The notes beneath the pieces are model-generated. The model worked only from the letters and a program-made list of their open reading frames with translations, had not been told where the DNA came from and searched no databases. From Podarcis tiliguerta (Eukaryota), in NCBI GenBank assembly GCA_965153285.1, contig OZ229125.1: a stretch of DNA of 64,000 nucleotides, one strand, 5' to 3'. The first letter of the stretch is position 1. Every line of letters starts with the position of its first letter. This document shows positions 1 to 64,000 of the stretch, piece by piece. The translations under genes were made by a program, and so were the position numbers.

Positions 1-1090
1 GGGAGGCCCCCACGTCCTCCGTGCCTCATTGCTGAGCTTATGGCACAGCCAAAAGTGGGGACTTATTAACATCAGGTAGGGGCCCTAGCCATATCATTTT
101 AGACACCTGCTAAAAGACCTTGATTGGGGAAGCCTACCTAGACATGTCATTTTATTACAGTACTTGTTTTTAAGTTTCTTTGTCTTCTTTTAATGGTATT
201 TTAATAAATATTTAGCTCTACTTTTCTTTGTCTCTTCTGATTAAGCAGCAAATAAACTTGATTAGATAAAAACACCAAATGATTCTATGTCATACAAATA
301 CACACACCAATCAACAAATCATACAGCCACAGAAGTAAAGGGCAAGGGACTTTATAGGATTTAAAGTTCTGAGTCACTTGGTATTACATTTCACATTACT
401 GACTGATCACAGAACCTTTACTCAAAGGCTTCCAAATAAACCACTGCTTTGTCAGCTTAAATGGCATTTAAGTTTTAAAAGGCTTTTAATAACGTGTTCA
501 GGTGGGGTTAGATTTATAGGCTTTTATTTTAAAATTCAAAAAGAAGAAAAAAACATAAAAACACACAGACACACACACACAAATCAACCAGTCACAGAAG
601 GGCAATGGACACACACACACCCCATGCATCCTGGTAGACTTGCTTGGGACACCAATGTCAATGATTAGTCAGACTGTGGCGCCTTCCCAGGTGGGAATTG
701 TGTCACTGGTGCCTCTGGGCTGGGCTACAGATTCACAGCAAGTGCTGGTGCTGTTTTCCACCACCAGGTCATCACTGAAGGGTCGACTCCAAAGGGAATA
801 ACCCCCTTGATTCAGTGTTCAAAGGAGCAGCAGCATGGAAGCCCCTTTTTAGCTTGGCACCAGAAAGTAGGTGTGACACAAGTGCTTTAAGGAGGACGGC
901 AGCTATCAGTCTCCTGCCCTGTTGCAGCATCAGCGGGTGACTTCAGGAAAGTGTCGCTCTGCACATGCTCCGCACTGTGGCTTGGTTTGCCTTCTACCTG
1001 GTCACTGATACTGGCAGGCTCTGTGGGCATTTGTGGGGATGAAGGCGAGACCCCATTTCAGACACGGAGGGAGGGAGGAAAGCTGCTCAC

Positions 1091-1192
1091 CCCTTCACTG
1101 TGCTGGACCACAGTGGCGATATTCTGCAGCGACTGGAAGTTGTGAGTGTTGACGGAGCCAAACTCGACGATCTCGTCGTCAACTTGCAACCC
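1091..1192 (-). CDS. PSMD9: PSMD9 coding exon 4 (PDZ domain); later exons not found in this window
   Basis: ag|[34 protein letters not shown]|gtgagc; 102 nt. Confidence 0.96.
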
Positions 1193-1469
1193 CTTCAGAG
1201 AAAACCAAAGAACACATTATACACCCTGGTTTCCCCTTGAGAAGCCAAAGTCAGTACGCGGTACTTTAGCATTGTTCTAAGTTTGGCAGGGGACTGCTCA
1301 AACCTTAGAAATTAAAAAAGCAGCAAGATTATGATTGTTTGGGATACAAAAGGAGCAATACAAGCTGCAGACACCTGAAATCCTGTGCAGGGATTATGGC
1401 AGAGGGTGGGAGCTGGTAGCAGTGTCGTATCCCAAATGCAAATGGCTGAGTAACAGCTGGAGGGGGGCA

Positions 1470-1720
1470 ACGTGACAGTTGTAAATAAAATTATACATGG
1501 TGTGGACACTTTTCCTCCTTTTTCATCATGCCAGGATCCAGTGGGGTCATCCAATGAAGTTGGGGATGAAAGATTCATGGCAGACAAAAGGAAGGACTTC
1601 TTCACACCGCAGTGAAGAGCTAAATTACAAATAAGATGTGATAAAGTCCACCAGCTTGGATAGTTTCCAAAGCAGGTTAGACAAATTCACCGAGGAGGGT
1701 AAGGCTATCAATGGCGACTG
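1470..1720 (+). mobile_element. Degraded CR1 fragment
   Basis: Similar to the CR1 ORF2 3' end (agattcatggcagacaaaaggaaggacttcttcacac); boundaries approximate. Confidence 0.55.
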
Positions 1721-1799
1721 GCCCAAAGCAGCAGGGTTCTACTTCGCCAAGTAACAAACCCACAGAGGTCTGGACGGGTGAGAGAGATGCAATACTTGC

Positions 1800-1993
1800 C
1801 GAGAAGCTCGCTGGAGACCCCTGCGTGACGGCATTCACCCTGGCAAAAGGCTGGGGCAACACCTGACTCTGGCTCCTGGCTTCGGCTCGCGCTTCCGCCT
1901 CGTCCTTTTCGCGCTTCTCCTTCTCCCGGGCGTGGAGCTGGTGCAGAGCCTGTTCCACCTGGTGCATCAAGGCTTTGTGATCATTCTGCAAAC
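1800..1993 (-). CDS. PSMD9: PSMD9 coding exon 3 (ends at a GC donor)
   Basis: ctttcag|(C)[22 protein letters not shown]...[16 protein letters not shown]|GCAAGT; 194 nt; cumulative 420 nt gives phase 0. Confidence 0.93.
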
Positions 1994-2289
1994 CTGAAAG
2001 CAGAGGGAAGCTCCTGTAAGCCCAAGATGTATTTGAACAGAAAGATGTTCTCTTGAGTTATCATGGTTCTTTAAGCAACGCCATCCACACACATGCGCTT
2101 GGGGATGAACAGGCATGAGGAGTCCCTGGCAGGAAACGGACGGGAAGGGAGGCAATGGAAGAATAGGCAACGGATTCAAGCTGGCTTGAAATTTGTACTG
2201 AGGCTTCAGTACAATAATGTACAGTATAGGAATGAAAAGGATGAAAGGAGAAATGGCAGAGCGATCTCAGGACATGGTCTACAAACAAC

Positions 2290-2585
2290 AATAATCACAG
2301 AATTGTTGAGCTTTAAGGGACTCAAAGGGTCCATATAGTCCAGCATCCTGAAATGCGAGAATCACAGCTAAAGACCCTCCGGCAGAAGGCCACCAACCTT
2401 TGCTTCAAAACCACCACTGGTGGCTGGCCAACCACGTTCCAAGGGAGTCCATTCCACTGCTGAACAGCTTTCACCACCAAGAAAGTTATTCCTAATGATT
2501 ACTTAGAATTTCATTTCTTGTAATTTGAATCCATTGGTTTGGTCCTGCCCTCTGCAGCAGCAGAAAACAAGCTTGCACACTCCAT
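2290..2585 (-). mobile_element. Older CR1 3' fragment
   Basis: Diverged match to the 5245-5812 element (ccactgctgaacagct...cagcagaaaacaagctt); boundaries approximate. Confidence 0.7.
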
Positions 2586-2590
2586 ATAAA

Positions 2591-2592
2591 TG

Positions 2593-2633
<41 letters not shown>
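2591..2633. repeat. (AAT)n microsatellite
   Basis: Direct reading; similar (AAT/TTA)n tracts near 4808-4848, 31941-31988, 47904-47946 and 57095-57123. Confidence 0.95.
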
Positions 2634-2634
<1 letters not shown>

Positions 2635-3894
2635 TCTCTAAGCCACCAATAAACCTATAAAACCCTGCTGCTTAGAGATTTTTTTTTGGTACACAGTGAT
2701 GAATAAACCTGATAAAATATTAATCATTTGTTATATATGATAACAAAATAATATTTAACTCAAAAAATGGGAACAAAATTACTTGAACTATACATCTGAT
2801 CAGAGCACAGCTGGATTCTCCTAAGATAGGAAGCCAAATTTGATCTGGGTCCATCTGGCTCAGTATTGTCTACACTGACTGGCAGCAGCTCTCCAGGGAA
2901 TCTTTCCTGGTCACAGGTCCACCTGTAAATGCTGCCACAACGGGAAGCTGGGATCTTCAGCATGCAGAGCAGATACTCTCCCATGGAGCCATGGTCTTTC
3001 CTTCAAGGTTATGCAAATGTTCACATGCTTCCCAAATTCATGTGATTTATTTTATTGCATTAATCATGTGGAAGGACAAAGACCTGGGCCACGTGCGGGT
3101 GCCCCAGCCTCCCATTGCCAAGCCTTCAAAACCCCTTTCCCTGTGGCTTTGAGGATATTGCCCGCACCGCTTTGAATCCTATCTTCACAGCAGCGTTAGA
3201 AATTAGCCAGGTGCCAGGCGCGTTTTACTACTGCTGGGGCTCCAATAGTGACCCTGTGGAGATCTCTGGGTGCCAGGTTGGCAACTGGCATTTCCAACGG
3301 CCTGGCCCCTCCAGCTTTCTTAAGCAGAACAGCTGATTTATTGCATTTATATCTCACCTTTTTCTCCAAGGAGTACATGGTTCACCCCCTATTAAGCAGG
3401 TAAATAAACATGGGGAGAGCAAAATCTCAACTAGAGAAGGATATGAAATTTTTCCCTTGAAACTTGATTTTGTTTTATTCTGGATTATTTGATGTTTTAA
3501 TGTGTTGTAAACTGCTGTGATTTTTTCCCCTTTAAAATATCAAGCAGTATAGAAATTAAATTAACAACAATAGAAATAAATGGCATCATTAAAAGAGGCG
3601 CCTAGACAATTAGTTATGGTAACCGTAACCCAAGTGCCGTTTGGCAATTAGCTTATATATCTGAGTTTCTAACACGGCTTCATAGTGACTGGGACTAGGT
3701 TATTTCTTCTTATTTCAAGCAATGAAAAGTGGATTATTTATTTATTTCATAAAACTTATATATCACTTGACTGTAAAAAAAAACAACAACCTTTACACAT
3801 TAGATGCTCTACACATTAGACCTTATCTGCACTTGTACCAGAATTACAGCATTATCCACAGGTTGCTGATCCTAGGCTTCTTTTTAGAGAACCC

Positions 3895-4285
3895 CAGGGC
3901 TGGGCGACATATCGTCCAAAACCAGTTTGAAGTCCATACCATGATATCGGTTTCCTAATTTGTGACCTGGCAATATATCATGAATCATTCTCTCTGTGTG
4001 TATGTGCTATGCAAAAATCAAAATTTTGGGGGAAACTGTGAAGCCAGCCAATGCTCCTCTCGTTTCTGCACCTGCGGTTAACTCTTGCCAGCTCTGCTCT
4101 TCCCTGCTTCATGCAGGGGGCAGCAAAACAGAAGAGCAGGTGCCAGCAAAAATCATGATACGGGGAAAAACATGAACCAACTGAGGCCTCTGCATAGCTC
4201 CATCCTTATTTCAGACACTGTGATATATCGGTATATTAACTGGGGATATAGCAGAATGCTGAAAACCAGATATTGTCCAGCCATA
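3895..4285. mobile_element. hAT-like non-autonomous element
   Basis: Ends CAGGGCTGGGCGACATATC ... GATATTGTCCAGCCATA form imperfect TIRs; related copy near 52291-52453. Confidence 0.6.
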
Positions 4286-4503
4286 TAGAACATCCCACCC
4301 CATTAAAGTAATATCTTCCTTTCAGGTTGGTGGGCAAGCCAATCTAAGCCCCTCTGAACTCATGTGTTGTGGCTGCAATCCCATGCACAGAATGCTACCT
4401 GAGAGTAAGCCCCACTGAAAACAGTGCAGCTGACTACCAAGTAAGCATACCCAAGTAAACGTACCCAGGCTGCAAATCAATTAAATTGTGGACTGTTGCT
4501 TAC

Positions 4504-4606
4504 AGATGATGTTGTGCCTTGCCGTCCGGACTTGATAGACATCCACATCAGCACGTGGATAGCCTTCAACATCCACAAGTGGTTCGTTCATCCCGACACC
4601 TTTTTG
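4504..4606 (-). CDS. PSMD9: PSMD9 coding exon 2
   Basis: ag|[34 protein letters not shown]|gtaagc; 103 nt; Nas2/PSMD9 N-domain motif LVDxEGYPRxD. Confidence 0.97.
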
Positions 4607-4806
4607 CTGCAGCATAAAAAGAAAAAACACAATTACCCCTTTGAGACCTTTTCCTGAATAGGGCAGATAATGTATTAGCTTAAAATCCTCTTTCCTTTAC
4701 AGTACAATCCTACACGTGTCTACTCAGAAGTAAGCTCTATTGAGTTCAATGAGACTTCCAGATAGGTATAGCATTGCTATTAACAGAGATCTTAGTTTGA
4801 AAGTTG

Positions 4807-4851
<45 letters not shown>

Positions 4852-5244
4852 CATACTGCCTTTTATCCGTAGGCCTCAGGGTAGTACACAAGATTAAAAT
4901 ACCAGATCAAAACACATAATAAAAACAAGAGGTGACCACGGTAGCATTAAAAGACACCAAGCGCTGCAACCGCTGCAATGTTACAGGTACCCTCAAAGGA
5001 TCATCGGGTTGGAAGGGACCCCGAGGGTCATCCAGCCCAACCCCCGGCAACGCAGTAGTGAAACACAACGGCGTGCAGAGGGCAGGGCGGCAAACTCACC
5101 AGGGCAATGAGGGCGAGTCCACGACGTCGCAGCAGCTCCCCGGGTTGCCCTAGGATCGCGGGGCGGCTGCTGCTGCTGCTGCCGAGACCCCGGGGCGGAG
5201 CAGGCAGTCGAGCGAGGCCCCAACCCACCCGGCCCGGGAGGTAA

Positions 5245-5812
5245 AATCATAGAATTGGAAGAGACCACAAGGGCCATCGAGTCCAACCCCCTGCCAAGCA
5301 GGAAACACCATCAGAGCACTCCTGACATATGGTTGTCAAGCCTCTGCTTAAAGACCTCCAAAGAAGGAGACTCCACCACACTCCCTGGCAGCAAATTCCA
5401 CTGTCGAACAGCTCTTACTGTCAGGAAGTTCTTCCTAATGTTTAGGTGGAATCTTCTTTCTTGTAGTTTGGATCCACTGCTCCGTGTCCGCTTCTCTGGA
5501 GCAGCAGAAAACAACCTTTCTCCCTCCTCTATGTGACATCCTTTTATATATTTGAACATGGCTATCATATCACCCCTTAACCTCCTCTTCTCCAGGCTAA
5601 ACATGCCCAGCTCCCTTAGCCGTTCCTCATAAGGCATCGTTTCCAGGCCTTTGACCATTTTGGTTGCCCTCCTCTGGACACGTTCCAGTTTGTCAGTGTC
5701 CTTCTTGAACTGTGGTGCCCAGAACTGGACACAGTACTCCAGGTGAGGTCTGACCAGAGCAGAATAAAAGTGGCACTATTACTTCCCTTGATCTAGATGC
5801 TATACTCCTATT
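5245..5812 (-). mobile_element. Young 5'-truncated CR1 LINE (ORF2 C-terminus and 3' UTR)
   Basis: ORF 5311-5658 [32 protein letters not shown]...WNLLP...FKQRLD is the typical CR1 ORF2 end; TTCTATGAT tail. Confidence 0.93.
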
Positions 5813-5822
5813 TGCTACTCAC

Positions 5823-5945
5823 GTCCTCCAGGACTCCGTAATAGGCTCGGATCTGGGCCTCCAGCTCGTCTTTCTTCCGCAGCAGCAGCTGCACGTCGCT
5901 GACGGAGATGCCCTTGGGCTCCGGAGCCTCGTCCTGCGCCGACAT
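5823..5945 (-). CDS. PSMD9: PSMD9 (26S proteasome assembly chaperone p27) coding exon 1
   Basis: ATG at 5945; MSAQDEAPEPKGISVSDVQLLLRKKDELEAQIRAYYGVLED then donor GTGAGT; 123 nt, phase 0; inside a CpG island. Confidence 0.95.
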
Positions 5946-5949
5946 CCCG

Positions 5950-6330
5950 GCAGGAGGGAGAAGCGCGGCTCCGTCAACGAGGCCCGGCGAGGGACGCGAC
6001 AGCAGCCCCGGGGCGACGGAGGAGCCAAAACAGCCGCGTCACGGCCGGGCTGCTGGGCGGGGCCTCCTGCAGGAAGAGGCGGGGTTTGCGCGTGACGGCG
6101 AGAGGCGGTTCACACGTGACGACCGCAGCGTCCGGGCGGGGAAGGCTCTGTGCACGTGTGAAGAGGGCCCGGGAAGGCGGGTGCGTCCTGCGCAAGGGCT
6201 TTCCCGCCTCCTGCACCCCCCCCATATGCGGAAGTGAGGTTGCTCTATATAGACACGTGTCATGCGCCGGCGAACCAGGAGGTCCCGGGCCTGGGGGGGC
6301 GGGTGTTGCTGTCCTCTGCCCGTCATCAAG
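5950..6330. promoter_or_regulatory. CpG-island promoter of PSMD9, possibly bidirectional
   Basis: CpG-rich; GC boxes GGGCGGG near 6055 and 6133; CACGTG E-boxes at 6113, 6153 and 6254; ETS-like CGGAAGTG near 6229; ARE-core-like GTGACGCGGC on the minus strand at 6033-6042. Confidence 0.75.
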
Positions 6331-6750
6331 GAGTTCGCAAACTCTTCTCTCTGGACCACACTTTCAAAATAAAGATTTGCTCTCGCCACACCAAATTCTT
6401 TATTGATAAGAAATACATTGAGAAAAAAAAACTGTTGGCAGTGATTGATCTACATAATATGGAACACAACTACTTTATAATATGATCATGGGACATTCAC
6501 ATGAGTGTAGCCAGGATTTATGGGGTTTGGGGGGGGCAGAACCTCAGTTAAGTTTTTGTATTTATTTACTTGATTGAATGGGAGGCAGCTGCCTGCCTGC
6601 CCCTCTTTGGCTACACCCATGGACATCCAGAAAGTATAAAACAATGCCCTTAAATAAGTACATGAATCATCCCCAAAATATAATTATAAACGAGCCTCTT
6701 AACTATGTATACAAATTCAAAGAGAGGTGTGAGCTTGCTTTTGCCAGGTA

Positions 6751-6952
6751 CAGTGGTACCTTGGGTTACATACGCTTCAGATTACAGACTCTGCTAACCG
6801 AGAAATATTATCTCGAGTTAAGAACTTTGCTTCAGGATGAGAACAGAAATTGTGCTCCAGCAGCGCAGCGGCAGCAGGAGGCTCCATTAGCTAAAGTGGT
6901 GCTTCAGGTTAAGAACAGTTTCAGGTTAAGAACAGACCTCCAGAACGAATTA
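6751..6952. mobile_element. Truncated Tigger/pogo-like MITE
   Basis: TA|CAGTGGTACCT terminus with GGTTAAGAAC repeats; right end missing; explains the spurious ORF 6578-7114. Confidence 0.65.
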
Positions 6953-7423
6953 AGATCTACGCTCCCAACGGAAACCGCTGCTCTAACGGGAAGCCCCAAA
7001 GGAAGAGCTGAGCGCAAGAGCCCTTGTCCCTCTTGTCAGCCCCAGCAGGTGCCATTCAGAGGCACCTGCTGCCTTCAGCCAGGTAACATAGCCATTGGGA
7101 CTGGAAGCCATTGACAGCCTTTTGCTCCAGGAATTCATATTTTTTTTAATTTTAATATATTTTTACTGATTTCCAAGGTACAAATACAAATATGAAAAAA
7201 GGGGTGGTTGTGTGACTCATCTATACAGATAGCGCAGAGGAAGTTAGCCATGTTGACCAGTAAGGAAAGTTCCCAAATCCACATTTATTATGCTAATCAA
7301 AATGTGAAAAAAAAGTGCAAGCTTTCAAGTTCTCCAGAGCTCTTCATCATGCAAAAATATAAGCAAGCTTCACCATAAACCAACTCCTCTCCTCCCTGCC
7401 ATTGCTCTGGTTACCATCTATAA

Positions 7424-7650
7424 CATGGGTAGGCAAACTAAGGCCCAGGGACCGGATCTGGCCCAATTGCCTTCCAAATCAGCATGTTTTTACATGAGTA
7501 GAATGTGTCCTTTTATTTAAAATGCATCTCTGGGTTATTTGTGGGGCCTAGGAATTCGTTCACTTTTTCCCTTCAAAATATAGTCCAGCCCACCACAAGG
7601 TCTGAGGGACAGTAGACTGGCCCCCTGCTGAAAAAGTTTGCTGACCCCTG
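7424..7650. mobile_element. hAT (Charlie-like) MITE with perfect 8-bp TSD
   Basis: TSD ATCTATAA at 7416-7423 and 7651-7658; TIRs CATGGGTAGGCAAACT / AGTTTGCTGACCCCTG. Confidence 0.9.
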
Positions 7651-8344
7651 ATCTATAACAATAAAACAATGGACAGGGTGGTGATACAATGACTACTGCA
7701 ATTGGCACAAGATAATATCACCAAGGCAACTATTTATAAACAAGATAGAGGACAGATATACCCCTGCTTTAAGTTGTTTGCATACTCACTGTCTTCCCTT
7801 GTATATTGTTTACTACAAAGCTGGTAAATAATGGTACTAAGAGCCATCACAAAATTGGTGAATTAATTGAAAGGTAAAAAATTGCTTAGAAACATAAAGA
7901 GTAGCTTCCTATTTAAAAGGTCAGTCTATTGACGCTTATATAGTGGGACCTTGGTTTAAGAACAGCTTTGTTTATGAACAACTTGGATTAAGAACGCTGC
8001 AAACCCGGAAGTACGTGTTTTGGTTTGTGAACTTTGCCTTTCAAGTGAAATCATTCTCTGCACACTCAAACGCAGTTCAAACACATTCAAAGGTTTTAAT
8101 AAAAAGTAATCTTTATTAAAAAGTTTTCCAGATGAAATACGTTGTTTCCAAGAGATTTGCATGGGGAAATCTTTTCGATTCCTCAAGAATAAGGGGCAGT
8201 GGGGTGAGGGATGCCAGGGCCACATCCACACCATTTCATGTGCTATGAAGCCGCTTGAAACACTCATGGCTTCTTCCCCCAAAGAATCTGGGAGCTATAG
8301 TTTGAAAAGGGTGCAGAGAGTTGTTAGGAGACCCCCTGTTCCGC

Positions 8345-8640
8345 TACAAGAGCTACAAATCCCAGAGTTCCCTGTCGCTAACCCTTAACCTTTAACTAGA
8401 GCTACAATTCTCAGAGTTCCCTGGCAAGAAGGGAATCCTAACCCTACACATTAACCCTTAACCCGAGCTACATTTCCCAAAGTTCCCTGAAAAGAAGGGA
8501 ACCCTACCCCTACCCCATAACTCTTAACTAGAGCTACAATTCCCAGAGTTCCCTGACAAGAAGGGAACCCTAACCCTAACCCTACCCCACCCCAACTCAA
8601 CCCTACCCCTACCCTACTCCTAACCCTAAGCCTAACCCGC
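8345..8640. repeat. Four 50-70 bp tandem units interleaved with degenerate (CCCTAA)n, inside a palindromic MITE (about 8240-8720)
   Basis: Unit GAGCTACAATTCCCAGAGTTCCCTG near 8351, 8399, 8466 and 8531, each followed by AACCCT-like hexamers. Confidence 0.8.
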
Positions 8641-9944
8641 CTAACAACTCTCTGTCCCCTTAACCACCTACAGTTCCCAGAATCCCTGAGGTGAAGCCAT
8701 TCCTGTTCAAAGCGTCTTCATAGCACTTCCAATGGACGGTGCGCCTAATGTGGCCTAATGTTTCCTCCCTCATTTTCTTCTCTCTCCCCACTGCCCCATC
8801 ACTTGCAATGCAGCAGATGTCCGCCTGCAGTCTTCCTTCAAAGCTCCTTCTCTCAGGTACGGCCACGGCCTTGTCCATTGTTCGCTGCCAGTATTTCGCA
8901 TTCATTTCTCCGATGTAAATAGGGACGCCCTGCGGTTCTCTTCATGACTTTGGACTTGGGGGAAACCTCACCGGCTCCGGACATCCCTGTAAGGCAAAGG
9001 CAAACAGGTGAGTGGGATGGCCCCTATCCAACAGCGTCCCCCCAGACTCCTCCTCTGTTTGGCTGCCTGTTCACAAACAAGGCTTCCAAACCACTTTGCA
9101 TCCATCTCAGCCAGCGTAGCCTCACGGCATCCACTAGTCTGAACGCAAACTCTTCCAACAACCAGCCACCAGCTGCAGTCTCGCCAGGTCCATTGCCAGA
9201 CATCAACCAGCTTCAGAGCTGAATATCCGTCACCTTCAGGTAGCGATCCCACCAGCAAGTCAACTTTGTGCTTGCCTTCTCCTTGCTTCACAGCATCCCA
9301 GCACCAGGCGATTGCCTCCTTCCACTTGTCAGCTTGCTGCCACGGGGCAGAAGACCACCAGGGCTGAGTGCCACCGAGCTGCCCATTTCTCTTTGGGGAG
9401 GGCAACTGCCGAGGCTTGTGCCTTGGCCCACATTTATGTTTTTGTGGCATCACAGTCAACCCACAGACAATGGCAGCAGCTGGGGAGGCATCACCATCAC
9501 ACCCTCAGCCCTCACAATGGGGGGGGGGGTGCAGGTCAGCAGCCAAAACACCCTCCCCCAAGTTGTGTCTATATCTGCGAAGGCCACACCGGGCACCCAA
9601 GGGGGCAAGAGGGGGACATTATTGAGCCCAGGGGCTGCATTTCCCTCCACATAACACTAGTCAAATGCACAAATGAACAGAGCAATGAAAGCAAGCCTTA
9701 TCTTTGCTGTTCAAGGAATGGCATGCAGAGAGAAAGTTAGCATCTCAGTTAAAAAGTACTTTTTCACCAATCAGTCAGTCAATCAATCATTTATTGTATT
9801 TGAGTAAAAGTCATTACAGATCCAGTTACAAAAGCATCAAACCCAAAGACCCAAACTCTAGCTCCCAGATTCATTTGCTCTTCAGATATCTGGATGCTCC
9901 TTTTTTCAGCTTGTCATAGTCTGCATTCACCACACAGAACTGAA

Positions 9945-10040
9945 AGAGGGCAGCATGGTTAAGCGTTGGATCTCCAGCTTGGACTACTACCATGCGCTCT
10001 ACGTGGGGCTGCCATTGAAGGTGACTTGGAAGTGGCAGGA
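9945..10040 (+). mobile_element. Short L2-clade LINE fragment in the pseudogene intron
   Basis: Encodes SSLDYYHALYVGLPLKVT, matching SRLDYCNVLYVGLPLKVT in the L2 at 31.4 kb. Confidence 0.7.
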
Positions 10041-10702
10041 AAGGATCTCTAATCATTCAACTTTATTGGGCTTAAAAGCAATTTTGTCAATGGCAGAAAC
10101 TCAGGGATCTATCCTGCTTATTCGGCCAGAGTTTAGAAGATTGAACTGGAGAGGAGAATGAAGAATCATAGAAGGAACCCAAGGGTCATCCAGTCCAACC
10201 CCAAATGCTGTGATCACACACACCAGGCCTTCCAAAGCTGAAGCTTATTATTCCTCCCACCAAATGGCCATTATTATTATTATTATTATTAGCCCATCTT
10301 CCATAGATTTCAGGGATGGGGCTGATGGGAGTTGGAGTCCCAACAATCTCTGCTGGACACCAGGCTCCCCATCCCTGGCCTATAAGATAACCAGCATCAT
10401 AACCCTAGTCAAGTATTTCCTGCCATACCTTGTACTGGTCGTTGGGTCACAGCTTGTTCCAAGGCTCTGGGTTGCTCTTTTTGTCCCAGCCAGGCAGAGA
10501 AACGTGACAAGAGGCAGACAGCAAGGAGTACATCTTTGGAAGAAGAAGAAAAACATACAGCATAAAGCGTAACGCTCTGCCCAACCGTTGGCACATGGTT
10601 CCCACCAAATTTAACAATCATGGCCTCCTCAGTGCCACCAGAAGAGCACTCTTCTTTTATAATGTGGGATGTAAGAAAAGGCCACCGTACCCCAAGTATT
10701 TG

Positions 10703-11030
10703 TAACCACAGAGCCTAGGGCTTGCCGATCGGAAGGTCGGCGGTTCGAATCCCTGCAATGGGGTGAGCTCCCGTTGCTCGGTCCCTGCTCCTGCCAACCT
10801 AGCAGTTCAAAAGCACATCAAAGTGCAAGTAGATAAATAGGTACCGCTCCGACGGGAAGGTAAACAGCGTTTCCGTGCGCTGCTCTGGTTCTCCAGAAGC
10901 AGCTTAGTCATGCTGGCCACATGACCCGGAAGCTGTACGCCGGCTCCCTCGGCCAATAAAGTGAGATGAGCGCTGCAACCCCAGAGTCGGTCACGACTGG
11001 ACCTAACGGTCAGGGGTCCCTTTACCTTTA
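10703..11030 (+). mobile_element. Sauria SINE, 5'-truncated
   Basis: B-box GGTTCGAATCC, AAAGTGCAAGTAGATAAATAGG core, (ACCTTT)n tail. Confidence 0.9.
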
Positions 11031-12347
11031 ATAAGGATAAAGTCCCAAGAATGCATTTCAGAACTTACGTTTTTTCTTACTTACTCCATGGCCTGATTCA
11101 CATGTAACTCTAAAACTACAGTTTATCATTGCATGCAGAAGTTTCAGGGCTGCTCCCTCTCCACTCTTCCCCCCACAAACGCACCGTCTTTCTCAATTCT
11201 GGTTAATAAATATACCTGAATCCAGATAAGTAGTGGCTTCTGGCTTATTTCAACAACAGCTCATGGTTTATGACGCTGACTTGTTATCCTAAAATGCAAG
11301 CAAAATTACACAAGTAACCAAAAGTACGATCTCTCTGCTCAGATGCTTTAGAGGTGCATTTTATCGATGTTTAAAAGTCTTTGTGGAGTGTGTTTTTCAC
11401 ATTGGTCAATGCTCTGGCTTCTCGTGGGACAAAGGGTGGTATAAAATGAAATGAAGCCAGTGGGGGGGGGGTAGTGGTCAGAGTGTTGGGCCAGGACTTC
11501 AGCCTGGAAGCTTCTTGGTCAGACAGACAGTCTCTCAACCTGGCCCTACCTCACAGGGTTATTGTGAGCATAAAGGGGGAGTGAGGGAAGAGCCATGTAT
11601 GTCTCCTTGAGTTCTTTGGAGGAAATGGGCGGCGTCAGTGGCGGGCGGTAGAAATGTAATAATAAATGAAAATAAATAGAAGATTATTTCGACGATTTCA
11701 CATATACACAGATGAGGTCTCAGCTGGCATCATGGAGTCACGGAGGAGAGCTCAATGAAAGCAGAAGACCTGCCAGGTTATCAGGGGCTGCTGGGCAAGC
11801 TCATCCCCTCCAACAGTTATCCGATGAAAATAGGGATGACCTGTTCAATAATAATAATAATCAGGTTTTTTTAGGGACACTTGGAGTGTCTGCAAGCTGC
11901 CTTCTGGGGGGGGGGGCATCTTGGCTTCACCCCCCCCCCCAGCACTTCTGCATCTGACCTGCTCAAGATATTTTGCTTCCCGAGATGAAGAACGTCATGG
12001 TGCGTCAACTGTTATAGGCACAAAAGCTTACTAGACTGGCAGTTACTTCAACGCTGGCAAAGCGCCCACATCCTCCATCACACCTGAGGGCAGCAAACTC
12101 CCTTGGGGAGGGCAGAGAGCAGACTCTGGAGCTCACACAGCCTTGGCTGCTCTCTCCCCTTCAGCATCTGCCACCTGAGGCAGCCGCTTCACTCTGCCTT
12201 GAGAAGTCTAGTTGCTTGAAATGAAAACAAGGGTGACAACAGCCTTGGCTGCCAGTGTAACGCTTTGCTGCCTAGAGTGCCACACTGCCTCCCTGGCATC
12301 CTTTAGTGCCTCCTGGACAGCAGGGACATGGGCACAGACCCCGTAGT

Positions 12348-13209
12348 CAGTGCAGTCTTTACCCAGGGGTGCAAAGGGTGTGGGGCACCCAGGCGCCAAA
12401 TTCTGGGGGGCACCAGGCGCCCACTGCCGAAGCCACCTAAGCTCTTAACTATCTACCTGTTATGAAATAATAAATAATGCTGATCAAGCTAGAAAAACAA
12501 ATTACAGAAATGTACCGTATTTTTCGCTCTATAAGACGCACCAGACCACAAGACGCACCTAGTTTTTGGAGGAGGAAAACAAGAAAAAAAATATTCTGAA
12601 TCTCAGAAGCCAGAACAGCAAGAGGGATTGCTGCACAGTGAAAGCAGCGATCCCTCTTGCTGTTCTGGCTTCTGGGATAGCTGCACAGCCTGCATTCGCT
12701 CCATAAGACGCACACACATTTCCCCTTACTTTTTAGGAGGGAAAAAGTGAGTCTTATAGAGCAAAAAATACGGTATATCTACGGTTTCACTAAAGGACTT
12801 TCAACTTTGTGTGCTCATTTACCAAAGACACGCCACGCTTGTCATTCACAACGGCGCTGTGTATGCAAAATTAACTCTTACATCAAAATATTATGTTACG
12901 TGTTGTATTGAGCTGCTGTGCGGCAGTGGGGTCACCGGCACCTTTGACCTGACTGATGTTTCTCCTAAGTAGGTGCCTAAACAATACTTATAAGTTTATT
13001 AAGTGTGGTGGTGTTGTATACTTAAGTATAAGTGTATTGTAAATAAATAAGCAAATAAAAATGTTTGTTTCTTTTTCCTTTCGTAAACGAGAGATAAAGT
13101 GTGGTGTTTGACATAAGCATAATAAAAGTTAATTTGGGGGCTAAACTAAATTTGGGGGCGCTGGGCGGATCTTTGCACCCCGGCGGCACATATGCTAAAG
13201 ACAGCACTG
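12348..13209. mobile_element. hAT non-autonomous element with a nested MITE, just upstream of HPD
   Basis: TIRs CAGTGCAGTCTTTA / TAAAGACAGCACTG; 8-bp TSD CCCGTAGT (12340-12347) / CCCATAGT (13210-13217). Confidence 0.88.
12515..12773. mobile_element. Tc1/mariner-superfamily MITE nested in the hAT element
   Basis: TA TSD on both sides; TIRs CCGTATTTTTCGCTCTATAAGAC / GTCTTATAGAGCAAAAAATACGG. Confidence 0.9.
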
Positions 13210-13219
13210 CCCATAGTCC

Positions 13220-13510
13220 AGCCCCAAACTGCAGCTGCGTGAAAACGTTGCATTTTGACCCACACACTGACTTTGGAGTCACTTGGTCCCCTGCCTTTTC
13301 TCTTGGGTCACAGATAATGCTTGCGAGAAAGACAGTGTATATCTGGGGTTAAAGTGTTTAAAATTTCCATCTGGAGTAGGAGGAGTGAGGGTGGAGCTCA
13401 TCCTCCCATGTTTGCTTTATTAAACGTTTCGGATACTGCCCCTCTCCCCGTCTCTCTCTCCCTTTCTGTCTCTCTTGGTGACATCGCTTTGCTGCCACAG
13501 AGAAGAAAAA
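13220..13510 (+). promoter_or_regulatory. Probable HPD proximal promoter and 5' UTR
   Basis: Directly upstream of the ATG exon; HNF4/DR1-like TGACTTTGGAGTCA near 13268; AT-rich TTTATTAAA near 13416; motif calls are weak. Confidence 0.45.
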
Positions 13511-13513
13511 ATG
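13511..13513 (+). CDS. HPD: HPD coding exon 1 (ATG only)
   Basis: AAAA ATG|gtgagg; the next exon begins at codon 2 in phase 0, as in mammalian HPD. Confidence 0.75.
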
Positions 13514-13930
13514 GTGAGGCTTCATAGCTCTTAATCAAATTATACATATATATTGTTGCTGTCACTCTGAATGATAACAAGAGATGTTTCTGACCCTGTG
13601 AAATTCGTAAACACTTCTTAGTTCACATTTGGACTGTCCTGCAAACATCTAAATCGGTGCATGAAAACTTTGTTCTTGAAACAACCAAGCAATTTCTTGG
13701 AGTGAGTGAATATGTTGTGAACACCTAATTTGTGCAGACAGTTAGACATGGGTTTATATTTTTATTTTGGTTTCATCCCTCTAGTATTGGTGTTGGTGTC
13801 TGATGTATTTTAAAAACTCTCATGACTTGCATAGAGCCTTAGTTTTGAGGTGGGTTTTTTAAAACTTCTGGAGTAACTTTTTGCAAACTTAATGTCTCTG
13901 TTTTATTCTGTTTTGATCCTTAACCACTAG

Positions 13931-13957
13931 ACGACTTACTTGGATAAAGGGCTGAAG
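13931..13957 (+). CDS. HPD: HPD exon 2 (27-nt microexon)
   Basis: ctag|TTYLDKGLK|gtaaga; human has TTYSDKGAK. Confidence 0.92.
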
Positions 13958-14935
13958 GTAAGATCACAATGCAGTCAAATATCCCTGCGCTCACCCCACC
14001 CCAATTATGGTCTATGGTGTCAATGGCATTTTGGATTAATGTCTTAGGGCATAAGCTGGCAAGAAGGACCACTGCAAAAGCCTTCTTGAAATGAATATTC
14101 TCTTGTTGCATAGAAGAACTGGGCTGTGCATTTGGCAAATACACGATAAACCTGAAAGCATCGTACAAAAGCCACATTCTTACATTCTACAAGATGCAAT
14201 CGTTTTGTATTTTAACTGAATGATTGTAATTCTTAAAGCAGAAGTGTGTGAGTCTCATAGACTCACACATTACTTAAGGGAAACCTGGGTTAGCCACCAA
14301 GTGTACTCTCATTCCAGGTCAATCCCAGGTGCCTGTCATGGGTGCATGTGTGATACAGGGGTTTGCAAACAACATGTTCACCCTTTTGGGGTGTCCATGT
14401 ACTAAATATGCACCAATTTCTAGTCTAATATTTTTTGATATTTCATAATATTGTGATAGCTGAAAAAAGTGGTGTATTTAAGAAACAAAAGCTCCCCCAT
14501 CTCAGCTAAAAAATAAAACAAAGCAATGAGGGCACAGTTCAGCCAACATTAAGCAATTTTCACCCTCATTAAAATGAGAGGGCGGTTAATTTTGGCTAGT
14601 TGGTGCCTTATGTTCTCAATCGATTAAGAAAAAGTGGTACATTTGCTAATTACTGTGTTTGCCTGGTCCATTTGCCCAAGGCTATGATCCTAAGCTACTA
14701 GAAGGGAGTTCCCATTGAACCCAATAGGACCTGCTTCCAAAATAAACCTCATTGTCCCCCACAGAGGGTAGCTGTGTTAGTTTGTGTCCCAGCAAAAACA
14801 TTAAAGGATCTTTGCCTCTACCATCCGAGTTCCGATCCTGCCTCACCTGGCTCTGTTGAGAGGGCTTTGAATGATCCTGCCTGCAGTGGCACAGCATGGG
14901 GGGGGGCACAGGGGGGTTGCCAGTGTGGTGTAGTG

Positions 14936-15195
14936 AGAGCCAGTGTGGTGTAGTGGTTAAGAGCGGTGGACTCGTAATCTGGGTAACCGGGTTCGCGTCT
15001 CCGCTCCTCCACCTGCAGCTGCTGGGTGACCTTGGGCCAGTCACACTTCTCTGAAGTCTCTCAGCCCCACTCACCTCACAGAGGGATTGTTGTGGGGGAG
15101 GAAGGGAAAGGAAAGGAGAATGTTAGCCGCTTTGAGACTCCTTCGGGTAGTGATAAAGTGGGATATCAAATCCAAACTCTTCTTCTTCTTCTTCT
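14936..15195 (+). mobile_element. tRNA-derived SINE (Squam3-like) with (CTT)n tail, HPD intron 2
   Basis: A-box TGGTGTAGTGG, B-box-like GGTTCGCGTCT, (CTT)n tail; near-identical copy at 28584-28838. Confidence 0.85.
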
Positions 15196-15489
15196 TAAGG
15201 GTGCAAAATTTCAACACCTGGGCTCTGTTGAAAATGGCTTCTCTTTGCAAATCAGGAAGTTACCTCTATGGACAACGGAACGATTCTTCTTTTCTTCTCT
15301 CTACAGCTGCAATCTCCTGGGGGATGTGGGTGCTAATAGGCAGTTGAATCCGCATGCGTACTCCGTCCATTTCACTCTCTCCCACCCCCACCCCTGCAAG
15401 GCCCCGGGGGCTGGCACCCTATGCTACGCTACTGCCTGCCTGTGTTGGGGATACTGGGCTGCTCTGCCTCTGAGTGTGTCACATAATAA

Positions 15490-15645
<156 letters not shown>

Positions 15646-17590
15646 TGAGAGAAGAAACCATTGTGGCTCAGATTTCGGAGCAGACTTACCTGATTTGCAG
15701 TGCCCCAAACAAGATGCTTACTGTGGCAAAACTTTGAAATGTTCGCTTCTCTGAATTTTGTGGTGTCTACAAAATGTGAACATTTGGGGAATGTGTTATA
15801 AGAATGCAGGTGTTTAGTGCAAACCATGTAGGAACGTGCATTGTATGGGGGTCAAATTGCTTGCAAAAAGGAGAAGGGCCTCCTGAAATGTGGCAGGTTT
15901 CCATGAGGATTATAAAACCATATCTCACATGTGAGATATGGCAAGAGGAAAAGGCTGGGAAAATGAGACAGAGGGGGAAGCCAGACTTGACAGAGTCCGT
16001 CCTCTTAATGTTGTTGGCTTTGCTGCTGTTGCACCCTTGTCCCCTTCCCAGGCACCTCACTGGGGCATCTGGTGGCCTCTGCGAGAACAGTGTGCTGGAC
16101 TGCATGGGCCCCCTTTGGCCAGATCCAGCTGCAAATCTCTTCCTGCATTTGTTTGCAATACGGAGGGCTGTGGAGGGGATGTGCTTCAGGCTGTTGCGCT
16201 ATTGGATGCCGGAGACGGGGTGGAGACCCATCTGAAAGGCCGGGTGGGAGTGGGGCAGATTTCCTGGGTAAGCTGCATTCAATTAATGGCTTGTGCCTTG
16301 CTGGCTGTGGGGGATGGGGCATTGCACTCCCAGGAATGTGGAGCTGGAATGGTCTTTGGACTAGCCTGATGCAACCGAGAGAGGGGAGAGGGGAGCCAGA
16401 TTCTTTGCTTGGTTGGCGGGGTTAGGGAGGTGCTGAGCCAAACACACACCGAGGGCTCACCCAAACCCTGGCTGAATGCCCACATTTCCCCATTCTGAAT
16501 TGTGCACTGTAGCCCCCTGTGCTTCCACACCTCCCTGGTTTGTTTGCTGCCACCACATATCTTTCTGCAAGGACCACAGGGCTTCTGCAGCCAATCCTCA
16601 CCCCTCCATGTGGCTGTTGGCATCCGTCTGTCTTGAGAGACAGTGGAGCGCAGCTCCTGGGATGAAGTCAAACTGCTGTGCTAGCAGCACCAAAGTGACT
16701 TCCCTGAGGCATAAGCCTGGGCAGTGTGTCTGGAGGTCCTGGGCTGCCCAGACAACATTAACCTTGCTGATGTGGTCCAAAGAAAAGGGAAGCAATATGT
16801 TTGACACTGGCTTGGCGGCCGGAATTGCCAGAAAGAGTCATACAAGATGTCATCCAACCACCTTAGGAACTCCGCTCCACATTTGTGGAGGGGTTAGCCC
16901 TGAGCCTTTTCTTCTGGCAAAGATATCCAGGCACCAGGCATCAGAGGTTTAGGATCAGGGTTTTGCTTCTCCTGGATGGGCTACCTTCCCAGGTTGATGA
17001 GGCCCATCAACCTCACCTTTCCTCCAACAAACTGAAAGTGATGTCCCCCACCCGCCATTTTGTTTCTTAATGATGTCATTTGCAAGCTGTAATTCAATGG
17101 AAGATGGCCCCAGAGTGGTCTATTGAAGCTATACCAAAAGAAGAAGTCAGGATCTGTTCTGAGGCTTGAAGTCTGGTATGATGCGGCGCAAAAAGGGGAA
17201 AGGGGTGAGGCAGCTCCCTAAGGGCTTTTAGCCTCCTAGGCAAGGCTGAGGGGAAGAGTGGGGATTTGAACCTTGGTCCAAACCCAATATTCTGTCACAC
17301 CGGTTCTTGCCAAGTGTCATGCCAAGATTTAAAACATCACACCAGTAGGATAAACAGGTAACGCTGTACTCAATGTTGCACTGAGCAGTTCATTGCGCAG
17401 CGCAAGGGTTTCTCCTTGTGCAACAGAACCATCTCCCCTCTGTGTCCCCCATCTGATCTGGGGGTTTCCCCTCCCTGCAGAGTGGATTTGATGGCGTAAG
17501 ATGTCCGGGGTGGGGGGGGAAGCTACCATGGCAACAATTTAGCTGGTTATGGCCCATAGTCTTAATACGTGTCTGGTGACTTACTGATAA

Positions 17591-17842
<252 letters not shown>

Positions 17843-18240
17843 TGACCTTTTTTAAAAAAAAGAAAATTTCCTGCGGAGGTAGAAGGTGTGAGAGCAAGCT
17901 TGCAAAACCAGTCCCTTTGTCTAGGCAACAGTTGTAGCTGACAACTAGTACCATGATCCACATGCCAAAGGGATAAGCTGAGCTGCAAGGGCTACAACTA
18001 AGTGATATTTCCCTCTGGGCAAATGAGTGGGTCTCCCTCTCCCCCCCCCCCGCCAGCTGCCAGGGGAAGGGAGCAATAGGCATTGCTGGGCAGAGGGCCT
18101 GCTGAAAAGCTGGAGACAGAGACATGCTTGCTCTGCGCTAAATCCAAGCTGTGACTCAAAGGATAAGCAAGATCTCCTGGGGTGTTCATGCTGTGAGCCC
18201 CTTCATCCTATGTTCAGAGTTATATATGTGTGTAGATAAA

Positions 18241-18547
18241 AGGTAAAGGGACCCCTGACCATTAGGTCCAGTCATGGACGACTCTGGGGTTGCGGCGCTC
18301 ATCTCGCTTTATTGGCCGAGGGAGCCAGTGTGCAGCTTCCGGGTCATGTGGCCAGCATGACTAAGCTGCTTCTGGCGAACCAGAGCAGCGCACGGAAACG
18401 CCGTTTACCTTCCTGCCAGAGCAGTACCTATTTATCTACTTGCACTTTGACGTGCTCTCGAACTGCTAGGTTGGCAGGAGCGCTGACCTTCTGATCGGCA
18501 AACCCTAGGCTCTGTGGTTTAACCCACAGCACCACCTGTGTCCCTTG
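18241..18547 (-). mobile_element. Sauria SINE with internal deletion, 15-bp TSD
   Basis: TSD ATGTGTGTAGATAAA at 18226-18240 and 18548-18562. Confidence 0.9.
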
Positions 18548-18930
18548 ATGTGTGTAGATAAACCATCTATAAACCATATATTCTAAAGACCCTGACTCCA
18601 AGTAAATTGAACCCTTGAACTCTCTTAGCCTTTGGAGAGTTGGGCTGGTGTGAAACAGTATTGTGAATAGGGGAGGGGGACCCACGACTGTCTTGGGTCT
18701 AGCAAAGAGAGACCAACTCTCTAATCCAGCCTTTTGCCAACGTGGTGCCCTCCGGATGTTATGGAATATTCCTGTTTTTAGCTTCCTGTTGGTTGTCTCA
18801 ATGATCTTGGATATCAACATTTTAAATGAATGCCGATGTCAGCACTTCAGCCTTTGACTCATCACTTAACCTTGTCATAAAGAAAACGAATGCTTGTAGT
18901 TATCCTGATTATTATTCTGATTACCAACAG

Positions 18931-18973
18931 ATCATATTTATCTTCTCCTCGGCTCTCAACCCTGGAAATCAAG
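18931..18973 (+). CDS. HPD: HPD exon 5
   Basis: cag|IIFIFSSALNPGNQ+G|gtaatt; 43 nt. Confidence 0.95.
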
Positions 18974-20059
18974 GTAATTCAAGAGTTGGTTCTGTTGTAA
19001 CTTTTCTTACCAAATGAGTTCCTTTTGAAACCCTGGGGGTTCTGTGTCCAGCTCCGGGGGCCACATTTTGAGACAGGCGTTGGCTCCACGCATGCCAGGT
19101 GTAGGGCAAACAGGATTGGGGGGTGGGCGGTTCTGGACTCTCAGTAAGGAATGCATTAAATTGCTGGATGTGCTTTAGCCTGGAGGAGAGCAGTTTAAGG
19201 GGAGACGTGAAAGTGGTCTTCAAATATCAGAAGGGTTGTTGCATAAAAGGTGGAACAGAGGTCTGCCAAAGGGGGAGCTGGCAGACTCCCCTCCGCAGCA
19301 CTATTTAAGCCAAGGCTGGGCAGCCGTTTGAAAGGGGCTGCTGGTGGCTTGTGTCTTGCATTGCAGATTCTGCTCTGAGCATGGGTGGTGGGGCTCAATG
19401 ACCTCCCAGGGTCTCTTTCAATGCAGTTCACTGGTTTATTTTGCTGTGCTTCAAGTTAATTTATATCCCAGTGTTACATAGATCATCTCGTTGTGCCCAG
19501 GTGTGCCATCTAGGGGAGCTGGGTGGCCGAGGGCTCACCCAAATTTTCAAGGGGTAGGTTGTGCCCCTTCAAAATTCAGTGACCCTGCGCACTGAAAGCT
19601 CTCTGATGGTCTCTGCCAGGGGTGTGGCAAGGCAAAGCATCTTCACCCTGGTGTGTCCTTTTGAGAATCACCCAGGCCCCTTCCCAGAAGACACCAAAAC
19701 AAGAGGCTGCATAAAAAAGTAGGGTGGGAGCAGAGGATGGCGGGCCAAGTTGCCATGTCTGGGGGGGGGGTGTATGTGTGATGTCACGCATGTGCGATGC
19801 CCTCCCTCCCGGCAGTGTTGGGCACAACTTGGTGCCTCTGTTCAGCCTGTAGTGTTGGCGCCTTTTGCTCCATGGAGCCATGGAAGGGGCCTGCATTGTG
19901 GTTCTTGGCCACAGTGGCTTTGTTCTCCCTCCACTGTTGGAGGCAGCACACCTTTGTTGGGAATCCCAAACGGGGAATCGTCTGCTGTGCTCATGTCCTG
20001 CCTTCAGGCTTCTTGTAGGCATCTTGGTTGGCCGTTGTGAGAACAGGATGCTGCACTAG

Positions 20060-20740
20060 AGGAGTTATTGGGACTAAAAGAAACTTGCAGACAGGACAGG
20101 GAGAAGAGTTAAGAGCCTCGGATAGAAGAGCACCAGGTTGATGAACTATACGGAACTGATAGAAAAGACTGACAAAATCCGAGACCAGGGAGAAGAGACG
20201 GTGGAAGAAGATTGGAAATTTTTAAAATATTATTTAGAGTAATATAGCATAATTAAGGAATGTTGGGAGATGGTGGAATGAACTTATATGACTTTAGTAG
20301 AAATATGATAAGGATTTAAGATTTTAGGATTTAAGATTTAAGGTTTTTTTAGATTGAAGTATAGATAAATTTTAAGATTTTGATGGGAAGATAAGGTTAA
20401 AATAGATTAAGATAATTAAACGATAGTAAGCAATGAAAGATGGAAAAGATTAGCTGACTTAATTATTAACTGGAATACAAAAAAGGGAGGTGGGGGAGGT
20501 CGAGGAAATAAGTCATTGAAGGATAGAGATGTGAAAAATGGATGTGTTTTTAAATGTTTATGTTTTTTCTCTAGTTGGGTGGAGGTATTGTTTTCTTTTT
20601 TGCTTTTCTTTTTGATGTATTTCTTAATTTTTTATTTTTCCCCCTCTTTTTTATATATATATATTGTGTTTTTTCATTTTTTATTTTTTTCCTGTAATTA
20701 TAAAACTTTTAATAAATATCATTTTTAAAAATATATATAT
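20060..20740 (+). mobile_element. L1-like LINE 3' end inserted into an older CR1-type 3' fragment
   Basis: A/G-rich ORF end, T-rich 3' UTR, AATAAA and AT tail; flanks gagaacaggatgctgcactaga / attggcctgatccag join into one repeat similar to those near 30055-30115 and 48650-48720. Confidence 0.6.
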
Positions 20741-21053
20741 ATTGGCCTGATCCAGTGGCTAGGCCCTTCTCATGTTCCATGTTCTTCACAACCCATCAGT
20801 GGTGCCATAGGTGCCCTCTCGCACCGGATAATGTGGGTGCCCGCAACGAAGGGCTTCGACTTCACCCATGGACTTTGGAGTGGCTCAGCCCCCAAATATA
20901 TTGTTGTGGGAGCTGAAGCACCCACGGCTCCCTAGAGTGAGCTCCAGTGAGAGGTGCTTTAATATCATAAGGACTGATCCAGCCAAAGGGATACCCTGTC
21001 CAGCCCCCAGTTTCTCTTCACGGCCAACCAGATGCCTCTGGGAAGCCCTCAAG

Positions 21054-21388
21054 CACGGCCGTCTTTCCCATAGGGCTTAGTGGTGCATCGTGCCAGGGCG
21101 CCAGCCTCTCAGGGGCACCCCAGCAAGTGGGGGAGCTGCGTGGCTTTGCCGGTGGCCTCCCCTTTCCCTGCATGCCCGCCAGCTGCACCCCGCCAACCAT
21201 ATGGCTGGCGGGCGTGCAGCTTGTCTCCCAAGCCTCCGCGAGGATTGCTCTCCTGCAGCGGCATGGGGGAGAGTTGCGCCCCCCGATGGCTGGCAGTGCG
21301 CAGCTTCAGCCCACCCCCATCTGTGGTAATTTGGGGGTGCTGGGCGGATATTTGCACCCCGGCGCCACATCTGCTAAAGACAGCCCTG
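21054..21388. mobile_element. hAT MITE, perfect TSD
   Basis: TSD CCCTCAAG at 21046-21053 and 21389-21396; right end resembles that of the 12348-13209 element. Confidence 0.88.
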
Positions 21389-21689
21389 CCCTCAAGCAGC
21401 CTGGCATGGTGGCTGTGGGCCTCTCCCTCCTGTTTTCTTTCTGCGTTCTCTGATGGGCCTTGACGGCTGGATTCAGGGTCACCACGTCTGCCAGTTCCTC
21501 AGCTGGAGTTTTTACCAGGGTTATATGCAGCCCCTTGGCAGGACTTCAAATGCAGGTTTCTCCTTGTCTCAGGGGAGAGATGGAGGCTCCTTTGCTCTTA
21601 AAGGACAATGCAGTTAATTCACTAGCACAGGTAATTCGCTGTGCCTGACTAAGACACAGCTGGCGTGCAATGTTCTAAGGTACACCGCC

Positions 21690-21983
21690 CAGTGGCGTAG
21701 GGTGGGGGGTGCAGGGGGGGCCAGCCGCACCGGGCGCAACATCTGGGGGGGCGCACTCACACTCGCAGCTCTCTGCCCCTACCTGGCTCACTCACTCTCT
21801 CTCACTGCAGTGCTGGCTGTGCGAATCTGATCCGAGCTGCCGGGTCGCCGCCCACTGTGGAGGTGGGGGGGGGGGGTGCCAGGCGTGCGGTGCGGTGCGG
21901 AGAGAGAGCGAGGGACAATCTGGGTTAGGGGGCACAAATTACTTGCCTTGCCCCGGGTGCTGACAACCCACGCTACGCCACTG
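21690..21983 (+). mobile_element. Young GC-rich hAT MITE, copy A (HPD intron 5)
   Basis: TIRs CAGTGGCGTAG / CTACGCCACTG; TSD ACACCGCC at 21682-21689 and 21984-21991. Confidence 0.92.
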
Positions 21984-22034
21984 ACACCGCCTCTGACTAT
22001 AGAGGTTTCATCTTTTTTGGCCAATAGCAGTTGA

Positions 22035-22184
<150 letters not shown>

Positions 22185-22221
22185 TGAGGAGGGTCTCTGT
22201 GTGACTTGAGAGGCTTGCTAG

Positions 22222-22371
<150 letters not shown>

Positions 22372-22563
22372 TAAGAGGCTTTCACCTATAAACTGCATTT
22401 GGACAGACTCAGAAAATGATAATACTAATAGGCAGTTGTTGTTAGACAGTGGAACGGACTGGACTCTCCTTCCTTGGAGGTTTCTTAAGCAGAGGTTAAA
22501 TGGTCATCTGTCAGGGATACATTACAGGGGGTCGGACTAAACTCTGCGACAGTGAATAATAAA

Positions 22564-22898
22564 CAGTGGCGTAGCGTGGGTTGTCAGCACCCGGGGCAAG
22601 GCAAGTAATTTGCGCCCCCTAACCCGGGGCAAGGCAAGTAATTTGCGCCCCCCCCCCGCTGCACTGTCCCTCCCCCAGATAGTCCCTCGCTCTCTCTCCG
22701 CACCGCACTGCACGCCTGGCACCCTCCCCTCCAGTGGGCGGCGACCCGGCGGCTCGGATCGGATTCGCACAGCCAGCACTGCAGTGAGAGAGAGTGAGTG
22801 AGCCAGGTAGGGGCAGAGAGCTGCGAGTGCGAGCGCCCCCCCCAGATGTTGCGCCCGGTGCTGCCGGCCCCCTCTGCACCCCCCACGCTACGCCACTG
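22564..22898 (-). mobile_element. Same hAT MITE family, copy B, inverted relative to A (HPD intron 7)
   Basis: Reverse-complement match to copy A; TSD ATAATAAA / TTAATAAA; internal tandem duplication of about 33 bp. Confidence 0.92.
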
Positions 22899-23079
22899 TT
22901 AATAAATAAATAGGATTTATGTAGCATGTTTTCTAGGCACTTTGTTTTTATTTTATCAAAAACCCTTAAAACAAGCCTATCTTCTTAGCCTCATGTTTCT
23001 GAACTGGAGACTGAGAGAAATTACTAGACTTCTTCAGCCTCAAGAAGAAGCTGTGCAGTTAGCCAAAGGTAGTGATTAA

Positions 23080-23349
23080 TGTATAGAGTCAGAGGTCCTG
23101 TTTGCCATTGAAATACACTTGGAGTTCTGTAGTGACTTCATGCTCTTTATTGCAGCTTGTAAAACAGTGATTGAATTCCCCCAAAACCTCAGGCCTTTAT
23201 AGATATTATTTACACAATGAGTCCCGTCTGATTGGCTGATTCTGCTTCCCTCCTGGAGCCTGATTGGTCTTTTCCTGCAGGCTAATCAGTTGTTGCATTC
23301 TAGGATCCTACTTGCCTATTGTTCTAGGATCCAAGCTTAGTACATAACA
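23080..23349 (-). mobile_element. Possible solo LTR
   Basis: Minus strand starts TGTTATGTA, has CCAAT boxes, TATAAA, AATAAA and ends in CA; no TSD recognised. Confidence 0.45.
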
Positions 23350-23356
23350 CCATATA

Positions 23357-23714
23357 CAGTGGTGCCCCGCAAGACGAATGCCTCGCAAGACGGAAAACCC
23401 GCAAGACGAAAGGGTTTTCCGTTTTTCGATGCGCTTCGCAGGACGAATTTCTCTATGGGCTTGCTTCGCAAGACGAAAATGCCTTGCGAGTCTTGAGATT
23501 TTTTTTCGCTCCCCACCCCCTTTTTCTAAGCCGCTAAACCGCTAATAGCCTTTTAGCAGCTAATCCGCTAATCCTTTAAGCCGCTAATAGCCGCTAATAG
23601 CCGCTAAACCGCTAATAGCGCTAATCCGCTAATAGGGTTGCTTCGCAAGACGAAAAAACCGCTAGACGAAGAGACTCGCAGAACGAATTAATTTCGTCTT
23701 GCGAGGCATCACTG
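23357..23714. mobile_element. Tigger/pogo-like MITE
   Basis: TA TSDs; TIRs CAGTGGTGCCCCGCAAGACGAA / TTCGTCTTGCGAGGCATCACTG; internal GCAAGACGAA and GCCGCTAA repeats. Confidence 0.92.
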
Positions 23715-24308
23715 TACATTTAAAACAGCATCATGGCACTTTAATTAGTCATGGTGCCCTCCCCCCCCCCAATTACAAAAGCATCCTGGGAAGTGTAGTT
23801 TAAGGGTGTTGAATAGCTGTTCTGGAGGTGCCTATTCCCCTCACAGAACTACAATTCTCAACTCCACAATTAAATAATCCCTCCCTCTTCCCATGGATTT
23901 CTGGGAGTTGTAGGCCTGTGAGGGGAATCAGAGTCTCCTCATACGTAACTCTTCCCCTGCATGCGAAGACAGGCTCTGGTCAAAGGAGCAGACAAGACCA
24001 GGAGTAGCTCCAACAGTCAAGAAAGCGGTTTCTGCACACGCTGTAGAGGGAAGTGAGGGGAAGGGGGGAGCAAGGAAGCAGCTGCCCCCCCCAAACAAGT
24101 AAATAAATAAAAACACCTAACTAAAAGTAGAAATTGTGGAAAGATTTTGACAGATTTTCCTGAGCGTTTGGGGTCAAAAGAAAGTCATTTAAAACAACTG
24201 TTGCTGAGATTTGGCAGAAATCAATAAAACAAGTTTTGGGGGCAGGGAGTCAGCTCACTAGAGTGATATTAAAACGTTGCACTTTCCTCTTCCTCCTCCT
24301 CCATCTAG

Positions 24309-24413
<105 letters not shown>

Positions 24414-24789
24414 TAAGTACCAGCCCTTAATGCTCTGCTTAAACTCTAGCGTGAAAGATCTGAGTCTCATTTGAGACTGGGTGCCATTCCACACACTTAG
24501 ATTTGCCACTGGGATTGTTCAACCAGCAAGGAGCTAGTCCTGGCCATTTCTGAGTGTCATTCCCACATTACACTTTTAGATAATCTTTTCTCTCTCTTCC
24601 CCTCCCCACTGCACACAGGTTAGCACAGTGTCCCCACTGGAAGTTGTTATCCTTCTAGGTACACACTTCAGACAAGCTTAAGCGTACACCTGAATCAAAA
24701 CAAAAATCATGCTCAAAGAACCTTTGGTGACTTTCATCAGAGAGAGTTTGATGTCAAACAGTGAGACCCAGGCGGCTGATACTTTCGGT

Positions 24790-25680
24790 ATACATAATCA
24801 ATAATAACATATTCAAATCAACCATATGTACAATTTTATATACATTAACACTTCTCCATCCACAAGGTTTATTTAACTTTTAACATTTTAATGGCCCCAA
24901 ATTGTTCAAACCTACCCAAATAATTCAATATCTTCTCAAACCAATCCTCCTCTTTCTCACTGACCTGAAACCCTTTCATGCTATATCTTCACAGTTACTG
25001 TAGATATTCTAAAATTATAATATTATTCAGTTTTTTTCCTCCATTGGTTCACCCCAGCTCTTCTGCATTTTTCCAATTACTCGCTATAACCTGTCTGGCT
25101 GCAGTCACCATCAATTTTACCCATTTACATTCCTCTTTTGTTTTTAACTTGGTACTACTCAGACTAATGGGACGCGGGTGGCGCTGTGGGTTAAAGCCTC
25201 AGTGCCTAGGGCTTGCCGATCGAAAGGTTGGCGGTTCGAATCCCCGCGGCGGGGTGCGCTCCCGCTGTTCGGTCCCAGCGCCTGCCAACCTAGCAGTTCG
25301 AAAGCACCCCTGGTGCAAGTAGATAAATAGGGACCGCTTACTAGCGGGAAGGTAAACGGCGTTTCCGTGTGCAGCTCTGGCTCGCCAGAGCAGCGATGTC
25401 ACGCTGGCCACGTGACCCGGAAGTGTCTTCGGACAGCGCTGGCCCTTGGCCTCTAGAGTGAGATGGGCGCACAACCCTAGAGTCTGTCAAGACTGGCCCG
25501 TACGGGCAGGGGTACCTTTACCTTTACCTTACTCAGACTAATAAGAACCATTAATTTAGATAGTCCCACCTTCCTACCCACAATTCCCGATATTTCTATA
25601 CCAATCTGTTTCCAAAATTCATTAACTAACGGACAATCCCACCACATATGACTGTATGTTCCCATCACTCCACATTTCCT
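24790..25680 (-). mobile_element. L1/Tx1-like ORF2 3' remnant interrupted by a Sauria SINE
   Basis: GTYSHMWWDCPLVNEFWKQI (HxWWxC motif of L1-clade ORF2); continues past the SINE as AARQVIASNWK; boundaries approximate. Confidence 0.7.
25169..25529 (+). mobile_element. Full-length Sauria SINE, 13-bp TSD
   Basis: GGGACGCGGGTGGCGCTG head, (ACCTTT)n tail; TSD TACTCAGACTAAT at 25156-25168 and 25530-25542. Confidence 0.93.
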
Positions 25681-26131
25681 GATTTTATTTTATTTATTTT
25701 TTTATTGCATCAACATCCAACTTTTTCTCTCTCTAAGGAGTTCAAGGTGGCATCCCTTGTTCTCTCTGCTGCTCATTTAATCCTCACAACCACCCTGTGA
25801 GGTAGGCTAGGCTGAGGGGAATGACTGGCCCAAGGCCACTCAGGGAACTTCATGACCAAGTTGCTGGACTCACAGATTCTATGCTGACACTCTAGCAGGA
25901 CACCACACTGGCTTATGGGGAACCCTTTGTGTAAAGGGAGATTAACCCCTGAAAGGCGGACAAGAGCTTAATTTGCAAATGGGTTGCTGAGATACTTCAG
26001 ATGGGCCTTTGGCAACAGGCTTCTCTTGCCTATACATTTTTCTCTGGAAAGAGTTAATGGGGGTGGGAGGGTCTGAGGCCAACTTGTCTGCATGAGAAGT
26101 ACTCATCCCGCAAAAAACACTGTGGAGGTAA

Positions 26132-26245
<114 letters not shown>

Positions 26246-27673
26246 TAAAGATTGCTTTTGGAAATCAACTTAAGGGAAGAATTGCTTTCCTTCTAGAACA
26301 TGAAATTTCCTCGATGACAACACAGGACATTTAGAGCAGCCATGGGGACCCCGGATGTTGTGGGCCTGATCAATCTAAATCCCTGATGCAGAGGAACTGA
26401 TTTTAGGACATTTATTATGGGCAGCCTTTACAACATGATACGTACGTACGCAAACACGCATCCAGGGTGTGGGGTCCCCAACTGAGTCTTCTTCGATCCA
26501 GGTGACACGAAGCCTCATTTCAGCCCTGCTCATAGACCATCCTCTCCTGGGGATTTGCATACCCACCAGCCCAGCATGTGGGGGATGGGGAGGAAGGAAG
26601 GGGGGCTGACCGTCTCCTTGGCTCTGCTCAAGGGAACGTGGCCCAGAGGATGCGGGCAGCTGGGCCTCGACTGTGGCTTTATCAGCGGGGATATCAAAGG
26701 GCAATAGCTATGATGGCTAACATTGATCTTCAGGTCCATCTACTCTATTCCTCAGAATGCCAGCTGCTGGAGACAATCAGCTGTTGGCTTCCTGTCCTGC
26801 ATGAGGATTTCCCAGAATAATCTGGTTAACTGCTGCTGGGACCATTAGGTTGGACAACTGTGCTGCCTGGGGCTTGATGGGAGTTGCAGTCCAAAACATC
26901 TGGAGGTTTGGAGAAGAGTGGACTAGATGGACTTTTGATGTGATCTCGCTTAGCTGCCTGGAGATCCACCCCCCTCGCTCCCCCTCCCATTAGCTGATTT
27001 TTAAATGGAATTTCCAAGGCAAATGCAATTATAAACATCCACAGAGCAGATCCCCTCTCCCTTCCCTCTTTGAGCTCCCAAGCAAGCAGCCTGCATTCCA
27101 GCCACGGTTCCATAGACCCAGAGCTGCAACTCTGGAAGGAAGATCAACAGCCTCTGTAGACCAGTCTCCCTCTGTGCAGTGGCTGGCCATGGCTTTCCAG
27201 GGGATTAGATGGGAGTCTTCCCCAGCCATATCTGACGATACTAGGGATTGAGTCTGGGGTCTTTGTAAGCAAAGTACGTGTGGTGCCTCCTCTAAAAACA
27301 AAGGAGGTCTCTAGTCCTCACTGTTCTGAATAAAGGATTGAATTAGATAGAAACTGCTTTCGACAGAGTTAGACCGTTGGCCCATCCACCTGGTTTGGTA
27401 CTGTGCAACCCTGACTGGCAGTGACTCTCTGCCTGGACATATCAGGGGTTGAAGGTGGGTGCAGGAGCAGGTGCTCTACACCTGAGCTATGGGCTCTTCA
27501 CAAAAGAAACAGATGGCAGTCAGAGCCGGAAGCTGCTCAGATAGCTCTTGCTACCTTGCTGCATCTCCTTGTTGCAACTTTTTAATTCTTCAGTCATTAA
27601 TTCTTCAAAATAATGTTTGTGAATGCATCTAGACTCCACCCAGGATGTTCTCTAAGAATATAATCGTGGCTAA

Positions 27674-27922
<249 letters not shown>

Positions 27923-28583
27923 TGAGTGGCCAGAGTTGAGCCTCGAGCCAGGGCAGAGGAACAGGCAGAGACACACCAGGCCAAACAGGAAGCCTTTCAC
28001 CATCCTCCAGTGGCCAACCTAGGGAGATGGTTCCATCTCAGAGCCTCAGGATGCTTGGTCCCTGGGAAGGCATTGCCACCTGCAATTCCGATTGCGTGCT
28101 ACCAGGTGCAGCTGCCCCCTAGAGAAGAAGGTGCCAGTTTCTACCTCCAGTGGCTTGTAGCATAAATTTGTTTTAGGGGGTGCCAACTGCTTTGGGGGCT
28201 CTGGGCATTTGGCATGCTGGGGAAACTCTGGGGTGCAACAGAGAGAGAGAGAGAGAGAGATGCATATTCTATTGGCTGCAATGGAATGCCTCAAGCCTCA
28301 TTTAATTGGGGGAGGGGGACCCTTTGACACACACCCCAGGAAGCTCTTTATGGGCACATGGTGTGCCATGCTGGTGACCGCCTGAGTTATTTGGCCTCTT
28401 CAGTACAAGCCCTGCCCATCCCAATGCATTTGCCTATTGAATCCTTCCTCTAAGGAGGTTGAGACTGTGTTGCGGTGTGGATTTCCTTTAAGCAAGGAGC
28501 GTTGACTTTGTGGACTGCTTCTTCCCTGGTGCAAGGTGGAAACATTTCTCGATAATCGGGTCTTTGGCTGATTGACAATTTAT

Positions 28584-28838
28584 AGCCAGCGTGGTGTAGT
28601 GGTTAAGAGCGGTGGACTCGTAATCTGGTGAACCGGGTTCACGTCTCCGCTCCTCCACATGCAGCTGCTGGGTGACCTTGGGCCAGTCACACTTCTCTGA
28701 AGTCTCTCAGCCCCACTCACCTCACAGAGTGTTTGTTGTGGGGAAGGAAGGGAAATGAGAATGTTAGCCGCTTTGAGACTCCTTCAGGTAGTGATAAAGC
28801 GGGATATCAAATCCAAACTCTTCTTCTCTTCTTCTTCT
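28584..28838 (+). mobile_element. tRNA-derived SINE (Squam3-like), HPD intron 10
   Basis: Near-identical to 14936-15195. Confidence 0.85.
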
Positions 28839-29441
28839 ATATCCTTTTAAATGTGTTTATGGGAGGGGGTTATTGGTTTGATTTTGTTTTATTAGGTATT
28901 TTGTGTTCTCATCTTGTATTTTTATGCTGTAAACTGCATGTGATTTTAAGATGAGGGCTGTGTGTGTGTGTTTGATTTGATTTTTTAAAAAATCCACAAT
29001 ACGGTAAAAATTTCCTGTACTGTGAAAATACAAAAGAATCTGACTAGAGCAGCTGTCATTAGTGATGGCCATGTAGAGATTCATCAAAACAGTGGTAAGA
29101 GCACATGTTCCCACCCCACCACTCTGGGTAAACCCTGTTTATTCCTCCCGTGTTTGGATGCAGTGAGACAAGTGCTAATCACAATGCAATCCAGCACACT
29201 TCTGCTCAGAAATAAGACCCACTGAGTTCCATGGAGCATACTCCCAAGTAAGTGTGTCAAGGATTACAGCCTAGGATTACAAGAGGGTAAGGCAGGAGAT
29301 GAAGGCTGTTAAGGACTACTACCCACAATGACGTATTTTTCTCTCCTCCCCTCAAGGTGGTCTACAAAGTTCTCCCTCTTCTCACTTAATCCCCACAACA
29401 GTCTTGCTAGGTTGAGGTCGCAAAGTGAGCTTCATGGCTGA

Positions 29442-29657
<216 letters not shown>

Positions 29658-29675
29658 TGATCAGTCTACCAGTAA

Positions 29676-29918
<243 letters not shown>

Positions 29919-30629
29919 TAGACTGGGACTTCATCATGCAGTGCATTGTTAAACTATGGAACTTGCTGCCACAGGAGGCAGCGATGGCCATCAACTTGGG
30001 TGGCTTTAAAAGAGGATGGGACAAATTCAGCGGCTACTAGTCCTGGGGGCTGAACAGGAGGCTGAACTAGATGGCCCATTGGCCTGATGAAACAGGGTTT
30101 TCTTATGTTCTTACCAACTGGCGAGGCATGAAGTCAAATCCCTACTCATCTATGAAGCTTGGTGGGTGACCTTGAAATAACCACTAGTTCCAAGTTGTGG
30201 TGGGAGCAAAACAGAAAGGTTAAGAACCAGATACTCCCCTTGGAGGATCTTGGATAGAAATACAATACAAATGCAACCAAATACTTTAGCAGCTGCTCAA
30301 CTTGATGAGTTTCACATTGGGAAGGGGGTTGTGGCAGTTCCCATGTAATGTGCAAGACCACCAACCTTTAAGGTGGGGCTGGCTATCCTGTGACCCCCCT
30401 CCCAAGGCCCTTGGACTCCAAGCTCTCACCAGCCCCAGCCAGCATGGCCCAACGCTGGAGATGGAGTCCAGCAACATCTGGAGAGCCACAGGTGAACCCC
30501 ATACCAGCTTTGAGGGCATCACTTCCTGGTGCAGCTGGCGTTCTCCATGACCCTTTCCCTCTGCAGGGAGGTGGGACTGATTTGGATGGTCAGACTCCGC
30601 CACTTAATGGATCCAAATGGTTTCCAAAG

Positions 30630-32312
<1,683 letters not shown>

Positions 32313-32458
32313 TAAGGCACAAAAGGGACTCAACTTGGATAATCCAGATGCTGTATTGCAACCACTAGAATGAGCTGTTGGCCAGACTTTACTATGCTGC
32401 AGTAATTGTCAGAGGGTAATGTGGCTTGCAGGCCAGATGATCTGAGCAACCAGTAGGG

Positions 32459-32592
32459 CAGGCATAGGCAAACTTTGCCCTCCAGATGTTTTGAGACTAG
32501 TTTCCATCATCCCTGACCACTGGTCCTGTTAGCTAGGGATGATGGGAGTTGTAGTCCCAAAACATCTGGAGGGCTGAGTTCGCCTATGTCTG
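32459..32592. mobile_element. Short palindromic hAT MITE
   Basis: TSD CAGTAGGG at 32451-32458 and 32593-32600; same family at 59007-59129 and 61058-61192. Confidence 0.88.
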
Positions 32593-33109
32593 CAGTAGGG
32601 GCTTGGCTGACTCTGTGAATAATTATTGTCTCCTCTGTCTGATCAGTTCATTGCTACTAACCTCACTTCCTGCCCCTTGAAAACAGACTACCTGCCTCAC
32701 TTTGGCTAGGTACCTGCCTCTGGCCTTCCCGATTTCTGAGTTTACTGCTCTGGAATTTGGCATTAGTCTACTCTGAACTAGGGACTTAACTCTGTGCCTT
32801 CCAAGTTCCAAGCGGCTGTCTGCAGGTCTGACCCTGACAACCCTTATTCAAAAGACAGGTGGAATAACAACAACAATGTTGCTGGTGTGGCTATTAAGTC
32901 TGAGCTGATGGGAATGCATCATCATCACCATCATGCTTCTGTGTTCATATGAGGCACATTGTGACTGATCTTTGGCTTCTCTGCCGTATCGACCATTCCA
33001 TCTGAGGTGGAGTGGAGATCCCACCTGCCACGGAAGAGAGCTCCAGCTGGGGTATCGGGAAGAAAGTGCTTGCACTATTTACACATTTCTCTCTCTCCTG
33101 CGGCTTTAG

Positions 33110-33220
<111 letters not shown>

Positions 33221-33431
33221 TGCTCAGGAGGAAACAGTATGGATATATACAGAAAGTGGGATGCACTATGCAAGAAAGGATTGGAATAATTCCTCCCAGT
33301 TCAGGCTTTCCTGAAGGTGGTTCTAAAGTCTTCCTTTTTCCCTCCATTGGCTATTTTTTTTATTAAAAAAAATTAATACCATGGGAGCCTTCCTCCATGT
33401 CCACTTTGGAGAGATCCCTCAGGTTGGCTGA

Positions 33432-33437
33432 AATAAA
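33432..33437 (+). terminator. HPD polyadenylation signal
   Basis: AATAAA about 210 nt after the stop, followed by a U/GU-rich tract. Confidence 0.7.
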
Positions 33438-34201
33438 CAAACGAACTTGAATTTTTCTGTTCCTGATCCCAGCATTTGGCATGGCACTTGAAAAAGAACT
33501 GTAACAGCTACAGAGTTTTGGGGCTATGTAAAAACTGCAACTTTTGAGTCATGGAATCAGAGAGTCGCAAGAGACCTCAAAATGAATCAAGTCGAAACCC
33601 CAGGCGATGCACAGGAACCCTTCCTTGTGCCATTTTTGTTGATAGGTGGCTACCTACATGCCACCGAGTGCAGCAGCACCCAGCTGCAAGATCCAAATGC
33701 TCACAAGCCAGTGATAAGTAGCCTTTCCCATTATGGTTTTTGCCCTTGTCCAATGAGGCTCTTGTTATCTGCCATGTCTGGAGAGCAGGGATGGGGAACC
33801 TGGTAGCCTCCAGTTATTCCTGGACCCCAAACTCCCATCAGCCAGTATTGCAAATGGTATGGGATGATGAGCACTGTAGGCTGCCCTACAACAGATGGAG
33901 GACTGCAGGTTCCGCCACCTCCTCTGTAGATGAACTTGGCTTCCCTGAGATTTGCGTAACTTTTGCTCAAAGCCTTTTAAAACTTAGTGGCTACCTTCAC
34001 ATCATTTATTAAAATATTGTTAACCCAGCCTCTGTCCAAAGTTTTCAGGACCAGGTGTACCAATAAGTAAACAAAGCCAGCTACAAGTCAGGATCAGTTA
34101 ATAAAGCAATAAATAATCTTAAAACACAAGCAGTCCTTGTACAACATTATGTTAGATGAATCAACACAATGGTAAGTATGACCTGGCAAATCAACATGGT
34201 A

Positions 34202-34422
34202 CAGTGGAACCTTGACTTACATACGCCTCGTCTTGCGGACGTTCCAAGTTGCGTCCACGGCAAACCCGGAAGTAAACACTGGGTTTGCTGCAATTCGTGC
34301 AAGTGGCTTCTGCCATCTGCACGTGCACAGAAGCAGCCGCACAAGACGTGTCTTCTAGCATCCTGTTTCGACCAGTGGACGGACCTCCAGAATGGATTAT
34401 GTCCGTAGTAGAGGTTCCACTG
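34202..34422. mobile_element. Tigger-like MITE in the HPD-SETD1B intergenic region
   Basis: TA|CAGTGGAACCT ... AGGTTCCACTG|TA. Confidence 0.85.
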
Positions 34423-36279
34423 TATTATGAGAGAGGAAGATGAATTTCTCTATTTACAGCTCCCACAGTGCTTGAGGAATTATATTTTTTTCATACTTCA
34501 GTAAAAAGTGACCCAATCTGTACTTCTTGGACTAACACAAGGATGGGACTTTAGTTATCCGCAGGCTTTTGTGCTTGCCAAAGTGTTATTGGCTAAAAAA
34601 AAATCAGATGTACGTTTCAAGTAAAAAAATGCATTTCAAAATATAAACCCGATCCTGCCTCTTCTAAGGAGCAGGGTGCTTCTCTTCCCCAGAAGAGACA
34701 TGACTAATTTCAGAAGGGCCAGCAGCACACATGCAACTCACTGGCCTCCAATACGATGCTTCCTATTTGAACCAAGCTGCACAGATATCTGCAAAGCTTG
34801 ATGGGCTTCATTGCATATTTTATTTCAATGCACTTCCCCTACCCCAGTCCCTTATCTAGGACAGGAGTAACAAACTGTGACTCCTCAGATATTGCTCATC
34901 CCTGACCATTGGCCATGCTGACTGGGGGCTATTGGGAGTTGGAGTCCAACAGCAGTTGCGAGAACCACAGACTCGCTTAAGGTTAGAGAGGTTAGCTGCA
35001 GTGCTCACCTGCCCACCACACCTGCACAATCCCATCACACCTATCCTGTGCTGTTCTACCTCTTGTATATACTCCACAGTTATACCCTGCTAGGATAAAA
35101 ACTTTTAAAAGGCAAGTTCCTAATCCTTATGGGTGGGCAGTGAAAATACGCTTGTTTAGGATGTAAGCCGTTAAACATATTTTCCTTTCTATATATTAAG
35201 GGCAATGGTTATGTTAGGTCTGTAAATGTTCTCTGCATAAAGATTAGGACATCTTTCAGGCTGGTAGCAACTCATTCTCCAGCTGCCATCAGTTCAGTGG
35301 CCTGAATAGCATGATCTATGTACAAGGCAGAAGTTGCAGCAGCAGGTTCAGGAGAACCCCTAGCTTTGCAGGAATAAAAAAATACTGACGGAACAAGACC
35401 AAAATGGGGAGAAACCCAAAGCAGCTTGGTAAGGACTGAACAAACCCAGTGGCCCCCAGAACGTTAGGATGGAAAGCAATGGGGAGTCTTGTCTGAAGCC
35501 AGGTGCTCCGGAAGAATGCGTGGCTGGCTAGCATTCCGAAACTGAGAACTCCACACCACATTTTGTCACAGGCAACAATAAGAGAACGTATTGGATCTGG
35601 TTGAAAGGTCCACCTGTTTTCCTCACAGCCAGACCCTTCCAGGAAGTTTGAAGCAGAGCGTGAGGGCAGTGGTCCCTCTCCTGTGCATGGCTGGCCCAGG
35701 ATATTCTGAATGACACAATGGACAAGATGGCCCCTTGCTGCAGCCCCAATCTCGGCACTTCAGCAGTTGCTGGCAGTCAATGTCCTCCAGGGCAGAAAGC
35801 AGGCTGAGAGGGCAGAGGCTAAGCCACAGGGCATACATGGCTCTACTTTCCAGTATCTTGCCACTGCTCTGTGTCATCCCAGCTTGCACCACCATAGCTG
35901 GCTGCCTCACAATAATTTATTACTTATATGCCACCCATCTAACTGGGTTGCCCCAGCTACTCTGAGCGGCTCCTAACAAAAAATAGTAAAAACACAACAC
36001 AGCCTTGCTTCTGCCTCCCATTTCCCATGACTAATGTAATGCAAGTATCTCAGAAGCCCATGCAACCATCACGTCATTTCCAGAAGCTCTGCCGTATGTG
36101 AATCTTCTCTTTGACAAAGATGCATGTTCACACATCACATCTTTGTGGATATTTAGGTATTTTCAAATACCAGTTTTGTCTTTCTATGTGCTTCCAGACA
36201 GTCCTCAATAACAATTCCTGGAGCCTAATAAACCAAACACACAGCTCTTCTGTAAGAAAAGTCAGTATATTTATGGTTT

Positions 36280-38179
36280 GCTTTATAAAAGTTACTATAA
36301 TACAATGGTACATAGTATTCAATTCACAAAAAAATTATGAACAAATATTTACAGCATGACATGCCCACAACAAAAGAAAAAACCACGTTCTTCTAAACAA
36401 GGTATACTGAAGACGGAGCACAGAACAGTCCCAAACTTATACAGCTGTTCAAAACAAAAGGGAACAAAAGGTTTAAAAAAATCCCAAATCTCAAAAGCAG
36501 AGATTTAATTTTGTCTTTTTTTGTTTTGTTTTAAGGAACATAAAAAATAGATGCCATTTATTGCAAACCATTTTCCTTGCCCCTTTTAAAGGAGCTCTTT
36601 ATTTTTCACACTGCGAATTAAAAACCGGTATTTTTACAGAATTCAGGTACAAGGACTAAGGTTTTCCCCTCCACAGTGTTTCATTTTAAGAACTAACTCC
36701 CAAATTCATAGTATCCTTTGTTCCCCACCACTGCCTTGTCCCAGAAGCTCCAGTGAGGTGAGAGCTTCATGAGAACAGACAAAGCTTCGGATGAGCAGGA
36801 CTTTGCTGGCTGGCGAAGACCCTGTTCATGTGGAGCAACAGAGAAGCACTGGAGCAGCTTGGAGCTCCAGACCGTGGCTAATGCAATTTCCTTTGTAACC
36901 GCTACAAATACTACGTTGGTAATTGAGAAGGAACGTTATAAAATAAAATTGCCAGGGGAGGGTCAAAGTTATAGATTTGCTTAAATACATTTTAGGTTGT
37001 CATTAATAGACTATACACATTTTCTTGTCTGAAATAAATAGATTTTGCACATTAAGGTATCAGAAAGGCAAATTTTAAAAAGCCTTAACTTGGCAGGGTT
37101 TTTCTTTTAAATCTTCAGCTTCTTAATGCTTCTAGTTTGATCTACGTATTTGACCAAAAAAAAAAAAATATTTTGTACAGAATTTACATTATACATAGCT
37201 TGACACAAGCTGTAAATGGCGCCAGCTCCCCTCCCCCGCCCCAATCTCCCACTCTCTTATTGAGGTCTTGGGCTGACAATCTTTTAAAAAAGAACTCCAA
37301 ACTACAATAGTCACTTTTAACAAATTATTTACATGCTTCTGAAGTACAAAGAAAACAGCCAAAAACATACAAAACAAAAATCAACATGTTTCTACAAGAA
37401 ACAGTGTTTGAAGAGAAGAGTTTGAACGGCTGCTATGCACAGATGATGTGTCCATTTTAAATGTCAAAAGTTCATCTCCCCCACCCTTTAAAAAACTTCT
37501 TATACAGAAATGCACTGAAATGATCCCTGAAAATAGGTCACAAACGACAAAACTGAAACAGCTCTCCATCAGAGTTTACAAATTATTTTCTCCCCCATTG
37601 TATTAATAAGCTGCTTTGACAATATAAATATCTGTCAGAGTGAGACATCACTGGCTCCTTCCAAGATTTAATCTGAAACTGGGAACTAGAGTCAGGGAAA
37701 ATAATTGTATGAAACCAAGCAGGCTGGGACTGAAAGCACAGGAAAGTTCGTTTCTATTTGCTAGATAATACCAGTGTGAAAACTCAATGAAAGTCAAGTT
37801 GAATCCCACACCCACCTTGCCCGGCCCTCCCATTTGGAGTGGACGAGTCAAGGCTTGTGGGTGGGCCGACGAGACTTTGGCACTGCTCTTGGGTGGCTGG
37901 GGTTAGAGTGGAGACCTGTAGGATCAGGATTGTAGCTCTAGACTGGAGCCGTTATTCCTTCCAGAGATCTGCCTCTCTTGTTTTAAGGAACATAAAAATC
38001 CTCCCCTCGTTTGGAGCAGGGACAGAGAAGCTGATCACCTTTGCCCCAAAATTATTTCCTTTCAATGCAGAGCCTTTCAAGGAACAAGAGAATAACTGGA
38101 TCGGGAGCAGTCATAATTTAAAATTCCTACCACGCTTGTGTATATACACGCTTGTGTATATCAAAGAAAACACTTTTGA

Positions 38180-38220
<41 letters not shown>

Positions 38221-40742
38221 ATTACAACTTCTATGCCAGGAAGTTGCTTCAAGTTCCAAGCTAAGGCTATCCAGCAGAACCACGCTGATACGAGTAGCTT
38301 TAGTATTGCTGTACTTCCTTAAGAAAACAATTCACTTAACACACACACACAAAATATGCAGGGTTAATAAATATAGAGAGGCTGCATGAGGCATCTTTCC
38401 TGCACATGCCCTTACCTACATTTCCAGCTGGTGTTTCTGCAGGAGATGTGAGATTATACTCCTGGTATGAGAGAGAGTATGGGAAAGGGTGGGAGCCTGT
38501 GGATAAGGCAGCTTGCTTACTATGTTCTGTGTTACATGAAATGGATGTGGCTTTCTCAAAAGGTTGGAAGCATTAAAAAGCCACACCAAAGACATGCCAA
38601 GGAGAACCTGTAAGCAAGCAGGGGGACTGGCAAAAGAACCAAGGTCACTGCCAACCTTCTGCCCTCCAGTTTTGGACCACAATGGGAGTTGTAGTCCAAA
38701 ATAACAGAAGAGCCCCAGGTTGGGGAAGGCTGGGATAATCTAACCAACTGCACACATGGTCCTCCGTACTCAATGGCCAGAGTTTGTTCAAGCTCCTCAA
38801 CCCACAAGGCCAGTAGAGCCGCTTTGCCCAGAGAGACACACCAGGCTTGCTTCTTCCTTTCGGCTTCTGAACTTCAAAGGGTGGAAAGCCACCGACTTTT
38901 AGATGTTACATCCAGTAGGATATAACTAGAAGAGGCTTGCAAGCAAAATTCCACTGCCTTACTATGGAAGCCATCAAGACCACACACAAAATGCCAGAGT
39001 AACTAGGTGTGGGTGCTGTGGGAAGAAGCAAAAGGCCTGACAGAGAGTATCTGTGCATCTTCTGGTTCCTATTTTTTCCTCTGGGAAATTAATTCTTAGT
39101 ACAGCCAAGTTTAAAGTCCAGTAAATTTTATCCAGGAGCAAAAGACTGAGGAGTACTGAAGATGAGCATATATTTCAATATTTGCCCGACTCAACACTCT
39201 TCTAATAGTTTTGAGACTAATTCTTTTTTTTTTTTAAGGCACGCCCCACACACTTTTCTTGCTGCAATGTTTGCTTGGGTTTTAATCAAAAAGAAGAACC
39301 CCCACTAATCTCTCCAGTGCAAACAAGCACTACATAATTATAGGACAGGCATTTGAGAATGAGGATGCAGTCGGACCAAGAAATCTGCTTGCTACTGAAA
39401 ATAAGCTTTGACCACAAAAAAGTGCTGCTTTCTCAGGCCATAAAACAGTTGCTCTCCACACACACACAAAAACACACACACACACAAGCATCCACACCCC
39501 TTGGGGACCCTCCCTGCCTTACTCAACCAAACTAAGCTAAATGAGGACTAGGCTCCACTCGGCTGAGGCCGGCAGCACCTGGTTCTTTCGTCAGAAGTCT
39601 CTTCGATACTTGGGAAGGAAGAAACCTAAAAGATTGTCATTTAAGGACAAGAGCATTCTGCCAAAGGGGATGGGATGATGAGGGTGAAAAACCAAGGAGA
39701 TAAAAGCAGCCGCTGACTTGGGTAGGACAGATCTTGTCCCAGCTCACCCCCCACTTGGCATCTGCACAGCCTCTAGGCATTTGGAGGGAGGGAGATGTTT
39801 GCCCTGGTTTCCTGTGCAAGCCTCAAGTGTGTGGAGGACGTATGGAAACAGGGCTTGGTGGAGCACACTCAGAGGGCTGCCAAACCAACAGTTTCTACAG
39901 CATAGCAAGTGCTACAATAGAGAGGGAAATTTGGGGGGTGGGAGAAGGGATCCAGCTCTGCTTTTAAAAAGAAAAGGGAAGTGGGTTCGTTATTGGGTTC
40001 CTAAAGCTATCGTTCCCCCTCCCTCCCCCACAAGGACCAGCAGTGTGCAGAAATCCCAGGGGGGCACCAAGGTGACAACATCAACCACAACTCTGATCCA
40101 CAGAAGGGAGGAGGTATGTCCTTTTGTGCATCGCAGACCCAGACAGAATTCCCCGCCTGCTTGAGAAAGCCTCCACTTGACGTCGGTGTCCCAGCGCTCA
40201 CTGCAGGCGATCCCAGCCAGCTTCCATTCAACTCATGGCCTCTTGTGTCTTTAGTCTCTGCTTCACATTTTTTGAATGTCTTTCTCCTGACCCTCCACAA
40301 GACAAAACTAATGAGTAAAAGGTAGCAGCATTTTATGGAGAGAGGAACATGTTTAAAGGATAATAAGGGTACCTTGCTCTACCCATGAGAGCTACACCAT
40401 AAAGGAGCGAGCAGAGCAGGAGGCGAGGAGAAGAGAGAGTGTTTTGATTTATGGTGCCACTGAGTAAGGGGAACGATCACGAGGGGCGGAGAGAGGTGGG
40501 GTTGTGAATCTGAAGATGAAAAGCACCTGCAGCTTGAAGAGTCCTAGTGTGCGTGTCTTCAATTTGCACTTCTCCTGACAGAAGGATAGAAAGTGCCATA
40601 TACGTTCCCCTGTCTCTTCCTCATTTTCCTTCTTCCATCTCATCTCTCTTTTTTTTAACTTTTTTTTTTTTTTGGCAAAAGTGCAACCACCCTCGGCTAC
40701 CACAGTTTGGACACAGCCACCACGTGGCAAAAACCTTGGGCT
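36280..40742 (-). other. SETD1B: Probable long SETD1B 3' UTR
   Basis: Follows the stop codon; few transposons; U-rich on the sense strand; AATAAA (minus) at 36557-36562 and 36598-36603; distal end uncertain. Confidence 0.55.
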
Positions 40743-40916
<174 letters not shown>

Positions 40917-41159
40917 CTAAAACAAAAGAAGCAGTTAATTAAAAGCTTTGGCTTAAGGATGTTGATTCGCTTGTTTAGATTTTGGACCCATCCCTGTCTT
41001 AGTATGTGTGTGCATGTGTGTGTTCTGTGTTTCTGGGAAGGGAGGCTGAAGAAACAAAACAAAAAATTCTTTCTAGCCACCTTTTAATATACTTGAGAAG
41101 CACAGCATTAGGCACAGAGAAAATTTAAAGAAGTTGCAAAGATCACTGGTTTAAGTTGC

Positions 41160-41665
41160 TGGTTTTAACCTTTAAAGCCGTACACGGCCTAGGACACACG
41201 TACTATGGGACCGCTTCTCCCGGTATGCCCCACGGAGGACCTTAAGGTCCACAAATGACAACACTTTGGAGGTTCCAAGTCACAAGGTGGTTAGATTGGT
41301 CTCAACTAGGGCCAGGGCCTTTCCAGTACTGGCCCTGACTTGGTGGGACGCTCTGTCACAATAGTCTAGGGCTTTGCAGGACTTGACACCTTTCTGCAGG
41401 GCCTGCAAGACAGAGCTGTTCCACCTGGCCTTTGGTTTGAATTCAGTCTGACCCTTATGTTTTCCCTCCCCTTACGATTTTGATCCATGGGCTACTTTTA
41501 AAATGAGGCTGCATTTTAAATTGCATTTTAACCAGTATTTTAAATTGTCCCCCCCATTATGTTTTTATTGTAATTTTACTGGTGTTAGCCACCCTGAGCC
41601 CGGCTCTGGTCGGGGAGGACAGGGTATAAATAATAATAATAATAATAGTAATAATAATAATAATT
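41160..41665 (+). mobile_element. L2-clade LINE 3' fragment in the last SETD1B intron
   Basis: accttTAAAGCCgtacacggcct...AGGGCCTT..., (AAT)n tail; boundaries approximate. Confidence 0.65.
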
Positions 41666-42289
41666 GCTAAACAGGTATGAGGAGCAGGGGAGGGAAATCA
41701 AAACTGAAGAGCCAACCATCAGTCACCTCCTTGTATAAGACAGCATGAGCCTGAGGATTGTGGGAAACAGAGAGGCCACTGGAGTGGGAAGGTCCACCCA
41801 CCCACCCACCCACCCACATGGACTCTCTACCCCTACAAGTTTGTTGCCCCACTGTGATGACAGTTGGAGCCACCAGGGGACACAAAAATGAATTGGGGGG
41901 TGGGGGTGGGGAGGTGACAGGGGCTTGGAAAGGGGAGACGCTGCCACGACCCGGGTGACGCCAGGGAGAAACGCCCAATTTTGAATGGATCTCTCAGGGC
42001 CATCCACTTGCACCTGCCTGCAGTTGAGATAAAGCCAGGACACAGGGTGAGCCTGTGGCAAAGCGGTGGGTGTCTTCCATCCCTCTGCACATGGGGATGA
42101 GGCCTTGCCACAAGAAGATTGTGGGCTTGGCAGCAGCAACTGCAGTGAGGGAAAAACCAGGACCAGGGCAGCCCTCAGCAGCTGGTAATGGAGAGCAGAG
42201 GAAGAGGTGGTGTTGGGGGTGGCAGCATTGCGTCCTGGACGCTTTGCTTTGATGACACCCCCCGCCTGCCCCTGCTAACAACAGCCCTA

Positions 42290-42784
<495 letters not shown>

Positions 42785-43492
42785 TCAGTATTTTGCTGCT
42801 CACCATTTTATAAAGACCCTCCATGGCTGAAAGTAGAAAGATTTCAAAAGGTAAACACAGAGAGCAGCATTTTCACAGAGATACTGGCATAGGAGACGGC
42901 AATACAGCCGACTCACAAGTTGTGTGTATTTGACTAGTGTGGTTGCAGTTGTATGTGTCTGGCAGCTGGCCAGAACTCAACCGCACAAATTAAACACAGC
43001 AAGGCAGACAACATAAAAGCTCTTTCCGTGCCAATCCCATGCAATACCTTCCCAGAGCCCAGGGATCAGGACTGAAGCAGCCACCTTGGGCTGCAAAATC
43101 TTGTAAGGTGGCACCCCACCCACCCAGCTCAGTGTTGACAGCAGCAGCTTCTGATTAGAACTCGCAGAACTCTCACAACAACTCACAGAGCTTGTGAGAT
43201 CTCACATGAAATCTTGCGAGAGTTCTGCATCATCTGGTGAGAAGCAGCATCTTCTTGTTTCACCTCAGGTGTCAAAATGGGGTGGGCCACCCATGCTGGT
43301 AAGCAAAGCAGAAAGCTTAAAAGATCTCCACTTTGCATGGGGGGGGGGGCAAGGCCCACTTGGAAAAGTAAGAATGGCCGAAGGGGGCAGTTCTGGGGTT
43401 GTCATTGCTGCTGTAGAGAACAACGCATGTATCAGACCTTCAATCAGTAAATAAAGCATTTTAAACTTTCTGAACGTCGTGTGGTCTGTTTA

Positions 43493-43930
<438 letters not shown>

Positions 43931-44334
43931 TCAGAAGATCCATTTCTAAATAAGCCGAAACCACGTTTTAGAGGCTGCTTAGCTTGGGCCATGGCAGCCA
44001 GTGGCCCTTCCTGCCACACTTCCCATTTTAATGCTACTTTATCAGAGTAACAGAAAACAGAGAGACATGTAGAATATAAAATAATGGCAGTCCGTAAAAA
44101 CTAATATGGAGTTACTTGAAGAGAACAGGCAATCCTGTTTGATATAACTTGTTCTTCACAGGCCATCTCCAGGGTGTGAGGAACTGCATTAAAGCCAACA
44201 TGGTAATTCGGAACAAAACTACAGTCATGAGTTTTCCAAAGTCATTTAGATTATTTAATTGCCATTTTATTCCCTGCTTGTGTAAATAATAAAACTGTTG
44301 GTTCAAACAGTTTTGTCCTTTCAAGATTTGCAGC

Positions 44335-44730
44335 CAAGATGATCAAGGGTCTGGAAACCAGGCCTTATGAGAAATGGTTGAAGGAGCCGAGTACGTTTAA
44401 CTTGGAAAAGAGGAAACTGAGAGGAAATAGGATAGCCATCTTCAACTATCTCAAGGGCCCCCATATGGAGGAGGGAGCAAGCTTGTTTTCTTCAGCTCTG
44501 GAGGGGAGGAGTCGAACCAATGGCTTCGACAAGAAGATTCTGACTAAACAGCAGGAAGAACTTTCTGACAGTATGAGCTGTTTGACAGTGGAAAGGACTC
44601 GCTTGGTAGACTCTCCTTCCTTGGAGGTTTCGAAGCAGAGGTTGGATGGCCATCTATCATGGATGCTTTAGCTGGAACTCTTGCGTTGCAAATGACCATT
44701 CCAACTCTGCAATTCCACAGTTCTATTATT
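44335..44730 (+). mobile_element. CR1 3' fragment
   Basis: MIKGLETRPYEKWLKEPSTFNLEKRKLRG...SPSLEVSKQRLDGHLS. Confidence 0.85.
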
Positions 44731-44803
44731 TTGGGTGAGTTTTTCATTTAGGGCCCCTGCCACACTTCAGTATACAAATAAGTTGAATTGGAACTCCTTT
44801 AAA

Positions 44804-45151
44804 GGTAAAGGGACCCCTGACCATTAGGTCCAGTCATGACCCACTCTGGGATTGCGGCGCTCATCTCGCTTTATTGGCCGAGGGAGCCAGTGTACAGCTT
44901 CCGGGTCATGTGGCCAGCATGACTAAGCCGCTTCTAGCGAACCAGAGCAGCGCACGGAAATGCTGTTTACCTTCCCGCCGGAGCGGTACCTATTTATCTA
45001 CTTGCACTTTGAGGTGCTTTCGAATTGATAGGTTGGCAGGAGCAGGGACCGAGCAACGGGAGCTCACCCCGTCATGGGGATTCAAACCGCCAACCTTCTG
45101 ATCGGCAAGCCCTAGGCTCTGTGGTTTAACCCACAGCGCCACCCGCGTCCC
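44804..45151 (-). mobile_element. Full-length Sauria SINE, 15-bp TSD
   Basis: TSD TGGAACTCCTTTAAA at 44789-44803 and 45152-45166. Confidence 0.93.
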
Positions 45152-45534
45152 TGGAACTCCTTTAAATCTCTCCAAATTTTGGCAACCATCATTCTACTTG
45201 CCACAAATGTATCTCCAATTAAGTTTTATTATGCAATTCCAAGTAAATGTAATGGTGCCAACTGAGGGATTTTAACCATTCCTTCTCCAGCTACTTTTCT
45301 CAATATCTGGAATTTCTTGAAATGTCACACCCCAGAATTCCTGCTACCCTTCAGGCCTTCTCTTAAAGGGACTTGCAGATTCCTTCTGCAAAGCTTGCCC
45401 CAAGACCACAGCAACATGATTTTAACCCTTTCCTGCCATTCCTCAATCAAATACTTCGTCACTTGGAAGGCAGACAAGTTCACTGACCAGTTATAGTAAA
45501 TGGAGGCTTCCAAGAGGGAAGCTGCACAACTTAC

Positions 45535-45666
45535 CTTGAGCTGGTTGAATTTGAGCAAGTCACTGTCGCAACTGCCGGGTAAGGAGGACAGAAGCCTGCG
45601 TTGCTCAGACCTCCTCTCGGAGCCAGCCCGGGTGGAAACGTGCACCTGGGCAGGGATGCTCATTCC
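45535..45666 (-). CDS. SETD1B: SETD1B exon (n-SET, arginine-rich motif)
   Basis: cag|[44 protein letters not shown]|gtaagt; 132 nt. Confidence 0.96.
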
Positions 45667-46686
45667 CTGGGGACCAAAAACAGGACAGCATAGCAGTTAG
45701 CAAGCAGGTGAGTGGAACTGGTCCCAGGCAGGTTTAGCCTCAAGGCTGGGGCGATCTCAGTGACACAGCATCTGCACGCTGAGAAATATTTTTGCTCAAG
45801 ATCCCAGAGAGCTGCTCAAAGATGGCCGACTGGCCCATAGCCAAGGGGCAGTGCAGGCCGTGCTTATCTTGCAGAGGGCGCCAGGCTCAATTCCTGGAGC
45901 CTGAAGGAAGAGGGAAGGTGGCGAGGAAGACCAGGGCTGGATGCCCATAGCCAGTCAGAGGAGCCAGTAGTGGGAGAGGTAGAACAATGGCCTGACAAAG
46001 CATAAGCCAGCCACACACCCACCAACCTGTCGCCCTCCAGATGTTTTGGGCTATAACTCCCATCATCCCAAGCCAACACAGCTATGTAGTGGTCCAAAAC
46101 AACTGCAGGACGCTGAACTGGCAAAAAGTGGTGTAATGTAAATTCATATATTATTGTTTTTTGCTGACTTGATCATAAGGCAGTTACTTACTAGGCAAAA
46201 GGTTCCTGCACTGCAGGCAGTTGGACCAGATTACCCTCATGGTCTCTTCCAACTCTACAATTCTATGATGCTATTCTATATAGAGAACATTCTATTCTTT
46301 TAAGTGAGCTAATAACATATATTAAATCCTATTAAAAATTAACTCCCAAACTGAATGCTCCCCACCCACCCACAAGTTTGTCCGGCCGCCTTTCCTAGCT
46401 CTTTTTCTGCTCCACTCTTCTGGCAAGGGAGAACGCACCCCAGCTGACTTGCCTGCCTCATTGCCCCATTTATACCCCCTAACATCTCATATCCCTGCCT
46501 GCCACCTTCTCCAGATGGTTACAATTAAGTCGGCAACTCAAGGGTGCAATTCAATCGCCATGTCTTTTCTGCCCCCAAACTGTAAGAGGGTTCAAGTGGA
46601 CTTCAGGGAGGAAGGAGGGAGGTGCCTACAGAACTCCCAGCCAGAACGGGACAGCAAGGAGAAAGAAGAGGGGGCCCGTCCTTTAC

Positions 46687-46853
46687 CTGCGTGTCGGCAG
46701 GAGGCTCCTCTGCAAATGCACGGCTGTTATTGAGGTATTTCAGTTTGTCCTTCTTGTCGATCTTGTAGTAGCCTTCGCTGCGGGCACAGCCTGTGACGTG
46801 CTCCCGCATCCCATCGTCCCGTTTTTTCTTCTTTGGAGTAGAAAAGCTGGTTG
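46687..46853 (-). CDS. SETD1B: SETD1B exon with the WDR5-interaction (Win) motif; acceptor is AC
   Basis: ccac|(P)[55 protein letters not shown]|gtaaag; 167 nt. Confidence 0.95.
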
Positions 46854-47116
46854 GTGGACTCCACGTTAAGGAAAAACGCAGGAAAGATGTGGGCTGCAAA
46901 GCCCTGCAATTATGCCGGCAAAGCTTGCTGGGCCCTTGGCCCTAAACCAGAGATGGGCAACATTTTCTAGCCTAAGGGCCTCCTTGCCACCTGGGCCATT
47001 TTCTGGGCTGAATACCAGTGGTGGGCAGGGCCAGAGGGGAAAGTAGGTGGAGAAATAGGTGTGGCTTTTACCTTTGCGGAGTCTGCTATATTCTGGCCAT
47101 AAGAAAGTCAGGAGTT

Positions 47117-47156
<40 letters not shown>

Positions 47157-47902
47157 CCTCCCTCCATCTAGGTAAGCATTAAAAACTTTCATGATGAAAA
47201 TATGTAACAAACAAGCGAGTTAAAAATCAGAAAAGGTAAAATGATTGCCTACCTAGGGGTGTCTTCAATACCTGGTGGAATGCCAGTCCCAGTGGGGCCT
47301 CTTGTTCTTCAGCAGAGAGGGCATTCCACAACACTGGAGCCACCAGAGGAAGAGCCCACCTTTGTGCTACCGCAAGCCAAGCATCATCCAGCCATGTCAA
47401 AGCTAGCTGGGTATCATTTGCTGATCTTAATGCTCTTACCTAGCAGTGATGGGGAAGGTGCTTTTTCAGGCATTAGCTAGAGGAATCTCTCCAATATGTA
47501 TTTGGTAAGGGAGTGGAATTTCCCATTTTCTCTGTTAGGCAGACCACTATGTAACAACTGCCAGACACAAAGCATGTCAAAAGTACCGTAATCTTCCACT
47601 GAACCATTGGCAGAGGAGCATGCGAGCCTGTTAAGTTTGCAAACTCATCAAGCAGAACTGAATTGTGTCTGACAAAGAGTTCTGTGAAATGCTAGGGTTG
47701 CATATCATTTTTACTAAACAAAATGATGCCAATAGATGGTACTAAGCAAACAGTTTAGTGTTCTGCCTTTATTTTTTCATTATTATATTTTTTGGGGGGG
47801 GGATGTTGAATTTGTTGGTGTTTTAATTATGTTTGGATTTTATAGTTTATTTTAAACTTGTAAACAGCTTGGAAACCATTTTGGCATGTTAGTGGTATAT
47901 AG

Positions 47903-47948
<46 letters not shown>

Positions 47949-49318
47949 CACCAGAATGGCTACAATGTTTAAAAATTAGTAGTGCTTTCAAAATAAAAGA
48001 TGCTGCACTTGCATATTACTAATCTTCACCTGTACTTTGATTTAGTTATGTTATTCATCACTGTTTCAGTTGCTACCACAACAATGCTTAGCAAAAATGA
48101 TTTATATGTCATCGTCATCAGCACCATTCCATTTCTAAGACTGTAGACTAGGAAAAGGTCTGAATGTCTGGTCCAGTTTCAGTGCTCCCAAGGAGGCCAG
48201 CACTTTAAATAGGGGTTTTAAATCTTTGCCACAGCAGGCGTCTCTAAAAACTCTTGCTTTAGTATGAAACAGTCAACTCAATTGGCAGAATTGTTAAGTA
48301 GAGCAAGAGGTTTTGCTGTGATGGGAAACAGGAGCTCAGCACACTCCATGGGACAAGGGAAGACTAACCTCAACAGGATGATGTCAACAAATGGGATATA
48401 TTACGAAGTTTGGGGGCTTAATGTCAGAACTGCTTTTTGAGCCCCCCAGCCTGTTGCACAGAAGAACCTTGAAATTCTGCAGACGTGTGTAGTAAGAACA
48501 AAAGCAGGTTTTCATGCGCTTCTAGAAGCTACAAGTCATATAAAAACTAGCCCAATATTTTAGGGCCAAAAATACATTTGTATCCGATGACTGCAAATAA
48601 TCATTACAGCAATGCCCAACTCTTTTTATGTAAAAGGCCCTTTATAAGAATGTAAGAAGAGCCTGCTGGATTAAGCCAACCAATTGCCCATCTAGTCCAG
48701 CATCCTGCCCACACAGTGGGGAACCAAATTTCTGTAGTAAACCTGCAAGCAGGACCTCCTGTGGTTTCCTGCTATTGTTTTTGACTGTAGTTATGGCACT
48801 GTCAGTTACGTTCAGGAGTCCAGCCAGACACCTTTAGAAACAGGGCTTTGCCCAGTCAAGGGGGTTCTGGAACTGCTGAGAAGCCTGCTCAAGAGTTACT
48901 GTTTCTGCTCCTATAGAGGAATAACTGGGTTCTTTTTTGGGCAGGATGGTGGCCCAGTCATTGCTGAAGAGACATATTTGCTGAATGACATTAATAAATA
49001 GGAAATATTAAAAAGTAGTCAAGTTTGTTGTTTTAGCAACTAAACTTAGAAAGGGTTTTGTGGACAACCGTGCATTAGACTAAGTTCTGTTTCTTATTCC
49101 ACTTTTTAAACAGTTTCTGGAACTGACCTGTTAGTACCATATGCAGTGTATATGTTTTCATATTTTTTCTGCAGTATTGTTAAGGCTTATTGCTTACAAC
49201 AAAATTACCAACCAAGTACAGCAATGCTCAATAAAACCAGCTCCTCAAAAACAATACGTCCCCAAGGAAGCCCAATCTGGTAATCCAGAAAAAAAAGAAA
49301 AAAGGAAAAAAAGGATAT
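46854..49318 (-). other. SETD1B: U12-type AT-AC intron of SETD1B
   Basis: 5' end ATATCCTT (49318-49311); branch site TTCCTTAAC (46873-46865); ends CAC at 46854; frame preserved. Confidence 0.93.
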
Positions 49319-50881
49319 GAGGATGGTATACCCAAAGGGTATCATTGAGCCAGTCCATGCCATTGTCTTGCTGCAACAAGTGATCGTATGTAACACATAG
49401 GAAATGGATATCCTCTTCGTCAATGCCCCCATTCCAAATGTCATATAAAATGGTCATCTCCTCAAACTCAGAGCGGGGCCTGAAGTGATACTGATGAGGG
49501 GAATACTCAGGGGAAGGAATTGTTGGAACGTCCTCCGGCCTCTTTTTCTGTCGCCTCCACTGTCTTTTGGATTTCAAGTAGGCCTCTTCTTCTTTCAAGT
49601 CCTCGTTCCACTGGTTCTCCAGCTCCTTAAAGGGAAGCTTCTCAGCTAGAACATCTGGGGGGAGCTTGTCATGGAAGCCTTCATTCCGGAAATCCAGGGT
49701 CACTGCTTCCGGATCTTTCAGGGCATAGAAAGCCTCTGGGTGGCTACTCAACAAATCTTTGCTCACAGCACTTTCAGTCAAGACAACTGGGATGGGAAGA
49801 AGAGGAGGCTCAATGGGCTTGCCAGAATAGGCATCCAACATAGGGCCCAAAGGAGAGGATCGTTTCGGCCGCCCTGGTTTCCTTTTGATGGGCAAGACAG
49901 AGGAGGGAGGCTGAGGCAGGAGAGGAGGGGAAGCCACAGAGACTTCTGGGTAGGGCAAAAGGGGCCGTGCCTCTGTGGTGTACTCCTCTAGAGGCATCTT
50001 TGAGTCCACAGAAAAGCTGGGGAGAGCAGCAAGAGGTACTGGCTGGCTAGGGGGCAAGTCGAGACGTGCAAGGAAAGCTGGGACAGGTGGACTGGCAAAG
50101 GGAATGGGGGAGGGAACACTGTTCATGCCAGCCAGTAAGGAAGCACCAAGAGGTTCTTTAAAGACTTTCTCGTCAGGTTCGTCTTCAGAGGGCTTCCTGC
50201 CTGACGAAAGGCAAGGAAGGCTAGCACCAGGCTCTGGGAAAGTCGGGGTGAAAGTGAAATCCCTCCCAGGCGTCCGAGGAATGCCGCCACTGTTGATCCC
50301 GGGGGACTGGGATGGGTAGGAAAAGGGGCTTCCTGGGACCTGAGGGGAACTTAAGGTCAAGCTGCTCCCTGTGAGAGGAGCGTCATTGCCAGGGGTGGCT
50401 GGGACAGTGTCCGTGCTCTGGGACTTGGAGAAAGTGTGAGAGCACTTGGCTGCAATGTCCCGTCCAGGAGTCCGAGGGAGCTCTTCTTCCAGAGCTGGTT
50501 TGGTCATGCTTAACTGATCCGGGAACTGCTCTGGAAGGAGGAATGGCTCCTCTTTACCAGATGTGACTGAGGGGAGGGGAAGTGAAGAAGGTGGCACCAC
50601 ACTGAGCGGAAGCCCAGGAGACTCCAAGTGAGCCTGCCGCTCTCCTCCGGGAGTCCAAGGGAGACGGTCCTCTTCCTCAGCTGAGCGGGACTGTCGGCTT
50701 TTTGCTGGGGCTTCAGAAATGTTGCTGTCCGGCTTGGTGAAAAAGGAGGTACTGCTGGCCAAAATGTCTCCAAAAAGCCCCACTGGCGTTGGTGGACAGA
50801 GGTTTTCTTCATCCTGACTCTCTGGCTGTGGGCAGACCAGCGCCTCAGGCTCCAGCTCGACATCAGGTTCAGACTCCTCCT
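49319..50881 (-). CDS. SETD1B: SETD1B large proline-rich exon into the n-SET region
   Basis: 1563 nt, phase 1 to 1; PRTPGRD repeats; ends [19 protein letters not shown]...[11 protein letters not shown]. Confidence 0.96.
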
Positions 50882-52927
50882 CTAGAAAGAAAAACACAGA
50901 AGAGCAAATGACACACCTTAAGGAAACACACCGTGGTTACAAAACTGCCTGAAGACTGGAAGGGACGCAAAGGGCATTTACCCCAAACATCTGGGGCTGG
51001 GAATGGAAACAGGATCTATACAGGCAGCAGACTGAAGGATGTTCACGGAGCACCGAGGTAAGAACCCACTTGCAAACCCCTGCAAAGCTCCACTAAGTCT
51101 TCAAGGATGCAGCTAACACATTTTCAAATTCCTGTCTAAAATCACAATGGCTAGAACTGTGCCATTAAAAAAGCAAATTTCACGCCAGATACCCAAGTAT
51201 CTACTTGGGCTGTCAGCACAAAGTGCACACAATCCTAATTTTCAGCGGTTTTTCTACATCATCTTTGCCACCACATAGTGACAAACCCAGCGGACAGAGA
51301 AGCCAGGCTGAACGAGGAAGTTAGATGGGGAGGAGTTAGCAGCCAGCAGCAGTTCTATTTAGCTGATCGGAAGACCTGTGAACAGGGATATTTGAGAGGG
51401 CGCTTTGAGGATGAAACCTGGAGTGCTTTCTCATAGAGCACGTAGAACCATGTGGTGGGGTAGGAGAGCTGAAAATAATGCCAATATATTTCACATCTGA
51501 CAGCCAATGCACGCCTTGGGTTTCAGATAATACATGGGTAGATGAGTCTTAAAAGCCCAGGACACAAATTTTTACAGCTCTCTAGCAGCTATGGTTGCTT
51601 GACGCTTAGTTTGGTCAGATTAGAGTAATACACTTCCAGAGTTAATACTAAATACATTACTTCTGGTAAATGAGCCACCGTATGATCGGACTTGTGTGTC
51701 CTTTCCCCTCTCCTACCCATGTGCTTATTCCCTTCCTCTTTCACAACAAATTGTGAGTTACCATGACATTTGAACTAGCAAACCATTGTTTATGTGCAAA
51801 CCACATAACTGGAAACCATGGTTCTACAGCAGAAACCAGGCTGAAACTCATTTTCATAAATGCCAAGCCACATTGCTACATCTGAACTGAGTTCATGTTT
51901 AAAAAAGAAGCTGGAACAACTATTATGAATTAATTGCCATGTCACTGGAACAACACAGCGCTATCAATTACTTTGTTTGGTCTTAGAACTAGAGCTGGGT
52001 AAATTGTCTGAAACTGGTATGGTGTTCAGATCACAATACTGCATCCAAACAATTTGAGCTGGCAATACATTGCAACAGCTCAAATTGCCTGCAGACAGCA
52101 AAGGTGCAGGCAGACAGGCAGAGCACCTTATCGGACTCCGTCTGCCTGCCTGCACGTGCCTTTGAGGAAGCCCCTGCACTGCCCCTCCAGCTCACATGAA
52201 TCAGAACAGCATCAGGGCTCACTCAGCTGAGGGGCGGGGGACTTATTGCTCCCCCCAGCTCATGCAAACCAGAGCAGTATCAGGGTTTGGTAGGGCTGGG
52301 CAATGTATCTCAGCTGCTTCTACCTCCTGTAAGGTGGGTAGGAAGAAGTAGCCGAGATACATTCCAGAGTCAGACATCATGAGATATCAGCATGTCACAG
52401 TATTTAGTTGCTGATATATCACGATGCTGAAAACCAGATATTGCCCAGCCCTGCTTAAAACTAAATGTGGAGGTTGAAAAGCAGCCACTTGTATTCAGAT
52501 CAGGAACTTGAACAAGAAATCCTAAGAGTAGGGCTAAGAGGGGCCTTTAAATCAAGATGCTGTTGAACTAGACACAATTTGAAACCAGCACAAGACACAT
52601 TAAGGCTGCTTCTGATGTGATCCTGTTCAGCCTTAAATCCCACAAGCCACTCCCACAGCAGCACGTGTGCCCAAACTTTATTTCAGAATGAGCTACACGT
52701 TCAGCTGCTCTGTGATTCACAGGTCTTTCTGGAGCCAGGGGCATTTTTTCATGACAGGTTCTGCACTCATGCAAGGCCTACCTCCAAATATTTTATCAGC
52801 TTTCCCCTCCAAAGGTAGGGACTCCTTCTCCAGGAGGAAAGGCAGGAGCAGAGACAGGCTTTCAGAGCCCTTACTCACCAGATACTGAGAGGAGAGAGTT
52901 TGCAAAATGGTCAAAATTGCCCCTCAC

Positions 52928-53413
52928 CTGGCACGCCCACTGGTGACAACTGCAGCTTCTCCTCCTGGGCTCTCTCAATCACCACCAGCACTTCAGCCAC
53001 AGACTGATGGAGGAGTTCCCCACTTTCCTCCTCTGCATGCTTGACTTCTTCCTTCTGCTCCTCTCCTTCTGGCATCAAAGGCTCCGGAAGAACTAGAGGA
53101 GTCCCTTCAATGTAATCGTCCACTGGAAACAATTCCAGGATGGTCTCCTTCTGATCATCGTCTTCAGCCTCTTGAGTGAGAGACTCAGGGGCCAGCTGCG
53201 TAGGCAGGGCTTCTGTTTCTTGCTGCAGAGACACTCGTTCTTCATCTTCCACCTGCTCCTCATAGTCCTCTTCCTCTTCCCCTTCCTCCTCTTCCTCCTC
53301 CTCCTCCTCGTCTTCATCAGAATCAGAGCTCGTCCCAAATTCTGAGGATTCCTCACTTTCATCAGATGACTCAATCTCTGCTCCAGAGGAGGCAGGACTT
53401 CCTACATCTTCTG
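52928..53413 (-). CDS. SETD1B: SETD1B acidic exon (NAGNAG acceptor)
   Basis: ccag|CAG|AAGATG...; 486 nt, phase 1 to 1; S/E-rich then ...SPVGVP+G|gtgagg. Confidence 0.9.
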
Positions 53414-54106
53414 CTGGAACACAAAAAACACATTTTGGTCAGGACAGGCAAGAGAAATTAATTAGAAGCATAAGATTTCCATTTGCTTGTTTTTTCTCTC
53501 CCTCCCTGTCACATATCCATGCTAGAGTGCTCCCTAAGTCTTTATAAAACCATCTGTTCTGGTAGCCATTGAAATGGCCCAAAGAAATGCGCTGTGTGAA
53601 AACACGTTTTATCCTGAATGTACCATAGTTTACCTGGACAGTAGAAGGTTCAAGGGGTTTTTTTTATTGTAGGAGTAAAAGAGAAGCTGTCTTCTCACCA
53701 CACAGAATTTTACCTGCCCTTAGTAATTTTTTATCTCATATTAACAGCCCTAACTTCTTGTACATCTCTTTGTAAGACAATGTTAACCTCCCCACTTTTA
53801 ATTTCAGTTGCCTTAAGTATTTCATTATTACTTTTAGGTGGGACACCTAGAACTGCATATGGCATTCTAAACTTGAGTGCCTGTTAAATTATACTATAAT
53901 ATGACAATACTTGCTGCTTTATCTTCAATCCCTTTCAGGATAGCTCATGAAATTGAGCTTGCCTCACACATTGCAGGAGGTTCTGCTGAGCTTTTGTTCT
54001 AATGAGCACCAGTTAAGTATTACCTGGAGATTTGGACAATGCCTCATCTAGTCAGCTAGTCAAAACATCAAGATCTCATTTACTTAGAGCTAACAAGACA
54101 TCATAC

Positions 54107-54239
54107 CTTCTTCAGAATCTTGTTCCTCTTCCTTTCCACTTGTTTCTGCTTCAACCTCTTCTTCATCATCGTCGTCGTCATCATCATCATCTTCATCTTC
54201 TTCCTCCCCTTCCTCTTCATTGAGGTCTTCCTCCTGTTC
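54107..54239 (-). CDS. SETD1B: SETD1B poly-D/E exon
   Basis: aag|EQEEDLNEEEGEEEDEDDDDDDDDDEEEVEAETSGKEEEQDSEE+G|gtatga; 133 nt. Confidence 0.88.
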
Positions 54240-54554
54240 CTTGAGAGAGAAGGCATTTTAAAAGTGCAACAAACACTCGTTTTTTTGCAGGTGGGGGAGC
54301 ATGTTGACCGAGGGCCTATATTATTACATAAGAAAGTGGTCCAGTGCCATTGTGGCACATCTGGTATAATGTCTAGATAAAAAGATAGGCTGGTGGACTC
54401 AGGACATGCAATATGACACTTCTTTATAGAATGGAAGACACATTTAAAGTTTTTTTAAGGGGGGAAATAAGCTACAGAAATATTTCAAAACTCAGAAAAG
54501 CAACACATATGAACATATCTAAGCAATTGCAGCTACACAAAGGGATATCCCAAA

Positions 54555-55031
54555 CAGGGCTGGATTAACCATTAAGAGAAATAAGTACATGCTTAGGGCA
54601 TCAAGGGAAGGGGGCACCACAGACATTTTCCACTGCCAGATTTTTAACATTAATGGTCACAAATTGCTCTGCTGAGCATCAATTTTCTATACTGAAGTGT
54701 ATTAAAAATCCCAACGGAACAACTATGCAACAAGACAGGCTGGATGGCTTATCTTTACTAAGTATGGAAGCAGATGTGTTACATAAGATTAGTTTTTAGG
54801 ATCTGATCAAAGACTTTGACATTAGTAAAAGCAGGAGAAAATGTTTCAAATATAAAGTGAAAGTATACAAAAATAAACATTCTTTTCCATCTTAATGCAG
54901 GTTTTGTTCCATTCTGAAAAATAAAAAATTATTTTACCGTTTATTATTGTTTATATTTTGAATTAAATATGTATGGGGGCACCAGAAACTTTTAAGTGCT
55001 TAGGGCCTCTAAAGGTCTTGACTCAGCCCTG
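54555..55031. mobile_element. hAT-like non-autonomous element
   Basis: Ends CAGGGCTGGATTAA / TTGACTCAGCCCTG; diverged TSD ATCCCAAA / ATTTCAAG. Confidence 0.65.
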
Positions 55032-55142
55032 ATTTCAAGCAATATCTAGAATGTAAGCAAGGAAGAAAGATAATTTTGTGGCTAGGGGGGAGCAGCCTGC
55101 CACAAAACTCATCTTTCCCTTTGACTTATCAACTTAGCCCCA

Positions 55143-55680
55143 GTGGGGCTACCTTTGAAGGTGACCTGGAAGCTACAACTAATCCAGAATGCGGCAGCTA
55201 GACTGGTGCCTGGGAGCAGCTGCCGAGACCACATAAAAGACCTACATTGGCTCCCAGTATGTTTCTGAGCACAATTCAAAGTGTCGGTGCTGACCTTTAA
55301 AGCCCTAAACGGCCTCCGTCCAGTATATCTGAAGGAGCGTCTCCACCCCCATTGTTCTGCCTGGACACTGAGATCCAGCTCCGAGGGCCTTCTGGTGGCT
55401 CCCTCGCTGCAAGAAGCCAAGTTACAGGGAACCAGGCAGAGGGCCTTCTCGGTAGTGGCGCCCACCCTGTGGAACACCCTCCCACCAGATGTCAAAGAGA
55501 AGAACAACTACCAGACTTTTAGAAGACATCTGAAGGCAGCCCTGTTTAGGGAAGCTTTTAATGTTTGATGCATTACTGTATTTTAATATTTTTTGGAAGC
55601 TACCCAGAGTGGCTGGAGAAGCCCAGCCAGATGGGTGGGGTATAAATAATAAATTATTATAATATTACTATTATTACTAT
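55143..55680 (+). mobile_element. L2-clade LINE 3' fragment
   Basis: Close match to 31435-31960; RAFSVVAPTLWNTLP...FRRHLKAALF. Confidence 0.88.
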
Positions 55681-55755
55681 AAGAGGGAGGTGCTGGCTTT
55701 CACTCACACATACACAGCCAAGAGAAAAAAAGCCCAGGTTGGTTGTGGGACCTAC

Positions 55756-55973
55756 CTTGTCAGAAATGGATTTCATCACCCCTTCCCCTTCCTCTTCCTC
55801 CTGCTCGGCCTCCTTTTCAGAAGACGATTCCTCCTCCTTGCCTGAATCCTCCTCTTCTCCTTCACTGTCTAGTTCCAGCGGCCTTCCGGGTCTCCTCCTG
55901 AGGCCGACCACTTCACCATCTTTCTTGGAGAGGTCTGAGGCTGCATCCGGCAGGTCTCGATCTCGTTCTGATT
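55756..55973 (-). CDS. SETD1B: SETD1B exon
   Basis: cag|(E)[40 protein letters not shown]...ISDK|gtaggt; 218 nt. Confidence 0.92.
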
Positions 55974-57524
55974 CTGGGAGTGTGAAAATGCACGAAACAG
56001 TTGAAGCAGCAGCCAGCCATGACATTCCCAAAGTGACAAAAATGGATTCCTGCCTTAGAAAACTGAAAGTAGGTGGGCTTTAAAAAAGTGTTTACTTTCG
56101 CTTGCTCATTTGTTAAATAAATAGATTTTAAGAAGAAAGAAAATGCAGCTAAGGAAATGTGCTCGATACTTGTGTCACCTTGAAAATATGTTACGTGTTA
56201 GGAGAAACTACATACTTGGCGTTATTCTATCTCCCATGTATATAACACACCAGAGAAGTGGGAGTCATTATGATGGGCCCTGGGTTTAGGTGGGAAAGGA
56301 GCAGCTGAATGCCACATTGTACCCCACATCTGAGTTCTCTCTCTAGAAGAAAGGAGGCAACCATGGAAGGAGGCTTTACTACCACTACAGCAGTGTCCTC
56401 AAGTCTAGCATTTTGGCCTTTCCTTAGGAGTCTTAGGGTCCGGTTAAATCTCGTGAAGGTTAGTTATAGGAGGATAAAGGGACTCACTCCAAAGGCTTCA
56501 CAGAAAAGGTGGTTTTTGAGGGATGGATCTGAAGGAAGAGAACGCCTGTGGCGGATGGAAACATTTGGTTCTTCTGTGCACAAGGGATCTGTATCTCTGG
56601 ACATGCACCCTATGCAAGGATTTATTTTTCAAGGCACCATTTCTGCTAAAAATTAACCACTGATTACATCTAGGGGCAAGTAAGCCTGTGCTTATTGCTG
56701 CCACCAAGGTCCATGGGACTGCAAAGCTTAACTTGGCTGGTTGCACCCTATGAGTTTAGGAAAAAGAGGTTGAGATTGGGCCTTGCTTGTTAGCTGCAAT
56801 CTGGCTTCCTTAAATCTTTCAATAAGATGGTATGCAATCTAGGAAGTACACCAAAACTTTATCCCGGTCAATAGGGCTTAAATGCACAGCAAAGGAAGGA
56901 ACTCCCAGTTTCTCTTCCTAGTTAGGATACTGAACTCCAGGCAGGCTATGTCCTTCCAAAGCTGGCAAGAAATTGGTGCTTGAATACTGAACAACTGTGG
57001 GTGCTCAGATTAATGAAGTGCACTATGTCAAGATGACTACTACTTAATTAATTATATTAGTCATATAATTAATTATATGACTACTAATTAATTATATTAT
57101 TATTATTATTATTATTATTATTAGCCTTCTCCAAAGAGCTCTGGGAGGGTAAAGCATTTAATGACAAATAACAAGAACTGTGGGGTGTGTGTCTTTCATT
57201 TCATACTGAAATAGCATTAAACCAGTTATAACACTGAACAGCTTGTTCTTTCCATGATACAAAAATATTTTTACCGTGATTTTAAACATTACTTAATGGA
57301 ACAGTGCCCATCTTAACTGCAACACTGAACACGGAGTCTTATCTGTGTTACAGATTGGTCCCAAATATGACATTAAATTGCAAAAATTAGGACAAAGAGA
57401 ATGTGGAACTCTTAGTTTTGCATAGAGTGTCCAGATTGAGAGACAAATCACCAGCGTGAAGATTAGAGGACTCAGCAGTGTGAAACCCTTACTGTGTTTT
57501 GGAGGAAAATATGGCTTCACAAAC

Positions 57525-57612
57525 CTTCATCTTCATCATCTACTGAAGTAGAGGGACGGATTCTCTTCTGGTCTCCAGCTGAGGCAGCTTCAGGTGGCTC
57601 CTTTCTCTTCAC
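57525..57612 (-). CDS. SETD1B: SETD1B exon
   Basis: cag|[29 protein letters not shown]+G|gtttgt; 88 nt. Confidence 0.93.
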
Positions 57613-58354
57613 CTGCAGAAAGGAAAGAATTAACCAATTTTGGGAGATGTACTTGTTTTTAGATTTACAAGTGCTCCCACTTCATAGCATACCTTACTCC
57701 CCAAAAATGACTACATGGGAGTGCCTACGTTGGCTTTCCTTTTTATTTTTGTGAAAACATTTTGACTTCAGTTTGTAATTTAAAGGGCAACAGAACAATT
57801 AGACCAGTGTGAAAATCAAGAGGCACTGCCATTGAACCCAGTTCAATCATCTAAATACACAGAAGGGCAAACATGCGAATTAGGAAAGCTGGAATAAGAC
57901 GGAAACCTTACAGTCTTATCACCTCTTTTATTAAATCTGTTAAAGGATTTCTGACGTATGATAAAATAAAGGTGATGTTCTTCCTTACAGATCTCCAACC
58001 ACTTTCCATGTTTGCATGCTTTCTCTAAGCAACACTCTCCCCCCTAACTTTTCCCCATCCTTCAAGTCTTCCAGTGTGCTCTCTAAAACCCACATGGGGA
58101 TAGAGGCAACTGTTAATCCTTCTGCACCATCATAAATCAGCCAGTAATAGCATTGGTGGTGGTGTGGAGAGCCAATACTGGGTTATTAATCATTTCTGTA
58201 AGGTTAGAGAGCTAAAAGTACAGGCAGTTTATTGGGCAAAAAGTGTGCAACAGCTGAGACATTAAAACTGTGACTCAATTTTAACATTATTTACAGTACT
58301 ATAGGAAAGCAGGGTTCATATTATGAATAACTAGATATTGAAGGCTGCTCTTAC

Positions 58355-58528
58355 CTTGAAAGATGGCAACCGGATGGCCCCGCGTAACCCAATGCCCAAG
58401 CCAATCCCCTCATAACCCAGACCTTCTCCTTTGTTCCAGTTCTCCAGAAGACAAGATGTGATGCGGTCCTTTGGTTTTGGCTTCTCCTCATCTTTATGTT
58501 CTCCAGATTTTACTGGAGTAAGTGATGC
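58355..58528 (-). CDS. SETD1B: SETD1B exon
   Basis: tag|[58 protein letters not shown]|gtaaga; 174 nt. Confidence 0.95.
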
Positions 58529-59524
58529 CTATGCAAGACAAACAGGATTAAAAAAGAGGACACTGACACACTGGTGCAAACCCTAAAAATTGGGTGCTTG
58601 AACAAAGCAGTAGCATCTACACATACGAAAGCTCTAATTTCCCTGAACAAGTACAGACTTAAGGTGCTCAAATCCATCAATAGCACTTATGGAACATCTC
58701 TGCTTGACTTCCATTGGAAAAGTTCAGCCTGAACAAATTCTAGGGAGGAGGCAAACGTCAAAAACATCTGAAGGATGTGCCTACTTTCCCTACTGCAGAG
58801 TGTCCATCGATTAAACTGCAAACTCTCCACCTTGCCTGGCAGAAAACAACCTTAATTTGGCATGATCCTTTTGTGGTGCAAAAACCATGTAGGTCTTTGC
58901 ATGTAGGCTGTAGCCTAATATCCACTATGGGCTTTAGGAATTTGCGAAGGTCAGGCAGTGCTAAGTACACTTTTGCCATTTGTAAAGACATGAACACACT
59001 CTAAGCCAGGCACAGGCAAACTCGGCCCTCCAGATGTTTTGGGACTACAGCTCCCATCATCCCTAGCTAACAGGACCAGTGGGAATTGTAGTCTCAAAAC
59101 ATCTGGAGGGCTGAGATTGCCTATGCCTGCCATGTCTGACGTCACACAGAAATCACACACAAACATACACAGAGAGCTGCCTCAAATGGAGTCATGCATC
59201 TAGCCTACTCCAAACACACTGACTCTCTAGTCTAGGGTTTCAGATAAAAGACTTCCACCCCCCCCACACACACTAGAGATCCCTTTAAAACAACAACAAT
59301 AACCTTGAGTTATAAGGAATCAGACCTGTGCTCTTATACATGCATGCATGCACTAAGCTTTATTATGACAGGTGTATGCCTTGCCATACACCTGTCATGT
59401 TACTTGTTTTATGTATGTCCAAGCCTGAACTGGGGGAAACACAGAAAGATGCAAAGAGGCAGGTGGTGCAAACTGTCTGTCATTGCAAAGCCACTGGAAA
59501 AGAGGGGTGAGATTTGATGGTTAC

Positions 59525-60292
59525 CTTTGCCAGACGCTCTTTCTTGTCCCACCAGTCATCAAATGCCCTGAAGGCCACCACCTCCACCATCTTCCGGTTT
59601 AAATCCCTCTTCATTATTGCTTTAAGTTCCTTCACAATCACCAAGAGGACACCATCCACAGTGGCCTTATGAGGATCTTCCTTCTTGGGCTGGTAACCCG
59701 GAGGAGGAACCGAGGGGTCAAACTTGGGCAAAGGGGGCCACTGCTGTCCACGGTTGATAGCTGCTCCCATGGAAAAGTGTCGGTAGGGAGGAAGGTTGAC
59801 AAATTGCATCCGGTTCCCCATGAACGGGGGGTACTGGTAAGTGTTCTGCCCTTGCATCAAGCGGCTCAGCATTTGGGTTTGCATTTGAAAAGACATTGAC
59901 ATGCCTCCCCATTGGTTGCCCAAGACACTGATCATATCTACTTGCATGAGGGGAAACATCCCAGGATGGAACGGAGGAAGTGGAGGCAAGATATGAGGGG
60001 GTGGAACCCCAGGAGGCGCTGGGAGGGGGGGAGGCGGGACAGTGACTGCGGGGTGAGTTGGGGGAGGCGGGGGAGGGAGAGGCGGGGGAGGGGGCATTGG
60101 GAAGACCGGCTGGGGTGGGGGTGGGGGAGGCAGAGGAGGAAAACCATGGGGAGGCATAGGAATTGAGGGAGCCATCACAGCTGAGTTGCCAACAGAAGTA
60201 TTCACCACAATGTTTTTGGCACATTCTGTGCTTGGAGATTGGTTCATTTCATCATCGGAGATCTCCATGTCTTCCCCTGAAGACTGATGACA
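59525..60292 (-). CDS. SETD1B: SETD1B proline-rich exon, the most 5' in this window (RRM exons lie beyond 64000)
   Basis: cag|[15 protein letters not shown]...[36 protein letters not shown]|gtaacc; 768 nt; the 12 exons sum to 4161 nt in frame. Confidence 0.96.
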
Positions 60293-61057
60293 CTGTGAGG
60301 AAGAGAGAAACATATTCTGCTTAGTCTAGGATTACAGTCCCATTAGCAAGACAAGTAAATAAAAATCGGGGTGGGGGAGTAACTTTGTCTCCTCAAGTCA
60401 TGTGCATCCAAGACAACTTAGTATTTTCTTGGGAGACATTCAGTTCAACAAAACATGTAAAATCACATCCTATGAGGTGCTCAAACTGTCGGGGCTATTT
60501 GTATATTAAAACCTGAAGAACTTTACCACAAGGCCATCTTAATACTATCTGGACCTTTCCCCCTAACTATGAGCACCCCCAGTTCAAAATGTAGCACTAA
60601 AAGCAATCCAGAAATCTAATCTGGTTTTCATCAAGTATCCACTGATCAATTTACTACCACCAGAGGGCGGTTGCTTCCAAAAAGCAAAGTTTACAGAAAA
60701 AAATGTGCTCTTTACCAGCCTGTGGCTAAATGAAAAAGAACATGGATTTAAATCAGCAAAGGACAGCATATAATCACAAGAAACTCTCCCGTAACCTTTA
60801 CCTATTCTTGATTCTGCTTAGAAACAACTCAGGAGTCGTAGGAAGGTGAGAGAATATAAAACTGAATATGGAAAGAAGCCACACAGAGCTGTCAATGGAA
60901 GTTTCATCTTGGATGGAGAAGTCCCAAGATTTTGCCCAATTTTGCCCAAGGCTACCTAACAAGTTCAGGTTAAGAGATGCTCTCACTCAACTTCAGTTTG
61001 TCCCCTGCAAAAATGGAGAAACCACCCTTTGCTGTTTCTTGCAGCAGTAGTCTATCA

Positions 61058-61192
61058 CAGGCATGGCCAAACTTGGCCCTCCAGATGTTTGTGACTACAA
61101 CTCCCATCCTTCCTAGCTAACAAGACCAGTGGTCAGGGATGATGGGAATTGTAGCCCCAAAAGATCTGGAGGGCCAAGTTTGGCCATGCCTG
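61058..61192. mobile_element. Short palindromic hAT MITE, perfect TSD
   Basis: TSD GTCTATCA at 61050-61057 and 61193-61200; TIR CAGGCATGGCCAAACTTGGCCC. Confidence 0.9.
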
Positions 61193-61589
61193 GTCTATCA
61201 TGTCAGAGCAAAGTGCAATGAAGTTGGCATATCAGCTTGAAGATTAAAATGATAAAATAGCAGTAAGAGAGGAGAAAAGGCACATTTGCAAAAAAAGGTG
61301 GGTTGCGCGTGTTTGTTGCTCAGTTCAACAAGCCCTTTAGTGAACATGCTGCAAACAGTACTAGAATGGGCCTGTCCCTGGAGCAAGCACACGGCGCACA
61401 GAGCCCCACTGCCTCTCTTGCTTTTCAATGGCACCCCCTCCTCCTTGGCTTACTTTCTGCCACCAATGTAGGAGCAGCAGTCTCTCTCACACATTTCAAC
61501 TGATGAGTTCCTCTGCTTCCACCCTCCCTGCCTTGCTCTAGCAAGAGATTAGGTGGAAAGTCTCTTGGGTGAACAGAAAACGGCAGGGC

Positions 61590-61885
61590 CACCAGTCATG
61601 GCTCTCAGTACCAGGAGAGAGTGGGATGGTAGGACCCAAACCAACAGCTTCAAGTTACAGGAAAGGAGATCCCAACTCAACACCAGGAAGAACTTTGATA
61701 GAAAGAGCTCATCGACAGGAACTGACTCCCTCGGGAGGTGGTGGACTCTCCTTCCTCAGAATTTTTAAGCAGAGGTTGGATGGCCACCTGTCATAGATGC
61801 TTCAGCCGAGATTCCTGAATTCCAGCGGATTGGGTTAAATGACTGTCAGCATCCCTTCCAACTCTACAACTCTATGATTCTGTGA
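61590..61885 (+). mobile_element. CR1 3' fragment
   Basis: TNSFKLQERRSQLNTRKNF...FKQRLDGHLS; CTATGATTCT tail. Confidence 0.8.
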
Positions 61886-63004
61886 ATATAGGGCCTGGAC
61901 CTATTTGCCAGGGATGGCCCTGGGTAGGAAGAAAGGCTCTGTCCATCTCTGCTGGAAAGTGGAACTTGAGGATAACTTGAATACAGGAAAAGAAAAAGCC
62001 TGGATAACATGCTCTGATACACAGAGTGTGGGTCAATAAACAGGCAAAAGGCACACCTTCCTGACTTAATTTACTTATGCTATATTCTAGATTGGTTCAT
62101 CTTTGCCTCTCTCTCCCCCTAACAAAAAATTGTGTCTTTTTTTGGCAAGATCATAATGTACCAGGTGAAGCCCAGTGAAAAACTGCTGGCCTCGGTCTAT
62201 GAGAATGCAACCCTTCTCATATAACGCATGGCAGCCAAAGTCCACCCCAGCTCTGTGGGCAGCTCAGAGTACCTTGGGGCATGGAAAGTGCACAGGAAAT
62301 ATTTTAACCAATATTTAAATATATGGGCATATTTGCCATTTGTATTCTGAAATAGGAAATAGGAATCACAGATGGGTTGAAGGCAAGTTGGGTGAATTAA
62401 AAGCTACCACCAAAACCTTATGAACTTTATGAAGAGCCAACATTGCAAAAGCCCCTTGTGCCTCCAACAGCTTCATGGCAGGCAACTGACCTGAATGCAT
62501 AGAGGGGACAAGTTTTGCAATCCAAAATTTATTTTAAGCAATACATTAGTAATATGATGGGGAAATGGGAGAGGAAACAGGAGTGGGGAAATATACCAAA
62601 AATCAAGAAAGCCAGCTGGAAGGAGGAGGCTGTCAATTAAGCAGAGTTCAATTAAAATAAAATTCAGAAGGATAAAAAGCTTGTTCAAGACAAGAGAAAT
62701 CATGGAGAGTAAGAAAGAACAAATGCAGAAAGCAGGGTGTAGCCAGGGAGGAAGAAAAACAGGGTCTAGGCAGACAGTGAATGTAGAAGTAAAATGCTAT
62801 GGCTTAGCTTTTTAAAATTGTTTTAACTGAAGATTAAACTTTCAGTTCATCAAGTCCTTTTAATGGATGTTACATTCAATGTGAAACACTAATGTTAATG
62901 ACAGTATGAAGATAGGGGAAGAAGAGAGGAGGGGGGATAGTAATTTTTTCATTATTTTACATAGTGTATGTGCCTAGTTTTGCCCCTGCAGAAAGGCCCC
63001 TGTA

Positions 63005-63215
63005 GGAGAGCATGTAGTAGAGTGTTGGACTAGGACCTGGGAGACCAGGGTTCAAATCCCCACTCAGCCATAACTCACTGGGTGGCCTCTGGCCAGTCCC
63101 TGCCTCTCATCCTAATTTACCCCACAGGATTGTTGTGGGGATTAAAAGAGGAGGGGGAGAACCATGTGCACCACATTGAGCTCCTTGGGGAAAAGGTGGC
63201 TATAAATGCAATCCA
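63005..63215 (+). mobile_element. Older tRNA-derived SINE
   Basis: B-box GGTTCAAATCC; related decayed copies near 11470-11680 and 25720-25915. Confidence 0.6.
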
Positions 63216-63484
63216 TCCATCCTGGCCCACAGCCATCCAGTGAGCTTCAGTACAAGGTGGGAGGCCAGAATGCAGGCCTCCCTCAAAGTCCAACAAGTCT
63301 CTCTGCAACTTCTCCAAGCTGATGCCTTCCAGTTACACCACAGCTCCCACCATCCCTGCCCACTGGGCCACGCTGCCTGAGCCTCATGAGAGTTGTAGTT
63401 CCAAACATGTGGAGGGTGCCAGGTTGGGGAAGCCTGCATGACATTATCCAGATATCAAATATATTTTGGCATAGTACCTATTGG

Positions 63485-63849
63485 TGAATTCTGGTGCTGG
63501 AGGAGACTCTTGAGAGTCCCATGGACTGCAAGAAGATCAAACCTATCCATTCTGAAGGAAATCAGCCCTGAGTGCTCACTGGAAGGACAAATCCTGAAGC
63601 TGAGGCTCCAATACTTTGGCCACCTCATGAGAAGAGAAGACTCCCTGGAAAAGACCTGATGCTGGGAAAGATTGAGGGCATAAGGAGAAGGGGACGACAG
63701 AGGACGAGATGGTTGGACAGTGTTAAAGAAGCTACCAACATGAGTTTGACTAAACTGCGGGAGGCAGTGGAAGACAGGAGTGCCTAGCGTGCTCTGGTCC
63801 ATGGGGTCATGAAGAGTCGGACACGACTAAACAACTAAACAACAACAAC
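63485..63849 (+). mobile_element. BovB (RTE-clade LINE) 3' end
   Basis: WCWRRLLRVPWTARRSNLSILKEISPECSLEGQILKLRLQYFGHLMRR...GKIEGIRRRGRQRTRWLDSV; (AAC)n tail. Confidence 0.92.
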
Positions 63850-64000
63850 CACCAATTTGAACCATGCAGCAAGAAAACAAAGAAGACCAGCAGCTCCTTC
63901 CAGAGTAGATGTTGCATCGAATATCTGCTGTTTATTCTCCAAGAAGCAGCCAGTGTGTCCTCTCCGTCTAGGGTTGTTTTCACCAGTGCTCTGAAGCACA

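What the first reader, a model, noticed from the sequence alone, without database searches (positions are those of the whole stretch)
9871..11840. Hidden intron-containing NDUFA4/COXFA4-family gene remnant between PSMD9 and HPD
Seen on the minus strand: 10489-10429 encodes WDKKSNPEPWNKL*PNDQYK with an intact donor AAG|GTATGG. After a 489-bp intron, an intact acceptor TTTCAG| leads to FCVVNADYDKLKK. Removing one base from the A6 run (9901-9906) restores KKEHPDI*. A decayed exon 2 (VIPIFIG..., ending near PD...TG|GCAGGT) lies at 11840-11774. Known: these motifs and intron positions match NDUFA4 and NDUFA4L2 (WDRKNNPEPWN.L.PNDQYK | F...N.DY.KLKK.RPDF), members of the swappable complex IV subunit family with C15orf48. 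None of the three human genes lies in the HPD-PSMD9 interval as far as I know. Inference: the introns show this is not a retrocopy. It is a genomic paralog, possibly an old extra family member still functional in other reptiles, birds, amphibians or fish, that died in this lineage.
Basis: partly seen in the sequence, partly recalled or inferred. Interest (0 to 1): 0.8.

Follow-up and report, generated by a model that had tools for sequence, protein, structure and literature searches.

The report
Dead NDUFA4-like gene with introns

Summary
On the minus strand, 10488-10429 reads WDKKSNPEPWNKL*PNDQYK and is followed by GTATGG. After a 489-nt GT..AG intron, 9939 onward reads FCVVNADYDKLKK. An A6 run (9901-9906) then shifts the frame away from KKEHPDI*. 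Family-derived degenerate patterns hit each exon once with 0 mismatches, where chance predicts about 0. PDB and Pfam name only NDUFA4/B12D. A decayed exon 2 (IPIFIG, 11840-11774) is also non-random.

The flanks are confirmed: PSMD9 (minus, exon 1 at 5945-5823), HPD (plus, from about 15.5 kb) and SETD1B. The best PSMD9 match is Podarcis lilfordi at 98%, so the window comes from a lacertid lizard.

The gene is dead. It has an in-frame TGA, a frameshift shared by three species, no AG at the intron-2 acceptor, and a destroyed transmembrane exon.

Stranded RNA from a sister species covers only the coding core (depth 49 at 9932/9935). Depth is 0 at 9894/9895 and in the 3'UTR, although that species' own DNA matches there. 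The reads therefore cross-map from an expressed relative about 90% identical in the core. That favours a younger DNA-level duplicate over an ancient fourth paralogue.

No tree was built.

The parts
9790..9795 (-). AATAAA polyadenylation signal, about 75-90 nt after the two possible stop codons. The 3'UTR is short.
9871..9939 (-). Exon 4 remnant, FCVVNADYDKLKK. It then reads GASRYLKSK* in the present frame and KKEHPDI* (stop 9884-9882) in the frame one base over.
9901..9906 (-). A6 run that shifts the frame away from the family's C-terminus. It is the same length in short-read contigs of three species, so it is not an assembly slip.
   Evidence: Contigs X1 record 4, X5 record 12 and X6 record 21 differ in length only by a 2-nt deletion at 9968.
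9940..10428 (-). Intron 3, 489 nt, GT..AG, phase 0. It contains interspersed-repeat fragments at 9970-10031 and 10270-10377 and an (AAT)n run.
10429..10488 (-). Exon 3 remnant, WDKKSNPEPWNKL*PNDQYK, with an in-frame TGA at 10449-10447.
10489..11773 (-). Intron 2, 1285 nt. There is no AG at the expected acceptor. The nearest AG is at 10535-10534, behind a strong pyrimidine tract. A SINE sits at 10704-11032.
   Evidence: One search shows very high word depth at 10650-11049.
11774..11840 (-). Exon 2 remnant, with acceptor TTGAACAG| and translation VIPIFIG*LLEGMSLPSSP**. It has stops, is about 17 nt shorter than expected, and has lost the transmembrane helix.
   Evidence: X1 contig record 8 covers it at single-copy depth.
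11959..11998 (-). Possible exon 1 remnant, ATG..MTFFISGSKIS* followed by CAG|GTCAGA. This is weak and rests on inspection only.
   Evidence: not tested further
5823..5945 (-). PSMD9 exon 1 (flanking gene). Further exons lie at 4630-4496, 1991-1797 and 1201-1091.
15530..32312 (+). HPD (flanking gene, head to head with the remnant). Recognised exons are at about 15.5 kb ([19 protein letters not shown]), 17666-17750 (residues 40-67) and 27725-27905 (residues 200-260), with more up to 32.3 kb.

Best explanation
This is an unprocessed pseudogene of the NDUFA4/COXFA4 family, meaning a copy made at the DNA level that kept its introns. NDUFA4 is the small single-pass subunit of cytochrome c oxidase.

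Position: it lies on the minus strand, 3.8 kb upstream of the PSMD9 start and at most 3.5 kb from the HPD start, in a lacertid lizard.

Why it cannot make a working subunit:
- The exon that should encode the membrane helix is truncated and holds stop codons.
- The intron-2 acceptor AG is missing.
- Exon 3 has an in-frame TGA where the family has glycine.
- An extra A in exon 4 replaces the conserved ...KKERPD[FI] end.

Shown: its identity, its introns, its lesions and its flanking genes. Also shown: the exon-4 frameshift is shared by three species, and the window's allele carries further derived amino-acid changes (Y>C, A>V, R>H).

Inferred: the locus itself is silent. The RNA reads that land on it come from an expressed relative elsewhere in the genome that is about 90% identical in the coding core. 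The copy therefore arose by a DNA-level duplication within squamate or lacertid history, tens of millions of years ago rather than hundreds. It then decayed before organisms A, B and C split.
For: Identity:
- Searches give unique zero-mismatch hits to family patterns.
- Searches return only NDUFA4 and B12D.
- One search finds the exon-2 motif once.

Introns and lesions.

Flanks and host: (Podarcis lilfordi PSMD9, 98%), (SET domain of the next gene).

Shared frameshift: contigs of organisms A, B and C across 9798-10024 differ in length from the window only by a 2-nt deletion at 9968.

Derived changes: one search shows 9935 C>T, 9932 A>G and 9895/9894 T>C/A>G in all three species. On the minus strand these turn the window's C, V and H back into Y, A and R.

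Evidence for an expressed relative, all:
- The library is stranded. The PSMD9 exon 1 bin has depth 80.9 versus 0.
- 49 reads cover 9932/9935, all in the minus-strand-RNA orientation.
- Depth is about 32 at exon 3.
- Depth is 0 at 9894/9895 and 0 in the bin 9650-9849.
- Organism B's own DNA contig runs 9805-9994 at 96% identity.
- The cleanest read still has 7 differences.
- The exon-2 bin has depth about 1.

The literature knows three vertebrate paralogues with the same four-exon plan (PMC7793259, PMC8654286).
Against: - The parent gene was never seen. Its existence and its roughly 90% identity are inferred from where the RNA reads start and stop. The joint and loose-end rows for these reads were crowded out by repeats.
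- The age estimate rests on a core of about 96 nt and on my recollection of the human coding sequence (about 76% identical) as a yardstick.
- Gene conversion between old paralogues could mimic a young age.
- No other genome's PSMD9-HPD interval could be inspected.
- The state of the TGA in organisms B and C is unknown.
- Exon 2 is far more decayed than exons 3 and 4. A single young duplication does not explain that by itself.
Confidence: 0.6

Rival explanations
1. It is a unitary pseudogene of an ancient fourth NDUFA4-family paralogue. That paralogue would have arisen before amniotes, or even in early vertebrates, always lived between PSMD9 and HPD, and died in this lineage.
For: The copy has introns and sits in a conserved gene neighbourhood, PSMD9-HPD-SETD1B, far from where the three known human genes lie (from memory). 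No paper describes such a copy, so it would have gone unnoticed. The heavy decay of exon 2 suggests a long time dead.
Against: RNA of a sister species matches the core at about 90% nucleotide identity but does not come from the orthologous locus. Paralogues hundreds of millions of years old should be about 75-80% identical here. Exons 3 and 4 are almost pristine, and the splice sites of intron 3 are intact. That fits poorly with a very old death.
Confidence: 0.2
2. The gene at this locus is alive and expressed in related species, or on another haplotype, with a changed C-terminus (..KLKKGAPRYLKSK). Only the window's allele is broken.
For: One search supports this in three ways. Minus-strand, exon-restricted RNA carries the same Y and A states as the relatives' DNA. 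The window's allele is derived at four sites within 42 nt. Sample X1 of organism A holds a second form, 4-5% different, at 9844-10024 and at 11256-11427.
Against: RNA depth is 0 at 9894/9895 and across the 3'UTR, although organism B's genomic contig matches there at 96%. The exon-2 bin has almost no RNA. No protein containing these exon peptides turned up in the word search, which does hold Podarcis proteins and transcript-derived proteins. That blank is weak evidence.
Confidence: 0.12
3. It is a chance resemblance or an assembly artefact.
For: Each exon is short. Pfam scores the exon-3 piece below its cut-off. The exon-4 piece alone finds nothing in the PDB.
Against: Three collinear pieces lie on one strand in the right order. 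Splice signals sit at the family's exon limits. Each piece is unique in the window, with chance expectation of 0.015 or less. Short-read contigs of three species cover the same sequence.
Confidence: 0.01

Closest known systems
NDUFA4 (COXFA4, MISTR1), the loosely bound 14th subunit of cytochrome c oxidase
   Same: The only PDB matches are NDUFA4 chains. The WD[RK]K.NPEPWNKL.PNDQYK | F..VN.DY.KLKK(E.PD.) half is nearly identical. There is a phase-0 intron between ..QYK and F... The KLGP and FY states, the latter in the relatives' allele, resemble NDUFA4 more than human NDUFA4L2 (from memory).
   Different: It is broken by a stop, a frameshift, a lost acceptor and a destroyed helix exon. It lies between PSMD9 and HPD rather than in the NDUFA4 neighbourhood (from memory: human 7p21). 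It has tiny introns and a roughly 90-nt 3'UTR. The core of the miR-147b/miR-210 site that PMC7793259 reports as conserved down to fish is absent.
NDUFA4L2 (COXFA4L2, MISTRH), the hypoxia-induced paralogue
   Same: Same family and same exon plan. Its compact gene with short introns (from memory) resembles the small original introns here. The moderate depth of the cross-mapping RNA would suit a weakly expressed paralogue.
   Different: Several residues fit NDUFA4 better. The human gene lies at 12q13, next to SHMT2 and STAC3, not at the HPD locus (from memory). No lizard NDUFA4L2 sequence was available to compare.
C15orf48 (COXFA4L3, MISTRAV)
   Same: It has the same four-exon plan (PMC8654286) and carries the NPEPW motif.
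   Different: The C-terminal half of C15orf48 is unlike this sequence (from memory). No miR-147 hairpin, nor any other Rfam family, is present in the window.
Human NDUFA4P1 and NDUFA4P2, processed pseudogenes
   Same: They are dead copies of the same family.
   Different: Those are intronless retrocopies (from memory). This copy keeps GT..AG introns at the family's positions.

Membership tests
NDUFA4/COXFA4 family (Pfam B12D, PF06522) | Match to the B12D profile or to solved NDUFA4 chains | tested here: inconclusive
The exon-3 piece alone scores 17.8 bits against B12D, below the 21.5 cut-off (E 0.002). The only PDB hits are four NDUFA4 sequences, best E 0.0017.
NDUFA4/COXFA4 family (Pfam B12D, PF06522) | Conserved C-terminal half: WD[RK]..NPEPWN.L.PNDQYK then F..VN.DY.KLKK | tested here: met
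   Degenerate patterns hit once each with 0 mismatches, chance about 0. The motif itself is from memory, supported by the PDB alignments.
NDUFA4/COXFA4 family (Pfam B12D, PF06522) | Four-exon plan with conserved exon limits | tested here: met
   Intron 3 is GT..AG, phase 0, between K and F. An acceptor sits one codon before IPIFIG. PMC8654286 states that the family shares exon limits. The exact human limits are from memory. The intron-2 acceptor is missing.
NDUFA4/COXFA4 family (Pfam B12D, PF06522) | Single-pass membrane helix and an open frame of about 80-90 codons | tested here: not met
   Exon 2 has TAA, TGA and TAA stops and is about 17 nt short. There is a TGA in exon 3 and a frameshift in exon 4. 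It is therefore a pseudogene, not a working member.
NDUFA4 proper (MISTR1) | miR-147b/miR-210 response element in the 3'UTR (PMC7793259) | tested here: not met
   There is no CGCACA within 2.9 kb downstream on the minus strand. The hexamer was derived from the two seed sequences as I remember them.
C15orf48 | miR-147b hairpin in the last exon (PMC8654286) | tested here: not met
   No Rfam family reaches its gathering score anywhere in the window.
Processed pseudogene (retrocopy) | No introns, with a poly(A) remnant | tested here: not met
   Introns of 489 nt and 1285 nt are present at the family's positions.
Unprocessed (duplicated) pseudogene | Introns kept together with disabling lesions | tested here: met
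Unprocessed (duplicated) pseudogene | A closely similar working parent elsewhere in the genome | tested here: inconclusive
   This is inferred from RNA reads that match only the coding core, with depth 49 at 9932 and 0 at 9894 and in the 3'UTR. The parent itself was not seen.
Unitary pseudogene of an ancient paralogue | Intact orthologue at the same place in other vertebrate lineages | not testable with these tools
The other collections hold no vertebrate genomes.

The most novel reading that the evidence does not exclude
Lacertid lizards, or squamates more widely, may carry a fourth working member of the swappable NDUFA4/COXFA4 subunit family. It would be moderately expressed and distinct from canonical NDUFA4. 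The PSMD9-HPD copy would then be either its dead sister or the dead original. In the strongest form, the locus marks an old vertebrate paralogue that survives in some lineages.
Probability: 0.2. Interest if true: 0.6.

Novelty: new member of a known kind. Interest (0 to 1): 0.3.

Why it matters
NDUFA4, NDUFA4L2 and C15orf48 are exchanged in cytochrome c oxidase under hypoxia and inflammation, and the literature counts exactly three vertebrate members. A further intron-bearing copy shows that the family has duplicated again at the DNA level in lizards.

As a dead copy it is mainly of use for annotation. It can attract cross-mapping RNA reads, as seen here. If its expressed close relative proves to be an extra working isoform rather than NDUFA4 itself, that would add a lineage-specific subunit variant worth testing in reptile respiration.

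Tried and rejected
- Word search with the stop-free 56-aa frame around exon 3 and the 61-aa frame around exon 4: both blank. The same tool found 211 PSMD9 proteins, so vertebrates are in the collection. Four to nine shared words in a row were evidently too few. These blanks say little.
- PDB search with the exon-4 piece: nothing at E up to 10.
- Pfam on single HPD exons: nothing. The PDB search then confirmed HPD.
- The search of protein representatives: not run. Scaling (21.7 bits, E 0.0017 in 177,635 sequences) to 1.84 billion sequences gives E of about 18, so a 14-residue match could not surface.
- The protein-atlas search: not used, because the family is known.
- My first reading, that the locus is transcribed in organism B, is rejected. 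RNA depth is 0 at 9894/9895 and in the 3'UTR.
- Zebrafish ndufa4l as a candidate fourth paralogue is rejected. It is a teleost duplicate of NDUFA4 (bioRxiv 10.1101/483784).
- In read laying I chose a 6-kb stretch to include PSMD9 exon 1 as an RNA control. The repeats in that stretch crowded out the rows for the exon-3 stop, the exon 3-4 joint and the loose ends.
- No contig was taken for human, and no N stretch was touched.
Full report
**What is there.** On the minus strand, 10488-10429 translates to WDKKSNPEPWNKL, a TGA at 10449-10447, then PNDQYK. This is followed at once by GTATGG. Exactly 489 nt further on, CTCTTTCAG precedes 9939, from which the frame reads FCVVNADYDKLKK. A run of six A (9901-9906) then leads into GASRYLKSK*, while the frame one base over reads KKEHPDI*. 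About 1.3 kb upstream, behind the acceptor TTGAACAG, 11840-11774 reads VIPIFIG*LLEGMSLPSSP**.

**Is it more than chance?**
- The exon-3 piece alone finds only NDUFA4 chains among 177,635 PDB sequences (best E 0.0017, aligned to SWDRKNNPEPWNKL). It also finds only Pfam B12D, below the cut-off because just 13 residues are available.
- A degenerate back-translation of NPEPWNKLxPNDQYK plus GT hits once in the window with no mismatch, and in none of 100 shuffles.
- AG plus FxxVNxDYxKLKK also hits once with no mismatch, with 0.01 expected.
- The helix-start motif IP[LIMV]F.{0,2}IG occurs once in all six frames, at 11837 on the minus strand, with 0.015 expected.
- Three collinear pieces on one strand, each bounded by splice signals, cannot be coincidence.
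- The exon-4 piece by itself is too short to score in the PDB.

**Surroundings and host.**
- PSMD9 lies on the minus strand, with exon 1 at 5945-5823 and further exons at 4630-4496, 1991-1797 and 1201-1091.
- Its best match is Podarcis lilfordi PSMD9 at 98%, followed by other squamates. The window is therefore from a lacertid lizard.
- HPD lies on the plus strand. Its residues 40-67 sit at 17666-17750 and residues 200-260 at 27725-27905. An earlier exon sits at about 15.5 kb.
- A SET-domain gene follows on the minus strand at 42 kb and beyond. By its sequence I take it for SETD1B.
- The remnant is thus head to head with HPD, at most 3.5 kb away, and ends 3.8 kb upstream of the PSMD9 start.

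**State of the gene.** It is dead several times over.
- Exon 2 holds three stops and is about 17 nt shorter than a family exon 2, so the membrane helix is gone.
- There is no AG in front of the W codon. The nearest AG is at 10535-10534, behind a strong pyrimidine tract.
- Exon 3 has a TGA where the family has glycine.
- Exon 4 has the extra A.

Intron 3 still has intact splice sites. An AATAAA stands at 9795-9790. Intron 2 carries a 330-nt SINE (10704-11032), and intron 3 carries repeat fragments. The original gene was therefore very compact. A possible exon 1 (11998-11959, MTFFISGSKIS*, donor CAG|GTCAGA) is only a guess.

**What the reads add.** Runs of seven coded species hold the stretch. 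I laid DNA contigs of organism A (X1), B (X5) and C (X6), and stranded RNA of B (X23).

First, contigs of all three species across 9798-10024 differ in length from the window only by a 2-nt deletion at 9968. The A6 run is therefore real, not a homopolymer slip, and is older than the split of these species.

Second, all three carry 9935 T, 9932 G and 9895/9894 C/G. On the minus strand these turn the window's Cys, Val and His into Tyr, Ala and Arg, which are the family's usual residues. The window's allele has thus added four changes, all altering the amino acid, and none silent in the family's frame. That is what relaxed constraint looks like.

Third, the RNA. The library is stranded: the PSMD9 exon 1 bin shows 80.9 on one orientation and 0 on the other. 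In the same orientation, 49 reads cover 9932/9935 and about 32 cover exon 3, while the introns are near zero.

I first took this for transcription of the locus. It is not. RNA depth is 0 at 9894/9895 and 0 in the whole bin 9650-9849. Yet organism B's own genomic contig matches the window from 9805 to 9994 at 96%. Reads from B's orthologue would have to run on into the 3'UTR.

The reads are therefore clipped between 9896 and 9931 on one side. On the other side many are clipped at 10480. The cleanest read still carries 7 differences, and the exon-2 bin has a depth of about 1.

The simplest reading is that they come from a spliced mRNA of a relative elsewhere in the genome. That relative would be about 90% identical to this copy over the roughly 96-nt coding core and unlike it outside the core. 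With 7 or more differences, a read can reach the 90% threshold only if it is laid on both exons. The source is therefore spliced at the same place.

**Age.** As I remember the human NDUFA4 coding sequence, it is only about 76% identical to this core. Paralogues that split in early vertebrates should be no closer than that. About 90% identity leaves only a handful of silent differences, because several of the differences are amino-acid changes on the dead copy's own branch. This points to a duplication tens of millions of years old rather than hundreds. It is an inference from one short stretch and from clipped reads. Gene conversion could mimic it, and I could not see the parent gene.

**What is known.** Two papers on this family describe three vertebrate paralogues (NDUFA4, NDUFA4L2, C15orf48) with the same four-exon plan (PMC7793259; PMC8654286). 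Zebrafish ndufa4l is a teleost duplicate of NDUFA4 (10.1101/483784). Searches for NDUFA4 together with lizard, Podarcis, or PSMD9 and HPD found nothing relevant. The remnant lacks the core of the miR-147b/miR-210 site of NDUFA4 and has no miR-147 hairpin.

**What could not be done.**
- The decisive test is to look at the PSMD9-HPD interval of other squamates, turtles, birds, amphibians and fish.
- The word search returned nothing for either exon frame.
- The large HMMER search would have given E of about 18 for the best possible match, so I did not spend it.

**Verdict.** It is an ordinary duplicated pseudogene in an unrecorded place. The proposal that it is an ancient fourth paralogue is not excluded, but it is the less likely reading. 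The earlier notes of this scan hold only this same finding.

Noticed in passing
window 9844-10024 and 11256-11427 (run X1, organism A): The same sample holds two forms of this locus that differ by 4-5%. One is identical to the window and the other resembles organisms B and C. This could be a very divergent (introgressed?) haplotype or a second genomic copy.
   Followed up: no
window 10704-11032; other copies near 18312-18494 and 25199-25474: A tRNA-derived squamate SINE sits in intron 2 and in HPD introns. It takes up nearly all laid DNA and RNA reads (word depth about 3e7).
   Followed up: partly
window 8650-9050: There is low but one-sided RNA coverage of organism B (depth 4-6, minus-strand RNA orientation) between the remnant and the PSMD9 start. 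7 reads share 8898 G>A and 8900 A>G.
   Followed up: no
window 10450-10617, minus strand: The frame stays open for 56 codons upstream of the TGA. From the AG at 10535-10534 it reads MYSLLSASCHVSLPG before WDKK, which is faintly like the family's LYLLRLALFNPDV. This may be chance, or a second trace of the end of exon 2.
   Followed up: partly
window 11906-11940: An 11-G run and an 11-C run, 13 nt apart, form a perfect hairpin-prone pair inside the putative intron 1.
   Followed up: no
window 42287-60313, minus strand: A large gene with a SET domain and long proline-rich exons follows HPD. I take it for SETD1B, which completes the conserved order SETD1B-HPD-PSMD9.
   Followed up: partly
window 5311-5658 and 44339-44671: These are open frames with the C-terminal signature of a reptile or bird LINE (..[22 protein letters not shown]..). 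One lies in PSMD9 intron 1. Pfam gives no hit.
   Followed up: partly
tool behaviour: the search for homologous proteins holds vertebrate proteins but returned no candidate for frames that share 4 consecutive 5-residue words with the PDB NDUFA4 chains. A blank for such short conserved cores is not evidence of absence.
   Followed up: no
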